Assembly (NCBI GenBank): GCA_015064025.1
Contig: SVSZ01000003.1
Location: 1 to 55,322 of the forward strand
From: Oscillospiraceae bacterium
Lineage (GTDB): Bacteria > Bacillota > Clostridia > Oscillospirales > CAG-272
Length of the DNA: 55,322 bases
Reading direction: 5' to 3'
Shown: in pieces, positions 1 through 55,322 of the stretch
Position numbering within the stretch: the stretch's first letter is position 1
Layout: each line of letters opens with the position of its first letter
Position numbers and translations under genes: made by a program
The notes under the pieces: generated by a model
Database searches by the model: none
What the model was told of the DNA's origin: nothing
The model's input: the letters and a program-made list of their open reading frames with translations, nothing else

Positions 1-52
1 CATTTTTGATCATATGGAACTTTATCTGCGTCATATGCTCCAAAAAAGTCCG

Positions 53-397
53 TTATGATAGGATAGCATTCTGAATACATTTTGCGGCATAGGTAGCAAA
101 GCGGACACCGTTGTTCATACTAAAGCTGTCTACCGCCTTGATCAGGCCGATGGTTCCGATGGAGATCAGGTCCTCCGGACTGCGTGCGGTGGAATAATAT
201 TTGCGTACGATATGAGAAACGAGTCGAAGATTGTGCAGGATCAGAAGCTGGCGAGCTTCTTCATCTCCGTTCTTCATTTTCAAAAAGCACGCTTTTTCCT
301 CCTCATCGGCAAGCGGAGGGGGAAAATTCTGCGGCATTCCGACGCCAAGGATCATATGAATGATCTTTGTCAAAAATGCAAAAAGCGTCAAAATCAT
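53..397 (-). CDS. sigK: Sporulation sigma factor sigma-K (pro-form), 5' segment only: hydrophobic pro-peptide plus regions 1.2-2.4. The frame stops right after ...ATYAAKCIQNAILS
   Basis: Translation shows FPPPL..EEE..GDEEAR..LILHNLRLVSHIVRKY, EDLISIGTIGLIKAV and ATYAAKCI, typical of the SigE/SigK group. The short hydrophobic leader before FPxPL and the absence of spoIIGA upstream favour SigK. It is only 114 aa, versus about 230 aa for a full sigma. None of the three frames in bases 1-52 continues into region 3/4. Confidence 0.7.
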   Translation of the reverse strand: MILTLFAFLTKIIHMILGVGMPQNFPPPLADEEEKACFLKMKNGDEEARQLLILHNLRLVSHIVRKYYSTARSPEDLISIGTIGLIKAVDSFSMNNGVRFATYAAKCIQNAILS

Positions 398-488
398 AAC
401 GGTTTCCTCCCATATTTGATTTTACGATTTCACTATATGAGAGAGGGGTTGTATTTTTTGCTTGTACGTCGAATTTTTGCCTTTTTCA

Positions 489-517
489 TTGACAAAGCGC
501 GTCCGATATGGTATACT
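489..517 (+). promoter_or_regulatory. Sigma-A type promoter upstream of pfk: TTGACA, 17 nt spacer, TATACT with a TG extension
   Basis: TTGACA at 489-494, 17-nt spacer, tgGTATACT at 510-517, about 35 nt upstream of the ATG at 554. Confidence 0.5.
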
Positions 518-553
518 TTTTTTGATAAAAATCCAAGAAACGGAGACGTAATT

Positions 554-1792
554 ATGAATCAGCTTTACGGGAATGCGGTAGTAGGTCAGAGCGGAGGTCC
601 CACCGCCGCGATCAATGCAACGCTTGCGGGAGTGATCCGCGGTGTTAAGGAGCATATTGACGGCGGTCTTATCGGCACCCTTTACGGAATGCGTAACGGT
701 ATCGACGGCTTTATGAAGGAGCGTCTTATCAATCTTTCCGCTTATTTCGATAGCGAAGAAAAGCTGCAGCTGCTTGAGCATACGCCGGCGGCAGCGCTTG
801 GCTCCTGCCGAAAAAAGCTTCCCAAGCTCGGCGAGAACGATGCCTTTTACGAGAGTATGATCGAGCTCTTTAAAAAGTATAATATCCGTTATTTCTTTTA
901 CATCGGCGGCAACGATTCGATGGATACCGTTGCAAAGCTTTCCGCATACACCAAGAGTCACAGCTACGAAATGGTGATTCTCGGTGTACCGAAGACGATC
1001 GACAACGACCTTGTCGGTACGGATCACACTCCCGGCTTCGGCTCTGCCGCAAAATATATTTGTGCAACCGTGCAGGAGATCATTCGTGATTGCGCCGTTT
1101 ACACGGTGCCCGCAGTTACGATCGTTGAGATTATGGGACGCGACGCAGGATGGTTGACCGCCGCCTCCGCGATCGGGCGCGTTGTCAATGGAATCGCCCC
1201 CGATCTTGTGTATCTTCCCGAGCGTACCTTTGACATGGAGCGGTTCTTTTCCGACGTACGCGCGGCGCTTGAGAAGCATCCGAATGTGGTCGTTGCCGTT
1301 TCCGAGGGAATTCGCTTTGCAGACGGGCGCTACGTAGGCGAGGGAACGCAAACGGGTGCAACCGATGCGTTCGGTCACGCATATCTTGCGGGAACGGGGA
1401 AGGCACTTGAGCTTGCGGTAAAGGCAGAGATCGGATGCAAGGTCCGTTCGATCGAGCTCAATCTCCCGCAAAGATGTGCGGCACACCTTGCTTCCGCAAC
1501 CGACCTTTGCGAGTCCGTTTCCACGGGTCGCGCAGCGGTCAAGTGTGCAGGTGAGGGGACTTCGAGATGTATGATCACCGCACAGCGCGAGGAGGGCGAA
1601 TATCGTTTGACCTTTGTACCGAGGGACGTCTCCGAAATTGCAAACAAAATCAAGTACGTTGACGATTCGTTTATCAATCCGGAAGGGAATCACGTAACCG
1701 ATGCGTGCTGCCACTATCTTCTCCCCTTGATCCAAGGCGAGGCACACGGATGCTTCGAAAACGGACTCCCCAAGCATCTGATTCTCGAATGA
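554..1792 (+). CDS. pfp: 6-phosphofructokinase, PfkA family. The GGNDS motif suggests the PPi-dependent (Pfp) type
   Basis: MNQLYGNAVVGQSGGPTAAINA, IGGNDSMDT, PKTIDND and EIMGRDAGWL motifs. I chose the internal ATG at 554 over the long 212 ORF start because the conserved N-terminus begins there. Confidence 0.85.
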   Translation: MNQLYGNAVVGQSGGPTAAINATLAGVIRGVKEHIDGGLIGTLYGMRNGIDGFMKERLINLSAYFDSEEKLQLLEHTPAAALGSCRKKLPKLGENDAFYESMIELFKKYNIRYFFYIGGNDSMDTVAKLSAYTKSHSYEMVILGVPKTIDNDLVGTDHTPGFGSAAKYICATVQEIIRDCAVYTVPAVTIVEIMGRDAGWLTAASAIGRVVNGIAPDLVYLPERTFDMERFFSDVRAALEKHPNVVVAVSEGIRFADGRYVGEGTQTGATDAFGHAYLAGTGKALELAVKAEIGCKVRSIELNLPQRCAAHLASATDLCESVSTGRAAVKCAGEGTSRCMITAQREEGEYRLTFVPRDVSEIANKIKYVDDSFINPEGNHVTDACCHYLLPLIQGEAHGCFENGLPKHLILE

Positions 1793-1862
1793 TTTGAATT
1801 CCTCGTTCTAATTCCTTTCGTACGACCGTACATTGTATCGATGTCGTATAGGAGGAATATCA

Positions 1863-2963
1863 ATGGAACGGATAGTTGTTGTAATCGGGACACGCCCTGA
1901 AGCGATCAAGCTTTGTCCCTTGATAAACGAGCTCAAACGAAGAAACCGCTGGGACGTTCGCGTGATGTCGACGGGGCAGCACCGCGCGATGCTTGACAGT
2001 GCGCTCTCAGCATTTGACGTAACGCCCGATTTTGATCTTGGCGTTATGCGTCGCGGTCAAACGCTTTCAGATCTCGGCACGCGAATTCTTGACGGGGCAG
2101 CGGCACTTTTTCGCGCGAAAAAGCCCTCTCTCGTCGTAGTGCAGGGAGATACGGCTTCCGCTTTTTTTGCCGCACTCGCCGCATTTTACCAGGGGATCCC
2201 CGTGGCTCACGTAGAAGCGGGGCTCCGCACCTATCGGATGGACTCTCCATTTCCCGAGGAGCTTCACCGCAGAGCGATTGCCTTGCTTGCAAAATATCAC
2301 TTCGCCCCTACAGAAGATGCACGTAGAAATCTTTTGAACGAGGGCGTGCCCCATTCCTCCGTCATCGTAACGGGGAACACGGTAGTGGATGCTCTCCGCT
2401 ATACACTGACCGAGAAAAAGGTGGATTTGCCACCGCTTTTGTCAAGCGATGCAAGAGTTCTTCTGTTCACTGCACACAGAAGGGAATCACAGGGGGAATG
2501 CCTTGGCGGAATGCTTCGTGCGTTGCGAGATGTTGTCGAAGCACACGAGGACGTCGTTGCGCTCGTTCCCGTGCATCGAAATCCCGCGGTAAGAGCCGAA
2601 ACGCTCGACGTTCTCAAAGGCGCACCGCGCATTCGCTTGATCGAGCCCCCCTCCTTCGTTACGTTTCACCATTTGCTTTCCAAGGCGTTTCTTGTTCTTA
2701 CGGATAGCGGAGGAATTCAAGAGGAGGCTGTCGCGTTAGGCGTACCGACGCTTGTGATGAGAGATCATACGGAGAGAGCCGAGGGGATTCGCGCCGGAGT
2801 CTTGCGCTTGGTGGGAACCAATGAAAAAAACATACGAAACACCGCCAATCGGTTGCTTTCTCAAAATTCGCTTGAATATTCGGCAATGAAACAGCCGTCT
2901 GACGTTTTTGGAGACGGATATGCAAGCGTTTCGATCGCTGATTTTTTAGAAACGGTAATATAA
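1863..2963 (+). CDS. wecB: UDP-N-acetylglucosamine 2-epimerase (non-hydrolysing)
   Basis: N-terminus RIVVVIGTRPEAIKLCPL, plus HVEAGLRT and LTDSGGIQEEA motifs characteristic of the WecB/MnaA family. Confidence 0.9.
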   Translation: MERIVVVIGTRPEAIKLCPLINELKRRNRWDVRVMSTGQHRAMLDSALSAFDVTPDFDLGVMRRGQTLSDLGTRILDGAAALFRAKKPSLVVVQGDTASAFFAALAAFYQGIPVAHVEAGLRTYRMDSPFPEELHRRAIALLAKYHFAPTEDARRNLLNEGVPHSSVIVTGNTVVDALRYTLTEKKVDLPPLLSSDARVLLFTAHRRESQGECLGGMLRALRDVVEAHEDVVALVPVHRNPAVRAETLDVLKGAPRIRLIEPPSFVTFHHLLSKAFLVLTDSGGIQEEAVALGVPTLVMRDHTERAEGIRAGVLRLVGTNEKNIRNTANRLLSQNSLEYSAMKQPSDVFGDGYASVSIADFLETVI

Positions 2964-2992
2964 TCTGCAACAAACAAAGAAAGGACGTACAC

Positions 2993-3802
2993 ATGAAGTT
3001 TTTTACGCACGAAATAAAGGTCGGGGAGTTCTGTGCCCCCTTGCGTGCCTATCTTCCGGATGGCGCACCGCACGGCTTTTTCAAAAGCAATCGTCCCGCA
3101 ATCATTGTTTTTCCGGGCGGAGGATATTCACTTACCTACGGTGGAGAGGCAGAGCCGATCGCGCTTGCTTACGCCGCCGCGGGCTTTTGTGCCTTTGTGC
3201 TTGATTACAGCGTCTATCCCGCAAGATTTCCGCAGGCGCTTCTTGAAGGGCTCCGCTCGATCCGCTTCGTCAGAGAAAAAGCCGAGGAATACGGAATTGA
3301 TCCGAATCGCATCTCTGTCTGCGGCTTCTCCGCAGGCGGTCATCTTGCGGCTTGCACGGGAACGCTCTGGAATCATAAATGCCTCGACGGACTCCTGGAA
3401 GGAGATCGTACGCTGTATCGTCCCAATACACTCGTTCTTTCTTATCCCGTAATCAACCCGTTGCATCGCGGATCTTTTTTGAATTTATTCAGTAAAAACG
3501 AGGATGAACTCACCGAAGAGGTGGTAGAGCTTCTTTCCTTGGAATATCAGGTTTCTTCGGATACGCCGCCAACATTCCTTTGGCACAATTCGGACGACGC
3601 TGCCGTTCCCGTCGAATCGTCACTGGTGTTCGGACTTGCTTTGACACGAAATAAAATCCCGTTTGAAATGCGGATTTGGGAAAGCGGAGGACACGGTTGT
3701 TGCCTCGGCACCTACGTCACCAAAGAGGCGCATCGAATCGAGGCACCGTTAGATTGCCACGCTTGGGTAAGTGAATCCGTAAAATTTTTGCTCCGTCACT
3801 AA
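2993..3802 (+). CDS. Alpha/beta hydrolase, acetyl-esterase/lipase-like
   Basis: FPGGGY oxyanion-type motif, GFSAGGHLA nucleophile elbow (GxSxG), C-terminal GGHG. About 269 aa. Confidence 0.75.
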   Translation: MKFFTHEIKVGEFCAPLRAYLPDGAPHGFFKSNRPAIIVFPGGGYSLTYGGEAEPIALAYAAAGFCAFVLDYSVYPARFPQALLEGLRSIRFVREKAEEYGIDPNRISVCGFSAGGHLAACTGTLWNHKCLDGLLEGDRTLYRPNTLVLSYPVINPLHRGSFLNLFSKNEDELTEEVVELLSLEYQVSSDTPPTFLWHNSDDAAVPVESSLVFGLALTRNKIPFEMRIWESGGHGCCLGTYVTKEAHRIEAPLDCHAWVSESVKFLLRH

Positions 3803-3813
3803 ATAAATATCCC

Positions 3814-3860
3814 AAAAGGACCTTCCCGAAATTCTCCCGGAAGGTCCTTTTGCCGTTTTT
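3814..3860 (+). terminator. Rho-independent terminator after the esterase gene
   Basis: GGACCTTCC / GGAAGGTCC stem followed by TTTTGCCGTTTTT. Confidence 0.75.
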
Positions 3861-3914
3861 GCAAAAAAATCAAAAAAAATATTGACAAAAAAATAACTTT
3901 TTCTCAAAAAGCTA

Positions 3915-3943
3915 TGGACTTTTAAAGAAAAATGTAGTATAAT
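3915..3943 (+). promoter_or_regulatory. Candidate sigma-A promoter of the hydrogenase operon: TGGACT, 17 nt spacer, TATAAT
   Basis: TGGACT at 3915-3920, 17-nt spacer, TATAAT at 3938-3943. It leaves a leader of about 120 nt before the ATG at 4068. Confidence 0.45.
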
Positions 3944-4067
3944 AAGATGTCCAATTATGTGAACGACGTTTTGCTGAAAAAAACAGCTGAATGCAGAAGC
4001 TGTTTCGGTGCTTTACGCACAGCAAGATCTTGTTCCGAAACAAAATATTTCAGGAGGTTTTGGGATT

Positions 4068-4562
4068 ATGAAAAAGAAATTGACTACGGTCGATTTTCAC
4101 GGGACAAAAGAGCAGGAAGAAAAGCTGCTTGCCGTCATTGAAAAGCATGCCGGCGAGAAGGGCGCGATGATGCCCATTCTTCAGGGGGCACAGGAGATCT
4201 ACGGATATCTGCCGATCGAGGTGCAAGAAATCATTGCATTGAAGACGGGCGTATCTCTTGAGGAGATCTTCGGAATCGTTTCTTTCTATGCACAGTTCAA
4301 GCTGAATCCCGACGGTCAGTATGCGATTGCCGTTTGTTTGGGTACCGCTTGCTATGTCAAGGGGGCCGGTGATATCATCAATGCGATCTCCGAGAAGCTC
4401 GGTGTTGCTATCGGAAGCACTTCTCCCGACGGGAAATACTCGATCGAGGCAACCCGTTGCATCGGCGCGTGCGGTCTCGCTCCCGTTTTGACTGTAAACG
4501 GTGAGGTTTACGGAAGACTTACCGTAGACGACGTTGATACCATTCTTGCAAAGTATAAATAA
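4068..4562 (+). CDS. nuoE: NuoE-like [2Fe-2S] subunit (HydC/gamma) of a multimeric NAD(P)-linked [FeFe]-hydrogenase
   Basis: AGGAGG RBS at 4052-4057. Thioredoxin-like 2Fe-2S pattern ...VCLGTACYVKG...CIGACGLAPV..., typical of NuoE/HndA. Confidence 0.85.
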   Translation: MKKKLTTVDFHGTKEQEEKLLAVIEKHAGEKGAMMPILQGAQEIYGYLPIEVQEIIALKTGVSLEEIFGIVSFYAQFKLNPDGQYAIAVCLGTACYVKGAGDIINAISEKLGVAIGSTSPDGKYSIEATRCIGACGLAPVLTVNGEVYGRLTVDDVDTILAKYK

Positions 4563-4596
4563 TTCGACCTACATCTGAAAGGCTGGTACCGATCGT

Positions 4597-4950
4597 ATGA
4601 AAATTTCGGAGATTCAGGAGTTGCTTGATGCAGAGGTTGTCTGCGGAGAGGATCTGCTCGAAAAAGAGGTTTACGCCGCTTGCGGCAGCGATATGATGAG
4701 CGACGTCCTTGCTTACGTAAAAGATCAGGCGGTTCTTTTGACGGGACTGGTCAATACGCAGGTTGTACGAACCGCTGAAATGATGGACATGGTCTGCATC
4801 GTGTTCGTTCGTTCCAAATCTCCCACAGAAGATATGATTGCCATGGCAAGGGAGAGCGGTATGGTACTGCTTAAAACGAGAAAGAGAATGTACGAGGCTT
4901 GCGGAAAGCTTTACGTCGGCGGTCTCCGCGGAAACGGAGTCGCGACATGA
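4597..4950 (+). CDS. DRTGG domain protein (copy 1)
   Basis: 117 aa with the LLTGL..QVVRTAEMMDMVCIVFVR....DMIAMARESGMVLLKT pattern typical of stand-alone DRTGG domains. Its stop overlaps the next start (ATGA). Confidence 0.65.
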   Translation: MKISEIQELLDAEVVCGEDLLEKEVYAACGSDMMSDVLAYVKDQAVLLTGLVNTQVVRTAEMMDMVCIVFVRSKSPTEDMIAMARESGMVLLKTRKRMYEACGKLYVGGLRGNGVAT

Positions 4951-5369
4951 ATGAGGCGGTAAAGTTTCATTTTCTTGTTGACGGTGAGGATTTTACCTCT
5001 GCGGGTCAGGCCTCTGTACAAATGAAAAAGAGTTTGCGACAACTGGGGATCCCACCCGAGATCATTCGCAAGGTTTCCATCGCAATGTATGAGGGCGAGA
5101 TCAATATGGTGATCCACGCAGGCGGTGGAGAGGCAGACGTACTGATCTACGAGGATCGCATTGAGATCAAGCTCGTTGATCACGGTCCCGGTATCGCAAA
5201 TATCGATCTTGCAATGCAAGAGGGCTTTTCCACAGCACCCGACAATATCCGCTCTCTTGGATTTGGCGCGGGTATGGGATTGCCGAATATGAAGCGGTAC
5301 TCCGATTCGATCAAGATCGACTCAGAGTTAGGGCAGGGAACGACCATTCTTTTGACGGTCAATCTCTGA
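4947..5369 (+). CDS. Small GHKL-type ATP-binding protein (HATPase_c only; SpoIIAB-like anti-sigma/Ser kinase fold)
   Basis: EGEINMVIHA (N-box-like), DHGPGI (G1), GFGAGMGLPNM (G2) and GTTILL. There is no DHp/HisKA or sensor domain. The ATG at 4947 overlaps the upstream stop. Confidence 0.7.
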   Translation: MNEAVKFHFLVDGEDFTSAGQASVQMKKSLRQLGIPPEIIRKVSIAMYEGEINMVIHAGGGEADVLIYEDRIEIKLVDHGPGIANIDLAMQEGFSTAPDNIRSLGFGAGMGLPNMKRYSDSIKIDSELGQGTTILLTVNL

Positions 5370-5408
5370 TTGCCGCATCGCAAAAAAGCAAAGGAGCCAT
5401 GTCCTATT

Positions 5409-6695
5409 ATGAATACCTATGAGCATTCGGTATCGTTGGACGTTTCAAGATGCACGGGATGTACGATGTGTCTGAAGCGTTGTCCGACTGAGGCAATACG
5501 GATTCATGACGGTCATGCACAGATCGATCCTAACAGATGTATCGACTGTGGTGTTTGTATTCGTTATTGCCCACATAACGCGAAAAAATCAAACTACAGC
5601 AAGCTGGATACCGTAATGAAGTACAAGTGGAAGATCGCACTTCCCGCGCCTACGCTTTACGGTCAGTTTGAAGAACTGGAGGACGTGGATTACGTGCTCC
5701 AGGGACTTTTGGACATCGGATTTGACGACGTCGTGGAGGTTTCACAGGCTGCAGAGCTCGTTTCTGCATACACAAGACTCTACTTGAAAACCGAAGGTAT
5801 CACGAAGCCCGTGATCAGCTCGGCTTGTCCCGTCGTTCTGCGCTTGATCGCGCTTCGATATCCAATGCTACGCGATAACATTATGCCAATGCTGCCTCCT
5901 ATGGAGATCGCGGCAAAAATGGCACGTGCAAAAGCAAAGGATCTGCATCCAGAGCTTTCAGACGATGATATTTGCGTATGCTTTATCTCCCCCTGTCCCG
6001 CAAAGGTTTCCTACGTGAGAAATGGGTTTGGAGATTACAAAAGTGAAGTCGACGAGGTAGTCTCGATCAGCGACATCTACTTCAATCTTTTGAACGTGAT
6101 GCGCCGCGAGCAAACCCCAAAGGCGATCTCCGGTTCCGGAATGATCGGCATTGGTTGGGCAACTTCGGGCGGAGAATCATCGGCGATCTTCAATGACAAA
6201 TATCTGGCTGCGGACGGTATAGAAAACGTAAACCGCGTGCTGGATCAGCTGGAAAACGGCAATATATCTTCTCTTGAATTCATCGAGCTCAACGCATGCC
6301 CGGGTGGCTGTGTCGGCGGCGTGATGGCGTTGGAGAATCCCTTTGTGGCAAAGGCAAGGCTACAGACTCTGCGGCGATATCTGCCTGTTTCTCAAAACGT
6401 GCTTTCCGATGAAGAAAGGAAATATATTCCCGACTACTACTTCTTCGAGAATATGCCGACGTATAGTCCGATCCAACGGTTGAGTGAAAACTTCGCGGAG
6501 TCACTTCGAATGATGGCAGATATTCAAAGGATCCGTTCGGAGCTTCCCGCCATCGACTGCGGTGCTTGCGGCGCTCCCAACTGCCGTGCTTTTGCAGAGG
6601 ACATTGTAAAAGGAAAAGCCAAACGCGAGGATTGCATCATCGAGAGAGGACGGCAGGCCGAAGAAAAAATGAAAAAAAGCAGGGGGGAAGACTGA
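5409..6695 (+). CDS. [FeFe]-hydrogenase-like Fe-S protein: two 4Fe-4S ferredoxin motifs, an H-domain with non-canonical motifs, and a C-terminal CX2CX5C..C cluster domain. Putative sensory paralog
   Basis: CTGCTMCLKRCP and CIDCGVCIRYCP. H-domain-like SSACPVV, FISPCPAKV and ELNACPGGCVGG. C-terminal CGACGAPNCRAF...REDC. The start could instead be the TTG at 5370. Confidence 0.75.
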   Translation: MNTYEHSVSLDVSRCTGCTMCLKRCPTEAIRIHDGHAQIDPNRCIDCGVCIRYCPHNAKKSNYSKLDTVMKYKWKIALPAPTLYGQFEELEDVDYVLQGLLDIGFDDVVEVSQAAELVSAYTRLYLKTEGITKPVISSACPVVLRLIALRYPMLRDNIMPMLPPMEIAAKMARAKAKDLHPELSDDDICVCFISPCPAKVSYVRNGFGDYKSEVDEVVSISDIYFNLLNVMRREQTPKAISGSGMIGIGWATSGGESSAIFNDKYLAADGIENVNRVLDQLENGNISSLEFIELNACPGGCVGGVMALENPFVAKARLQTLRRYLPVSQNVLSDEERKYIPDYYFFENMPTYSPIQRLSENFAESLRMMADIQRIRSELPAIDCGACGAPNCRAFAEDIVKGKAKREDCIIERGRQAEEKMKKSRGED

Positions 6696-7024
6696 TGACC
6701 GTTTGTGAAATGGCAGAACGCCTTGCCCTGACACCACTGGCGATCGGGGATGAAAACCGCGAATTTTCAGGCGTTTACATCGGAGATCTGCTCAGCTGGG
6801 TGATGGGACGCGCATCAAGCGACAACGTTTGGATCACCATCATGTCCAACGTGAACGTCGTTGCCGTAGCAACCCTTGCTGACGTTGCCTGCATCATTCT
6901 CGCAGAAGGCGTCACGTTGGATGAAAACGTGCGCGCAACAGCAGAGAAAAAAGGAGTCAACGTTTTTACCTCGGAGAAAACCGCGTACGAGCTCGCGGCA
7001 CTCCTTGCACAGATCGAGCAGTGA
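6695..7024 (+). CDS. DRTGG domain protein (copy 2)
   Basis: 109 aa with ...VWITIMSNVNVVAVATLADVACIILAEGVTLDENVRATAEKKGVNVFTS, same architecture as copy 1. The start overlaps the upstream stop (TGATG). Confidence 0.65.
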   Translation: MTVCEMAERLALTPLAIGDENREFSGVYIGDLLSWVMGRASSDNVWITIMSNVNVVAVATLADVACIILAEGVTLDENVRATAEKKGVNVFTSEKTAYELAALLAQIEQ

Positions 7025-7761
7025 GTAAGTATTATTACGATCTGCATCTTCATTCCTGCCTATCTCCTTGCGCCGACAACGATATGACTCCGAACAACAT
7101 CGCCGGAATGGCGGCATTGGCAGGATTGAACATCGTTGCGCTGACGGATCATAATTCCTGCAAAAACTGTCCCGCATTCTTTGCGGCGGCAAAGAAGCAA
7201 GGATTGATTCCAATCGCGGGAATGGAGCTGACCACGGCAGAGGATATCCACGTGATCTGCTTATTCGAGAAGTTAGAGGATGCTCTTGCGTTCAGTGATG
7301 CGGTAGATACCCATCGGATCAGATTTCCGAACCGTGTGGATATCTTTGGCGAACAGCTGATACTCAATGAAAACGACGAGCCGATCGGAACGGAGGCGGA
7401 TCTCCTTTCAAATGCGACCGACCTGATGCTGGAGGATGTTCCACCCTTGGTTTCGCAGTATCACGGAATCTGCTATCCCGCACACGTGGACAGGGAAGCG
7501 AACGGTATCCTTGCCACACTCGGTACGTTCCCCGAGTTTCCGTCTTTTACTCGCGTAGAATTTCACGACGCAGAAAAGATCGAGGTCTACAAAAGCCTTC
7601 ATCCCGTGATCGATGAAATGATGACACTCGTTTCATCAGACGCGCACTATCTGTGGGACATCAGAGATGCCGCTCACTGGGTGGAGCTCGATGATGAGCC
7701 GTATTCCTCAGAGCTTGTCAGACACAACCTGTTTTTGCTTTTGAAAGGAGACGCGAAATGA
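7021..7761 (+). CDS. PHP-domain (polymerase/histidinol-phosphatase family) metal-dependent phosphoesterase
   Basis: N-terminal YYDLHLHSCLSPCAD, then ALTDHN, and a C-terminal SDAH motif. The GTG start overlaps the upstream stop. Confidence 0.75.
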   Translation: MSKYYYDLHLHSCLSPCADNDMTPNNIAGMAALAGLNIVALTDHNSCKNCPAFFAAAKKQGLIPIAGMELTTAEDIHVICLFEKLEDALAFSDAVDTHRIRFPNRVDIFGEQLILNENDEPIGTEADLLSNATDLMLEDVPPLVSQYHGICYPAHVDREANGILATLGTFPEFPSFTRVEFHDAEKIEVYKSLHPVIDEMMTLVSSDAHYLWDIRDAAHWVELDDEPYSSELVRHNLFLLLKGDAK

Positions 7762-8309
7762 AGGAGCTTTCCTTGAACGTTCTTGACATTGCAGAAAACT
7801 CTGTCAAGGCGGGAGCAACACTTGTATGTATTCATCTCATTGATGACGGGAACGTGCTTATGATGACGGTTACAGACGACGGTTGTGGAATGAAAGAGGA
7901 AATTCTGCGCGGTGTGATCGATCCGTTTTATACTACGCGAACGACCAGAAGTGTCGGTCTTGGCATTCCGCTTTTGAAGCTGGCGGCTGAGCAGACGGGA
8001 GGGGAGGTCACAATCACCTCTCGACACGTTTCCGAGTATCCGGAATCTCACGGCACGGAAATTTCGGCACGCTTTTACACAAAACACATCGACTGCGCTC
8101 CTATGGGTGATATCATCTCCACGATAACGACCCTGATCCAGGGGCATGCAGAAATCGATTTTGAGTTTTTGCACCGCTCAAAGGATTTTGACGTACATCT
8201 CGATACCAGGGAAATGCGACAAGTCCTCGGTGCGGAGATTCCGTTGAACGATCCCGAAATTCTTACCTGGATCGCTCAATATCTAAAAAATCTGTATGAA
8301 AAAAATTAA
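7758..8309 (+). CDS. Second GHKL-type ATP-binding protein (HATPase_c core plus a C-terminal domain of unknown function)
   Basis: NVLDIAENSVKAGA (N-box), DDGCGM (G1) and GLGIPLL (G2). No DHp domain. ATGA overlap with the PHP gene. Confidence 0.7.
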   Translation: MKELSLNVLDIAENSVKAGATLVCIHLIDDGNVLMMTVTDDGCGMKEEILRGVIDPFYTTRTTRSVGLGIPLLKLAAEQTGGEVTITSRHVSEYPESHGTEISARFYTKHIDCAPMGDIISTITTLIQGHAEIDFEFLHRSKDFDVHLDTREMRQVLGAEIPLNDPEILTWIAQYLKNLYEKN

Positions 8310-8333
8310 AACATAAAAGAAAGGAACTCAGCT

Positions 8334-8711
8334 ATGAAATCTTTGGCAGAGCTTGCAGCAATCAGAGAGAAAATGAAGGACAAGATCGTTCTTCGCGAGG
8401 GAGGCGAGTCCAGCGTACGTATCGTCGTCGGTATGGCGACCTGTGGTATCGCGGCAGGAGCGCGTCCCGTTCTCAGTGCATTTGTTGAAGGCGTGGAAAA
8501 GGAGGGCCTTGCAGGAAAGGCGATTGTATCCCAGACGGGGTGCATCGGTATTTGCCAGTACGAGCCCGTTGTGGAGGTTATGGAGCCGGGTAAAGAAAAG
8601 ATTACCTATGTGAAAATGACCCCCGAAAAGGTTGAAAAAGTACTGAAAGAGCACATCAAGGGTGGCAAGGTCGTTCAGGAATACACGATCGCCGCTGCCA
8701 AGAATGTATAA
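8334..8711 (+). CDS. Thioredoxin-like (2Fe-2S) ferredoxin (HydD-like)
   Basis: 125 aa with the GMATCGIAAGA ... CIGICQYEPVV pattern. Confidence 0.75.
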   Translation: MKSLAELAAIREKMKDKIVLREGGESSVRIVVGMATCGIAAGARPVLSAFVEGVEKEGLAGKAIVSQTGCIGICQYEPVVEVMEPGKEKITYVKMTPEKVEKVLKEHIKGGKVVQEYTIAAAKNV

Positions 8712-8729
8712 ATTGGAGGTATCGATTTT

Positions 8730-10556
8730 ATGATTCGCGCTCACGTATTATGTTGTGGCGGTACGGGATGTACTTCTTCCGGAAGCCCTAAAATCCAAGC
8801 TGCTTTCGAGACTGAAATTGCAAAGAACGGTCTTGCCGATGAAATCAAGGTCGTTCAAACCGGTTGCTTCGGTCTTTGTGCACTCGGTCCCGTTGTTATC
8901 GTATATCCCGACGGAACCTTCTACAGCAACGTCACCGAAGAGGACGTTGCGGAGATCGTCAGCGAGCACCTTCTCAAGGGACGTGTTGTTGAAAGACTCG
9001 TCTATAATGACACCGGCGATGCAGAAGCAAACGTAGAGGAAGCACACGCATCCTTGAATGACACCATCTTCTATAAATCCCAGTACCGCCTGGCACTCCG
9101 TAACTGCGGCGTCATCAATCCTGAGGCTATTGACGAATACATTGCGATGGACGGCTACGCAGCACTCGGAAAGGTTCTGACCGAGATGACTCCCGACGAG
9201 GTCATTCAAACCATTCTGGATTCCGGTCTCCGCGGACGCGGAGGCGCAGGCTTCCCGACCGGCTTGAAGTGGAAGTTCGCTTCGGGTAGACGCGGCGAGG
9301 TCCAGAAGTACGTTTGTTGTAACGCAGACGAGGGAGACCCCGGCGCATTTATGGACCGTTCTATTCTTGAGGGTGACCCTCACGCACTGATCGAGGCTAT
9401 GGCAATTGCAGGCTATGCAATCGGCGCAACGCAGGGTTACGTATACGTTCGTGCAGAGTACCCGATCGCAGTCAATCGCCTCCAGATCGCAATCGATCAG
9501 GCAAAGGAATACGGTTTGCTCGGCAAGAATATCTTTGGTACGGACTTTGAATTCGACCTTGAGATCCGTCTTGGCGCAGGTGCATTCGTCTGTGGTGAAG
9601 AGACCGCACTGATGACCTCCATCGAAGGTAAGCGCGGTGAGCCCCGTCCCCGTCCTCCTTTCCCCGCAGTCAAGGGTCTGTTCGATCGTCCCACCGTTTT
9701 GAACAACGTCGAAACCTACGCAAACATTCCCCAGATCATTCTCAAGGGTGTGGATTGGTTCAGAACCATCGGCACCGAGAAGTCCAAGGGTACGAAGGTG
9801 TTTGCACTCGGCGGAAAGATCAAGAACACAGGTCTTGTTGAGGTTCCTATGGGAACGACGCTTCGTCACATCATTGAGGAGATCGGTGGCGGTATCCCCA
9901 ACGGCAAGAAGTTTAAGGCTGCACAGACCGGTGGACCTTCCGGCGGATGTATCCCCGCGCACTTGATCGACACCCCTATTGACTACGATAACCTTCTTGA
10001 AATCGGATCTATGATGGGCTCCGGTGGTTTGATCGTTATGGACGAGGATAACTGTATGGTTGATATCGCACGCTTCTTCCTCGACTTTACGGTGGATGAG
10101 TCCTGCGGTAAGTGCACACCCTGCCGTGTTGGTACGAAGAGACTCCTTGAGATCCTTGATAAGATCATCGCAGGTAACGGTGAGCTTGAGGATCTTGACA
10201 GACTTGAGGAGCTTTCCAACTACATCAAGTCCGCATCTCTTTGCGGTCTCGGTCAAACTGCCCCCAACCCCGTCCTTTCCACACTGCGCTACTTCCGTGA
10301 GGAGTATATCGCGCACATCGTTGACAAAAAGTGTCCCGCAGGTGTTTGTAAGGGTCTGTTGCGTTTCGTTATCGATGCTGACAAGTGTATCGGTTGCGGA
10401 ATGTGTGCAAAGCAGTGTCCTGCATCCGCAATCGAGAGAACCGATTACATCGCGCCCAAGCACAAGCTTGCCTCCTTTGCAATCGATCCCGCGAAGTGCG
10501 TGAAGTGCGGTGCTTGCTTGCCCACCTGTAAGTTCAAAGCTATCTCAAAACAGTAA
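8730..10556 (+). CDS. nuoF: NuoF-like NAD(P)H/FMN-binding subunit (HydB/beta) with an N-terminal 2Fe-2S domain and C-terminal 2x[4Fe-4S]
   Basis: GLRGRGGAGFPTGLKW (FMN/NADH site), ESCGKCTPCR, and C-terminal CIGCGMCAKQCP / CVKCGACLPTC. GGAGG RBS at 8715-8719. Confidence 0.9.
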   Translation: MIRAHVLCCGGTGCTSSGSPKIQAAFETEIAKNGLADEIKVVQTGCFGLCALGPVVIVYPDGTFYSNVTEEDVAEIVSEHLLKGRVVERLVYNDTGDAEANVEEAHASLNDTIFYKSQYRLALRNCGVINPEAIDEYIAMDGYAALGKVLTEMTPDEVIQTILDSGLRGRGGAGFPTGLKWKFASGRRGEVQKYVCCNADEGDPGAFMDRSILEGDPHALIEAMAIAGYAIGATQGYVYVRAEYPIAVNRLQIAIDQAKEYGLLGKNIFGTDFEFDLEIRLGAGAFVCGEETALMTSIEGKRGEPRPRPPFPAVKGLFDRPTVLNNVETYANIPQIILKGVDWFRTIGTEKSKGTKVFALGGKIKNTGLVEVPMGTTLRHIIEEIGGGIPNGKKFKAAQTGGPSGGCIPAHLIDTPIDYDNLLEIGSMMGSGGLIVMDEDNCMVDIARFFLDFTVDESCGKCTPCRVGTKRLLEILDKIIAGNGELEDLDRLEELSNYIKSASLCGLGQTAPNPVLSTLRYFREEYIAHIVDKKCPAGVCKGLLRFVIDADKCIGCGMCAKQCPASAIERTDYIAPKHKLASFAIDPAKCVKCGACLPTCKFKAISKQ

Positions 10557-10575
10557 GAAAGGGGAATTGTGGACA

Positions 10576-12330
10576 ATGGATATGATAAAAGTAAAAATTA
10601 ATGGCAAAGAATATTCTGTTGCCAAGGGTTCCACGGTTCTGGAAGCCGCAAAAGCAGCGCATATTGATATTCCTACGCTCTGCTATCTGAAAGACATCAA
10701 TGAGATTGGTGCTTGTCGTCTGTGTCTGGTCGAAATTGCCGAAATGCGCGGAGACGCACTCGGTCCTTGGCGCATGGTTACCGCTTGCGTATATCCTTGC
10801 ACCGAAGGGATGGAGATCAAGACCAACACTCCTAAGATTACCGCATCCAGAAAGATGAACCTGGAGCTTTTGCTCTCCAATCACGATAAGAAGTGTCTCT
10901 CCTGCGTACGCTCCACCAACTGTGAGTTGCAGACGCTCTGCCGTGAGTACGGTGTTGAATTCTCCCGCTTCGACGGTGATACCAACGAGTACGAGATCGA
11001 CGACAGAACTCCTATCATCCGCGATAATAACAAGTGTATTCTGTGTCGCCGTTGCGTCGCAACCTGTGCAAAGGTTCAGGAGATTGGTGTTATCGGCGCT
11101 AACAACCGCGGATTTGACACCTATATCGGTTCTGCATTCGAGCAGCCCTTGGCGGCTACCTCCTGCATCAACTGTGGTCAGTGTATCGTAGCTTGCCCTG
11201 TTGGCGCACTCTACGAGAGAGATGACACCGACGGTGTTTTTGAGGCTCTTGCAGATCCCAACAAGCATACCGTAATTTGCACCGCTCCCTCCGTCCGCGC
11301 ACAGCTTGGCGAGTGCTTCGGCTACGAGCCCGGTACCGACGTTGAGGGCAAGATGGTTGCTGCTCTCAAGGCGCTTGGCTTTGACGGTGTATATGATATG
11401 AATCTCACCGCTGACCTTACCATCGTCGAGGAGGCAACCGAGCTGATCGGAAGAATTCAGAACAACGGCACGCTGCCTATGATCACCTCCTGCTCACCCG
11501 GATGGATCAAGTACTGCGAGCACTATTTCCCTGAATTCACGGAGAACCTTTCCACCTGCAAGTCTCCTCAGCAGATGTTTGGTGCGATCGTTAAGACCTA
11601 CTACGCACAGAAGATGGGTTGGGATCCCAAGGACATCGTAATGGTATCCGCAATTCCTTGTACCGCAAAGAAGTTCGAGGTTTCTCGCCCCGATCAGAAC
11701 GCAGCAGGCGTTCCCGATGTTGATTATGCGATCACGACCCGTGAGGTCGGCCGTATGATCCAGAAGGCAGGCATCAACTTCCGCGCTCTTGAGGACGAGA
11801 AGTTTGACGATCCCTTTGCAATCGGCTCCGGCGCAGGCGCAATCTTCGGAGCAACCGGTGGCGTTATGGAGGCGGCACTCCGCTATGCGGCAGAGATCAT
11901 TCTCGGCAAGAAGCTCGAGAAGGTTGATTTTGCTGAGGTGCGTGGCACCGAGGGAATCAAGACCGCATCCTACAAGCTCGGAGACGTTACGGTGAATGTT
12001 GCAGTTGCTTCCAGCACGGGTATGGCCAAGAAGCTTCTGAATATGGTTAAGAACGGTGAGCTTGACGTTCAGTTCATCGAGATCATGGGATGCCCCGGTG
12101 GATGTGTCAACGGCGGTGGTCAGCCCATTCAGCCCGCAAACGTTCGTATGAATATGGATCTGCGCGCGATTCGTGCAGCAGTTCTTTACAACGACGACGC
12201 AAACGACGAGCTTCGCAAATCTCAAGACAACCTTGCTGTAAAGGTGCTTTACGATGAATTCCTCGGCGCACCCAACAGTCATAAGGCGCACGAGATTCTG
12301 CACACCAGCTACATCAAGCGCGGTCTGTAA
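10576..12330 (+). CDS. hydA: [FeFe]-hydrogenase catalytic subunit (HydA, multidomain M3-type)
   Basis: N-terminal 2Fe-2S ferredoxin fold (CRLC...C), a His-ligated cluster region, and two 4Fe-4S motifs (CILCRRCVATC, CINCGQCIVACP). H-cluster motifs are TSCSPGW, IPCTAKKFE and EIMGCPGGCVNGGGQP. Confidence 0.9.
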   Translation: MDMIKVKINGKEYSVAKGSTVLEAAKAAHIDIPTLCYLKDINEIGACRLCLVEIAEMRGDALGPWRMVTACVYPCTEGMEIKTNTPKITASRKMNLELLLSNHDKKCLSCVRSTNCELQTLCREYGVEFSRFDGDTNEYEIDDRTPIIRDNNKCILCRRCVATCAKVQEIGVIGANNRGFDTYIGSAFEQPLAATSCINCGQCIVACPVGALYERDDTDGVFEALADPNKHTVICTAPSVRAQLGECFGYEPGTDVEGKMVAALKALGFDGVYDMNLTADLTIVEEATELIGRIQNNGTLPMITSCSPGWIKYCEHYFPEFTENLSTCKSPQQMFGAIVKTYYAQKMGWDPKDIVMVSAIPCTAKKFEVSRPDQNAAGVPDVDYAITTREVGRMIQKAGINFRALEDEKFDDPFAIGSGAGAIFGATGGVMEAALRYAAEIILGKKLEKVDFAEVRGTEGIKTASYKLGDVTVNVAVASSTGMAKKLLNMVKNGELDVQFIEIMGCPGGCVNGGGQPIQPANVRMNMDLRAIRAAVLYNDDANDELRKSQDNLAVKVLYDEFLGAPNSHKAHEILHTSYIKRGL

Positions 12331-12346
12331 TATTTCTTTTAACACA

Positions 12347-12380
12347 AACGGGAAAGGTCAAACGACCTTTCCCGTTTTCC
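12347..12380 (+). terminator. Rho-independent terminator of the hydrogenase operon
   Basis: AACGGGAAAGGTC / GACCTTTCCCGTT stem followed by a T-run. Confidence 0.8.
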
Positions 12381-12438
12381 GTGCTTTGCGGGAGGGGCTC
12401 CAAAATGCAAGGATTTCTTTGATTTTTTCTCACATCGG

Positions 12439-12467
12439 TTGACTTTTATCAAAAAAAGTTGTATAAT
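12439..12467 (+). promoter_or_regulatory. Sigma-A promoter of the COG0523 gene pair: TTGACT, 17 nt spacer, TATAAT, extended -10 TG
   Basis: TTGACT at 12439-12444, 17-nt spacer ending in TG, TATAAT at 12462-12467. Confidence 0.6.
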
Positions 12468-12503
12468 AATAGTTGTTATTTTTATCAAAGAAGGGTGTTT
12501 TTT

Positions 12504-13709
12504 ATGACGAAAATTGATATTTTTTCAGGCTTTCTCGGTGCGGGAAAGACGACGCTGATCAAAAAACTGTTGCGCGAAGCGTACGTTGGAGAAAAACTGG
12601 TGCTCATCGAAAATGAATTTGGAGAGATCGGTATCGACGGCGGTTTTATGCAGGATGCAGGAATCGAAGTGACCGAAATGAATAGTGGTTGCATCTGCTG
12701 TTCCTTGGTTGGAGATTTCGGGAAGGCACTTCAAAAGGTACTTGATGAATACCATCCCGATCGTATTCTTATCGAGCCCTCGGGGGTCGGGAAGCTTTCC
12801 GATATCATCCGCGCCGTACAAGATCTCGATGCGAAGGATATTCTTCTCAATGGCTTTACTACGGTTGCAGATGTAAAAAAATGCAAAATGTATATGAAAA
12901 ACTTTGGAGAATTCTTCAACGATCAGATATCCAACGCCGGATGCATCGTTCTTTCTCACACGCAATCCGTAACAGATGAAAAAATGGAAGAGACAGTATC
13001 CCTTCTGCGCGAAAAAAATCCCACCGCCGTGATCGTTACCACTCCTTGGGACTCCCTGGACGGTACGGCACTCCTTGCTGCGATGGAACGCAGAGATACG
13101 ATAGAAGAGGAGCTCGCGCGGTTGGCAGAAACGGTGCACCATCACCATCATCACAGCGACGAATGCGAGGATCCCGATTGCTCTTGTCACCATCATCACC
13201 ACGATCACGATGAGGAGGAGCACGAGCACCATCACCATCATCACAGCGACGAATGCGAGGATCCCGATTGCTCTTGCCACCATCATCACCACAATCACGA
13301 TGAGGAGGAGCACGGGCACCATCACCATCATCACAGTGACGAATGCGAGGATCCCAATTGCTCTTGCCACCATCATCACCACAATCACGGTGGGGAAGGG
13401 CATGAGCATCATCACCATCATCACGCCGACGAGGTGTTTGTCAGCTACGGAGCGGAAACCGCTCGAAAATTCGGCAAAGAAGAGCTGGAGGAAATTCTCA
13501 AAGCTCTTGCTGATGAGAAATACGGTGCGGTACTTCGCGCGAAGGGAATTGTTCCTTGCAAATGCGGCGCATGGTTGCACTTTGATTACGTTCCCGAAGA
13601 AGGAGACGTTCGGAAAGGATCTGCGGCAATTACAGGAAGGCTTTGCGTGATTGGATCGAAGCTTAACAGAGCTGCGCTGAGTGAATTGTTCGGCGTTGAT
13701 TTGAAATAA
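12504..13709 (+). CDS. COG0523 (CobW/YjiA/ZigA-type) G3E GTPase metallochaperone with a very large His/Cys-rich insert
   Basis: Walker A GFLGAGKTT, ENEFGE, metal motif CICC, IEPSGVG. The C-terminal CobW_C-like domain follows a stretch of about 96 aa holding roughly 45 His and 9 Cys. Confidence 0.85.
   Translation: MTKIDIFSGFLGAGKTTLIKKLLREAYVGEKLVLIENEFGEIGIDGGFMQDAGIEVTEMNSGCICCSLVGDFGKALQKVLDEYHPDRILIEPSGVGKLSDIIRAVQDLDAKDILLNGFTTVADVKKCKMYMKNFGEFFNDQISNAGCIVLSHTQSVTDEKMEETVSLLREKNPTAVIVTTPWDSLDGTALLAAMERRDTIEEELARLAETVHHHHHHSDECEDPDCSCHHHHHDHDEEEHEHHHHHHSDECEDPDCSCHHHHHNHDEEEHGHHHHHHSDECEDPNCSCHHHHHNHGGEGHEHHHHHHADEVFVSYGAETARKFGKEELEEILKALADEKYGAVLRAKGIVPCKCGAWLHFDYVPEEGDVRKGSAAITGRLCVIGSKLNRAALSELFGVDLK
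13137..13424 (+). repeat. In-frame tandem repeat, period 90 bp, about 3.2 copies. It encodes HHHHHHSDECEDP(D/N)CSCHHHHH(D/N)H(D/G)(E/G)E(E/G)HE units
   Basis: Units at 13137-13226, 13227-13316 and 13317-13406, plus a partial unit at 13407-13424. Units 1 and 2 differ at only 3 of 90 positions. Confidence 0.95.
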
Positions 13710-13719
13710 GGAGTGCGCT

Positions 13720-14667
13720 ATGGCAGCTATGATACCCGTATACCTCTTTACAGGGTTTCTTGAGGGTGGAAAAACACACATCATTCAGGAATCTATGGAG
13801 GATCCCAAATTTAATAACGGCGAAAAAACACTTCTTATTCAGTGCGAAGAGGGAGTGGACGAGCTTGATTTTTCAAGATTTTACACGCAAAGCGTTCAGC
13901 TTGAAACCTTAGAGGACGAGGCAGCGTTGACGGAAGAAATTTTAAGCACGTTGTCAAAAAAACACAAGCCTGCGCGTGTGATCATCGAATACAACGGAAT
14001 GTGGTCGCTCAACACGCTCTACCAAAATCTTCCAAGCAGTTGGCAAGTTTATCAGGAAATGATGTTTGCGGATGCCAACACGTTTCTTTCCTACAACGCC
14101 AATATGCGTCAGTTAATGGTAGACAAGCTCCTCAATGCGGAAATGGTCATACTCAACCGCACCCCGGCGGAGATTGATAAAGAAGAAATCCACAAGGTGA
14201 TCCGCGGAATTTCACGCCGTGTCGCTATCGCTTACGATTATCCCGACGGACACGTGGAGTACGACGAGATCGAGGATCCGCTTCCGTTTGATCTGAGTGC
14301 ACCGATCGTTAATATTGAGGATGCGGATTACGCGCTTTTTTACAGAGATTTGTCCGAGGAAATGGATAAATACAATGGAAAAACCGTACGATTCAAGGGC
14401 TTGATCGCAAGAGATCCCTCCATCGGAGACAAAAGCGCGCTTGCAGGACGCCATGTGATGACCTGCTGCGCCGATGATATTGCATACAATCCGCTTGTTT
14501 GTATTTTCTCGGAAAAGTCCCCCTTAAAGACGCGGGATTGGGCGATTCTGACAGGAACGATCCGATTGGAAAAGCATAAGCTTTACAACGGCATAGGTCC
14601 CGTTTTCTACGTTACAAAGACAGAATTTGCTGTTCCTCCCGCACAAGAGGTTGCAACCTTTTATTGA
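13720..14667 (+). CDS. Degenerate COG0523-like N-domain fused to a DUF1980 (TIGR03943)-like C-terminal domain carrying a CCADD motif
   Basis: Degenerate P-loop GFLEGGKTH, no CxCC, IEYNGMW in place of ETTG/EPSG, NRTP in place of NKxD. The C-terminal GKTVRFKGLIARD....AGRHVMTCCADDIAY...W..LTGTI resembles the DUF1980 C-domain. AAGGAG RBS. Confidence 0.6.
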   Translation: MAAMIPVYLFTGFLEGGKTHIIQESMEDPKFNNGEKTLLIQCEEGVDELDFSRFYTQSVQLETLEDEAALTEEILSTLSKKHKPARVIIEYNGMWSLNTLYQNLPSSWQVYQEMMFADANTFLSYNANMRQLMVDKLLNAEMVILNRTPAEIDKEEIHKVIRGISRRVAIAYDYPDGHVEYDEIEDPLPFDLSAPIVNIEDADYALFYRDLSEEMDKYNGKTVRFKGLIARDPSIGDKSALAGRHVMTCCADDIAYNPLVCIFSEKSPLKTRDWAILTGTIRLEKHKLYNGIGPVFYVTKTEFAVPPAQEVATFY

Positions 14668-14671
14668 CGTG

Positions 14672-14720
14672 AATCAGCTCACCCCCTGACCGATAACAGT
14701 CAGGGGGTGAGCTGATTTCT
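14672..14720 (+). terminator. Strong hairpin terminator (19-bp perfect stem)
   Basis: AATCAGCTCACCCCCTGAC / GTCAGGGGGTGAGCTGATT with an 8-nt loop and a short T tail. Confidence 0.7.
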
Positions 14721-14775
14721 ATGAACCCTTGTTTTGAAAAAAGTGAGAAACAAATAATATTTTTTTCAAAAGCTA

Positions 14776-14804
14776 TTGGAATTTTGCTATAACTATGATA
14801 TAAT
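14776..14804 (+). promoter_or_regulatory. Sigma-A promoter upstream of cdaA: TTGGAA, 17 nt spacer, TATAAT
   Basis: TTGGAA at 14776-14781, TATAAT at 14799-14804. Confidence 0.5.
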
Positions 14805-14855
14805 ATATATAATTATCCTTTGATTTGGAAATACACGAACGTGGAGGAGACGGCT

Positions 14856-15866
14856 ATGACCATGATATGGGAAAAGATTTGCGCGTGGTTTATGCAATAC
14901 GTAGCGGATCCGATGATGCATATGGATTGGCGAGATGCAGTTGATATCCTTGTTTTGACGGTCTTACTGTATCAGGTCTATCGTTTTGTACGCAACCGAC
15001 GCGCAGGACGCGTAATGGTCGGATTGGTGTTCGTTGTTTTCATTTCCATCGTGTTGCGCTTTTTCAAGCTGGAGGCATTCACCTATATTTCCTCGTTGAT
15101 TGCAGCATCCGCCTTTTTCTGCGTTATCGTTATCTTTCAGCCGGAAATCCGCGATGCGCTTGAAAACATTGGAAATCTGACAATTCTCAAGCCCGGGAGT
15201 GATACTCTTCCCAAAAAGCAGTATTGGCTCGCAAAATCTGTTGCGGATGAGGTCGTCGATGCAACCTTCAAAATGGCAGATTCCCAAACCGGTGCCTTGA
15301 TTATTTTCGAAGGCATCACCAAGCTTGGAGATTATATGCATAGCGGAAAGCTCGTGGACGCCCGTGTAACCTCACACCTGCTTCAGAATATTTTTTACGA
15401 CAAAGCGCCTTTGCACGACGGTGCGGTGATCATTCGAAAAATGCGGATATACGCAGCAAGCTGTGTGCTTCCTTCCACAACGGGTGCTTTGGATTTCGGA
15501 AGCATGGGTACACGTCATCGCGCGGCGGTCGGAGTCACCGAGGTCAGCGATTCCTTGGCATTGATCGTTTCCGAGGAAACAGGGTTCGTTTCCGTGGCGC
15601 AGGACGGTCGCTTGCTCAGAGCAGTAGATCGCGAGACGCTTCGCGATATTCTGATGACTTACCTTGCGGGTAGAGCATATCTGCGCGTCAAGCGCGGCGT
15701 ACACGTGGATCCTTTTGACGGTGTCCCGAAGCTAAAGCGCTACTACGGTGAGGATGACTATTCTTCTCTTGACGGTGATGAGATATCAACCAAGGACGTT
15801 GTCGAGAGAGAGTTTCCCTCGCAAATGAATATGTTTGATTCCGACAATGGAGAAAACGCGGAGTAA
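14856..15866 (+). CDS. cdaA: Diadenylate cyclase CdaA (membrane-anchored DAC domain) with an acidic C-terminal extension
   Basis: Three N-terminal TM helices, then GALIIFEG, LHDGAVII, GTRHRAA and ALIVSEETG DAC-domain motifs. GGAGGAG RBS 6 nt upstream of the ATG at 14856. Confidence 0.9.
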   Translation: MTMIWEKICAWFMQYVADPMMHMDWRDAVDILVLTVLLYQVYRFVRNRRAGRVMVGLVFVVFISIVLRFFKLEAFTYISSLIAASAFFCVIVIFQPEIRDALENIGNLTILKPGSDTLPKKQYWLAKSVADEVVDATFKMADSQTGALIIFEGITKLGDYMHSGKLVDARVTSHLLQNIFYDKAPLHDGAVIIRKMRIYAASCVLPSTTGALDFGSMGTRHRAAVGVTEVSDSLALIVSEETGFVSVAQDGRLLRAVDRETLRDILMTYLAGRAYLRVKRGVHVDPFDGVPKLKRYYGEDDYSSLDGDEISTKDVVEREFPSQMNMFDSDNGENAE

Positions 15867-15883
15867 GAACGCATCTCCATAGC

Positions 15884-16120
15884 ATGAAATCTCTCGAAAG
15901 CAGAAAGGAGTGGATTCTTTTGAAGAAAAATCCTGTCAAGCGCGCGCTTGTTGAAAGAGGAGACACTACAACCTGCCGCGCCGTGGCGTTGCGTACTCCT
16001 GTGCGTATTTTCTGCCTTTTTCTGGCACTGATCATTTGGTTGGCTGTCGTGAATTTAAATAATTTATCGGGAGAAGGGGAGGATATCCCCGATCCTCCTA
16101 CCGAAGAGACTACTGTATGA
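15884..16120 (+). CDS. Small single-pass membrane protein of 78 aa, function unknown (occupies the position where cdaR is usually found)
   Basis: One hydrophobic helix, IFCLFLALIIWLAVVNL. Its stop overlaps the next start (ATGA at 16117). No YbbR domain. Confidence 0.4.
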   Translation: MKSLESRKEWILLKKNPVKRALVERGDTTTCRAVALRTPVRIFCLFLALIIWLAVVNLNNLSGEGEDIPDPPTEETTV

Positions 16121-17745
16121 GTACCGCAAAGCTTTTGATTGGTGGGCTCCGCGTATCTATTGATGATGCGGAGGATGTGATTTTAAAGAAAGCAGAGGAC
16201 AGAATGAAGCGTGCGGGGATACGAACCTCGACGCTTCATTTTCGACTTTATAAAAAATCGATCGATGCAAGAAAGCGGAATGATATTCGTTTTGAATGCA
16301 CGGTGCTGGCAGAGGGCGAGTTTCCGCAAAGGACCTTGAGCGAGAACGCCCTTGCCAAAATGGATGCGCGAATTCTTCGAGAGGATCCGCTTTCCGTCTG
16401 CTTTGGAACAACACCTCTGGAGGCGCGTCCTCTTGTTGTCGGTATGGGGCCTGCGGGACTGTTTGCCGCACTTATGCTTGCAAGAAACGGATATGCGCCG
16501 ATTCTGATCGATCGCGGCGCGCCCATTGAAGAAAGGGCGCGTGACGTCAAGCGCTTTCGCGAGGAGGGTATCCTCGATACCGAGTCCAATATCCAATTCG
16601 GTGCGGGAGGAGCCGGCACCTTCTCCGACGGAAAACTTATCACTCGAATCAATGACCCCAGATGTAATTTCGTTCTGGACACCTTCGTCTCACACGGCGC
16701 CCCCTGTGAGATTCTGTATCGCGCCAAGCCGCATATCGGAACGGACATCTTACGCAACGTCGTTTCCAGTATGCTTTGCGAAATCGAGGCGCTGGGTGGG
16801 GAAATCCGATACCATTGCTGTATGATAGATGTTTCGGAGCGTGCAAACGGAACGCTTTGCGTTAAAACCACCACAGGCGAGTTCCTGTGCGGAGCATTGA
16901 TATTAGCTCCCGGTCACAGCGCAAGGGATACGTATTTCCGTTTGATTGAAAAAGGCTTTGCAATAGAGCCAAAACCGATTTCTGTCGGCGTTCGCGTGGA
17001 GCATTTGCAATCGGATATCGACAGAGCGCTCTATGGAGACGCCGCAGGACATCCGAATCTCGGTCCTGCCGAGTATACACTTTCCGATACACGTGGAGAA
17101 CGTGGAGTGTATACCTTCTGTATGTGTCCCGGTGGCGAGGTTGTGGCAGCTGCCTCCGAGGAAGGTCATTTGGTTGTAAACGGAATGAGCTATCACGCAA
17201 GAAACTTAAAAAATGCAAACTCTGCGGTCGCAGTTTCTATCGGGTGTGAGGATTTCGAGACGGTAAACGGAAGTCGAGCGCTCGGTGCGATTTCCTTCCA
17301 ACGCCAGATCGAGCGCGCCGCCTATATAACCGGCGGGGGAAACTACTTTGCGCCGATCATGACGATGGGAGATTTTTTAGAGGGGAAGCGGGGAACTGAA
17401 CCGTCGAGGGTTTTACCGTCCTATCGAAGTGGAGCGGTACGTATTGCTGATTTTGGAAATGTTTTTCCATCCTACGTCACAGACTCCTTGCGATACGGCT
17501 TTCAATCATTCGGGCAAAAGCTTTCGGGCTACGATGCTAAGGATACGATTTTGACCGCCGCTGAAACAAGAACGTCTGCACCCGTCCGTATTTTGAGAGA
17601 TCCGCAAACATTAACAGCAATCGGGAATCCCAGGATTTATCCCTCCGGAGAGGGAGCGGGATACGCCGGAGGAATTACAAGCGCCGCCGTCGACGGAATT
17701 CGTTCGGCATTGGCTTTGATGGCACGGTTTGCGCCATTAAAATGA
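16117..17745 (+). CDS. FAD-dependent protein of the COG2509 family (uncharacterised NAD(FAD)-utilising dehydrogenase)
   Basis: VVGMGPAGLFAAL dinucleotide-binding motif, FGAGGAGTFSDGKL, and C-terminal YPSGEGAGYAGGI. Confidence 0.8.
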   Translation: MSTAKLLIGGLRVSIDDAEDVILKKAEDRMKRAGIRTSTLHFRLYKKSIDARKRNDIRFECTVLAEGEFPQRTLSENALAKMDARILREDPLSVCFGTTPLEARPLVVGMGPAGLFAALMLARNGYAPILIDRGAPIEERARDVKRFREEGILDTESNIQFGAGGAGTFSDGKLITRINDPRCNFVLDTFVSHGAPCEILYRAKPHIGTDILRNVVSSMLCEIEALGGEIRYHCCMIDVSERANGTLCVKTTTGEFLCGALILAPGHSARDTYFRLIEKGFAIEPKPISVGVRVEHLQSDIDRALYGDAAGHPNLGPAEYTLSDTRGERGVYTFCMCPGGEVVAAASEEGHLVVNGMSYHARNLKNANSAVAVSIGCEDFETVNGSRALGAISFQRQIERAAYITGGGNYFAPIMTMGDFLEGKRGTEPSRVLPSYRSGAVRIADFGNVFPSYVTDSLRYGFQSFGQKLSGYDAKDTILTAAETRTSAPVRILRDPQTLTAIGNPRIYPSGEGAGYAGGITSAAVDGIRSALALMARFAPLK

Positions 17746-17764
17746 GAAAAAAGGGAGAAAAAAG

Positions 17765-18217
17765 ATGCAAACGAAGGCAATTGTAACCGAGGTACACGAT
17801 TCCTACGCAATTGTAGTCACCGAAAGGACTTCTGCTTGCGACGGTTGTCACAAAGCGGAAGAAGGCGGATGCTCCGTTTGCTCTTTGATGAGTTCCGACA
17901 GAAAAATGTCCGCGAGAGCGAGCAACGACATCGGTGCTCGCGTGGGGGATCACGTTGCTGTGGAAAGCGATACAGGCAGAATGCTTTTTTATGCGGCATT
18001 GATCTTCGTTTTGCCTCTCGTTCTTGGAATTCTCTCCTGGGCGATCGTTGCCACCTTTACCGATTCTTCCACCGCACAGGCACTGGGAGGCTTTGGAGGA
18101 TTTCTTTTGTGCTTCCTTGCGGTATTTCTTTATTCAAGAAGTCTCAAGGATCGGCGTTGCGAGATCAGAATCACGGAAATTCTTGATAGTGATGCGCGCA
18201 ACGAAGAGGAAAATTGA
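17765..18217 (+). CDS. RseC/MucC (SoxR-reducing system) family protein
   Basis: N-terminal beta domain with a Cys cluster (CDGC...CSVC), followed by two TM helices. 150 aa. Confidence 0.7.
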   Translation: MQTKAIVTEVHDSYAIVVTERTSACDGCHKAEEGGCSVCSLMSSDRKMSARASNDIGARVGDHVAVESDTGRMLFYAALIFVLPLVLGILSWAIVATFTDSSTAQALGGFGGFLLCFLAVFLYSRSLKDRRCEIRITEILDSDARNEEEN

Positions 18218-18243
18218 CTGTATTTGGCTTGATTGAGGTATAG

Positions 18244-20436
18244 ATGAAGAAATTTAAGGCAAAAAAGAAATGGAACGTACTCTTTTCCGATAGCGATACA
18301 CAGGCAAGAGCAACCGTGGAATCACTTTCGGAAATACTCGGCGTATCCGAAACCCTGGCAAAGCTCTTATACGTGCGCGGTCATCGAACACCGCGCGAGG
18401 TGACCGCTTTTTTTGACCAGGAGGAGGCACAATTTCACGATCCATATCTTTTGAGAGATATGGAGGCTGCTGTTGAACGCATCGGGCGCGCAATCGAGAA
18501 TCACGAAATGATCGTGATCTACGGTGACTACGATGTTGACGGAGTAACATCGGTAACTCTTTTATATCTTTATTTGAAAAAGCTCGGGGCAAACGTTATA
18601 TATTACATTCCTTCCAGGAGCAAGGAGGGTTACGGAATGTCCGCCGTAGCGATCGATGTTCTCAAGGAGCACGACGTCGGATTGATCATTACCGTTGACA
18701 CGGGAATTACCGCGATTGAAGAGATCGCCTATGCAAGCAGTCTCGGGATCGATACCGTTGTGACCGATCATCACGAATGCAGACCCGAGTTGCCCGATGC
18801 CTGTGCGGTCGTCAATCCGCACCGCGCGGACGATCCGTATCCGTTCAAGGAGCTTGCAGGAGTCGGCGTAATTTTCAAGGTGGTCTGCGCTTATGAAATG
18901 CACAGATGCCGTCTGTTAGGAATCCCTGAGATCGACGGCGTTCGCAGGATCTGTCACGAATATGCCGACCTTGTCGCAATCGGAACGATCGCAGACGTAA
19001 TGCCTGCGGTAGACGAAAACCGTCTTATCGTCACCTTGGGGCTTCGCCTTTTGGAATCTACCAAGCGTTTGGGAATCAGAGCATTGATTGAAGCGGCGAG
19101 CGCCAACCGCGCGTCAGACTCCAAATATCCGCCGAAGAAAAGAAAAATCAATTCTTCCTTTATCGGCTTTGTGATCGCTCCGCGTATCAACGCCGCAGGG
19201 CGTGTTAGCTCTGCTGATATTGCGGTCGAGCTGTTACTCTCTGACGACGAAGACGAGGCTTATCGACTTGCCGATGAGCTTTGTGAACTCAACTACTCAC
19301 GCCAGGTGGAAGAAAATAAAATTGCCGAGGAGGCATACAAAAAGATTGAGGAAACCTTCAATCCCAAAAAGGATCGGGTGATCGTAATTTCCGCCGACGA
19401 TTGGCAGCAGGGAATTATCGGTATCGTTTCCTCTCGAATTACGGAAAAATACGGGCTTCCTTCCATTCTGATTTCCTTTGATGGAGCCACGGAGGGGATC
19501 TTCCCTCAAAATATTGTCGGCAAGGGCTCCGGACGAAGCGTGAAGGGATTGAATCTCGTAGAAGCCCTTGCAGACTCTGAGGAGCTTTTGGTTCGCTTTG
19601 GCGGGCACGAGCTCGCGGCGGGATTGAGTATTCGTCGCAAAAACATCGCCGCATTTCGCGAAAAGATCAACGCCTATGCCGCAAAGCGACTCCCCGAAGA
19701 CGCCTGTTGCCTGTGTATTGATGCGGATTGTGCGGTGGAGATGCGTGAGTTGACGATGACGCTTGCAAAAGAGATTGACCGTCTTGAGCCCTTCGGAAGC
19801 TCCAATCCACCCCCCGTATTTCTGTTGCAAGGAGCAACGCTCCAAAGAATTCTCTCGATGGGCAACGGAAGACACTCGAAGCTGATCCTGGAAAAAGACG
19901 GAATTTCTATGACTGCTGTGTGGTTTGGAACCCCTACATCGGAAATACTGCTGGAGCCTATGGATACCGTTGACGTACTGTTTCAGTTAAACGTCAATGA
20001 ATTCCAGAACGTTACCCAATTGCAAATGATTGTACAGGATATTCGCTTGACGCCCTCTTTTGAAGAGGATCTTTCCTTACAAAGAAAAAGGTACTTAGAG
20101 ATCAGAAACGGCGCGGCTTTTTCTCCTGCGGAGGACGTCATTCCGACACGAAACGATATTGCGATCGTTTATTCTGCCTTGCGCCGCGAGTACCAAATCA
20201 ATCATACGTGTTTTCCCATTCGCAGATTGCTCGGAATGCTCAGAGCAAACGGTTATAATATCGGATACATTAAGCTTGAAATGATCATACGAATCATACA
20301 GGAGCTACAGCTCTGTGACGTCACGGAGCCGTACGAGGAATGCTTTATCTTTGATTTTTGTCATACTCCCGAAAAAACGAGTATTGAAAAATCCACCCTC
20401 TTAAAACAACTGAGAACACAAATACAACACTCCTGA
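18244..20436 (+). CDS. recJ: Single-stranded-DNA-specific exonuclease RecJ
   Basis: DHH motifs IYGDYDVDGVTS, TVDTGI and VTDHH, the DHHA1 motif GGHELAAG, and a long Firmicute-type C-terminal extension. Confidence 0.9.
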   Translation: MKKFKAKKKWNVLFSDSDTQARATVESLSEILGVSETLAKLLYVRGHRTPREVTAFFDQEEAQFHDPYLLRDMEAAVERIGRAIENHEMIVIYGDYDVDGVTSVTLLYLYLKKLGANVIYYIPSRSKEGYGMSAVAIDVLKEHDVGLIITVDTGITAIEEIAYASSLGIDTVVTDHHECRPELPDACAVVNPHRADDPYPFKELAGVGVIFKVVCAYEMHRCRLLGIPEIDGVRRICHEYADLVAIGTIADVMPAVDENRLIVTLGLRLLESTKRLGIRALIEAASANRASDSKYPPKKRKINSSFIGFVIAPRINAAGRVSSADIAVELLLSDDEDEAYRLADELCELNYSRQVEENKIAEEAYKKIEETFNPKKDRVIVISADDWQQGIIGIVSSRITEKYGLPSILISFDGATEGIFPQNIVGKGSGRSVKGLNLVEALADSEELLVRFGGHELAAGLSIRRKNIAAFREKINAYAAKRLPEDACCLCIDADCAVEMRELTMTLAKEIDRLEPFGSSNPPPVFLLQGATLQRILSMGNGRHSKLILEKDGISMTAVWFGTPTSEILLEPMDTVDVLFQLNVNEFQNVTQLQMIVQDIRLTPSFEEDLSLQRKRYLEIRNGAAFSPAEDVIPTRNDIAIVYSALRREYQINHTCFPIRRLLGMLRANGYNIGYIKLEMIIRIIQELQLCDVTEPYEECFIFDFCHTPEKTSIEKSTLLKQLRTQIQHS

Positions 20437-20467
20437 AAAAAGGAGAAAATCCACGGAGGTGCCTTTG

Positions 20468-22684
20468 ATGCGACAAGATGTTCATACCGATATCAGCGGC
20501 TTGTTGGAGCTCTTGCAGGCAACAGGAAAAAAATACGATCTTGAAAAAATTAAAAGCGCCTTTGAATACGCAAAAGATCTCCATGAGGGGCAGTTCCGCG
20601 CCAGCGGAGAGGCATATATTTCGCATCCGATCGCGGTAGCGGAGATTGTTGCGGGGCTTGAATTGGATACCGATTCTATCTGTGCCGCACTTTTGCACGA
20701 CACTGTGGAGGATTGCTCCGAGAAAACCAGTCTGAAGGACTTGGAAAAGAAATTCGGTCCGGATGTTGCGCTTCTCGTGGATGGTCTTACAAAGATCGTA
20801 ACCTTACAGGTAGAGGACAAGGAAGAAGCGCATATCGAGACGCTGAGAAAAATGCTTCTGGCAATGTCTCGCGATATTCGCGTGATCTTCATCAAGCTTT
20901 GCGATCGATTGCATAACCTACGCACACTCAACGCCAAGCCGGACCCGAAGCGCCGTGTGACCGCGTTGGAGACGATGCACGTATACGCACCGCTTGCCCA
21001 CCGTCTCGGTATGCAACGCGTCAAATTGGAGCTTGAGAATACGAGTTTACAATATTTGGATCCGATCGGTCACGAGGAAGTCCTTCGCCACATCGAAAGC
21101 AAATACGGCGAGAACGAGAACTTTTTGGACAAAATCAAGCTCGAGGTCGGCGCGCGTATGAAGGAGAACGGTATTCACTATACGCTCGAGGGACGCATCA
21201 AGTCGGTTTATTCGATTTACAAAAAAATGTACAATCAGAATAAATCATTTGATCAGATCTATGATTTTTACGCATTGCGAATCATCGTGAATACAGAGCT
21301 TGAATGTTATACCGCGCTTGGCTTGATTCACGAAATGTACAACTCCATTCCGGGAAGATTCAAGGACTATATCTCCACACCAAAGCCCAATATGTACCGA
21401 TCGCTTCACACGACCGTGATTGGACGAGACGGCATCCCCTTCGAGGTGCAGATCCGTACGTGGGATATGCATCACATTGCGGAATACGGAATTGCAGCAC
21501 ATTGGAAATACAAATCCGGAGCGTCCTCCAAGGAAGAGATCGACAAGCGTCTGGAATGGGTTGCGAAGCTCATTGAAATGGAGGATGAGCAACGCGATCC
21601 CGAGGAATTTTTGGACGCGCTCAAAACGGATATCTTCCACGACGAGGTCTTTGTATTCTCGCCCAAGGGAGACGTTTTCACGCTTCCTCACGGTGCTAAT
21701 CTGATCGACTTTGCCTATGCGGTACATTCCAAGGTCGCAGAGCGTATGATCGGCGGAAAGATCAACGGAATGATCGTTCCGATCGACCGCGAGCTGAAAA
21801 GCGGGGAAATCGTGGAGATCATCACATCCTCCGCCTCTAAGGGACCGAGCAGAAACTGGCTCAATATGGTCAAAACAAGCGCTGCGCGCTCCAAAATCCG
21901 CGCCTGGTTCAAAAAAGAAAAGCGCGCCGACAATATCCTTGTTGGAAAGGCATCTGTTGATTCCGAAATCAAGCGTCATCGCAAATCCTGCTCGGAGACA
22001 CAGCGCGATGAAATCGTCACGGCGATCAGTTCGCATTTCGGATTCAATTCTCCCGATGATCTTTACAACGCGATTGGCTACGGCGGCGTAAGCATCACCA
22101 AATTTGCGCGCCGTATCCAGGAGGAATGTGAGCGAGTCATCAAGATTGAAGAGCCGGTGCTTCAGGAGCCTGTCAAGATCCCCGTGGTATCCAAGCCTAA
22201 GAACGTAAAGTCCGACAGTGGCATTATTGTTGATGGAGAGGTCGGTTGTATGGTGAAGTTCGCAAAATGCTGTAACCCACTCCCCGGAGATCCTGTCATC
22301 GGCTTTGTAACAAAGGGATTTGGCATTTCGATTCATAAGCAGGATTGCCCCAATGTCGTACAGAGCCAAAAGAACCCCGAGAACGAGGAGCGGTGGAAGG
22401 CCGCACGCTGGGAGGGCTCTGCAACCCAAGGCAACGGGGCGAGCATTTACGAGGCTCTCCTGCAGATCTACGTTGATGACCGCATCGGAATGCTGGCAGA
22501 TATCACGACCACGCTGGCAGATATGCGAGTCTCTATTCTTCAGCTTAACGTAACCGCTCGCGGCAACGAATCCTCTATCGTAAACCTCAAGATCGGCTGC
22601 AAAAACATCGATCATTGCAATTTCATCGTTTCGCGCTTACGCGGATTGCGCGGTGTTGACAATATTCTGCGCGGATTTTCATAA
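20468..22684 (+). CDS. relA: Bifunctional (p)ppGpp synthetase/hydrolase Rel (RelA/SpoT homolog)
   Basis: HD domain (HPIAVAEI...LLHDTVED), synthetase motifs (YRSLHTTV, EVQIRT), and TGS and ACT domains. The ATG at 20468 lies 8 nt after GGAGG. Confidence 0.95.
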   Translation: MRQDVHTDISGLLELLQATGKKYDLEKIKSAFEYAKDLHEGQFRASGEAYISHPIAVAEIVAGLELDTDSICAALLHDTVEDCSEKTSLKDLEKKFGPDVALLVDGLTKIVTLQVEDKEEAHIETLRKMLLAMSRDIRVIFIKLCDRLHNLRTLNAKPDPKRRVTALETMHVYAPLAHRLGMQRVKLELENTSLQYLDPIGHEEVLRHIESKYGENENFLDKIKLEVGARMKENGIHYTLEGRIKSVYSIYKKMYNQNKSFDQIYDFYALRIIVNTELECYTALGLIHEMYNSIPGRFKDYISTPKPNMYRSLHTTVIGRDGIPFEVQIRTWDMHHIAEYGIAAHWKYKSGASSKEEIDKRLEWVAKLIEMEDEQRDPEEFLDALKTDIFHDEVFVFSPKGDVFTLPHGANLIDFAYAVHSKVAERMIGGKINGMIVPIDRELKSGEIVEIITSSASKGPSRNWLNMVKTSAARSKIRAWFKKEKRADNILVGKASVDSEIKRHRKSCSETQRDEIVTAISSHFGFNSPDDLYNAIGYGGVSITKFARRIQEECERVIKIEEPVLQEPVKIPVVSKPKNVKSDSGIIVDGEVGCMVKFAKCCNPLPGDPVIGFVTKGFGISIHKQDCPNVVQSQKNPENEERWKAARWEGSATQGNGASIYEALLQIYVDDRIGMLADITTTLADMRVSILQLNVTARGNESSIVNLKIGCKNIDHCNFIVSRLRGLRGVDNILRGFS

Positions 22685-22703
22685 GAAAGGACAAATAAAA
22701 GCT

Positions 22704-23162
22704 ATGAAGGCTGTCATTCAGCGTGTCGCGAATGCTTCCGTAACGGTAGATGGATCCGTGGTCGGAAGCTGTGAAAAGGGATATCTGATCCTTTTGGGAG
22801 TCGCTGACGGAGATACCGAGATCGATGCAGAGCTGCTTTGTAAAAAGATTGCAGGGCTTCGCATTTTTCGTGATGAAAACGAAAAAATGAATCTTTCGAT
22901 CCGCGACGTGGATGGGGAAGCGCTGGTCATTTCACAGTTTACGCTTCTTGCAAACTACAGGCACGGAAACCGTCCGGACTTTCTGGGCTCCGCCAAGCCC
23001 GACGAAGCCAATCGTCTTTACGAATATTTCAAATCCCTGCTTGCGAAGGAAATCCGACGTGTAGAGTGCGGGATTTTCGGTGCCGATATGAAGGTAACGC
23101 TGACCAACGACGGACCTGTGACGATTTGTATGGATAGCGAAGTTTTAAAAAAGAAGAGCTAA
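22704..23162 (+). CDS. dtd: D-aminoacyl-tRNA deacylase
   Basis: MKAVIQRV...ISQFTL...GNRP...NDGPVT, canonical Dtd motifs. 152 aa. Confidence 0.95.
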   Translation: MKAVIQRVANASVTVDGSVVGSCEKGYLILLGVADGDTEIDAELLCKKIAGLRIFRDENEKMNLSIRDVDGEALVISQFTLLANYRHGNRPDFLGSAKPDEANRLYEYFKSLLAKEIRRVECGIFGADMKVTLTNDGPVTICMDSEVLKKKS

Positions 23163-23173
23163 GGAATACTACT

Positions 23174-24673
23174 ATGAAATTGATTTTAGATGGAAACATC
23201 AATGCATATTACATCCAAACGCTTTGTATGATCTTCTTTCCCGGGGCAAAATTCGGTGCCGCCGAGCAAGAAAACCCAAACGCCCCCGAGCTTTATCTCC
23301 GCTTGTCGGAGAGCATAGACGGTGTTGACGTGTACGTTCGCGTTTGCGTTGATGGGAAAGTTGCCACAGCAGAAAAATTCTATGCTTACACCACAGAATT
23401 CGACGCAGCAAAAACTGCAAAAATGGCGTGTGGTGCCGCAGTGATCGCGGCGTGCGGGGAAATTCTCGGATACCGCCCCTCATGGGGAATGTTGACGGGA
23501 GTACGGCCTTCCAAGGTTGCCACCGAGCTTTTGCAATCGGGTATCAGCAAAACGCGTGTCAAGCGCATCCTTGCATCGGAGTATTTTGTGATCCCCAAAA
23601 AGGCGGCACTCGCCACAGACGTCGCGCTCAACGAACAAAAGCTCATAGGAGATCCTTCTCCAAAGGATTGCAGTGTCTATATTTCCATCCCGTTCTGTCC
23701 CTCGCGTTGCTCCTATTGCTCGTTCGTTTCCTACACGTCTCCAAAGCTTTTGAATTTAATTCCCGAATATCTGGAGCATTTGGCAAAAGATCTGGAGCAA
23801 ACCATTGCAAAGATCAAGGAATTGGGACTTCGCATATGCACCGTGTATATTGGCGGTGGAACACCAACGATCCTTTCTGCAGATCAGCTTCGTTTTCTTC
23901 TTTCGAAAATATCCGAGTTGATCGACGTCTCCCAATTGGAGGAGTATACATTGGAGTCCGGACGCCCCGATACGATCACCGCTGAGAAGATGTCGGTTGC
24001 CAAGGAATACGGAGTAACCCGCGTTTGTGTCAATCCGCAGTCCCTGTGCGAAGCAGTTCTTCAAAGCATCGGAAGGTGCCATACCGCAGATGATTTTATG
24101 CGTGCATACGAGGTGGCAAGAGCCTCGGGCATTCCCAATATCAATACGGATCTGATTGTAGGCTTGCCGGGAGATACCTTTAAAACCTTCTCCGCGACCT
24201 TTGATTGCATACTTTCCTTGCATCCCGAGAATATTACGGTGCACACCTTCTGTATCAAAAAAGCAGCGGAAATTCTGCGCCAGGGCAACGGTATTTATTC
24301 TTTGCGCGGCGGAGATGCAGGAAAATGCGTAGATTATTCTCAATTAAAGACACAACAAGAGGGGTATTTGCCATATTATATGTATCGACAGAAGAATACA
24401 GTCGGTAATTTTGAAAACGTCGGTTTCTCCGTGGAAGGTGCGGAGGGGCGCTATAACGTTTATATGATGGAGGAGGTACATTCGATTTTCGCCCTCGGCG
24501 CAGGTGCGGTCTCTAAAATGGTTGACTATCGTCCGAAAAACGGAGGAAAACCTGTCATTGAACGACTCTTTTATCCGAAGTATCCCTATGAATATCTCCG
24601 CGACGAGAGCACCCCTGAAAAAATTGCGGCGATGGAAAATTTTTACCTGAAGCACGGACTGCTTGAAAAATAA
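23174..24673 (+). CDS. hemZ: Radical SAM coproporphyrinogen-dehydrogenase-like protein (HemZ type)
   Basis: IPFCPSRCSYCSF radical-SAM CxxxCxxC motif. About 500 aa, in the conserved relA-dtd-hemZ order. Confidence 0.8.
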   Translation: MKLILDGNINAYYIQTLCMIFFPGAKFGAAEQENPNAPELYLRLSESIDGVDVYVRVCVDGKVATAEKFYAYTTEFDAAKTAKMACGAAVIAACGEILGYRPSWGMLTGVRPSKVATELLQSGISKTRVKRILASEYFVIPKKAALATDVALNEQKLIGDPSPKDCSVYISIPFCPSRCSYCSFVSYTSPKLLNLIPEYLEHLAKDLEQTIAKIKELGLRICTVYIGGGTPTILSADQLRFLLSKISELIDVSQLEEYTLESGRPDTITAEKMSVAKEYGVTRVCVNPQSLCEAVLQSIGRCHTADDFMRAYEVARASGIPNINTDLIVGLPGDTFKTFSATFDCILSLHPENITVHTFCIKKAAEILRQGNGIYSLRGGDAGKCVDYSQLKTQQEGYLPYYMYRQKNTVGNFENVGFSVEGAEGRYNVYMMEEVHSIFALGAGAVSKMVDYRPKNGGKPVIERLFYPKYPYEYLRDESTPEKIAAMENFYLKHGLLEK

Positions 24674-24718
24674 AAATTACGATCCTGATGTTTTCTGTCG
24701 GAAAGGAGAGTGCTTTGT

Positions 24719-25633
24719 ATGAAATATAAGACAATGCGATCTTTTACTGATGAAAATGCGTTGCGCGATTACGTGGCAGAGTGCGACCGCCGTCTGGATA
24801 CGGAAATCGAAGCGGCGTTGCGATGCATTGAGGAAGCACAGGATCTGCGACTGTTCGGATTGACCGGTCCAACTTGCTCGGGAAAAACAACAGCAGCAAA
24901 GAAAATCACCTCTTACTTAGAGGAAAAGGGTCTGCGAGTGCACGTGGTATCCGTGGACGATTTCTATTTTGATAAAGAGTATCTGCAAAAAAGGGCAGAT
25001 GCCGATCCCGAGATTGAAATCGATTATGATTCCGAGGATACGATTGATATTGATCTCCTCGCGGAGCAAACGAAAAATCTACTTGCCTGTAAGGAAACGT
25101 TTTTGCCAAGGTTTGATTTCCGTAGTGGAAAAAGGATCGGTGGGGAAACGTTGATTCCGCGTGCAAAGGATGTTTTCTTGTTTGAAGGAATACAGATTCT
25201 CTATCCACGAGTCAATCATATTCTTTCTCAAAGCGGAAATTATCAAAGCATTTATATTTGCCCCCTGAGCACCTTACAGGTAGGAGCACTTGACTTTGAA
25301 CCGAATGAGATCCGATTGATGCGGCGACTCGTAAGAGACTATCTTCATCGCGCAACAGCCCCGTCCTTCACCTTTTATCTTTGGAAAAGCGTGCGCGAAA
25401 ACGAGGATAAAAACATCTTTCCTTACGCTCATAATTGCAACGCACAGATCGATTCCACGATGCCGTATGAGATCGGGATGCTCAAGCCGTATCTGATGCC
25501 GCTGCTCGAAGAAATCACGACAGAAGATCCCTCATACGAGGAGGCAAGCAGGATTCTCGAAAAGCTTCGAGGTGTTTCCTCCGTGTCTCATCGTTATATG
25601 ACTGAAAATTCACTATACAAGGAATTCATTTGA
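24719..25633 (+). CDS. Uridine kinase / phosphoribulokinase family P-loop nucleoside kinase-like protein
   Basis: GLTGPTCSGKTT Walker A followed by VSVDDFY. AAAGGAGAG RBS 8 nt upstream of the ATG at 24719. Confidence 0.65.
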   Translation: MKYKTMRSFTDENALRDYVAECDRRLDTEIEAALRCIEEAQDLRLFGLTGPTCSGKTTAAKKITSYLEEKGLRVHVVSVDDFYFDKEYLQKRADADPEIEIDYDSEDTIDIDLLAEQTKNLLACKETFLPRFDFRSGKRIGGETLIPRAKDVFLFEGIQILYPRVNHILSQSGNYQSIYICPLSTLQVGALDFEPNEIRLMRRLVRDYLHRATAPSFTFYLWKSVRENEDKNIFPYAHNCNAQIDSTMPYEIGMLKPYLMPLLEEITTEDPSYEEASRILEKLRGVSSVSHRYMTENSLYKEFI

Positions 25634-26922
25634 TGAAAACGATTTTGAAAAATGCAACTCTGCTTCCCGAGTACGGCTTTTCCGATCGGGTTTTCGTAAC
25701 GGTTGAAAACAAAAAAATCACCGCAATAGACGTGCAAATGCCACCCACGGATGCTGATACCGAGATTGTTGATTGCAAGGGCAATCTTTTGATGCCCGCA
25801 TTCTACAACGCACATTCCCACGCCGCAATGACACTTTTTCGTGGCTACGGCGAGGATCTTCCTCTGCAACGCTGGCTGGATGAGCGTATTCTTCCCGCGG
25901 AAGATCGCCTGACATATCAAAGTGTCTATTGGGGAACACAATGGGCAATTGCGGAAATGCTACGCGGAGGTGTCGTTTCTTTTTCGGATATGTATATGTT
26001 CGAGGATGCCGTTGCGGACGCAGTGCTTGAAACCGGAATCAAGGCAAACGTTTCTCGATCTTTGGTTTCCTTCGATCCGGAGATTGATATGACCTCGGAT
26101 TACCGTATGGCAGAGGCAATTGCGCTCTATGAGCGTTATCACGGTGCCGACGACGGACGCCTACTCGTGGATATGGCACTTCACGCGGAATACACCAACG
26201 TTCCTCGCGCATGTGCTTACGTCGGAGAGTTTGCGGTCTTGCACGGACTCCGTATGCAGCTTCATCTTTCCGAAACGGAGCTTGAACACACCAAGTGCAT
26301 CGCGCGGCACGGAAAAACGCCGACGCGCTTCTTTTACGATCTCGGTGTTTTCGACGCTCCCACAACAGCTGCTCATTGCGTTTGGGTGGACGACGAAGAT
26401 ATTCAAATTCTCGCAAACAAGAACGTCAGCGTGGCGCATAATCCCATTAGCAATCTCAAGCTCGGGAGCGGCGTGATGCCTCTTTCAAAAATGCTTGCGG
26501 CTGGCGTTAACGTTTCGCTCGGTACTGACGGTACCGCTTCAAACAATCGATTGGATCTGTTGCGTGAAATGCAAACTGCGGCGATCCTTCACAAAGGAAT
26601 CCTGCGCGATCCTGCGTGTACGACCGCCAAGGATATGCTTCCTCTCGCCACCGCAAACGGCGCCCGCGCACAAGGACGCAAGGATTGCGGCCGTGTAGAG
26701 ATCGGTTATCGAGCCGACCTCATTCTGCTGAATCGTGAAAGTATACACAATGTTCCCGCTTACGATGATTATGCAATGCTCTCTTACAACGCAGAAAGAA
26801 CCGACGTTCTTATGACGATGGTTGACGGACGCATACTTTATCGTAACAACGAGTATACTCTTATTGATGAGGAGCGTCTCCGTTATGAATGTAAGGAGAT
26901 ATTTGCTCATTATTTCGATTGA
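25633..26922 (+). CDS. mtaD: Amidohydrolase, 5-methylthioadenosine/S-adenosylhomocysteine deaminase type
   Basis: LMPAFYNAHSHAAMT metal-binding HxH, HLSET, HC.W and GTDG motifs of the TRZ/ATZ-MtaD family. TGATG overlap with the upstream gene. Confidence 0.8.
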   Translation: MKTILKNATLLPEYGFSDRVFVTVENKKITAIDVQMPPTDADTEIVDCKGNLLMPAFYNAHSHAAMTLFRGYGEDLPLQRWLDERILPAEDRLTYQSVYWGTQWAIAEMLRGGVVSFSDMYMFEDAVADAVLETGIKANVSRSLVSFDPEIDMTSDYRMAEAIALYERYHGADDGRLLVDMALHAEYTNVPRACAYVGEFAVLHGLRMQLHLSETELEHTKCIARHGKTPTRFFYDLGVFDAPTTAAHCVWVDDEDIQILANKNVSVAHNPISNLKLGSGVMPLSKMLAAGVNVSLGTDGTASNNRLDLLREMQTAAILHKGILRDPACTTAKDMLPLATANGARAQGRKDCGRVEIGYRADLILLNRESIHNVPAYDDYAMLSYNAERTDVLMTMVDGRILYRNNEYTLIDEERLRYECKEIFAHYFD

Positions 26923-26947
26923 GTAGAGATGCGTGAGGTGGGCAAGT

Positions 26948-28588
26948 ATGGGAGCAGAGCGTCAGAATTCCGTAAAAGTCTTTTTTTCAGGCGTTCTTTT
27001 ACTTTCTCTGTCCACGGTTCTCGTTAAAATCATTGGTTTGATCTATAAAATCCCTATGCTCTCGTATCTTGGATCCGAGGGCATGGGGTATTTTAATTCC
27101 GCTTATGAGATTTACGCGCTTTTCTGTGTCATTGCCACCGCAGGACTTCCTGTTGCTCTTTCCGTCTTGATTTCGGGAGCAGTGGCAAACCGTAATCCCT
27201 CGCGTGTAGAACAAATTTATTCCGTTGCGTTTCGTATCTTTCTCGGAATCGGTCTTGTTGGCTGCGGTGCGATGTGGCTCTTTGCACGACAGTTTTGCAA
27301 ATGGATACAAAGCGAAAATGCATATGGAGTTATTTTAGCTATTGCTCCCACATTTTTCTTTGTTTGTGTTTCATCTGCAATCAGAGGCTATTTTCAGGGC
27401 TTTCAGCGCATGCTTCCTACCGCGCTGTCACAACTTCTCGAATCTGTAGGGAAGCTCGTTTTCGGGCTTCTTTTTGCCTCTCTGGCACTTAACAGCGGGC
27501 AACCAACGGAAAGCGTTGCTGCTGCCGCAGGATGGGGACTGAGCTTCGGCACGGCACTGTCAACGGCATACTTGATCATTGCAAAGCGCAGATCTCCTAT
27601 CACGGCAAAGATTCCTCGTGGGGAAGTATGCAAAAGCAGGGAAGGGGAAAAAACAACGAGAGCTCTTCTCTCGTTAGCCCTTCCGATGACACTTGGAGCT
27701 TCTCTTGCCAGCGTCATAAAGCTCATCGATATGGCAATGATCCTCAGGGGCTTACAAAGCATTGGTTACACGGAAGCGCTTGCAAACGAAGCATACGGAA
27801 GCTATACGACGCTGGCAATTTCTATTTTTTCTTTGCTTCCCACGCTTCTCAATTCGATCTCCTTACCACTTGTTCCGATCCTTTCAGCGGCCATTGCCGC
27901 GAAAGACGAAAGGCGCCAACAGCAAATGATAGAAACCTCCTATCGGTTGACCGCTTTTTTTGCAATTCCGGCTTCCTTGGGAATTGCTTGCTTTTCTCGG
28001 CAGATTCTCTCTCTGGTTTTTCTGAATCAAACAGAAAGCATTGAGGTCGCATCGCCGTTATTATCACTTCTTGGAATCTCAGTTTTTCTATCTTGTATGA
28101 TTACCGCAACGAACTCCGTTCTTCATTCTTATAAGATTGTCAAGCGCCCGATTCTCTCTTTGGTAGCAGGGGCGATCGTAAAGCTTGGGGTTGCATATTA
28201 TCTGATCGGTAACCCCTCGATCGGATTGCTTGGAGCGCCGATCAGTAGCTTTTGCTGCAACGTTACCGTCGTGCTTATGAATTTCTGTTTCGCTTCGCAT
28301 TTTTCTCAATCTATCTCAATTGGGAAAATTTTTATGTTCCCTTTGCTCAACGGGACGCTCTCAGTCGGATTTGTTTTCCTTTTTCATCAGTGGTTGTCGA
28401 ATCGATATACCGAAAGTAATGCTTTAACGTTGATCTGCTTGGGGCTCGCCGTTCTCCTTTATTTGTTATTGTCGATCTTGAGCGGAAGCGTTGGTGCAGA
28501 GGATCTTCGGACATTTCTTGGCAAAGATCGCCTATCCGCGCATAAAAATGGATTGTTCAAGGAAAATGAACAAAAAAACGATGAGTAA
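26948..28588 (+). CDS. MOP-superfamily flippase (polysaccharide biosynthesis protein; YabM/SpoVB/MurJ-like)
   Basis: About 14 predicted TM segments, N-terminal ...KIIGLIYKIPMLSYLGSEGMGYFNSAYEIY typical of the SpoVB/YabM group. Positioned upstream of yabO-yabP-yabQ. Confidence 0.75.
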   Translation: MGAERQNSVKVFFSGVLLLSLSTVLVKIIGLIYKIPMLSYLGSEGMGYFNSAYEIYALFCVIATAGLPVALSVLISGAVANRNPSRVEQIYSVAFRIFLGIGLVGCGAMWLFARQFCKWIQSENAYGVILAIAPTFFFVCVSSAIRGYFQGFQRMLPTALSQLLESVGKLVFGLLFASLALNSGQPTESVAAAAGWGLSFGTALSTAYLIIAKRRSPITAKIPRGEVCKSREGEKTTRALLSLALPMTLGASLASVIKLIDMAMILRGLQSIGYTEALANEAYGSYTTLAISIFSLLPTLLNSISLPLVPILSAAIAAKDERRQQQMIETSYRLTAFFAIPASLGIACFSRQILSLVFLNQTESIEVASPLLSLLGISVFLSCMITATNSVLHSYKIVKRPILSLVAGAIVKLGVAYYLIGNPSIGLLGAPISSFCCNVTVVLMNFCFASHFSQSISIGKIFMFPLLNGTLSVGFVFLFHQWLSNRYTESNALTLICLGLAVLLYLLLSILSGSVGAEDLRTFLGKDRLSAHKNGLFKENEQKNDE

Positions 28589-28686
28589 TTTCATTTTTTT
28601 TGAAAAAATGTTGAAAAAACACTTGCAGAAGTGCAAATAATATGATAAAATAAAAGTACCCAAAATTTATAAAAGAGGTGGTTATT

Positions 28687-28965
28687 ATGACAAAGTCTCA
28701 ATGGATTGAAAAAACCGCGAAGCAGTCCGGCATTTCCAAGAAAGATCTGAATGCAGCGTACGATGCACTTTACAATGCGCTTGAAGAAACGCTGATCGCA
28801 GGCGAGTCTGTGCAGATCACCGGCTTCGGAACCTTTGCAGTCAGAGAAAAGGCTGCATACACCGCAAGAAACCCCAAGACCGGCGAGCCCGTAGAGATCG
28901 CAGCTTCCCGTCGCGTAGTATTTTTGCCCGGAAAGACCCTGAAAGACAAGATCAATGAGGCTTGA
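28687..28965 (+). CDS. hup: HU family DNA-binding protein
   Basis: GFGTFAVREKAAYTARNPKTGEPVEI..S..V.F.PGK, the canonical HU arm. 92 aa. Confidence 0.95.
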   Translation: MTKSQWIEKTAKQSGISKKDLNAAYDALYNALEETLIAGESVQITGFGTFAVREKAAYTARNPKTGEPVEIAASRRVVFLPGKTLKDKINEA

Positions 28966-29197
28966 CAAATTTCTGAAGGTATCCCGCATTATCAAGCGAC
29001 GCACGGTTGCAAATGAAGCGTGTGACACCGAGCACGTCACCGTCAACGGAAGAAGAGCAAAAGCCTCTTATGACGTCAAAGAGGGGGACGTAATCGAAAT
29101 CACGTTCGGACAACGCACCTTAAAGATTCGTGTTTTGAACGTCAAGGAGCACACACTCAAAGCAGATGCCGCAAGCCTTTATGAAGTAATTTCCTGA
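28955..29197 (+). CDS. yabO: RNA-binding S4 domain protein (YabO/Hsp15-like)
   Basis: MRLDKFLKVSRIIKRRT...V.VNG, an S4 motif. 80 aa. The gene lies immediately upstream of yabP. Confidence 0.8.
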   Translation: MRLDKFLKVSRIIKRRTVANEACDTEHVTVNGRRAKASYDVKEGDVIEITFGQRTLKIRVLNVKEHTLKADAASLYEVIS

Positions 29198-29257
29198 TGC
29201 GAATATTCTATCAGCTTCCTGCATAAGTTTATACCAAACGAAATGGAGGAATATGAT

Positions 29258-29554
29258 ATGAGTTCAGAATCGCCGAAGGTAAATTGTATGACTCATCAGA
29301 TCTCTTTGAAGAACAGAGAATCGATGGAGGTAAGTGGCGTTACCGATGTGATCAGTTTTGATGAAAGATCCGTTATTTTGAATACTGTCTGCGGAAATAT
29401 GGCAGTTGACGGTACCGCTCTTCATATTCATGTGTTGAGTATGGAGCAAGGACTTGTCACAATGGACGGGAAAATTGATTCCGTTACATATTACGAGCAG
29501 GATTACGAAGAAAATAGCGGAAAGCGTGGATTTTTCGGAAAGTTATTTCGTTGA
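29258..29554 (+). CDS. yabP: Sporulation protein YabP
   Basis: HQISLKNRESMEVSGVTDVISFDE..V.L.T..G...V.G..LHI, a YabP family pattern. GGAGG lies 8 nt upstream of the ATG at 29258. Confidence 0.85.
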   Translation: MSSESPKVNCMTHQISLKNRESMEVSGVTDVISFDERSVILNTVCGNMAVDGTALHIHVLSMEQGLVTMDGKIDSVTYYEQDYEENSGKRGFFGKLFR

Positions 29555-29571
29555 GCGATAATTGATCGGCA

Positions 29572-30156
29572 ATGGAAATATCCCAGTTTATATTGGCACA
29601 GCTTTGGTTGTGCGCCTTTATCCTTGGAGCCGGGTTAGGCGCGGTTTATGATGTGTTTTCCATCACCCGCGTCTTTCTCGGTGTTCCTTTTACTCCTTTG
29701 TCGGAGAAAATCATTCTCGCTACCAATTTCCCTTTATTGAAGCGCAGGGAATTTCCCGATCATCCGCTTATGAGATCAGTGGTGTGCTTTCTCGAAGACC
29801 TTTTCTTTTTACTCGGAGCCACGGCATCTCTTGTTCTTTTGTTTTATCAACTCAATGAAGGAAATATTCGCATCCCCGTGATCCTTTTTGCTCTGGTTGG
29901 CTTTTGGGGATACCGCGCAACCCTCGGACGAATTCTTCGTTCGTGTATCGAGCTTTTATTTTTATCGGTGATCAATTTGATCGCCTACGTAAGTTATTGT
30001 CTGATTCTACCTGTTCGTAGATTGCTCTCCCTGCTTTGTGAGGCGCTGAAACGATTGTATCGAAAGGGAATCAGAAAATGGGAACGAAAACAACGCATAC
30101 GCTACACAAAATCGGAGGAACGCAGATTGCTTAATTCTGCTCGCGGTATGCTTTGA
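29572..30156 (+). CDS. yabQ: Spore cortex biosynthesis protein YabQ
   Basis: Multi-pass membrane protein directly after yabP, with an N-terminal QF...L...GA..G..YD pattern. Confidence 0.7.
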   Translation: MEISQFILAQLWLCAFILGAGLGAVYDVFSITRVFLGVPFTPLSEKIILATNFPLLKRREFPDHPLMRSVVCFLEDLFFLLGATASLVLLFYQLNEGNIRIPVILFALVGFWGYRATLGRILRSCIELLFLSVINLIAYVSYCLILPVRRLLSLLCEALKRLYRKGIRKWERKQRIRYTKSEERRLLNSARGML

Positions 30157-30175
30157 TATAAACAAGGAGGGCTCT

Positions 30176-30601
30176 ATGCCTGAAAAACAAAAAAAACAGT
30201 TTAGCTTGAGTTTAACTGTAAAAATATTCCTTACCGCAATGATTCTGATCTCTATCGGTGTCTTTGCCAATAGCATTATGTACTGTAACCAGATTATTTC
30301 CGAAACCGAGGATTTGAAGGGCCGTTTACAGTCGCTTTATACCACGCGCGAGGAATTAATGGAAATGCTTGGCTCCTCTGAGGAGCTCAACGATCTGCTT
30401 TCCGATTATCGCAAATGTCAAGAGTTGATTGATTCAGGCACACTCGAGGGCGAAAAGCTGGATGAATACAAGGAACGTTTGGGAGAAGTGAGAGAGTTGT
30501 TAAATTCTTCCAAAAACAAGGACTACATCTCCCGCATCGCCAAGGAAGAGCTGGAGCTTTATTTTGCGGATGAAAAAATATTTTACAACGACAAACAGTA
30601 A
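30176..30601 (+). CDS. divIC: Septum formation initiator family protein (FtsB/DivIC)
   Basis: A single N-terminal TM helix followed by a coiled coil. It lies in the conserved position after yabQ. AAGGAGG RBS. Confidence 0.7.
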
Positions 30602-30627
30602 CCTCTAAATTGCAAGGAATTTATTAT

Positions 30628-31107
30628 ATGGCAGATAACAAAAAAGATACAAAAAAAATCATCGTTCAAAATAAAAAGGCTTATCACGATTATTTCGTAG
30701 ACGAAAGATACGAGGCGGGTATCGCCTTGGCAGGCACCGAGGTCAAGAGCATCCGCAACGGCGGCGTAAATCTGAAGGATTCCTATTGTTCGTTTGAAAA
30801 AGGTGAAATTTTTGCCTTGGGAATGCATATCAGCCCCTATGAGCAAGGAAACATCTTCAACACCGATCCCTTACGCAAAAAAAAGCTTTTGATGCACCGT
30901 CGGGAGATTCTGAAGCTACAAGGTTTGGTACAGCAAAAAGGATATACGGTAGTTCCGCTTTCTCTCTATTTTTCGGGAAGCCACGTCAAAGTAGAATTGG
31001 GACTTTGCCGCGGTAAAAAGCTCTACGACAAGAGAGAATCCGATGCCAAGCGCTCCGCAGACCGTGAGATCGACCGTCATATGAAGGATCGCTCCCACGC
31101 AGATTAA
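30628..31107 (+). CDS. smpB: SsrA-binding protein SmpB
   Basis: NKKAYHDYF....EAGI.L.GTEVKS.R......L.DSY and [10 protein letters not shown] motifs. Confidence 0.95.
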
Positions 31108-31114
31108 ATTTACA

Positions 31115-31160
31115 AAAGAATGCGACCTGCTATTATCTGAAATAGCAGGTCGCATTCTTT
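31115..31160. terminator. Bidirectional hairpin terminator between convergent smpB and the 31174-31602 gene
   Basis: 20-bp perfect stem AAAGAATGCGACCTGCTATT / AATAGCAGGTCGCATTCTTT, flanked by A- and T-runs. Confidence 0.8.
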
Positions 31161-31173
31161 ATTGTTGTGTTAC

Positions 31174-31602
31174 TTACTTCAAATTTGCAATCACACGATC
31201 GGTCCACTCAAAGACCTTTGCAAGCTCCTCCGGCTTTGCATTTCCACCGAAAATGGGAAGTCCACCGTCGATGTAAAGAACCTCGTCATAAACGGCGTTT
31301 TTGGCAACGTCCGCAATGATCTCCTTGACATTGTCAGCCGCCTTCTGGTCGCCGTCGATAATCAGCGCAATATTCTGGGCGCGCGCCTTCGTCAGCTCCT
31401 GGCAGAACAAACGGAGAGAGTCCTTAACAAGCCCCTTCGCGGAAATCATCAGAATAACGATTCTTTCCTTGTCGCAAGAATATGCGGGCGGGATAGTGTC
31501 GACTGCGTTGACACCGAGGTCATAGTGCGCTTTGATCTCAGTAGCGATATGCTTAATCTTCTTCTTGTTTGAGTCATAAAGAACTCTCATTTTGATTGCC
31601 AT
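31174..31602 (-). CDS. Hypothetical protein, possibly flavodoxin-like fold (no FMN phosphate-loop motif seen)
   Basis: 142 aa from the ATG at 31602, preceded by GGAGG at 8 nt. It shows an alternating beta/alpha-like pattern, but I recognise no family signature. Confidence 0.45.
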   Translation of the reverse strand: MAIKMRVLYDSNKKKIKHIATEIKAHYDLGVNAVDTIPPAYSCDKERIVILMISAKGLVKDSLRLFCQELTKARAQNIALIIDGDQKAADNVKEIIADVAKNAVYDEVLYIDGGLPIFGGNAKPEELAKVFEWTDRVIANLK

Positions 31603-31736
31603 TGTTTTTTCCTCCGAATCACGTCGTTTTTTCTTTTGCGAAAGAGTATTTACTATATGCTTCATTATATCACACTTCTTGCCGAAATGCAATAAAAAAC
31701 ATCAATTTTATTATATTTTTTTAAAGACGGAAACAG

Positions 31737-31765
31737 TTGACAGTATCTGTTTTTTGTGTTACAAT
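31737..31765 (+). promoter_or_regulatory. Consensus sigma-A promoter: TTGACA, 17 nt spacer, TACAAT
   Basis: TTGACA at 31737-31742, TACAAT at 31760-31765, upstream of the dehydrogenase gene. Confidence 0.65.
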
Positions 31766-31795
31766 GAATGTAAAAAACACAGGATGGTTTTAACT

Positions 31796-32752
31796 ATGCG
31801 AATCACATTTTTGGATGCGGCAACGCTCGGAGAGGATCTTGTATCTCATATCGAGCAGATTTTCGGCGCGCTTGGTGAGGTTACAGTGTATGAAAGTACG
31901 AACGCAAAAAACTTTGCAGATCACGTGCACGACGCTGACGTACTGATCTTAAATAAGTATAAATTGAATTCCGGGAATCTGCCGATGGCAAGTTCGCTAA
32001 AACTGATTTGTGTATCGGCAACAGGGTACGACAACATCGACGTTGCATACTGCAAAGCCAACGGAATTGCAGTATGCAACGTGGTGGGATATTCCACACA
32101 ATGCGTATCTCAGCTAACTGTCGGTATGGCGCTTTCGCTGATTACGCATCTTACAGAATATACAAAGTTCGTGGAAAGCGGGGAATACACACGGCAGGGA
32201 ATTGCCAACCGTCTCTTCCCTGTTTACCATGAAATAGCAGGGAAGACCTGGGGCATTGTTGGCTTTGGAAACATCGGACAGCAGGTCGGCAAGGTCGCAG
32301 CTGCGCTTGGATGCCGCGTGCTTGTCAATAAACGTACACCCGTTGATGGTTGGAATTGTGTTGATTTTGACACAATCTGCCGCGAATCGGATATCCTTTC
32401 CATCCATGTTCCTTTGAACGACGAAACGCGTGGAATGCTGGATGCGAACCACATCGCAATGATGAAAAAGAATGCAATCGTCATCAACGTAGCACGTGGT
32501 GCGGTTACGGATGAATCTGCGCTCGCGGATGCAGTCAAAAAAGGAAATCTCGGTGGTATCGGTGTAGACGTTTACAGTTTGGAACCGATGCCCGAATCCC
32601 ATCCATTTCAAGCCATCAAAAGCTTACCCAACGTGCTTCTGACACCTCATATGGCTTGGGGAGGATACGAAACTCGCATCAGGCTCTTGGAGGAAATGGC
32701 AGAAAATATCAGGGCATATCAAAATGGTGCATACCGTTGCAGAGTCGATTGA
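31796..32752 (+). CDS. D-isomer-specific 2-hydroxyacid dehydrogenase (glycerate/hydroxypyruvate reductase-like)
   Basis: GKTWGIVGFGNIGQQVG NAD-binding motif, ARG...DE, and the catalytic PHMAW histidine region. The start could instead be the ATG at 31784. Confidence 0.8.
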   Translation: MRITFLDAATLGEDLVSHIEQIFGALGEVTVYESTNAKNFADHVHDADVLILNKYKLNSGNLPMASSLKLICVSATGYDNIDVAYCKANGIAVCNVVGYSTQCVSQLTVGMALSLITHLTEYTKFVESGEYTRQGIANRLFPVYHEIAGKTWGIVGFGNIGQQVGKVAAALGCRVLVNKRTPVDGWNCVDFDTICRESDILSIHVPLNDETRGMLDANHIAMMKKNAIVINVARGAVTDESALADAVKKGNLGGIGVDVYSLEPMPESHPFQAIKSLPNVLLTPHMAWGGYETRIRLLEEMAENIRAYQNGAYRCRVD

Positions 32753-32889
32753 GAGACACATATTTTCTCGACCATTCAAATTGGGTGAAACATCCCGTGC
32801 GAGGCTTGGACGGAGGCAATTCCAAAAATGGTGTTGCTCAAGGGTTAAAAGGCACACAAATGGCGCGAAATCACCAAAAACAATACCCC

Positions 32890-32921
32890 CAACTATACAA
32901 AATTTGCATTTTGTATAGTTG
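32890..32921. repeat. Perfect 14-bp inverted repeat with a 4-nt spacer, in a non-coding gap
   Basis: CAACTATACAAAAT ttgc ATTTTGTATAGTTG. All 14 positions are complementary. No T tail follows. Confidence 0.9.
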
Positions 32922-33016
32922 GATCACTATTACAAAATTGCCTTGTTTGATCTTCCCCTTTTGCCAAACCTTTTGATTTTTTCGTGAAATAAATTCTTCC
33001 GCTGGAATATGTGAAA

Positions 33017-33049
33017 CGGCGAGGTGTGTTTACGCCTCGCCGTTTTTTT
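33017..33049 (+). terminator. Plus-strand rho-independent terminator with no annotated gene directly upstream
   Basis: CGGCGAGG / CCTCGCCG stem followed by TTTTTTT, located 265 nt after the stop at 32752. Confidence 0.7.
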
Positions 33050-33171
33050 GTCTTATGTCCCCACTATCAAGTTCAATGACATTTCGGAAGCCCTATTCGA
33101 ATATCGAAAAAAGCTGAAAGTGATGCAGAAATATTCTTATTTTGCCCAAGCAAAAAAGAAAACTGTGATCA

Positions 33172-35403
33172 TCAATATCCCGGAGGTGGCTCGTCGGGCG
33201 GCGGTGCACCCTCGCCATCCCAAATCGGGAGATTCGCACGAGGTGCATCTTGTTTTTGGGAGGCGCGCCGTTCAAAATCAAACACGGCTCTTCCCTCTTC
33301 CAGCTTTAGTGCCGCGTCAAAGGATTTCTTGGTGCGCGAGGAAACAAAGCCTTGAATCACGGCGGTTCTTCCCGTTTCTGCCAAAAGCTTTACGTTCGCC
33401 ACTGAGATAGCGCGTCCGCAAATGCTGATATTGACGGAGAATTTACAGCCGTCCTTGTATCCCGTACATCCATAGAATGTACGGAAACGCTTGACATCCC
33501 TTTTGCAAAGCGGACAAGTCGCCACAACGTCACCGAAGAATCCTGTTTCAGAATCCAGAGAAAGGTTTGTTTCCAACTTCTTGGAGAAAACCTCCGCAAT
33601 CTCCGATTCAGCAAGTTTTACGCTGTCCTGGACACTGATTTTTCCGTGATACACCTTTTTGAGTGCTTGACCAAGTTGGGAAGTTTTGTACTTATCCATC
33701 GTGATCTGCATCTGTAGCAGAGATTCGATGAGGAATTCCCCTCCGGGGAGAATTGTATAAACATCCTTCTTCAAGCTGATATATCCGCTGCTTCGGGCAT
33801 TGTCAATAATCCCCGTTCGCGTAGCTTCGGTTCCAAGCTCAAGACCTTCAAAGATGGCCTTGTAATCCTCTGTGTCGTCTACGTCGCCAAGTTCTTCCGC
33901 ATCGGCAGCTTCCTTGAGTGCTTTTCTTTCATCCTTAAAAGGATTTTTGAGATAATTATTTAACGTCTCTACCGTATAGTGCTTGGGGGGTGACGTCTCC
34001 TTCTCTGTTGGCTTGAAGTCGATATTGACGGGATCGCCTTTTTTCAGCGAAGGAAGAACCTTGTCCTTCTGATTGAAATCATCATACTTGGTCCACCCCT
34101 TTTCAATCACAACCATTCCCTTCAAAACGAACGTTTCCAAATCCCCCACCGCAATTGTGATCTCACTTCTGGTAACGATACAGTCCTCGGCACAAAAAAC
34201 GGCAATAAATCGACGAAACACAGTCGAATAGACCTTCATTTCATTTTCACTCAATTTGGTCTTATCGGGGATCTTGTACGTTGGAGTAATCGCGGAGTGC
34301 GACTCTATCTTACTATCATCAAAGATACTCTTACTATCCTTGAATTTCACGGGATATCCTAACCTTGCGCAGTTGGCAAGGATCTGCTTGATTTTATCCT
34401 TTTCTGCTGTAGCAAGATACTCGGAATTGGTACGAGGATAGGTAAGATAACCCTGCTCATAAAGCTTTTGGACGATATCCAAACTCTCTTGCATCGACAT
34501 CTTATATTTTTTGCTGAGAGCATTCTGGAGCTTTGAAAGCGAGAATAGCTTTCCCGCAAACAAGGTATCCTTCTTGTTTTTCACGGCTGTAACGACAGCT
34601 CCCGTGCGGTTGTAGAGCTCGCACATCTCTATCGCCTTTGCATACTGATCCGGCTCAAAGCGATTCTTTGAAAGCAACTCGATCACTTCCCCATTCGTCG
34701 CTTCCTTGCTGAGCATTGCAAAGTATTTCCCGGGAACAAAGTTTCGGATTGCCATATCACGATCATAGATCGCCTTTACAATAGGAACGATCACCCTTCC
34801 GACCCGCAACAGCGTTCCGGTCTTCAAGGTCGCGTAGCGCGTCAGATTTACACCGTACAGCCAATCTATATAAGTTCTTGCAAGTCCCTCTGCGGCAAGC
34901 AGATCATATTCCGTTTCGTCCTTCATTTCCGAAAGTGCTTTGCTGACGGTCTGCGGTGTCTGATCGGGAAGCCATAACCGCTTCAAGGCTTTCGTTTTAT
35001 CCTTCAAAGCGTGATTGATACAAAGACGAACGATGATCTCGCCCTCGCGATCTGCGTCTCCTGCATTTACGATCGTATCCACATCAGGGCGGTTACAAAG
35101 TGCTTGTATGGTCTCAAATTGCCGTTTTACACCGTCATCGGTGCGTTTTGTATTGCTATCCTTTCGCAACTCAAATTGAAAATTCTCAGGAAAGCACGGG
35201 AGATTGTCCATCGACCAGCGCGAGGATTCTCCCCTTTGGGGGCTATAGGCTTCAATATCGCAAAGTGAAAACAAATGCCCGAAAGCCCAAGTGATGATAT
35301 ACCCCTTTCCCTCCATATATCCCTGTCGACGTTGCATCTGCTCTCCAACGCCATCGGCAATATTACGGGCAAGACTCGGTTTTTCCGCAATGATCAAAAT
35401 CAT
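33172..35403 (-). CDS. topB: DNA topoisomerase III
   Basis: Toprim N-terminus MILIIAEKPS...WAFGHL, GDADREGE, the active-site region ...YLTYPRT.S, and a C-terminal zinc-ribbon (CPLC...C..YKDGC). Confidence 0.9.
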   Translation of the reverse strand: MILIIAEKPSLARNIADGVGEQMQRRQGYMEGKGYIITWAFGHLFSLCDIEAYSPQRGESSRWSMDNLPCFPENFQFELRKDSNTKRTDDGVKRQFETIQALCNRPDVDTIVNAGDADREGEIIVRLCINHALKDKTKALKRLWLPDQTPQTVSKALSEMKDETEYDLLAAEGLARTYIDWLYGVNLTRYATLKTGTLLRVGRVIVPIVKAIYDRDMAIRNFVPGKYFAMLSKEATNGEVIELLSKNRFEPDQYAKAIEMCELYNRTGAVVTAVKNKKDTLFAGKLFSLSKLQNALSKKYKMSMQESLDIVQKLYEQGYLTYPRTNSEYLATAEKDKIKQILANCARLGYPVKFKDSKSIFDDSKIESHSAITPTYKIPDKTKLSENEMKVYSTVFRRFIAVFCAEDCIVTRSEITIAVGDLETFVLKGMVVIEKGWTKYDDFNQKDKVLPSLKKGDPVNIDFKPTEKETSPPKHYTVETLNNYLKNPFKDERKALKEAADAEELGDVDDTEDYKAIFEGLELGTEATRTGIIDNARSSGYISLKKDVYTILPGGEFLIESLLQMQITMDKYKTSQLGQALKKVYHGKISVQDSVKLAESEIAEVFSKKLETNLSLDSETGFFGDVVATCPLCKRDVKRFRTFYGCTGYKDGCKFSVNISICGRAISVANVKLLAETGRTAVIQGFVSSRTKKSFDAALKLEEGRAVFDFERRASQKQDAPRANLPIWDGEGAPPPDEPPPGY

Positions 35404-35429
35404 AGAATGCTCGCCCCTCCCTTCTTTTT

Positions 35430-35484
35430 CTGTAAGAAAAAGCCGCAGCCCTGCTAAGTATCAGCACAGAACTGCGGCTTAAAA
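35430..35484 (-). terminator. Rho-independent terminator after the mini-ATPase gene
   Basis: On the minus strand, an AAGCCGCAG ... CTGCGGCTT stem followed by TTTTCTT. Confidence 0.65.
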
Positions 35485-35508
35485 TGTAATTTAGATCAAT
35501 CTTTTGAA

Positions 35509-35916
35509 TTAAACGAATTTACGAACGGTTTCGGACGCGTCATCAAGAGGCATAGAAACGGTCATCGTCAGATTGATGTCGATCTTCTTGAGCAGTTCCT
35601 CAAGCTCCTCAAGGAGTTTGTCGAATGCTGCCATATCTCTCTGGCAAATTCTCAAAGTGCCGTCCACGAACAGATCGGTAACATCGTGATTGCTCGCAAG
35701 GATACCTGCGATGAAGCCGTACAGAGACTGTGCGTCCTTAATCATATATTCATCCGCATTGACAAGTCTCGCTGCGGGCTTAATATCGTATCTAAGCTGA
35801 GTTCCCTTTTCAATACACACAACGTCACCCTTCGTAACCTCGAGAGCGCCGTTTACCAGATTGATGAGAGTTTTTGTTTTTCCGGTACCTTTGACACCGA
35901 TCACCAATTTTAACAT
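35509..35916 (-). CDS. Small stand-alone P-loop NTPase of 135 aa, family not recognised
   Basis: Walker A GVKGTGKTK at residues 7-15 and a Walker-B-like LFVDG. GGAGG RBS. It has its own promoter and terminator. Confidence 0.6.
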   Translation of the reverse strand: MLKLVIGVKGTGKTKTLINLVNGALEVTKGDVVCIEKGTQLRYDIKPAARLVNADEYMIKDAQSLYGFIAGILASNHDVTDLFVDGTLRICQRDMAAFDKLLEELEELLKKIDINLTMTVSMPLDDASETVRKFV

Positions 35917-35970
35917 ATTGTTACCTCCACAAATCAGAGTGGAATCGGATTTCTCCGTTTCCGTATATAA

Positions 35971-35999
35971 ATTATAACAAATTTTAAGAGTAAAGTCAA
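35971..35999 (-). promoter_or_regulatory. Consensus sigma-A promoter for the mini-ATPase gene: TTGACT, 17 nt spacer, TATAAT (minus strand)
   Basis: Plus-strand AGTCAA at 35994-35999 and ATTATA at 35971-35976. Confidence 0.6.
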
Positions 36000-36039
36000 T
36001 AGTTTTTTTGGATATTATCTAACATTTTTTCGCTTTTTT

Positions 36040-37383
36040 TCAGCTATTTTTGAGTCTTTCCTCCAAAGAAGAACGAAGATCATCATACCCGGGCTTTCCG
36101 AGCAGAGCAAACATATTCTTCTTGTAGGACTCTACGCCGGGCTGATCAAAGGGGTTGACACCGAGCAAGTAACCGGAGATCGCGCAAGCAAGCTCAAAGA
36201 AGTAAATCAGCTCACCGAGGGCAAACGCGCTTCTTTCACTAACCTCAAGCACAATATTGGGAACACCACCGTCAACGTGTGCAAGAATCGTTCCCTCCAT
36301 CGCGCGCTTTTTCACCATATTCAGATCCATTCCCGAAAGGAAGTTAAGACTGTCGATATTTGCGGGATCGTTCGGGATCTCAAAGGAGGCACCCGTATCT
36401 GCGAGGTCAATTACAGTTTCAAAGAGCATTCTGCTTCCATCCTGAATATACTGACCGAGTGAATGAAGATCGGTAGAAAACACAACGGAAGCCGGGAAAA
36501 TACCTCTTTGATCCTTACCCTCGCTCTCGCCGTAAAGCTGCTTCCACCACTCGCTGAAAAGTGCCATAAAGGGCTCGTAGGATGCAAGCACCTCAACACT
36601 CTTGCCCTTTCTGTATAGGATGTTGCGGATTGCCGCATAGCGATAGCAAGGATTTTTCTCAACATCGGCCGTCTGATAAGCCTTGTATGCGGCTCTCGCA
36701 CCATCCATCATTTGATCGATATCAATTCCCGCGACCGCGATCGGGAGCAGACCGCAAGACGTCAGCACAGAGAAACGTCCGCCAACATCATCCGGAATCA
36801 CAAAGGTCTGGTAACCCTCGTCGGTGGAAAATTGCTTCAGCGTACCACGCGCCTTGTCGGTGGTGACGAAAATGCGCTCTCTCGCGCCATCCTTGCCATA
36901 CTTATTCTCAAGCAGCTTGCGGAACACTCTGAATGCGATTGCAGGCTCGGTTGTGGTTCCGGACTTGGAAATCACGTTGACACAGACATCACGCCCCTCG
37001 CAAAGAGCAAGAACCTCGTTCAAAGCATCTGCACTGATGACGTTACCGGCAAAATAAATATCGGGCGTGTTTTTGGGAAGTTGGTTATAGTAAGGAGACT
37101 TCAAAAACTCAATGACCGCACGCGCGCCGAGATAAGAGCCGCCAATACCGATAACGATCAAAACATCACAGGTATTCTTGATTTTCTCTGCAGCCACCTT
37201 AACTCTCTCGAATTCTGCCTTATCATAGTTCTCAGGAAGATCTAACCACCCCAAAAATGCATTACCCGGGCCACTTTTCTCGCGTAACATTTTATCTGCC
37301 GCAGTAACCTGAGATTGCATTTGGGAGATTTCGTGAGAAGCGATGAATGAAGATACGTACTTGTCATTGAGTTTGAGAGACAT
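36040..37383 (-). CDS. pgi: Glucose-6-phosphate isomerase
   Basis: 447 aa Firmicute-type PGI with [19 protein letters not shown] and ESEGK motifs. Confidence 0.95.
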
Positions 37384-37511
37384 AGGTGTTTAACCATCCT
37401 TTTTTATAGAATTAACCTTACCTATTATACATTATTTATTTACAAAAAACAAGCCTTTTTTACAAAAAAGCAAAAGAAAAAATCAATACTTTTTTCAAGT
37501 GCTGAAGAACA

Positions 37512-38711
37512 TCAGATCAATAGAAATTTTGCCGCGATCCGATACAAGATCTGAAAAAAATTGATTTTCAATACATCTTCCGAGGCAATGATCGGAGCTG
37601 TTCCCACGATTCCCTTTTCTGTCTTGAACTCGATCGTTCCGACTGTATCTCCGCATTTTACAGGGGCATTGATCGATTCGGGGAGATTGATTTTCGTCAC
37701 GATCGAGGAAATCGAAGCTTTTTCCACGACAGCGGAAAAGGACGGGTAATTGAGTGCGCAATCCGTTTTCTCGCCGCCAACCACCTTGATGGGGGGCACA
37801 CTTGCTCCCTCTGAGGTATAAAGAGCGTATTCTGAAAATCCCCAATCCAAGAGCTGGCATGCGCTTGCATTGCGAATATCTCTGGATTCTGCTCCCATAA
37901 TCACACAAATGAGAGAGAGTCCGTCCCGTTCCGCCGTTGCACTGACACAAAAGCCCGCTTTTTCGGTTGAGCCGGTTTTCAAGCCTGTGCATCCTTGATA
38001 ATATCGAACGAGGCGATTGGTATTTGTCAACCCAAAAGTGCCGTCGCGAATACTGTCCATCCAAATAGAGCTGTATTTCAGAATATCCTTATGGGCGATC
38101 AATTCGCGTGACATCAGCGCGATATCCTTGGCGCTTGTCAGATGATTTTGAGCGGTATCGTCAAGCCCTGTAACGTTTTCAAAGGTCGTGGAGTTCATCC
38201 CGAGCTTTTTCGCCTTGGCATTCATTTTCTCCACGAACACGGAAACACTACCGCACAGATGCTCCGCAAGCGCCACGGCGGCATCGTTTGCAGAAGAAAT
38301 CACAACGCTTTTCAAAAGATCCTCCAGGGACATCTGTTCGCCTTCCTTCAGATAGACCTGGGAGCCGCCCATCGACGCGGCATTCGCCGAAACCGTAACA
38401 CGTGAATCCATTCGAACGGTGCCTGCATCAACCGCTTCCATAATCAGTAGCAGCGTCATAATCTTGGTTACGGATGCAGGCGGTAAGGCTTCCTCTGCAT
38501 TCTGTGAATAAAGGATGACTCCTGTTGTCGCTTCCATCAGAATGGCGCTCTTGCAAGGAAGCTTTAACGTGCCATCCTCAATTCCAAAGACTGTAACCGC
38601 TCGTTCCGTATCACTCGCAATCGTAGTTTGCGCCGCAAGCGGAAGGCTTGTGCACACCAAAACAACAACGACCAGAAATAGTGCCGTTATTCGTATCATT
38701 CTTTGCTTCAT
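37512..38711 (-). CDS. Serine-type D-Ala-D-Ala carboxypeptidase (PBP5 family, DacB/DacF-like)
   Basis: Signal peptide, then SVTK (SxxK), SANDAA (SxN) and KTGST (KTG). I chose the second ATG (38711) for its 6-nt spacing from GAGGTG. Confidence 0.85.
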   Translation of the reverse strand: MKQRMIRITALFLVVVVLVCTSLPLAAQTTIASDTERAVTVFGIEDGTLKLPCKSAILMEATTGVILYSQNAEEALPPASVTKIMTLLLIMEAVDAGTVRMDSRVTVSANAASMGGSQVYLKEGEQMSLEDLLKSVVISSANDAAVALAEHLCGSVSVFVEKMNAKAKKLGMNSTTFENVTGLDDTAQNHLTSAKDIALMSRELIAHKDILKYSSIWMDSIRDGTFGLTNTNRLVRYYQGCTGLKTGSTEKAGFCVSATAERDGLSLICVIMGAESRDIRNASACQLLDWGFSEYALYTSEGASVPPIKVVGGEKTDCALNYPSFSAVVEKASISSIVTKINLPESINAPVKCGDTVGTIEFKTEKGIVGTAPIIASEDVLKINFFQILYRIAAKFLLI

Positions 38712-38810
38712 TTTCATCACCTCATTGATATTTATGAACGGTGAATATAAAATATGAATACACAAAGAGCGGAGACTCCGCAAAGCGAAGTCCCCGCATT
38801 TTTTAACATT

Positions 38811-40739
38811 TTATCTTCTCTTCTCCGCGACCTCAAGCAGAGAATCTGCGAGGAACGCATCCAAAGACTTAGACACCGTCTCCCCTGCACGATTACGCAC
38901 GGCAACGGTTCCCTCCTCGACCTCCTTGCCGCCAATGACAAGCATATACGGCACCTTCTGGAGCTGTGTGTTGCGGATCTTATAGCCGATGGTATTCGAG
39001 GAATCATCCAATACCACGCGCAATCCCGCAGCACTGAGCTTGCTCTCTACCTGCTTTGCATAGTCCACGTGCTCGTCTCCGATCGGCAGAATACGCACCT
39101 GCTCCGGTGCCAGCCACATCGGGAACGCCCCCGCATATTTTTCGATCAGCAGCGCCAGGGTTCTCTCGTAGCAACCCATGCTCGTGCGGTGAATGATATA
39201 AGGCGTTACCATCTGGTTGTTGGAATCCACGTATTCCATACCGAACTTCTTTGCAAGCAGCATATCGATCTGGATCGTAACCAGCGTATCCTCCTTACCA
39301 AAGACGTTTTTGATCTGAATATCAAGCTTCGGACCGTAGAACGCCGCCTCGTCGATACCGACCGCATAATTGATTCCGTTTTCATCAAGAAGCTTTTTCA
39401 TAACCCCTTGCGCCTCTTCCCATTGCTCGGGAGTACCCTCGTACTTATCCGTGCGTGCGGGATCCCATTGAGAGAAGCGGAAGGAGCAATCCTCCTTAAG
39501 GCCAAGCACATCGAGCGTATACATCGCAAGATCAAGGCAGCCCTTGAACTCCTCAGCAAGCTGATCGGGGCGAAGAATGAGATGTCCCTCGGAAATGGTA
39601 AACTGACGCACGCGGATCAAGCCGTGCATCTCACCGGAATCCTCATTACGGAAAAGCGTAGAGGTCTCTCCAAGACGCATCGGAAGATCTCTGTAGGATC
39701 GTTTTTTGTTCAAAAAGACCTGATATTGGAAGGGACAGGTCATCGGACGAAGCGCGAAGCATTCCTTTGTTTCGTCGTGAGGATCTCCCATAACGAACAT
39801 TCCGTCAAGATAATGATCCCAGTGTCCCGAAATCTTATAAAGCTCACGCTTTGCCATTAAGGGTGTTTTGGTCAACAGATAGCCGCGCTTTTGCTCTTCA
39901 TCCTCGATCCATCTCTGGAGCAGTTGAATAATACGCGCTCCCTTGGGAAGCATTACAGGCAATCCTTGACCGATGGAATCGACGGTAGTAAAGAGCTCGA
40001 GTTCTCTTCCCAGCTTGTTGTGATCACGCTTGAGAGCCTCCTCCTGGCGGGCAACGTATTCGTTCAGCTCATCCTTTGACGGGAAAGCGAGTCCGTAAAT
40101 ACGCTGGAGCATCTTATTATTCTGGTCGCCCTTCCAGTAAGCGCCCGTGCATTGCGTCAGCTTGAATGCCTTTACCGCGCCTGTGCTGAAAAGATGAGGA
40201 CCCGCGCAAAGATCGGTGAACTCTCCCTGACGGTAGAAGCTGATCACGGCATCCTCGGGAAGCTCCTCGATCAGCTGCACCTTATAAGGCTCTTCTTTTT
40301 CCGTCATCAAAGCGATCGCCTCAGCTCTGGGAAGCTCAAAGCGTTCAATTTTAAGATTTTCTTTAACGATCTTTTTCATTTCCGTCTCAAGAGCCTTAAG
40401 GGCTTCGGGCGTAAAGGAAACGTCGGAATCAATATCGTAATAAAACCCGATCTCTATCGCGGGACCTATAGTCAGCTTAGCTGCAGGATAAAGACGCTTT
40501 ACCGCTTGGGCAAGGATATGAGATGCCGTATGACGGAAAACGTGCTTTCCGTCCGCATCGTCAAACGTGAGAAGCGCAACCTCGGCATCTGCGGTAATTT
40601 CCTTCGTAAGTGCCACGATCTCACCGTTCATCTTTGCCGCAATAACGGCGCGGGAAACAAGCTCCATCTCCTTCGCGGCGTCGTATACCGTGATAGGAGC
40701 GGAAAATTCTTTTTCCAGATCATTGATTTTGATTTTCAT
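38811..40739 (-). CDS. thrS: Threonine--tRNA ligase
   Basis: TGS domain N-terminus, the editing-domain HILA motif, class II core (FRNE.SG...GL.RVRQFT) and a C-terminal anticodon-binding domain. A T-box leader lies upstream. Confidence 0.95.
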   Translation of the reverse strand: MKIKINDLEKEFSAPITVYDAAKEMELVSRAVIAAKMNGEIVALTKEITADAEVALLTFDDADGKHVFRHTASHILAQAVKRLYPAAKLTIGPAIEIGFYYDIDSDVSFTPEALKALETEMKKIVKENLKIERFELPRAEAIALMTEKEEPYKVQLIEELPEDAVISFYRQGEFTDLCAGPHLFSTGAVKAFKLTQCTGAYWKGDQNNKMLQRIYGLAFPSKDELNEYVARQEEALKRDHNKLGRELELFTTVDSIGQGLPVMLPKGARIIQLLQRWIEDEEQKRGYLLTKTPLMAKRELYKISGHWDHYLDGMFVMGDPHDETKECFALRPMTCPFQYQVFLNKKRSYRDLPMRLGETSTLFRNEDSGEMHGLIRVRQFTISEGHLILRPDQLAEEFKGCLDLAMYTLDVLGLKEDCSFRFSQWDPARTDKYEGTPEQWEEAQGVMKKLLDENGINYAVGIDEAAFYGPKLDIQIKNVFGKEDTLVTIQIDMLLAKKFGMEYVDSNNQMVTPYIIHRTSMGCYERTLALLIEKYAGAFPMWLAPEQVRILPIGDEHVDYAKQVESKLSAAGLRVVLDDSSNTIGYKIRNTQLQKVPYMLVIGGKEVEEGTVAVRNRAGETVSKSLDAFLADSLLEVAEKRR

Positions 40740-40774
40740 AATAAAACCCTTTCTATCTAAAAAATATCGACAAA

Positions 40775-40990
40775 AATAAATCCACACCCCTCAGAAAAAA
40801 GCAACCTACAATCATTGCATTTTCTGTTCGGGGTGTGGATATTCTTCCGCACGGTTCCACCCGGACGTTTCACTTCATTGATATGGAATTGTTACGAGAA
40901 AGTGGTATTCTACGCAATTTCGTTGGGACCTCACAGCAAATCCGTTCGGATTGATCCCTTCTCTGAAACGACATTTACGTAAAACGTGTC
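40775..40990 (-). promoter_or_regulatory. T-box riboswitch leader of thrS with a threonine ACC specifier
   Basis: On the minus strand: AGAGA box (plus 40960-40964), specifier loop GAATACCACT with ACC (plus 40904-40906), and T-box sequence GGGTGGAACCGTGCGG (plus 40847-40862). A long terminator helix ATCCACACCCC...GGGGTGTGGAT is followed by TTATTTTT. Confidence 0.85.
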
Positions 40991-41004
40991 TGTTCCCATT
41001 AGGC

Positions 41005-41448
41005 TCAGTTCGCGTTGTTCTGCGCTTTCAGTTTCAAATTATAAGCGGAACGAGGGTTGATGATCTCTCTCCAATCCAGATCTCCACGATCCAGCGCGGT
41101 AACCACAACCTCCGCGGTTGCAATATTCGTGGCAACGGGAATGCTGTAAAGATCACACAAACGAAGGAGCTCCACTTCTATATCTTCAACCTCGGCATCG
41201 GGTCTTGTATCCTTGAAATAAAGAAGTACATCGATCTCATTGCAGGAAATTCTGGACGCAATCTGTTGTTTTCCACCCTGCATGCCCGCCATAAGGCGCT
41301 CAATTTCCAAGCCGGTCGCTTCCGAAATATATTTCGCGGTAATATTGGTTGCACAAAGATTGTGCTTGCTGAGAATTCCGCAATAAGCAATACAGAACTG
41401 CGTCATCAGTTCTTTCTTCAGGTCATGTGCGATAATAGCAATCTCCAA
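41005..41448 (-). CDS. Methylglyoxal synthase-like (MGS fold) protein. The catalytic Asp and His positions appear substituted
   Basis: (M)EIAIIAHDLKK..., LCAT..T and GLEIERL..G.QGGKQQI align to MgsA. However, GGDQQ reads GGKQQ and PHDPDV reads EVEDIE. TTG start at 41448 with an AAGGGGG RBS. Confidence 0.7.
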   Translation of the reverse strand: MEIAIIAHDLKKELMTQFCIAYCGILSKHNLCATNITAKYISEATGLEIERLMAGMQGGKQQIASRISCNEIDVLLYFKDTRPDAEVEDIEVELLRLCDLYSIPVATNIATAEVVVTALDRGDLDWREIINPRSAYNLKLKAQNNAN

Positions 41449-41634
41449 CGTTCGTTGCCCCCTTCTGCATTTTTGTTATGTATACCACCATTGGACGGTA
41501 GGATAGAACTCTGACGACTAATTATAACACAAAAAGGTATGAATTGTCAATAGAATTACACACATTTTTTTAAAGCAATGTGTAAAAAAAGAACAAAACA
41601 GGAAAAAGAAGAAGCAAACATCGCGCAAATCGCA

Positions 41635-42171
41635 TCATTCGTATCTGGCGCGAATACCTCCGATATATTTCGGTCTTGTACGAGCAGCAAGAAGCGAGGC
41701 ATCACCGATTTTCGAAACCGAAAGCCTTACGGGAACGGCAACGTCTTTCAGATGCATTCCAATCAGCGTTCCCCCGATGTCAAGTCCTGCGTGTGCACGG
41801 ATATGTTCAACAGCCATCGGCGAGGAAAAGCCGTTCCAGGCACAGGTTGCAAAGGATCCACCGGCTTTGGGTTGAGGAACAACGGCAACCTCCTCCAATC
41901 CGTATTTTTCACCGCAATCACGCTCGATAATCAACGCGCGATTCAAATGCTCGCAGCATTGTGCCGCAAGATAGATACCGCGATCCTTGAGAATAGGATA
42001 GATCGCGTCAAAAACAAGCTTCGCAGTCTCGAAGCTCGAACCGTGCCCGATCGTTTCACCAACGATCTCGGAGGAGGAGCACCCGATAACAAGAATTTGC
42101 CCCTTTTTTATTTCGGATACGCGAAGCAGCTCCTCAATCGCCGCAATCGCCTGCACTTGCACAGATTTCAT
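41635..42171 (-). CDS. TIGR01440 / DUF436 family protein (YwlG-like)
   Basis: GQILVIGCSSSEI.G..IG..SS and AAQCCEHLNRAL motifs. The ATG at 42171 lies 6 nt after GAGG. Confidence 0.75.
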   Translation of the reverse strand: MKSVQVQAIAAIEELLRVSEIKKGQILVIGCSSSEIVGETIGHGSSFETAKLVFDAIYPILKDRGIYLAAQCCEHLNRALIIERDCGEKYGLEEVAVVPQPKAGGSFATCAWNGFSSPMAVEHIRAHAGLDIGGTLIGMHLKDVAVPVRLSVSKIGDASLLAARTRPKYIGGIRARYE

Positions 42172-42206
42172 GATAGGCCTCACAAATTACATTTGCTTAA
42201 TTATAA

Positions 42207-43298
42207 TTACCAATTGTCGCTTCCATCGTCAGGAATCACACGCTTGACTGCGGTAATCGCACATTCAATCATATCATCCGTGGGCTCAAACACGGTAATA
42301 TGCTGGAGCCACACACCGGGAAGCGATATAATGCGCGTAAGAAAATTATCGTGGCGCCCCGCAAACTTGATCAGCTCGTACCCAAGCCCGACAATGAAAG
42401 GTATCAGGAGAAGCTTTACAAATACGCGAAGAAGCATCGGCAACTCTTCGCCGCTGATTGCAATAGAGATGGGATCTATGAAAAATGAAACGAAGATACT
42501 GACAAGCACCATCAGAATCAAGAACGAGGTCCCGCAACGAGGATGAAAGCGTCTTTGCGCGCGCACGTTCTCGACGGTCAGCTCCAGGCCTGCCTCGTAG
42601 CAAAAGATCGTTTTATGCTCGGCGCCGTGATACATAAAGGTGCGACGAATATCCTTCATTAAAGCGATCGCCGCCATATATCCAACCAAGAGAATCACAC
42701 GAAGGATACCTTCAAACGCCGATTTCACCAACGATTTCACCATCGGATTTTCACTTTGCAAAAACCCGAGATAGCGAGAAGCGATATCATAAAGAAACGT
42801 AGGCAGGAAAAGGAAAAGACCAACCGCCAAAAGAACGCCGAGAGCAACGCCGATCACCATTGTCAGAGTCATCACCCACGAGGGAAGCTTATCCTCCTGC
42901 GCAGAGATTTCTTTGGCAACCTCCGCGGCTTCGGGGACGGTGGCGGAGTTCTCTGTCTCCACAGCCTCGGCGCCTTCGTCTACCTGTTTTTTCTTCTTTT
43001 TCGGTTTTTCCTCAACAATATCCTCAAGCCCCGATAGTTCCGCAGAACGCATCAGGCATTTATACCCGAGCGCCATACTGTCAATATAGCCGAAAACCCC
43101 GCGGATGATCGGCCAACGACAGATGGCCGGGCGCTTCGTTCCGACTGTCGGAAACTCCTCGACAACGAGCTCACCTTTGGTGTTTCGTACTGCCATCGCG
43201 GTGTTCTTTGGACCGCGCATCATAATTCCTTCCATCAACGCTTGCCCGCCAATCGATGTTTTTCTGCGACAAGCGACAACATCTTTTTCCTTCTTCAA
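42207..43298 (-). CDS. DUF1385 domain membrane protein (YqhQ-like)
   Basis: IGGQALMEGIMMRG near the N-terminus, YHGAEHK and RCGTSF motifs. TTG start with an AAAGGAG RBS. It contains a Lys/Glu-rich insert of about 45 aa. Confidence 0.8.
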   Translation of the reverse strand: MKKEKDVVACRRKTSIGGQALMEGIMMRGPKNTAMAVRNTKGELVVEEFPTVGTKRPAICRWPIIRGVFGYIDSMALGYKCLMRSAELSGLEDIVEEKPKKKKKQVDEGAEAVETENSATVPEAAEVAKEISAQEDKLPSWVMTLTMVIGVALGVLLAVGLFLFLPTFLYDIASRYLGFLQSENPMVKSLVKSAFEGILRVILLVGYMAAIALMKDIRRTFMYHGAEHKTIFCYEAGLELTVENVRAQRRFHPRCGTSFLILMVLVSIFVSFFIDPISIAISGEELPMLLRVFVKLLLIPFIVGLGYELIKFAGRHDNFLTRIISLPGVWLQHITVFEPTDDMIECAITAVKRVIPDDGSDNW

Positions 43299-43419
43299 AG
43301 CCGACTCCTTTCGGGATTCCTACCCAATGTAAATTTAGAGAAAATGGAAGTCATTGCAGAATATTATACAATCACGGTATGAACTGCATATGAACATAGC
43401 AAAAAAGCAACGAGGGAAA

Positions 43420-44310
43420 TTATGATAAAGCATACCTTCCGCAAGGAGAACAAACGAATGCCGTAACGCCCATATCACGAAGCGCCGCACAAGCGTTTTC
43501 TGCTGCCGACTCGGAAGCAAAAACGCCGAAAACGGAAGGTCCGCTTCCGCTCATCATCGCACGCTTTGCACCGGCAACCGTCATTTCCGATTTGATTTTC
43601 CCTACCCAAGGTCGCATTGCCGAAACCACCGCCTCAAATAGATTAAAGAAATCATCGCAGGAGCCGAAAAGATCCTTTTGCTCCCACGCGCAAAGCACCC
43701 TACGGTAGCGTTCATCACGAGCCGTCGAAGAAAAGTCTCCGTAGATCTCGTCCAACGCCCGATACGCTTGCGGAGTGGAAACTCCATCTCCCATGCGCGC
43801 GATGACAAGATACCCCATCGGCATTGTCGGAGCATCCTTCAGCTTCTCTCCGATCCCCTCTACGAGACAGCATCCTCCTCGGATGCAAAACGGAACATCC
43901 GCCCCAAGCGTCGCGCCGAGCGAATAAAGCTCCTCCAAGGGAAAAGGTGACCCGAACACCTTGTAAAGCGCTCGCAAAACAGCCGCGGCATCAGCGCTTC
44001 CACCGGCAAGTCCCGCTGCCATCGGTATCCTTTTTTCGATTGCAATCTGCACCAAGCCCGTAGCGTTCATCTTTTTCAAAAACACTTCCGCCGCTCGCCA
44101 TGCAAGATTACTTCGATCGACGGGCAACCCGTCATTGCCTGCAACCGAGAGGACGATACTCGTCTCACTCGCCTCGGAAAAGTCGACGGTAACAAGATCG
44201 TGCAAGGAAACCGTTTGCATAATACTTACAATGTTGTGATACCCATCCTCTCGTTTTGAGATCACATTCAGATACGTATTGATTTTCGCGTATGCTTTTT
44301 CAACTATCAT
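43420..44310 (-). CDS. ispE: 4-(cytidine 5'-diphospho)-2-C-methyl-D-erythritol kinase
   Basis: AKIN..L.V...R.DGYH and the GHMP kinase motif PMAAGLAGGSADAAA. Confidence 0.9.
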   Translation of the reverse strand: MIVEKAYAKINTYLNVISKREDGYHNIVSIMQTVSLHDLVTVDFSEASETSIVLSVAGNDGLPVDRSNLAWRAAEVFLKKMNATGLVQIAIEKRIPMAAGLAGGSADAAAVLRALYKVFGSPFPLEELYSLGATLGADVPFCIRGGCCLVEGIGEKLKDAPTMPMGYLVIARMGDGVSTPQAYRALDEIYGDFSSTARDERYRRVLCAWEQKDLFGSCDDFFNLFEAVVSAMRPWVGKIKSEMTVAGAKRAMMSGSGPSVFGVFASESAAENACAALRDMGVTAFVCSPCGRYALS

Positions 44311-44473
44311 TTCCTACCTCGTAAATCTTACTCTTATCATTGTACCATAATTTTTGTGATTTTGCAAGATTTCGCCGAAATTAATTTAAAAATCCGCGAA
44401 AAGCCTTGACTTATAATAGGATTTAGTATAAAATAATATTATATATGCCTTTATTTTCAAAGGAGTGAGAGAA

Positions 44474-45976
44474 ATGCCCTCTTCAAAGAAAAAGAACTCT
44501 TCGCAGAAAGCAATGAACTATGCCGCTTGGTATGCAATTACCTTTATTGCTTTGATCCTCATTGCTTTTCACCGGGAATTGAATATTTGGTGTGCATCTG
44601 TTTTGAGCCTGTTCAGCCCTGTTCTTTTGGGGCTTGCCTTTGCATACATTCTCAATCCTGTATTCCGTTTTTTTGAACGGTTTATATTTTCTCGGATGTA
44701 TCCGCACTCCCTGCGTCGAACGGTTTCACTTCTGTGTACGTACTGCTCTTTTCTTCTTGCCGCAGCGGTGCTTGTTTTGTTGATCGTTCCCCAGCTTTTT
44801 TTCGCACTCACCTCCTTTTTGACGAATTACCAAGAGCACGTTGATATAGCCCTCCAAAGCATCAACGGATTTTTGTCCGCATTAAACGGATTCTTTGAAA
44901 AAACGATCGGGAGAGGCGATTTTTTCACTCCCGTACAGGAATACCAGTTTTTTGATAAAATCTATGCCCTGCTTGAAGGGCTTTTGGAAACGATCGATCT
45001 TGCCTTTATCACCGCAACGGCAGGCGCATTCTTTTCCGGCGTTGCCGACGTGATCTTTGCACTCTTTATCTCCCTGTATTTCCTTATCTCGAAGGAAAAG
45101 CGATATGCACAGGTAATGAAATTCAGAAATGCGGTTTTCAGTGATGAAACAAATAAAATGATTACCCGCCTCTGCTCCACCATCGATCGACTTTTCGGTA
45201 AGTTTTTTGAGGGACGCGTCATCGACTCCTTGATTGTTGGAATTCTGCTGTATATTTTTTTCACAATTTTCGGAATCCCCTATGCGATCATCCTCGCCGC
45301 CTTCATTGCCTTTACCAACATCATCCCCTATGTCGGATTTTTTATCGGCGGCGTTCCCGCCACCCTGATCGTACTTTTCACAGATTACGAAAAGCTGTTG
45401 CCCTTCCTCATTATCTCGATCATTATTTTTCAATTCGATAACAACATCATCAGCCCCAAAATACTCGGAAACAACACAGGTATCAGTTCTCTTTGCGTGA
45501 TCATTGCCATCTGTGTGATGGGAGCGATGTTCGGAGTGATCGGTATGCTGATTGCCGTACCTCTTTTTGCGACGCTCTTGGATTTTGGAAACTCCTTTAT
45601 CCGCGGTCGTTTACAAAAGAAACAGCTTCCCGATGACATAGAAAACTACTATGCTCCCGATCCATTTATAGATCCGATGGAAATGAATCAAGGAAACACA
45701 AAAAATCTGCTTATGCGCATCGAAAGAAGGTCCCTTCGCGCGAAGAAGTTGACCGATGCCGGACTTGAATCGGAGTTGACTTGGGTCGACCGTTTTTCTT
45801 TGCGAACATATCAAGCCGCAAAGAAATTCCGTATTTTTACCGATCCGTCGCCGGAGACGCTTGCCCAATTTTCGGCAGAGGAATCGCGAAAAGGCATCAA
45901 AAAAGCCTTTGAAACCCGAATAACCGAATATCGCGCAACGCTCGAAGAAGAAAGCAGAGGGGAGGATGCCGTATGA
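44474..45976 (+). CDS. AI-2E family transporter (UPF0118/PerM), paralog 1
   Basis: Multi-pass membrane protein with ...FTNIIPYVGFFIGGVPA...NIISPKILGN..G.S.L and a hydrophilic C-terminal tail. Confidence 0.8.
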   Translation: MPSSKKKNSSQKAMNYAAWYAITFIALILIAFHRELNIWCASVLSLFSPVLLGLAFAYILNPVFRFFERFIFSRMYPHSLRRTVSLLCTYCSFLLAAAVLVLLIVPQLFFALTSFLTNYQEHVDIALQSINGFLSALNGFFEKTIGRGDFFTPVQEYQFFDKIYALLEGLLETIDLAFITATAGAFFSGVADVIFALFISLYFLISKEKRYAQVMKFRNAVFSDETNKMITRLCSTIDRLFGKFFEGRVIDSLIVGILLYIFFTIFGIPYAIILAAFIAFTNIIPYVGFFIGGVPATLIVLFTDYEKLLPFLIISIIIFQFDNNIISPKILGNNTGISSLCVIIAICVMGAMFGVIGMLIAVPLFATLLDFGNSFIRGRLQKKQLPDDIENYYAPDPFIDPMEMNQGNTKNLLMRIERRSLRAKKLTDAGLESELTWVDRFSLRTYQAAKKFRIFTDPSPETLAQFSAEESRKGIKKAFETRITEYRATLEEESRGEDAV

Positions 45977-47376
45977 TCGCACAAAAAAAGAAGCTTTTAT
46001 TCGTATCCTTATTTTTCCTTGCTTTTATGGTCCTGTTTTTGATTTTAAACATTGACAGGTTCAATTCGTGGCTGAACCTGGTGGGTTACGTGCTCAGACC
46101 CGTCATCATCGGACTTGTACTTGCGTTCCTTTGTAATCCAATCTTCCGTGCCTTTGAGCGAAAGATCTTTTTCAACGTGCGTCCGCAAAAGCTGCGCCGA
46201 GTCCTCTCCCTGGTGGTAACCTATCTCATTCTCTTTTTGATCCTTTTCACGTTAATTATGCTGATCGTACCGCAATTGATCGAGAGTATTCTTGATTTCT
46301 TGAATAGCTACGACTCCTATCTTGCAAATGCGCTTGTCAACGTGAATGATCTGATCACCTTTATCAACAACAGCCTTTCCACCAGCATTCCCCTTTTGGA
46401 ATACGAGGAGATCAACACCTCTATCGCCGAATTTCTTGCAGGCTTGGATCTTCAGAACTTTCTCGACAGTCTTTTGAGTTATACGAACATCACCACGGCG
46501 CTTGCAATTCTCGGAGACGTGCTTCTTGTCCTGATCGATATTATCTTCGGCATTTTCATTTCCATTTATCTTCTGTACTCGAAGGAAAGACGCTACGCGC
46601 AGATTATGCGTCTCCGTCGCGCGCTCTTCGACGATCGCACCAATACGCGGATCACCAATATTTGTACAGTAGCCGACAAGTCCTTCGGCGGCTTCCTTCG
46701 CGGAAAGCTCCTGGATTCCACCATCGTCGGCATCCTCGTTTATATCATCATTTCGATCATGCAGGTTCCTTATGCAGTTCTGATCGCAGTTATCATCGGT
46801 ATCACGGACATCGTCCCCATCATAGGCCCGTTTATCGGCGTCATACCGACTGCGGTGATCATTCTTCTGACCGATCCTATCAAGGTCATCCCCTTCCTTC
46901 TCTGCATTTTGATCGTGCAACAGATCGATGGAAACATTATAGCTCCAAAAATTCTCGGAGAAAACACGGGAGTCAGTTCTCTGTGTGTAATGATTGCCAT
47001 CACCGTGATGGGATCCCTGTGGGGGCTTGTCGGTATGGTTGTGGGTGTTCCGCTCTTTGCGACCGTCCTTGACCTCACAAGCAACTATCTCAACGCACGG
47101 TTGAAGGAAAAGAATCTCCCTACGGAAACGGATAGCTATTATGACGCACAATCCGAGGAAAAAATATCTCCCGAAAGAAAAAAGCGTCCGCAAAGAAAGC
47201 GCGTGGCATCCGGGGCACGTCACAAGGCAGGATTGCGTGCGGGAAGCGAGGTCGATCAGGCTCGTCTTTATCTCCTCGCACAAAAGCACGGTCTTCTGGA
47301 TTCTCCTACCAAGGAAAACCTTTCCAAATTCAGAGAGGAATATTCCTCTCTGAGATCGATGACTCCTCGTCACTAA
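45973..47376 (+). CDS. AI-2E family transporter (UPF0118/PerM), paralog 2
   Basis: Same architecture and motifs (ITDIVPIIGPFIGVIPT...NIIAPKILGENTGVSSL). ATGA overlap with paralog 1. Confidence 0.8.
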   Translation: MIAQKKKLLFVSLFFLAFMVLFLILNIDRFNSWLNLVGYVLRPVIIGLVLAFLCNPIFRAFERKIFFNVRPQKLRRVLSLVVTYLILFLILFTLIMLIVPQLIESILDFLNSYDSYLANALVNVNDLITFINNSLSTSIPLLEYEEINTSIAEFLAGLDLQNFLDSLLSYTNITTALAILGDVLLVLIDIIFGIFISIYLLYSKERRYAQIMRLRRALFDDRTNTRITNICTVADKSFGGFLRGKLLDSTIVGILVYIIISIMQVPYAVLIAVIIGITDIVPIIGPFIGVIPTAVIILLTDPIKVIPFLLCILIVQQIDGNIIAPKILGENTGVSSLCVMIAITVMGSLWGLVGMVVGVPLFATVLDLTSNYLNARLKEKNLPTETDSYYDAQSEEKISPERKKRPQRKRVASGARHKAGLRAGSEVDQARLYLLAQKHGLLDSPTKENLSKFREEYSSLRSMTPRH

Positions 47377-47422
47377 AAGTTCAAGCAAGTTCAACATTTT
47401 TCCAAACCGGAGGCATAAAGCA

Positions 47423-49276
47423 ATGAACAGTAACGCAATCAACAAGAAGGGCGGAATCTCCGTTGAAACCGCACACATTTTTCCCGTAATCAAAAAATGG
47501 CTCTATTCTGAAAAAGATATTTTCCTTCGCGAAATCGTATCCAATGCTTGCGACGCAGTAACGAAGCTGAAAAGACTTGCTTCCCTTGGACAGTACGACG
47601 AAGGCGACGAATCTTATCGCGTCGAGGTCCTTCTTGATAAAGACGCAAAAACGCTCACCGTTAGCGATAACGGCATTGGTATGACGATGGATGAGCTTGA
47701 TCGCTATATTTGCCAAATCGCACTTTCCGGCGCGCTTGAATTTGTAGAAAAATATGAGGGTGACAACAAAAACAACGGTATTATCGGTCACTTCGGTCTT
47801 GGCTTCTATTCTGCCTTTATGGTAAGCGATTCTGTGGAGCTGATCACCCGTTCTTATACAGGAACGCCGGCGATCCGTTGGGTATGCGATACCGAGGGAC
47901 AATATGAAGTAAGCGATGGCGAGCGAGAAGAACACGGCACTACGGTCATTATGCACGTCTCGGACGAGGAGATCTCTTATCTTGAGGAATCCAAGATTCG
48001 TGAAATTCTGGATAAATACTGCGCCTTTATGCCTGTAGAGATCTACTTCAAGAACGAGGATGCGGAGCCCGAAGGAACGAACGATGGAGCGGAGACCGAG
48101 CTCAAGCCCGTAAACGACACCGTGCCGCTCTGGCTCAAAAACCCCTCCGATTGCACTGCGGAGGAATATAAGGAATTTTACAGAAAGGTATTCCACGATT
48201 ATCGCGAGCCGCTTTTCTGGATTCACGTCAACGCAGATTATCCGCTCAATTTCCGAGGCATTCTCTACTTCCCCAAGCTGACGAACGAGTATGAATCCAT
48301 TGAAGGACAGGTCAAGCTGTATTATAATCAGGTCTTTGTTGCCGACAACATCAAAGAGGTGATCCCCGAGTATCTTTTGATGCTTAAGGGTGTTCTCGAC
48401 TGTCCCGAATTACCCTTGAACGTTTCCCGCAGTTATCTGCAAAACAACACCTACGTTTCCAAGGTTTCCGCCCACATCGTCAAGAAGGTAGCGGACAAGC
48501 TCAATAGCCTTTGCAACGTATCTCGCGAGGAGTATGAACAGGTTTGGAACGATATCCGTACCTTCGTCGAGTATGCTTGTATGCGCGACCGTAAGTTTTA
48601 CGACCGCGTCAAGGATTCTATGCTCCTTGAATTGACCGACGGGACCTTCCTGACGCTTCCCGACTATCTTGCAGCCGCAAAGGATTCTCACGAAAACACC
48701 GTATACTACGCCTCCGACAAGGCTGCGCAAGCACAGTATATTTCAATGTTCGAGGGAGAGAACGTACAAGTAGCGCTCTTCGAGAAGCCTCTGGATACGC
48801 AATTCCTCTCAACCCTGGAGATGTATTCTCCCGACACAAAATATCTGCGAATCGATGCCGACATCGCAAATGCGCTGAAGTCCTCGGACGTAAGTATTGC
48901 CAACGATGCGCTGGCAGATCTTTTCAAAAAGGCTTCAGGCAACGAAAGTCTGAAGGTCGAGTTTGCGGTATTGAAGTCAGAGGATATTCCTGTTCTTCTC
49001 ACGATTTCCGAGGAATCCCGTCGAATGGAAGAAATGATGCGTATGTATTCGATGAGCGGAATGAACGTAGGCGCTTCTTTCCCGATGGAAGCAACGCTCA
49101 CGGTAAACACCGCATCCCCTCTGATTGCACGGCTGGAGGAAATGCCCGAAGAAACCAAGGAAAGAGCGGTGTCCTATCTGTATCAGCTCTCCCTGCTTTC
49201 GCAAAGAAAGCTCAATGCTGAGGAGCTGCAAAAATTCCTCTCTGACGGCTATGCGATCCTCTCGCTTCTTTCATGA
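47423..49276 (+). CDS. htpG: Molecular chaperone HtpG (Hsp90)
   Basis: YSEKDIFLREIVSNACDA, DNGIGMT, GHFGLGFYSAFMV and LNVSRS.LQ motifs. Confidence 0.95.
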   Translation: MNSNAINKKGGISVETAHIFPVIKKWLYSEKDIFLREIVSNACDAVTKLKRLASLGQYDEGDESYRVEVLLDKDAKTLTVSDNGIGMTMDELDRYICQIALSGALEFVEKYEGDNKNNGIIGHFGLGFYSAFMVSDSVELITRSYTGTPAIRWVCDTEGQYEVSDGEREEHGTTVIMHVSDEEISYLEESKIREILDKYCAFMPVEIYFKNEDAEPEGTNDGAETELKPVNDTVPLWLKNPSDCTAEEYKEFYRKVFHDYREPLFWIHVNADYPLNFRGILYFPKLTNEYESIEGQVKLYYNQVFVADNIKEVIPEYLLMLKGVLDCPELPLNVSRSYLQNNTYVSKVSAHIVKKVADKLNSLCNVSREEYEQVWNDIRTFVEYACMRDRKFYDRVKDSMLLELTDGTFLTLPDYLAAAKDSHENTVYYASDKAAQAQYISMFEGENVQVALFEKPLDTQFLSTLEMYSPDTKYLRIDADIANALKSSDVSIANDALADLFKKASGNESLKVEFAVLKSEDIPVLLTISEESRRMEEMMRMYSMSGMNVGASFPMEATLTVNTASPLIARLEEMPEETKERAVSYLYQLSLLSQRKLNAEELQKFLSDGYAILSLLS

Positions 49277-50223
49277 AAGACTTTTTAGAATATTCTCCCG
49301 AGGACGTTATTCTTGCAAATTTGAGAGAAAGCTCCAAACGCAACGATATGCTGATGGAGCAGGAGCTTGCACACCTTCGTGAGCTGGCAAACGAAATTCT
49401 CTCCGTGGGGGATCTGCAGGAAATCCTCCTTTCCCTCCCCGACCGTCGCCCGCCCGCTGTTGAGCCGTACGACGATGCACTTGAGCAAAACAAGCTTCCG
49501 CTTTCCGCATTGCACAGATTCACGAGAGCACAACGTTCCATGCTGCTTTCCTCAATGCTGGGAGATTTGTTGGTTTCAAGGAAGAATTTGTCCCTCGATG
49601 CATTTTTTTCGGACGCGGAGCAACGCGAAAAATCAGAATTCATCCGCGTTGCGTATCCGAAAAGCGGATATGCGGACTCTGCATATCTTTCCTTTTCTTC
49701 ACTCGTGAACGACGCACACGTAGTTTATACGCACAGCTTCATTTCAGCCTGTGAAGAGGTTTATAACGGTCTGTGCGATTATTGTATCCTTCCACTCGAA
49801 AACTCCACCGAGGGAATGTTGGCGGGATTTCTGCGTCTGATCGTTCGTTACGACCTCAAAATCGCGGCGACCTGTGAGATCACAAGTCGCGAAGATTTGA
49901 AAACGACCCGATTTGCCCTTTTGCGAAAGGAATTGCTTCCCTTGTCGGAGCCTGATGGATCCGAGCTGTTTTTCACGATGCTGCTCCCCGTTCCGGACGA
50001 GCTTTCTCACGTTTTGGGTGCCGCAACCTTTTTTGAGCATTCACCTCGCACGATATTCTTTTTGCCAAACGATGCGGAAAAAGGGATCGGGGGCGTCTAT
50101 TTAACCTTTTCGCTGCAACCGAAGAATCTCTATTCATTTTTGTTATATCTTGCAATGGAGTTGCCCTATTATACTCCTATGGGATTTCATCCGAACATTT
50201 ATACACTCAAGAAAGGAAGATGA
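49273..50223 (+). CDS. Divergent prephenate-dehydratase (PDT) domain protein with an N-terminal extension of about 120 aa
   Basis: IRVAYPKSGYADSA, CDYCILPLENSTEGML and KTTRFALL resemble PDT motifs (VAY.G..G.FS, G..P.ENS.EG, TRF). The ACT-like tail is weakly recognisable. ATGA overlap with htpG. Confidence 0.5.
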   Translation: MKDFLEYSPEDVILANLRESSKRNDMLMEQELAHLRELANEILSVGDLQEILLSLPDRRPPAVEPYDDALEQNKLPLSALHRFTRAQRSMLLSSMLGDLLVSRKNLSLDAFFSDAEQREKSEFIRVAYPKSGYADSAYLSFSSLVNDAHVVYTHSFISACEEVYNGLCDYCILPLENSTEGMLAGFLRLIVRYDLKIAATCEITSREDLKTTRFALLRKELLPLSEPDGSELFFTMLLPVPDELSHVLGAATFFEHSPRTIFFLPNDAEKGIGGVYLTFSLQPKNLYSFLLYLAMELPYYTPMGFHPNIYTLKKGR

Positions 50224-50228
50224 GGATT

Positions 50229-50483
50229 ATGGAATACATCACCTATCAAACAAAAGGCGTTTGCTCCAGAAGCATTGATATCACGGTAGACAACGGTATC
50301 ATTGTCGAAGTCCGCTACCATGGAGGCTGTGCGGGAAACACGCAGGGGGTTGCCGCACTTATCAAGGGAATGAAAATTGAGGAAGCGATCGAGCGGTTGA
50401 GCGGTATCCGCTGCGGATTCAAATCCACCTCTTGCCCCGATCAGCTTGCAACAGCATTGCGTGAATATCTTGCGCAAAAATGA
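50229..50483 (+). CDS. TIGR03905 family TSCPD-domain protein
   Basis: 84 aa with ...GGCAGNTQGVAALIKG....I..L.GI.CG.K.TSCPDQLA. GAGGA RBS. Confidence 0.75.
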   Translation: MEYITYQTKGVCSRSIDITVDNGIIVEVRYHGGCAGNTQGVAALIKGMKIEEAIERLSGIRCGFKSTSCPDQLATALREYLAQK

Positions 50484-50533
50484 CATACTCTAACCTGATT
50501 GGATGAACATACTACACTAAATTGGAGGAAAAA

Positions 50534-52246
50534 ATGACCTATCTCGAAAATTATGAGAAGTGGTTAGCATCAAATGCGCTCTCCCGGGAGGAACGCGCAG
50601 AGCTTGCTTCCATTGCTTCTGACGAAAACGAAATCAAGCTTCGCTTTTCCTGCGGCTTATCCTTTGGCACCGCAGGTCTGCGAGGAACGATGAAAACAGG
50701 CTGGAATGCGATGAACCGACACACCGTTGCGCACGCGACGCAAGGTCTTGCTTCCCTGATCCTCAAGGAAGGAAGAGCTGCGGACGGCGTTGCGATCGCC
50801 TACGATAGCCGTCTCAATTCGCCGCTCTTTGCAAAGACCGCCGCCAGTGTGCTTGCCGCAAACGGTATTCAGGTATACCTGTTTGATGAGCTTCGTCCCA
50901 CACCCGAGCTTTCCTTTGCGCTTCGTGAGCTCAGATGCGTTGCGGGTATCAACATTACCGCATCTCACAACCCCAAGGAATATAACGGATATAAGGCGTA
51001 TTGGGAGGACGGTGCACAGCTTCCGCCGGAACACGCTGACACCGTTTCCGAAGCCATTGCGGCTTGCGATATTTTTGAGGACGTCAAGATCGCAGACTTT
51101 GATGCCTCCGTCCAAAACGGAATCATTCGTATCATTGGCACAGAGATTGATGAGAAGTATCTTGAAAACGTGGTTGATCAAGCGGTCAATCCCGATGCGG
51201 TCAAGGCTGTTGCCGACGAATTAAAGATCGTTTATACACCTTTGCACGGCACGGGACACAAGCTTGTTCCTGCGGTGATGCGTAAAATCGGATTGTCGCA
51301 TCTTTATACCGTTGATGAGCAGATGGTCATCGACGGAAATTTCCCCACGGTAAAAAAGCCGAATCCCGAATATTCTGACGTTTTCACGCTTGGAATCAAG
51401 CTCGCAAACGAGGTCGGATCCGATCTGATCGTGGCTACCGACCCCGATGCAGACCGCGTCGGCGTTATGACGCGCACCGCTGACGGTTCCTTTATGACGA
51501 TCACAGGAAACCAGATGGGTGCCTTGCTGGTTGACTATATCATTACCGCATATAAGGAAACGGACACGATGCCTCATCATCCTTACGTAGTAAAAAGCAT
51601 CGTCACAAGCGAGCTTTCCGCCAAGATCTGTGCAGCTAACAACGTCAAAATGCATAACGTTCTCACGGGCTTCAAATTCATCGGTGAGGTCATCAAAAAT
51701 TACGAAAAAACCGGAGACGGCACCTTCCTCTTTGGCTTTGAAGAAAGCTACGGGTATTTGAAGGGCACCTATGCGCGTGACAAGGATGCTGTCGTTGCAT
51801 CTATGCTGATCTGCGAAATGACCGCATTTTACAAAGCGCGCGGCATGACGCTCGCGGATGCACTCAACGCACTTTGGGAGAAGTACGGATACTGCTTTGA
51901 GACCAACGTTGAGATCTATATGGAAGGACTTGAAGGTCCTGCACGTATGGATGCTTTGATGAGCAAGCTTCGCAACGATCCTCCCGCAAGCTTTGGAGGC
52001 GTTGCCGTGAAAATGATCGGAGACTACAAGCTCGGCACCATCACGGAAAACGGGCAGACTCGTCCTACGGGACTCCCCTCCTCCAACGTCCTCTATTATC
52101 GCTTGGAGAACGGCGACGTCATCGTCGCTCGCCCCTCGGGAACTGAACCGAAGATCAAGTATTACTATATGCTGGAGGCAGCCGACAAAGCGGAGGCAGA
52201 AGATAAGCTTGCGCGCTATGCCGCAACGCTGGACAGTATTGCATAA
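50534..52246 (+). CDS. pgcA: Phospho-sugar mutase (phosphoglucomutase/phosphomannomutase, PgcA type)
   Basis: FGTAGLRG, the active-site loop ITASHNPKEYNGYK, Mg site TDPDADR, and GFEESYG. Confidence 0.9.
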   Translation: MTYLENYEKWLASNALSREERAELASIASDENEIKLRFSCGLSFGTAGLRGTMKTGWNAMNRHTVAHATQGLASLILKEGRAADGVAIAYDSRLNSPLFAKTAASVLAANGIQVYLFDELRPTPELSFALRELRCVAGINITASHNPKEYNGYKAYWEDGAQLPPEHADTVSEAIAACDIFEDVKIADFDASVQNGIIRIIGTEIDEKYLENVVDQAVNPDAVKAVADELKIVYTPLHGTGHKLVPAVMRKIGLSHLYTVDEQMVIDGNFPTVKKPNPEYSDVFTLGIKLANEVGSDLIVATDPDADRVGVMTRTADGSFMTITGNQMGALLVDYIITAYKETDTMPHHPYVVKSIVTSELSAKICAANNVKMHNVLTGFKFIGEVIKNYEKTGDGTFLFGFEESYGYLKGTYARDKDAVVASMLICEMTAFYKARGMTLADALNALWEKYGYCFETNVEIYMEGLEGPARMDALMSKLRNDPPASFGGVAVKMIGDYKLGTITENGQTRPTGLPSSNVLYYRLENGDVIVARPSGTEPKIKYYYMLEAADKAEAEDKLARYAATLDSIA

Positions 52247-52266
52247 CCAAACACCTACGTTTGATC

Positions 52267-52381
52267 AAGGGGCTGTCACATTTGACGAGACCGAAAAAGC
52301 CCGTGGCACAAAGAAAAAAGTCCCGCTCGCCGTCAAAAAACGACAAATGAGACAGTATAAGGTTGAATTTCTTCGAAATTC
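52267..52381 (+). repeat. Copy A of a structured intergenic repeat of about 115 nt (long imperfect hairpin plus a 7-bp GAATTTC/GAAATTC hairpin)
   Basis: Near-identical to 55207-55322, at an offset of 2940-2941. It begins 20 nt after the pgcA stop. Confidence 0.9.
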
Positions 52382-52490
52382 TCCAAATATTACGGGCTTT
52401 TTCTACCGCCGTTTCGGGGGCTCAACGTACCCTCGTACGCCTCACGCCCCCGAGAACGACGCTTCTCGCCTAAATCTGACTAGCCCCTTT

Positions 52491-52525
52491 GGGGGTGTCT
52501 CAAATTTTGCATTTGAGACACCCCC
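52491..52525. terminator. 15-bp perfect hairpin between convergent pgcA and the glycosyltransferase gene
   Basis: GGGGGTGTCTCAAAT tttgc ATTTGAGACACCCCC. It lies 8 nt from the GT stop and is followed by TCTGCTTTT on the plus strand. Confidence 0.6.
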
Positions 52526-52532
52526 TCTGCTT

Positions 52533-53639
52533 TTATAAGACGGAGTAATAAACCTCTCTTACCTGCTCTGCCATTCGCTCGGCTGTATAATAGCGTTCAA
52601 AGCGGTCGCGCGCCGCCTCGCGCATCTTTGTTTCCAAGTGTGGATCCTTCGCGATCCGACAGATTGCTTTGGCAAGTGCCTCTGCGTCATTGATGGGAAC
52701 GAGCACACCTGCCCGTCCATCACCGATCATTGCAGGATTTCCACCGTAATCGCTCGCAATCATCGGAAGTGAAGCACTCATTCCTTCGGAAAGTGCAAGA
52801 CAAGAGGTCTCCGTGCCAAAGGAACAGTTGACGTTGATGCGCATCAAGCGATAATACGGTGCCGTGTCCGATACGAACCCCGTAAAACGCACCTTGTCAG
52901 CAATACCAAGCATTTTTGCATAATCCTCGATCTCGCGTCGGAGACTACCGTCACCAACGATCAAAAAACGAAATTGTGTCGTTGGAGAAAGTCTTTCACA
53001 TAAATTTACACTCTCCAAAAAAGTCTTGTGTCCCTTGTATGGTTCTAAACGAGCGCAAATACCAACAATGAAATCTGTCGGGAAAAGCTTTAATTTTGTA
53101 CGCAACCGCTCAAGCTCCCGCTCGTCCACCTCGCGAATCGCACGGGAGCCATTGATAATCACGTCAATCTTTTGCTTTGGAAATCCAAAGGATTCCAAAT
53201 TTTCTTTTGCAGCATTCGCCGTTGCGATCGCGCGGTCGGAAAGCAAGCGATTAAAAGCGCCACCGAAGCCCCGTGCTACCGAGAGTCTCCAAATTCCCGA
53301 CGGCGGAAAACAGCAGTGACGCGTGTGTACGATACGTACACCGCAAAGACGCCCCGCAATTCTTGCGGCGAGAGCAGCATTGGCGTGTACGACGTCGATC
53401 TTCCGCTCCCGCATATGCCTACACAGTTCGAGCACGGACGAAACGCAAACGCGATCGCAAGGGTGTATCAAAGGAATGGTGGGAACGTTGATCTCCTCCA
53501 AGCGTGTACGAAGTAAGCTTTTTTCGGGAAGCGCAACGGTATGCTCGATCTGTGTATCATTCATACAAGAGAGCAGATTCAAAAGAAGAATTCCCGCGCC
53601 CCCAATATTCTCATCGCTGATTACGTGTAATACCTTCAT
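52533..53639 (-). CDS. Glycosyltransferase family 4 (GT-B fold)
   Basis: MKVLHVISDENIGGAG N-terminus and a C-terminal EGMSASLPMIASDYGG E(x7)E-type motif. GGGAGGAG RBS upstream of the ATG at 53639. Confidence 0.85.
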   Translation of the reverse strand: MKVLHVISDENIGGAGILLLNLLSCMNDTQIEHTVALPEKSLLRTRLEEINVPTIPLIHPCDRVCVSSVLELCRHMRERKIDVVHANAALAARIAGRLCGVRIVHTRHCCFPPSGIWRLSVARGFGGAFNRLLSDRAIATANAAKENLESFGFPKQKIDVIINGSRAIREVDERELERLRTKLKLFPTDFIVGICARLEPYKGHKTFLESVNLCERLSPTTQFRFLIVGDGSLRREIEDYAKMLGIADKVRFTGFVSDTAPYYRLMRINVNCSFGTETSCLALSEGMSASLPMIASDYGGNPAMIGDGRAGVLVPINDAEALAKAICRIAKDPHLETKMREAARDRFERYYTAERMAEQVREVYYSVL

Positions 53640-53687
53640 ATATCTCCTCCCAACCAAAAAAGATATCGAAAAATCTGTATTAGTATC

Positions 53688-53716
53688 TTGCATTTTGCAG
53701 ATAATTATGGTATAAT
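53688..53716 (+). promoter_or_regulatory. Sigma-A promoter: TTGCAT, 17 nt spacer, TATAAT (TG-extended)
   Basis: TTGCAT at 53688-53693, tgGTATAAT at 53709-53716, upstream of the transporter gene. Confidence 0.55.
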
Positions 53717-53756
53717 ACTACAATCTGATGAAATCCACTTTTTGGAAGGAACTCTT

Positions 53757-55178
53757 ATGGAAAAAAACACGCGTGGCAACTTTACAGGTAACATTGGCTT
53801 TGTTCTCGCAACCGCGGGCTCGGCGATCGGTCTTGGAAATCTCTGGAGATTTCCCTATCTTGCTGCAAAGGATGGCGGCGGACTTTTTCTTCTGATCTAT
53901 CTTGCGCTTGTTCTCACCTTCGGTTTTACTTTGATGACGGCAGAAATCGCGATCGGAAGAAAAACGGGTGTCGGACCGCTACAAGCATATGGCAGAATGA
54001 ATAAAAGCTTCGGCTTTCTCGGCTGGATTTCAACTGCCGTTCCTCTTATTATTTTTCCCTACTACTGCGTCATTGGCGGTTGGATCGTAGAATACGCCTT
54101 CACCTACACCGTTGGCGCCGCAGGTAATATTTACGAAACAGGCGCAAAAGATTTCTTTACCGGCTTTATCACCTCGAACATCTCTCCCCTTCTCTGCTTT
54201 GTGATCTTTATGACGATCAGCGCGGCAATCGTTATTCTCGGCGTGGAAAAAGGCATCGAAAAGGCATCGAAAATTATGATGCCCGCCCTGTTCATTCTTA
54301 TTATCGGTATTTCTATTTACTCGCTGACACTTTCTCACACCGATGAGAATGGAGTCACCCGCACAGCTTGGGACGGATTGATGATCTATCTGATCCCTAA
54401 CTTTGAGGGCATTAGTTTTTCCAAATTCATTTCCATTCTTCTCGATGCTGTCGGTCAGCTTTTCTATTCCCTCAGCGTTGCGATGGGAATTATGATCACC
54501 TACGGCTCTTACACAAAGAAGGATAGCAATCTACTGTCGTCGATCAATCAAATCGAGCTGTTCGATACGGGAGTTGCGTTTCTTGCAGGTATGATCATCA
54601 TCCCCACCGTGTTCGTTTTCCAAGGCGCCGAGGGCTTGGCGGCATCGGGCCCCAGCCTGATGTTCGTATCTCTGCCGCAGGTGTTTGAGCAAATGGGAAT
54701 CTTTGGACACGTGCTCGGCGCGCTCTTCTTTATCCTCGTATTTTTTGCAGCTCTGACCTCTGCAATTTCCTTGATGGAGGCAGTTACGACGAGCATCATC
54801 GACAGGTTTCACCTCAAGCGAATCACCGCGACACTCGTATGCTACGCCATATCCCTCTTGATCGGCGCAGTCGTTTGCCTCGGCTATAATGTTTTCTACC
54901 TTGATATTCCGCTTCCCAACGGATCTGTCGGTCAGATTCTGGATCTGCTTGACTACGTTACCAACAATCTTATGCTTCCCATTGTCGCACTTTTGACCTG
55001 TATCATGATCGGTTGGGTATGCAAGCCCAAAAGTGTTCTTGACGAAATTTCCATCGGCACCGATGGAAAGAAATTCCGCCGCGAAAAGCTTTTCGTGGTA
55101 ATGATCAAATTCGTCGCGCCCGTCCTCCTTGTCGTTATCCTTTTGCAAGCGTTCAATCTCTTCTCTTTCCTCGGATAA
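53757..55178 (+). CDS. Sodium-dependent transporter, neurotransmitter:sodium symporter (SNF) family
   Basis: GFVLATAGSAIGLGNLWRFPY signature at the N-terminus. About 11-12 TM segments. Confidence 0.9.
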   Translation: MEKNTRGNFTGNIGFVLATAGSAIGLGNLWRFPYLAAKDGGGLFLLIYLALVLTFGFTLMTAEIAIGRKTGVGPLQAYGRMNKSFGFLGWISTAVPLIIFPYYCVIGGWIVEYAFTYTVGAAGNIYETGAKDFFTGFITSNISPLLCFVIFMTISAAIVILGVEKGIEKASKIMMPALFILIIGISIYSLTLSHTDENGVTRTAWDGLMIYLIPNFEGISFSKFISILLDAVGQLFYSLSVAMGIMITYGSYTKKDSNLLSSINQIELFDTGVAFLAGMIIIPTVFVFQGAEGLAASGPSLMFVSLPQVFEQMGIFGHVLGALFFILVFFAALTSAISLMEAVTTSIIDRFHLKRITATLVCYAISLLIGAVVCLGYNVFYLDIPLPNGSVGQILDLLDYVTNNLMLPIVALLTCIMIGWVCKPKSVLDEISIGTDGKKFRREKLFVVMIKFVAPVLLVVILLQAFNLFSFLG

Positions 55179-55206
55179 AGGCAGGCAAGGAGCCGGCGAT
55201 ACAAAA

Positions 55207-55322
55207 AAGGGGCTGTCACATTTGACGAGACCGAAAAAGCCCGTGGGGTAAAGAAAAAAGCCCCACTTGCCGTCAAAAAAACGACAAATGAGACAGTATA
55301 AGGTTGAATTTCTTCGAAATTC
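55207..55322 (+). repeat. Copy B of the ~115-nt structured repeat, truncated by the window end
   Basis: Aligns base-for-base with 52267-52381, apart from a 1-nt A insertion and 6 substitutions clustered in one stem. It begins 28 nt after the transporter stop. Confidence 0.9.

Follow-up and report, generated by a model that had tools for sequence, protein, structure and literature searches.

The locus examined here raises the question of why six genes encoding two DRTGG-domain proteins, two GHKL ATPases, an Fe-S hydrogenase-like protein, and a PHP phosphoesterase lie within a hydrogenase operon, and what they might do there. Our window, the whole stretch of DNA analyzed, is 55,322 nucleotides of contig SVSZ01000003.1 from an Oscillospiraceae bacterium. 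Direct reading of the sequence places all six open reading frames at positions 4597 to 8309 of the plus strand, as the initial annotation had it, in the order DRTGG-1 (DRT1), SpoIIAB-like GHKL1, HydS, DRTGG-2 (DRT2), PHP, and GHKL2. The block is flanked by nuoE/hydC on the 5' side and by fdx-nuoF-hydA on the 3' side (Table 1), and it supplies the accessory and sensor genes of a 10-gene electron-bifurcating [FeFe]-hydrogenase operon that is widespread.

Table 1. Features of the hydrogenase operon and the region ahead of it
Feature	Positions	Strand	Basis
Promoter-like site, TGGACT-17-TATAAT, ahead of the operon	3915..3943	+	10/12 consensus match only
hydC, nuoE-like thioredoxin-like [2Fe-2S] subunit	4068..4562	+	PF01257, 160 bits
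DRT1, stand-alone DRTGG-domain protein, 117 aa	4597..4950	+	PF07085
GHKL1, SpoIIAB/RsbW-like GHKL ATPase, 140 aa	4947..5369	+	HATPase_c, HATPase_c_2
HydS, Group D (M2e) putative sensory [FeFe]-hydrogenase, 428 aa	5409..6695	+	Pfam, Cys set, motifs
DRT2, second DRTGG-domain protein, 109 aa	6695..7024	+	PF07085
PHP-family metal-dependent phosphoesterase, 246 aa	7021..7761	+	PF02811
GHKL2, orphan GHKL ATPase, 183 aa	7758..8309	+	HATPase_c 49.8 bits, HATPase_c_3
fdx, small thioredoxin-like [2Fe-2S] ferredoxin (HydD-like), 125 aa	8334..8711	+	PF01257 23.8 bits, just below GA
hydB, nuoF-like FMN- and NAD(H)-binding subunit, 608 aa	8730..10556	+	Pfam; TIGR01959 508.8 bits
hydA, catalytic [FeFe]-hydrogenase subunit, bifurcating type, 584 aa	10576..12330	+	NF040763 FeFe_hydrog_A6

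The operon and its flanking genes

The four stop/start overlaps noted earlier can all be read in the sequence: ATGA between DRT1 and GHKL1 (4947–4950), TGATG between HydS and DRT2 (6693–6697, the ATG beginning at 6695), GTGA between DRT2 and PHP (7021–7024), and ATGA between PHP and GHKL2 (7758–7761). The GHKL1-HydS junction has no overlap; a 39-nt gap separates the two genes, with AAAGGAG 8 nt before the ATG at 5409. A mechanical list of open reading frames holds longer, TTG-started versions of GHKL1 (4899), HydS (5370), and DRT2 (6566); independent gene calls on near-identical contigs support the shorter forms of these three (140, 428, and 109 aa), which the initial annotation had assumed. 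The promoter-like site lies downstream of a hairpin and T-run (about 3812–3860) that ends an esterase gene, and no Rex box was found for the operon.

The surrounding genes encode hydrogenase subunits and a ferredoxin. The nuoE-like gene, the first of the ten, matches the NuoE and HoxE NCBIfam models below their equivalog cut-offs, and the ferredoxin scores 48.6 bits against fdxn_Clost. The nuoF-like protein combines Complex1_51K, NADH_4Fe-4S, and SLBB domains with an N-terminal 2Fe-2S domain and two C-terminal Fer4 domains (Pfam). HydA exceeds the cut-off of the group A6 model (842.6 bits versus 765) and contains Fe_hyd_lg_C (313 bits) and Fe_hyd_SSU; in a search with a 117-aa segment, its best solved relative was HydA1 of A. 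woodii (7Q4V), with which it shares the motif TSCSPGW.

Pfam and NCBIfam profile searches of the operon found no HisKA, receiver, STAS, or HTH domain, which bears out the earlier statement that neither a two-component nor a classic partner-switching output is visible. A sigma-factor gene occurs only as a fragment at 53–397 on the opposite strand, with three unrelated genes between it and the operon, and no DNA-binding output is encoded within or beside the operon.

The six proteins

Pfam searches support the domain originally assigned to each of the six proteins. HydS contains Fe_hyd_lg_C (96.9 bits), two Fer4 domains, and the PF04060 "FeS" domain, arranged as two N-terminal [4Fe-4S] motifs, an H-domain, and a C-terminal four-Cys cluster; no PAS domain was found in it. 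Fifteen cysteines are invariant in 59 diverse homologs (C15, C21, C25, C44, C47, C50, C54, C140, C196, C297, C301, C384, C387, C392, and C409), and C18 is invariant only within a closer set of 14 sequences. The L1 motif reads SSACP, so the proton-relay cysteine is lost, and the L2 motif reads SPC, with Ser in place of Met353. Both motifs agree with the published description of Group D, and the spacing of D383-C384 and D408-C409 matches that of D378-C379 and D403-C404 in TamHydS. Judged by these residues, HydS retains a complete H-cluster site, has lost the catalytic proton relay, and bears the hallmarks of the TamHydS type, the putative sensory [FeFe]-hydrogenases of Group D/M2e. TamHydS has been studied biochemically; it has low turnover, tolerates CO, and resembles regulatory hydrogenases in its behavior. 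The initial annotation saw in it a candidate redox or H2 sensor; the protein belongs to a known group of putative sensors rather than being an unrecognized one.

GHKL1 may be a Ser/Thr kinase or a binding switch that depends on ATP. Among NCBIfam models it matches spIIAB best, with 55 bits where 135 are required, and it falls far under the equivalog cut-offs of both SpoIIAB and RsbW; its top sequence matches in the PDB are anti-sigma F factor (1TIL, 1L0O, and 1TH8). The N-box (E49, E51, and N53), G1 box (D78, G80, and G82), and G2 box (G105-N114) are conserved in at least 93% of 74 diverse homologs. GHKL2 keeps these boxes too, which makes ATP use plausible for both proteins.

The two DRTGG calls are marginal but passing (26.7 bits for DRT1 and 30.4 bits for DRT2; PF07085 GA cut-off 25.2). 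Profile alignment with hhalign relates DRT2 to DRT1 over the full length (99.1% probability, 24% identity), identifying it by sequence as a distant paralog. The closest solved structures to DRT1 are AF_1212 (2IOJ) and a CBS-PPase DRTGG domain (E about 0.01). Residues conserved in at least 93% of homologs are D32, M34, S35, L38, L47, T49, G50, L51, K74, and P76 in DRT1 (63 diverse homologs) and D31, L33, S34, W46, T48, N54, V58, A59, and A83 in DRT2 (69 homologs).

In PHP, the metal-ligand motifs (H9, H11, D43/H44, E69, H77, H155, and D207/H209) are conserved in at least 93% of 55 diverse homologs, a set that also shows an unusual conserved S15-P16-C17. A structure search with the AF2 model (pLDDT 93.4) returned EndoQ (TMq 0.68), the PolC/Pol III PHP domain, TrpH-like BAD_1165/Cv1693, and RNase AM as the best folds; no protein phosphatase appeared in the top 50 matches, the closest of which all act on nucleotides or nucleic acids. 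The modeled PHP thus resembles nucleotide and nucleic-acid phosphoesterases rather than the dephosphorylating half of a switch that had been proposed for it.

GHKL2 has the motifs of an NtrB-type kinase CA domain and an extra C-terminal alpha/beta subdomain, and it lacks a DHp domain. Its top sequence matches are the CA domains of KinB, AtoS, and ZraS, together with PMS2/MutL, and D10, N14, D40/G42/G44, P56-F57, G67/G69, and G99-T100 are conserved in at least 93% of 34 diverse homologs. Its AF2 model (pLDDT 86) aligns best with the N-terminal domain of MutL/PMS2, along about 180 columns (TMq 0.52–0.58), whereas kinase CA domains align along only about 105. A kinase-like role for this second ATPase is weakened accordingly; on the model, an ATP-driven clamp or chaperone would fit as well as a kinase.

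Gene order and gene fusions

Across 80 Oscillospirales-type species genomes, the 10-gene order is essentially invariant, with two variants that relocate nuoE. It is the same, nuoE first, in 36 of the 38 genomes whose contig spans the whole operon, a recurrence that marks the arrangement as no product of chance, and all incomplete contigs but one (L074) are consistent with it. The overlaps recur as well, between DRT1 and GHKL1 in 65/74 related loci, HydS and DRT2 in 57/78, DRT2 and PHP in 59/76, and PHP and GHKL2 in 48/74; fdx stays 3' of GHKL2 in 71.

The survey also took in 80 diverse metagenome loci. DRT1-GHKL1-HydS-DRT2 emerged there as a core that is 91–96% conserved: GHKL1 lies immediately upstream of HydS in 69/72 loci, DRT1 upstream in 58/63, and DRT2 downstream of HydS in 61/67. 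PHP comes next after the core in 47/59 (80%), and the immediate neighbors of GHKL2 are always PHP, nuoE, or fdx. The tight co-conservation of the six genes with bifurcating-hydrogenase genes is upheld. That they are spliced into the operon, as first described, is true of one lineage only; elsewhere nuoE follows PHP, a five-gene sensor unit diverges from nuoE-GHKL2-fdx-nuoF-hydA (L152, L154, and L166), or the core stands alone amid housekeeping genes (L137). The divergent and stand-alone arrangements suggest action in trans rather than an obligate structural subunit. Where the diverse loci carry enough flanking DNA, about half show no NuoF gene nearby; the hydrogenase next door is therefore not necessarily the target. 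In some lineages, the module also sits beside NuoEF and molybdopterin (Fdh-like) enzymes, which points to the NuoEF flavin/NAD module rather than HydA as the common partner.

Natural fusions, taken as two full profile matches with linkers in one open reading frame and found in lineages 57–76% identical to each other, join the same neighbors. DRT1 is fused to GHKL1 in L100, L104, and L109 and to HydS in L084, P0154, and P0190; L082/P0155 carries a GHKL1-HydS fusion and L083 a CBS-GHKL1 fusion; and DRT2 is attached to the C-terminal end of HydS both in L085 and in five distinct clusters at 50% identity. PHP is fused to GHKL2 in L102, L105, and L149, and GHKL2 to fdx once (L160). By adjacency, predicted translational coupling, and fusion, HydS, GHKL1, DRT1, and DRT2 form a conserved core unit, and PHP and GHKL2 form a second. 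The fusions likely point to protein partners of the HydS sensor; fusions of adjacent genes denote a functional link and are silent on the direction of information flow. The symmetric switch proposed initially, with paired kinases and paired DRTGG proteins around one phosphoesterase and one sensor, does not agree with the grouping seen here: the two GHKL proteins fall into separate clades and keep separate company, GHKL1 going with DRT1 and HydS and GHKL2 with PHP, nuoE, and fdx.

Possible roles of the module

We give roughly even odds (≈0.5) to the reading that the six genes encode an ATP-dependent H2/redox-sensing complex tuning NuoEF-type bifurcating enzymes. H2 bound or oxidized at HydS would shift the redox poise of the Fe-S relay in this protein, C-terminal cluster included, and thereby alter how ATP-bound GHKL1 engages DRT1 and DRT2, through either a binding switch set by nucleotide or phosphorylation of Ser/Thr. 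Both DRTGG paralogs share D-x-x-S and T positions, which are candidate acceptor or ligand-binding residues; these proteins are possible phosphorylation targets. PHP and GHKL2, through putative reactions of their own, would relay or reset the signal on the NuoE/HydD/NuoF electron-input side. In favor of this reading are the identity of HydS, the regulatory-type behavior of TamHydS, the conserved order, overlaps, and fusions, the arrangements that suggest action in trans, the conserved ATP-binding boxes, and the lack of an encoded DNA-binding output or Rex box. The order of small alpha/beta protein, SpoIIAB-like kinase, target, and phosphoesterase also resembles that of rsbV-rsbW-sigB-rsbX and spoIIAA-AB-AC. 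Counting against the sensing complex are the AraC-type regulator reported next to the T. mathranii sensor, the many loci with no NuoF gene close by, the low GHKL1 scores, the nucleotide-enzyme likeness of PHP, the MutL-like model of GHKL2 without a DHp domain, and the DRTGG fold, which differs from the STAS fold phosphorylated by SpoIIAB-type kinases.

A strict partner-switching phospho-switch, a scheme near to the one in the initial annotation, seems unlikely. GHKL1, and perhaps GHKL2, would phosphorylate the conserved Ser/Thr of DRT1 and DRT2, with PHP as the cognate protein phosphatase, and the kinase would retain HydS or HydABC, or let it go, according to the DRTGG phospho-state. The intact catalytic boxes of GHKL1 and its proximity to SpoIIAB are consistent with such a scheme, as are the DRT1-GHKL1 fusions, the invariant Asp, Ser, and Thr of both paralogs, and the order and overlap of DRT1 and GHKL1, which resemble those of spoIIAA-AB and rsbV-rsbW, each an antagonist gene paired with that of its kinase. 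The PHP family does include protein Tyr phosphatases (CpsB and YwqE, for example), but the PHP folds matched here are not of that type. DRTGG is not a STAS fold, and the conserved Thr occupies the family-wide "TGGDR" position, also present in AF_1212, so its role may lie in structure or ligand binding rather than in accepting phosphate. GHKL2, again, has no DHp domain and a MutL-like model, and the stand-alone four-gene cores have no adjacent PHP.

Nucleotide or energy-charge sensing combined with cofactor housekeeping strikes us as similarly doubtful. DRTGG (CBS in some lineages) would bind adenine nucleotides or NAD(H), PHP would hydrolyze a nucleotide-type ligand (pAp-like, dinucleotide, or flavin/NAD-derived), GHKL2 would use ATP as a clamp of MutL/Hsp90 kind to assemble or remodel NuoE-HydD-NuoF, and HydS would supply redox information or electrons. 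The PHP relatives (TrpH, Cv1693, which is a pAp phosphatase, RNase AM, EndoQ, and the PolC PHP domain) fit this scheme, as do the GHKL2 model, the place of GHKL2 between nuoE and fdx and its fusion to the latter, the CBS-GHKL1 fusion, the Fdh-like associations, and the nearest solved DRTGG relatives, nucleotide-regulated CBS-pyrophosphatases in which DRTGG adjoins CBS. However, GHKL2 carries sequence motifs (DPFYTTR...VGLG) typical of histidine-kinase CA domains rather than of MutL, its model reaches only moderate TM-scores against MutL, the scheme comes with no predicted ligand, and the four-gene core also occurs far from any NuoEF genes. Moreover, heterologous HydABC requires only HydEFG for activity.

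Least probable is transcriptional control, in which GHKL1, gated by HydS, would be the anti-sigma or anti-activator kinase of a sigma factor, AraC-type, or Rex-like regulator encoded elsewhere: its anti-sigma-factor match, the stand-alone cores (which imply action in trans), the altered adhE-related activities of Group C HydS/HfsB deletions, and the AraC-type regulator reported beside TamHydS in T. mathranii, which implies a transcriptional output in some lineages, are set against the lack of a linked regulator in all 80 closely related loci, the fusion of GHKL1 to HydS and DRT1 and never to a DNA-binding protein, and the physical ties of GHKL2 and PHP to enzyme subunit genes.

Since 2010–2013 the literature has placed a Group D sensor next to a "histidine/serine kinase" on the upstream side of bifurcating hydrogenases of the trimeric kind, and a 2024 review describes the signal-transduction mechanism of these sensory hydrogenases as unknown. 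Our full-text literature search found no paper describing the DRTGG or PHP genes of this operon and no published mechanism for the DRTGG/GHKL/PHP set, in line with the initial annotation. The locus belongs to an already recognized, very widespread operon with a sensory hydrogenase beside an electron-bifurcating hydrogenase; what is new is the near-invariant 10-gene order, the 91–96% conserved core, the travel of GHKL2 with nuoE and fdx, and the fusions linking the parts. On the sensing-complex reading, the module would tune the bifurcating hydrogenase post-translationally to H2 pressure and energy/redox charge, and in other lineages the tuned enzyme would be a NuoEF-linked formate-dehydrogenase-like one.

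HydS and the hydrogenase operon

Judged from its sequence, the 428-aa Fe-S protein HydS shows the hallmarks of the Group D (M2e) class of putative sensory [FeFe]-hydrogenases. Its H-domain matches Fe_hyd_lg_C with 96.9 bits, and the H-cluster cysteines Cys140, Cys196, Cys297, and Cys301 are invariant in 59 diverse homologs that reach down to about 30% identity. HydS also has two N-terminal [4Fe-4S] motifs (two Fer4 matches) and a C-terminal four-cysteine cluster (PF04060); Cys15, Cys21, Cys25, Cys44, Cys47, Cys50, Cys54, Cys384, Cys387, Cys392, and Cys409 are invariant in the same 59 homologs, and the invariance of Cys18 is seen in a closer set of 14 sequences only. Features of this kind, among them loss of the proton-relay cysteine (TSCCP to xSxCP) and replacement of Met353, served to define the M2e class in the study that renamed its enzyme TamHydS (Land 2020, PMC8163306). 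In the window and in 80 relatives, the L1 motif of HydS reads SSACP, as opposed to the TSCCP of catalytic enzymes, so the proton-relay cysteine is gone, and the position of Met353 is a serine (Ser194-Pro195-Cys196). The position of Met497 is occupied by Asn295, with Leu294 adjacent, and TamHydS has been reported with a leucine there. The spacing of the Asp-Cys pairs in the C-terminal cluster agrees with that in TamHydS, and HydS has no Pfam match to a PAS domain. HydS thus shares with TamHydS of T. mathranii the paired [4Fe-4S] clusters, the H-domain, the C-terminal cluster, the lack of a PAS domain, and both diagnostic replacements, a likeness drawn from published features.

The genomic setting is likewise known. 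Group D sensors have been described upstream of trimeric bifurcating HydABC hydrogenases (Calusinska 2010; Carere 2012, PMC3561251; Verbeke 2013, PMC3608648; Land 2020, PMC8163306). In Caldicellulosiruptor, Caldanaerobacter, Thermoanaerobacter, C. thermocellum, and C. phytofermentans, a "D M2e" gene precedes the trimeric enzyme at a distance of four to five genes, with a histidine/serine kinase noted in between (Carere 2012, PMC3561251), and the same setting occurs in all Thermoanaerobacter (Verbeke 2013, PMC3608648). The hydrogenase-like "sensor candidate" of the initial annotation therefore already has a name. Because both the features and the setting of HydS are published, the locus is a typical member of the known family of operons that pair a Group D sensory hydrogenase with a bifurcating HydABC, and not a new kind.

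Ten genes form a tight run on the + strand from 4068 to 12330. Six accessory genes, placed by the initial annotation at 4597-8309, are found there on that strand, flanked by genes for a NuoE-like [2Fe-2S] protein (HydC), a small [2Fe-2S] ferredoxin (HydD), a NuoF-like protein (HydB), and a group A6 HydA that scores above the curated NCBIfam A6 cut-off. The joint presence of NuoE-like, NuoF-like, and group A HydA subunits in the Pfam and NCBIfam matches constitutes a predicted electron-bifurcating HydABC context. All four reported stop/start overlaps can be read in the sequence (ATGA at 4947, TGATG at 6693-6697, GTGA at 7021, and ATGA at 7758), and Pfam and NCBIfam support every domain assignment, the two DRTGG proteins (DRT1 and DRT2) lying marginally over the gathering score of PF07085 (26.7 and 30.4 versus 25.2 bits). 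The ORF list puts earlier TTG starts on three of the six genes. The gene calls of near-identical public contigs give products of 140, 428, and 109 aa, equal to the lengths assumed initially, and AAAGGAG stands 8 nt 5' of the HydS start codon.

Features of the hydrogenase operon and its surroundings
Feature	Position	Strand	Description
Sigma-70-family gene fragment	53-397	-	At the window edge
Promoter-like site	3915-3943		3' of the terminator hairpin ending the preceding esterase gene
DRT1	4597-4950	+	DRTGG protein (Pfam)
GHKL1	4947-5369	+	SpoIIAB-like HATPase_c_2 protein, 140 aa
HydS	5409-6695	+	Fe_hyd_lg_C, two Fer4, C-terminal PF04060; 428 aa
DRT2	6695-7024	+	DRTGG protein (Pfam), 109 aa
PHP	7021-7761	+	PHP-domain protein (Pfam)
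GHKL2	7758-8309	+	Second HATPase_c protein, 183 aa
HydA	10576-12330	+	Group A6 hydrogenase, L1 motif TSCSPGW
First CobW-type GTPase	12504-13709		His/Cys-rich insert repeated three times (HHHHHHSDECEDPDCSCHHHHH...)
Second CobW-type GTPase	13720-14667		Fusion with DUF1980_C
cdaA	14853-15866		c-di-AMP synthase
recJ	18244-20436		Housekeeping neighbor
relA/spoT	20459-22684		Housekeeping neighbor

As stated initially, Pfam and NCBIfam find no HisKA, receiver, STAS, or HTH domain in the operon, nor is there a receiver domain in its flanks, and the sole sigma-factor gene is the edge fragment, three unrelated genes away. A search for the Rex operator TTGTTAAN4TTAACAA with up to three mismatches gave no site near the operon, and Rfam found no RNA element within the window. 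The sigma-70 fragment, cdaA, recJ, and relA/spoT adjoin the operon only in the closest relative. Both CobW-type GTPase genes lie directly 3' of hydA; we considered these CobW/HypB/UreG-type proteins as hydrogenase metallochaperones and rejected the idea, since of 31 related loci only one has them after hydA. The L1 motif of HydA (residues about 302-313), which differs from the textbook TSCCPxW, was similarly examined as a lost cluster ligand. It recurs in each of the 43 related HydA sequences, and the bifurcating HydA1 of A. woodii (7Q4V), a solved and active enzyme, has exactly this motif; it is thus normal for this class of HydA.

In a gut metatranscriptome (run X18) mapped over 3800-12500, contig depth was 40-650 on hydB/hydA and 0-8 on the six accessory genes. 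The matches are mostly 90-95% identical and so derive from related species, which makes the run unusable for operon structure; the contrast in depth may reflect cross-mapping to conserved structural genes rather than differential expression.

Gene order and fusions across the HydS family

The HydS family comprises more than 8000 clusters at 90% identity, 414 clusters at 50% identity (E<1e-30), and at least 600 species-representative genomes. For a close census, we took the 80 closest of these genomes, all Oscillospirales-type MAGs with HydS 56-84% identical. Together with one locus at 93% identity (L001), they yielded 38 loci that span the whole operon, and the order nuoE-DRT1-GHKL1-HydS-DRT2-PHP-GHKL2-fdx-nuoF-hydA, where fdx is the ferredoxin gene, is found in 36 of them. 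The expectation that the six genes are co-conserved with hydrogenase genes is thereby upheld. The two remaining loci (L065 and L081) have nuoE between PHP and GHKL2. Partial contigs agree with the 10-gene order save one (L074, 57-1802), which begins at HydS and covers the downstream side; it has no recognizable DRT2, PHP, or GHKL2 after HydS but a 133-aa ORF followed by opposite-strand genes. Among the close relatives, the gene overlaps are conserved in two blocks, DRT1/GHKL1 and HydS/DRT2/PHP/GHKL2.

A distant census covered 80 metagenome loci, annotated with profiles from the close census, in which HydS is 36-46% identical to a distant representative (L089, a 78% partial match, is the exception). 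GHKL1 lies immediately 5' of HydS in 69 of 72 loci and DRT1 5' of it in 58 of 63, whereas DRT2 and PHP lie 3' in 61 of 67 and 47 of 59, respectively; a NuoF-type gene is found within 7.5 kb of HydS in 13 of 21. GHKL2 was never seen on its own among these loci: it lies next to PHP and nuoE in 14, next to nuoE and fdx in 11, next to PHP alone in 5, and next to PHP and fdx in 2.

Five layouts occur among the distant loci. The five-gene sensor unit may be followed by GHKL2-nuoE-fdx-nuoF-hydA or by nuoE-GHKL2-fdx-nuoF-hydA; nuoE may come first, as in the window; the sensor unit may be divergent from nuoE-GHKL2-fdx-nuoF-hydA (L152, L154, and L166); or a DRT1-GHKL1-HydS-DRT2 operon may stand alone among housekeeping genes. 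In L137 (8186-10640), this four-gene core lies between DUF5058/SpoVT-like genes and ileS/infC. Stand-alone cores are also present in L139, L140, L146, and the human-gut metagenome contig L143, with no PHP, GHKL2, or hydABC within 8-9 kb. The earlier view of six genes "spliced" into the operon is therefore true of one lineage, and the varied layouts indicate that the natural units are the four-gene core, usually with PHP, and a GHKL2 that belongs to the NuoE/ferredoxin end. In three loci (L083, 7359-9552; L086, 3343-5886; and L167), a molybdopterin (formate-dehydrogenase-like) subunit follows linked NuoE/NuoF genes and HydA is absent from that place; L086 has NfnAB-like genes there as well. Such loci suggest that the common partner of the sensor module may be the NuoEF flavin/NAD module.

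Gene fusions were counted when a single ORF held two full-length profile matches and a linker. HydS is fused to DRT2 in L085 and in five separate 50%-identity clusters (P0140, P0151, P0227, P0220, and P0228), to DRT1 in L084/P0154 and P0190, and to GHKL1 in L082/P0155; DRT1 is fused to GHKL1 in L100, L104, and L109, PHP to GHKL2 in L102, L105, and L149, and GHKL2 to the [2Fe-2S] ferredoxin in L160. A further GHKL1 carries an N-terminal CBS domain (L083, 481-1347, 288 aa). HydS at this locus shares 31% identity with that of the window, and a pair of additional small DRT-like ORFs lies between it and PHP. In HydS, the carriers of DRT1::GHKL1 and PHP::GHKL2 share only 57-76% identity, which argues that these fusions are inherited and not assembly errors. 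Suspected GHKL2::NuoE fusions in L095 and L109 were rejected by hhalign and Pfam, so that only the ferredoxin fusion holds at this end, and N-terminal extensions of GHKL1 in L094, L095, and L124 contain no recognizable domain and were left out of the count. Overall, the fusions link all six proteins as a chain, with DRT1, GHKL1, HydS, and DRT2 on one side and PHP, GHKL2, and the ferredoxin on the other.

The accessory proteins

DRT1 and DRT2 are full-length paralogs (hhalign 99.1%). Their nearest solved relatives are the CBS-DRTGG inserts of family II pyrophosphatases (3L2B/3L31) and AF_1212 (2IOJ), at E-values of about 0.01-0.02, and the profile matches to 2IOJ and 3L2B are weak (E only about 0.01). 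The resemblance consists of an alpha/beta domain of about 110 aa and, in the one distant locus, the CBS domain on GHKL1. Unlike the CBS-DRTGG proteins, those of the window have no CBS domain, an altered TGGDR motif, and marginal similarity. An invariant Asp, Ser, and Thr are common to both paralogs (Asp32, Ser35, and Thr49 in DRT1; Asp31, Ser34, and Thr48 in DRT2). The Thr sits at the family-wide TGGDR position, as in AF_1212, but the GDR part is not kept, the sequence being TGLVN in DRT1 and TIMSN in DRT2.

GHKL1 aligns with SpoIIAB structures, and its N, G1, and G2 boxes (Glu49/Glu51/Asn53, Asp78-Gly80-Gly82, and Gly105-Asn114) are present in at least 93% of 74 diverse homologs; this conservation makes ATP binding likely. 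Its best NCBIfam profile is spIIAB (anti-sigma F factor), at 55.2 bits against a cut-off of 135, and RsbW reaches 24.7 against 145, both far under what membership in these families takes. Its neighbors are DRTGG, HydS, and PHP, and Pfam finds no STAS antagonist, sigma factor, or PP2C phosphatase adjoining.

All four boxes (N, G1, F, and G2) known from the CA domains of NtrB-type kinases are present in GHKL2 (ENS..AGA, DDGCGM, DPFYTTR, and VGLGIP; HATPase_c 49.8 bits), and its top sequence matches are KinB, AtoS, and ZraS. At only 183 aa, it starts straight at the N-box helix and has no HisKA/DHp match. The best Foldseek matches of its AF2 model (pLDDT 86), which like that of PHP was made from a shallow alignment of database matches, are the N-terminal domains of PMS2/MutL (E 1e-7, TMq 0.52-0.58), over about 180 columns and thus its full length, whereas kinase CA domains cover about 105 columns. 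The F and G2 boxes are kinase-like in sequence, and the protein lacks a transducer or C-terminal MutL domain. With kinase-type boxes, no DHp domain, and a MutL-like predicted fold, GHKL2 could be either an orphan kinase module or an ATP-driven clamp.

PHP, whose domain assignment stands, keeps all metal-ligand motifs (His9, His11, Asp43/His44, Glu69, His77, His155, and Asp207/His209), and its AF2 model (pLDDT 93) has a barrel fold that matches PHP domains. The closest folds are EndoQ, the PHP domains of PolC/Pol III, TrpH-like phosphoesterases, and RNase AM. No protein phosphatase, the CpsB/YwqE type included, is among its Pfam and NCBIfam matches or its top 50 fold matches, which weakens the suggested role of PHP as the phosphatase of a phosphorylation switch. 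The first motif (residues 13-17) reads DLHLHSCLSPCAD. Its Ser15-Pro16-Cys17 is unusual and invariant in 55 diverse homologs, where TrpH-type enzymes have Ser-Asp-Gly, and the model is of low confidence only at residues 16-18 (pLDDT below 50). This loop could hold a redox-sensitive or metal-binding cysteine.

Known systems and a regulatory model

Like the TamHydS loci, the window has a kinase-like ATPase gene beside a bifurcating group A hydrogenase. It differs from them in that nuoE comes before the sensor unit, which places the sensor genes within the structural operon, and in that no AraC-type regulator adjoins; the conserved DRTGG pair and the PHP gene go undiscussed in the published Group D accounts we found. 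The Group C (M2f) HydS/Hfs systems (R. albus HydS, T. saccharolyticum HfsABCD, and T. maritima HydS) also encode, close to bifurcating hydrogenase genes, an [FeFe]-hydrogenase of low activity with a C-terminal cluster, a Ser/Thr kinase of the RsbW/SpoIIAB-like type, and a phosphatase, and have been proposed to sense H2. Theirs is a fused PAS domain and a PP2C phosphatase, however, whereas in the window the sensor is flanked by DRTGG proteins, a PHP-type enzyme is the phosphoesterase, and there is a second, orphan GHKL ATPase.

In our preferred model, to which we assign a probability of roughly 0.5, HydS would sense H2 or redox state and govern how GHKL1 interacts, in an ATP-dependent way, with the DRTGG proteins. 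On the NuoE/HydD/NuoF side of the bifurcating enzyme, PHP-GHKL2 would pass on or reset that state. The existence of stand-alone cores and divergent layouts speaks against a purely structural role for the six proteins as permanent subunits.

A strict kinase/phosphatase partner switch acting on the DRTGG proteins, close to the switch first proposed for the locus, appears unlikely. As in SpoIIAA-SpoIIAB-sigmaF and RsbV-RsbW-sigmaB-RsbX, the gene for a small alpha/beta protein overlaps that for a 140-aa SpoIIAB-like GHKL protein with conserved ATP-binding boxes, and a presumed target gene and then a phosphoesterase follow; but DRTGG takes the place of STAS, an Fe-S hydrogenase that of the sigma factor, and PHP that of PP2C. 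The observation behind the earlier interpretation is confirmed, and the interpretation itself is supported in part, with the phosphatase role weakened. We hold equally doubtful a nucleotide-sensing or assembly role, toward which the marginal CBS-DRTGG likeness, the CBS::GHKL1 fusion, and the MutL-like model of GHKL2 may be read; the kinase-like boxes of GHKL2 count against it. Transcriptional control through an unlinked factor is the least probable alternative; unlinked cores do exist, and this lineage has no DNA-binding component. The regulatory [NiFe]-hydrogenase HoxBC of Cupriavidus necator follows the same logic as the window's sensor, in that a hydrogenase of weak catalytic activity, in complex with a GHKL-type kinase, signals how much H2 is available in order to control hydrogenase function. 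Its sensor is not homologous to HydS, however, and the window has no counterpart of HoxJ, a complete histidine kinase whose domains include PAS and DHp, or of HoxA, the response regulator through which that system acts on DNA.

A more specific proposal, which we put forward as speculative and rather improbable, is that DRT1-GHKL1-HydS-DRT2 forms a new partner-switch complex. Its SpoIIAB-like kinase would be coupled directly to an H-cluster sensor, with DRTGG rather than STAS antagonists under nucleotide or phosphorylation control; the PHP::GHKL2 effector would dock on the HydC/HydD/HydB electron-input module, and H2 pressure would turn flavin-based bifurcation on or off at the post-translational level.

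As the initial annotation held, we found no mechanistic account of the DRTGG-ATPase-PHP combination in the literature, as far as checked; neither DRTGG proteins nor a PHP gene were mentioned with these hydrogenases. The TamHydS papers (2020, 2026) and a 2024 review give the signal transduction mechanism of sensory [FeFe]-hydrogenases, and their native complex, as open, and the signal output of both Group C and Group D is an acknowledged open question. The locus is ordinary as an operon; its interest lies in this question, in the DRTGG pair, in the PHP::GHKL2 unit, and in the fusion map. The comparative data supply a list of candidate partners, HydS with GHKL1, DRT1, and DRT2, PHP with GHKL2, and GHKL2 with the [2Fe-2S] ferredoxin. 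How H2 is balanced in communities of the gut, the rumen, and fermenters depends on bifurcating [FeFe]-hydrogenases. The window comes from a bovine or fecal gut organism, so these enzymes bear on methane output and on fermentation products. Because the HydS family is very large, any mechanism of signal output would apply widely.
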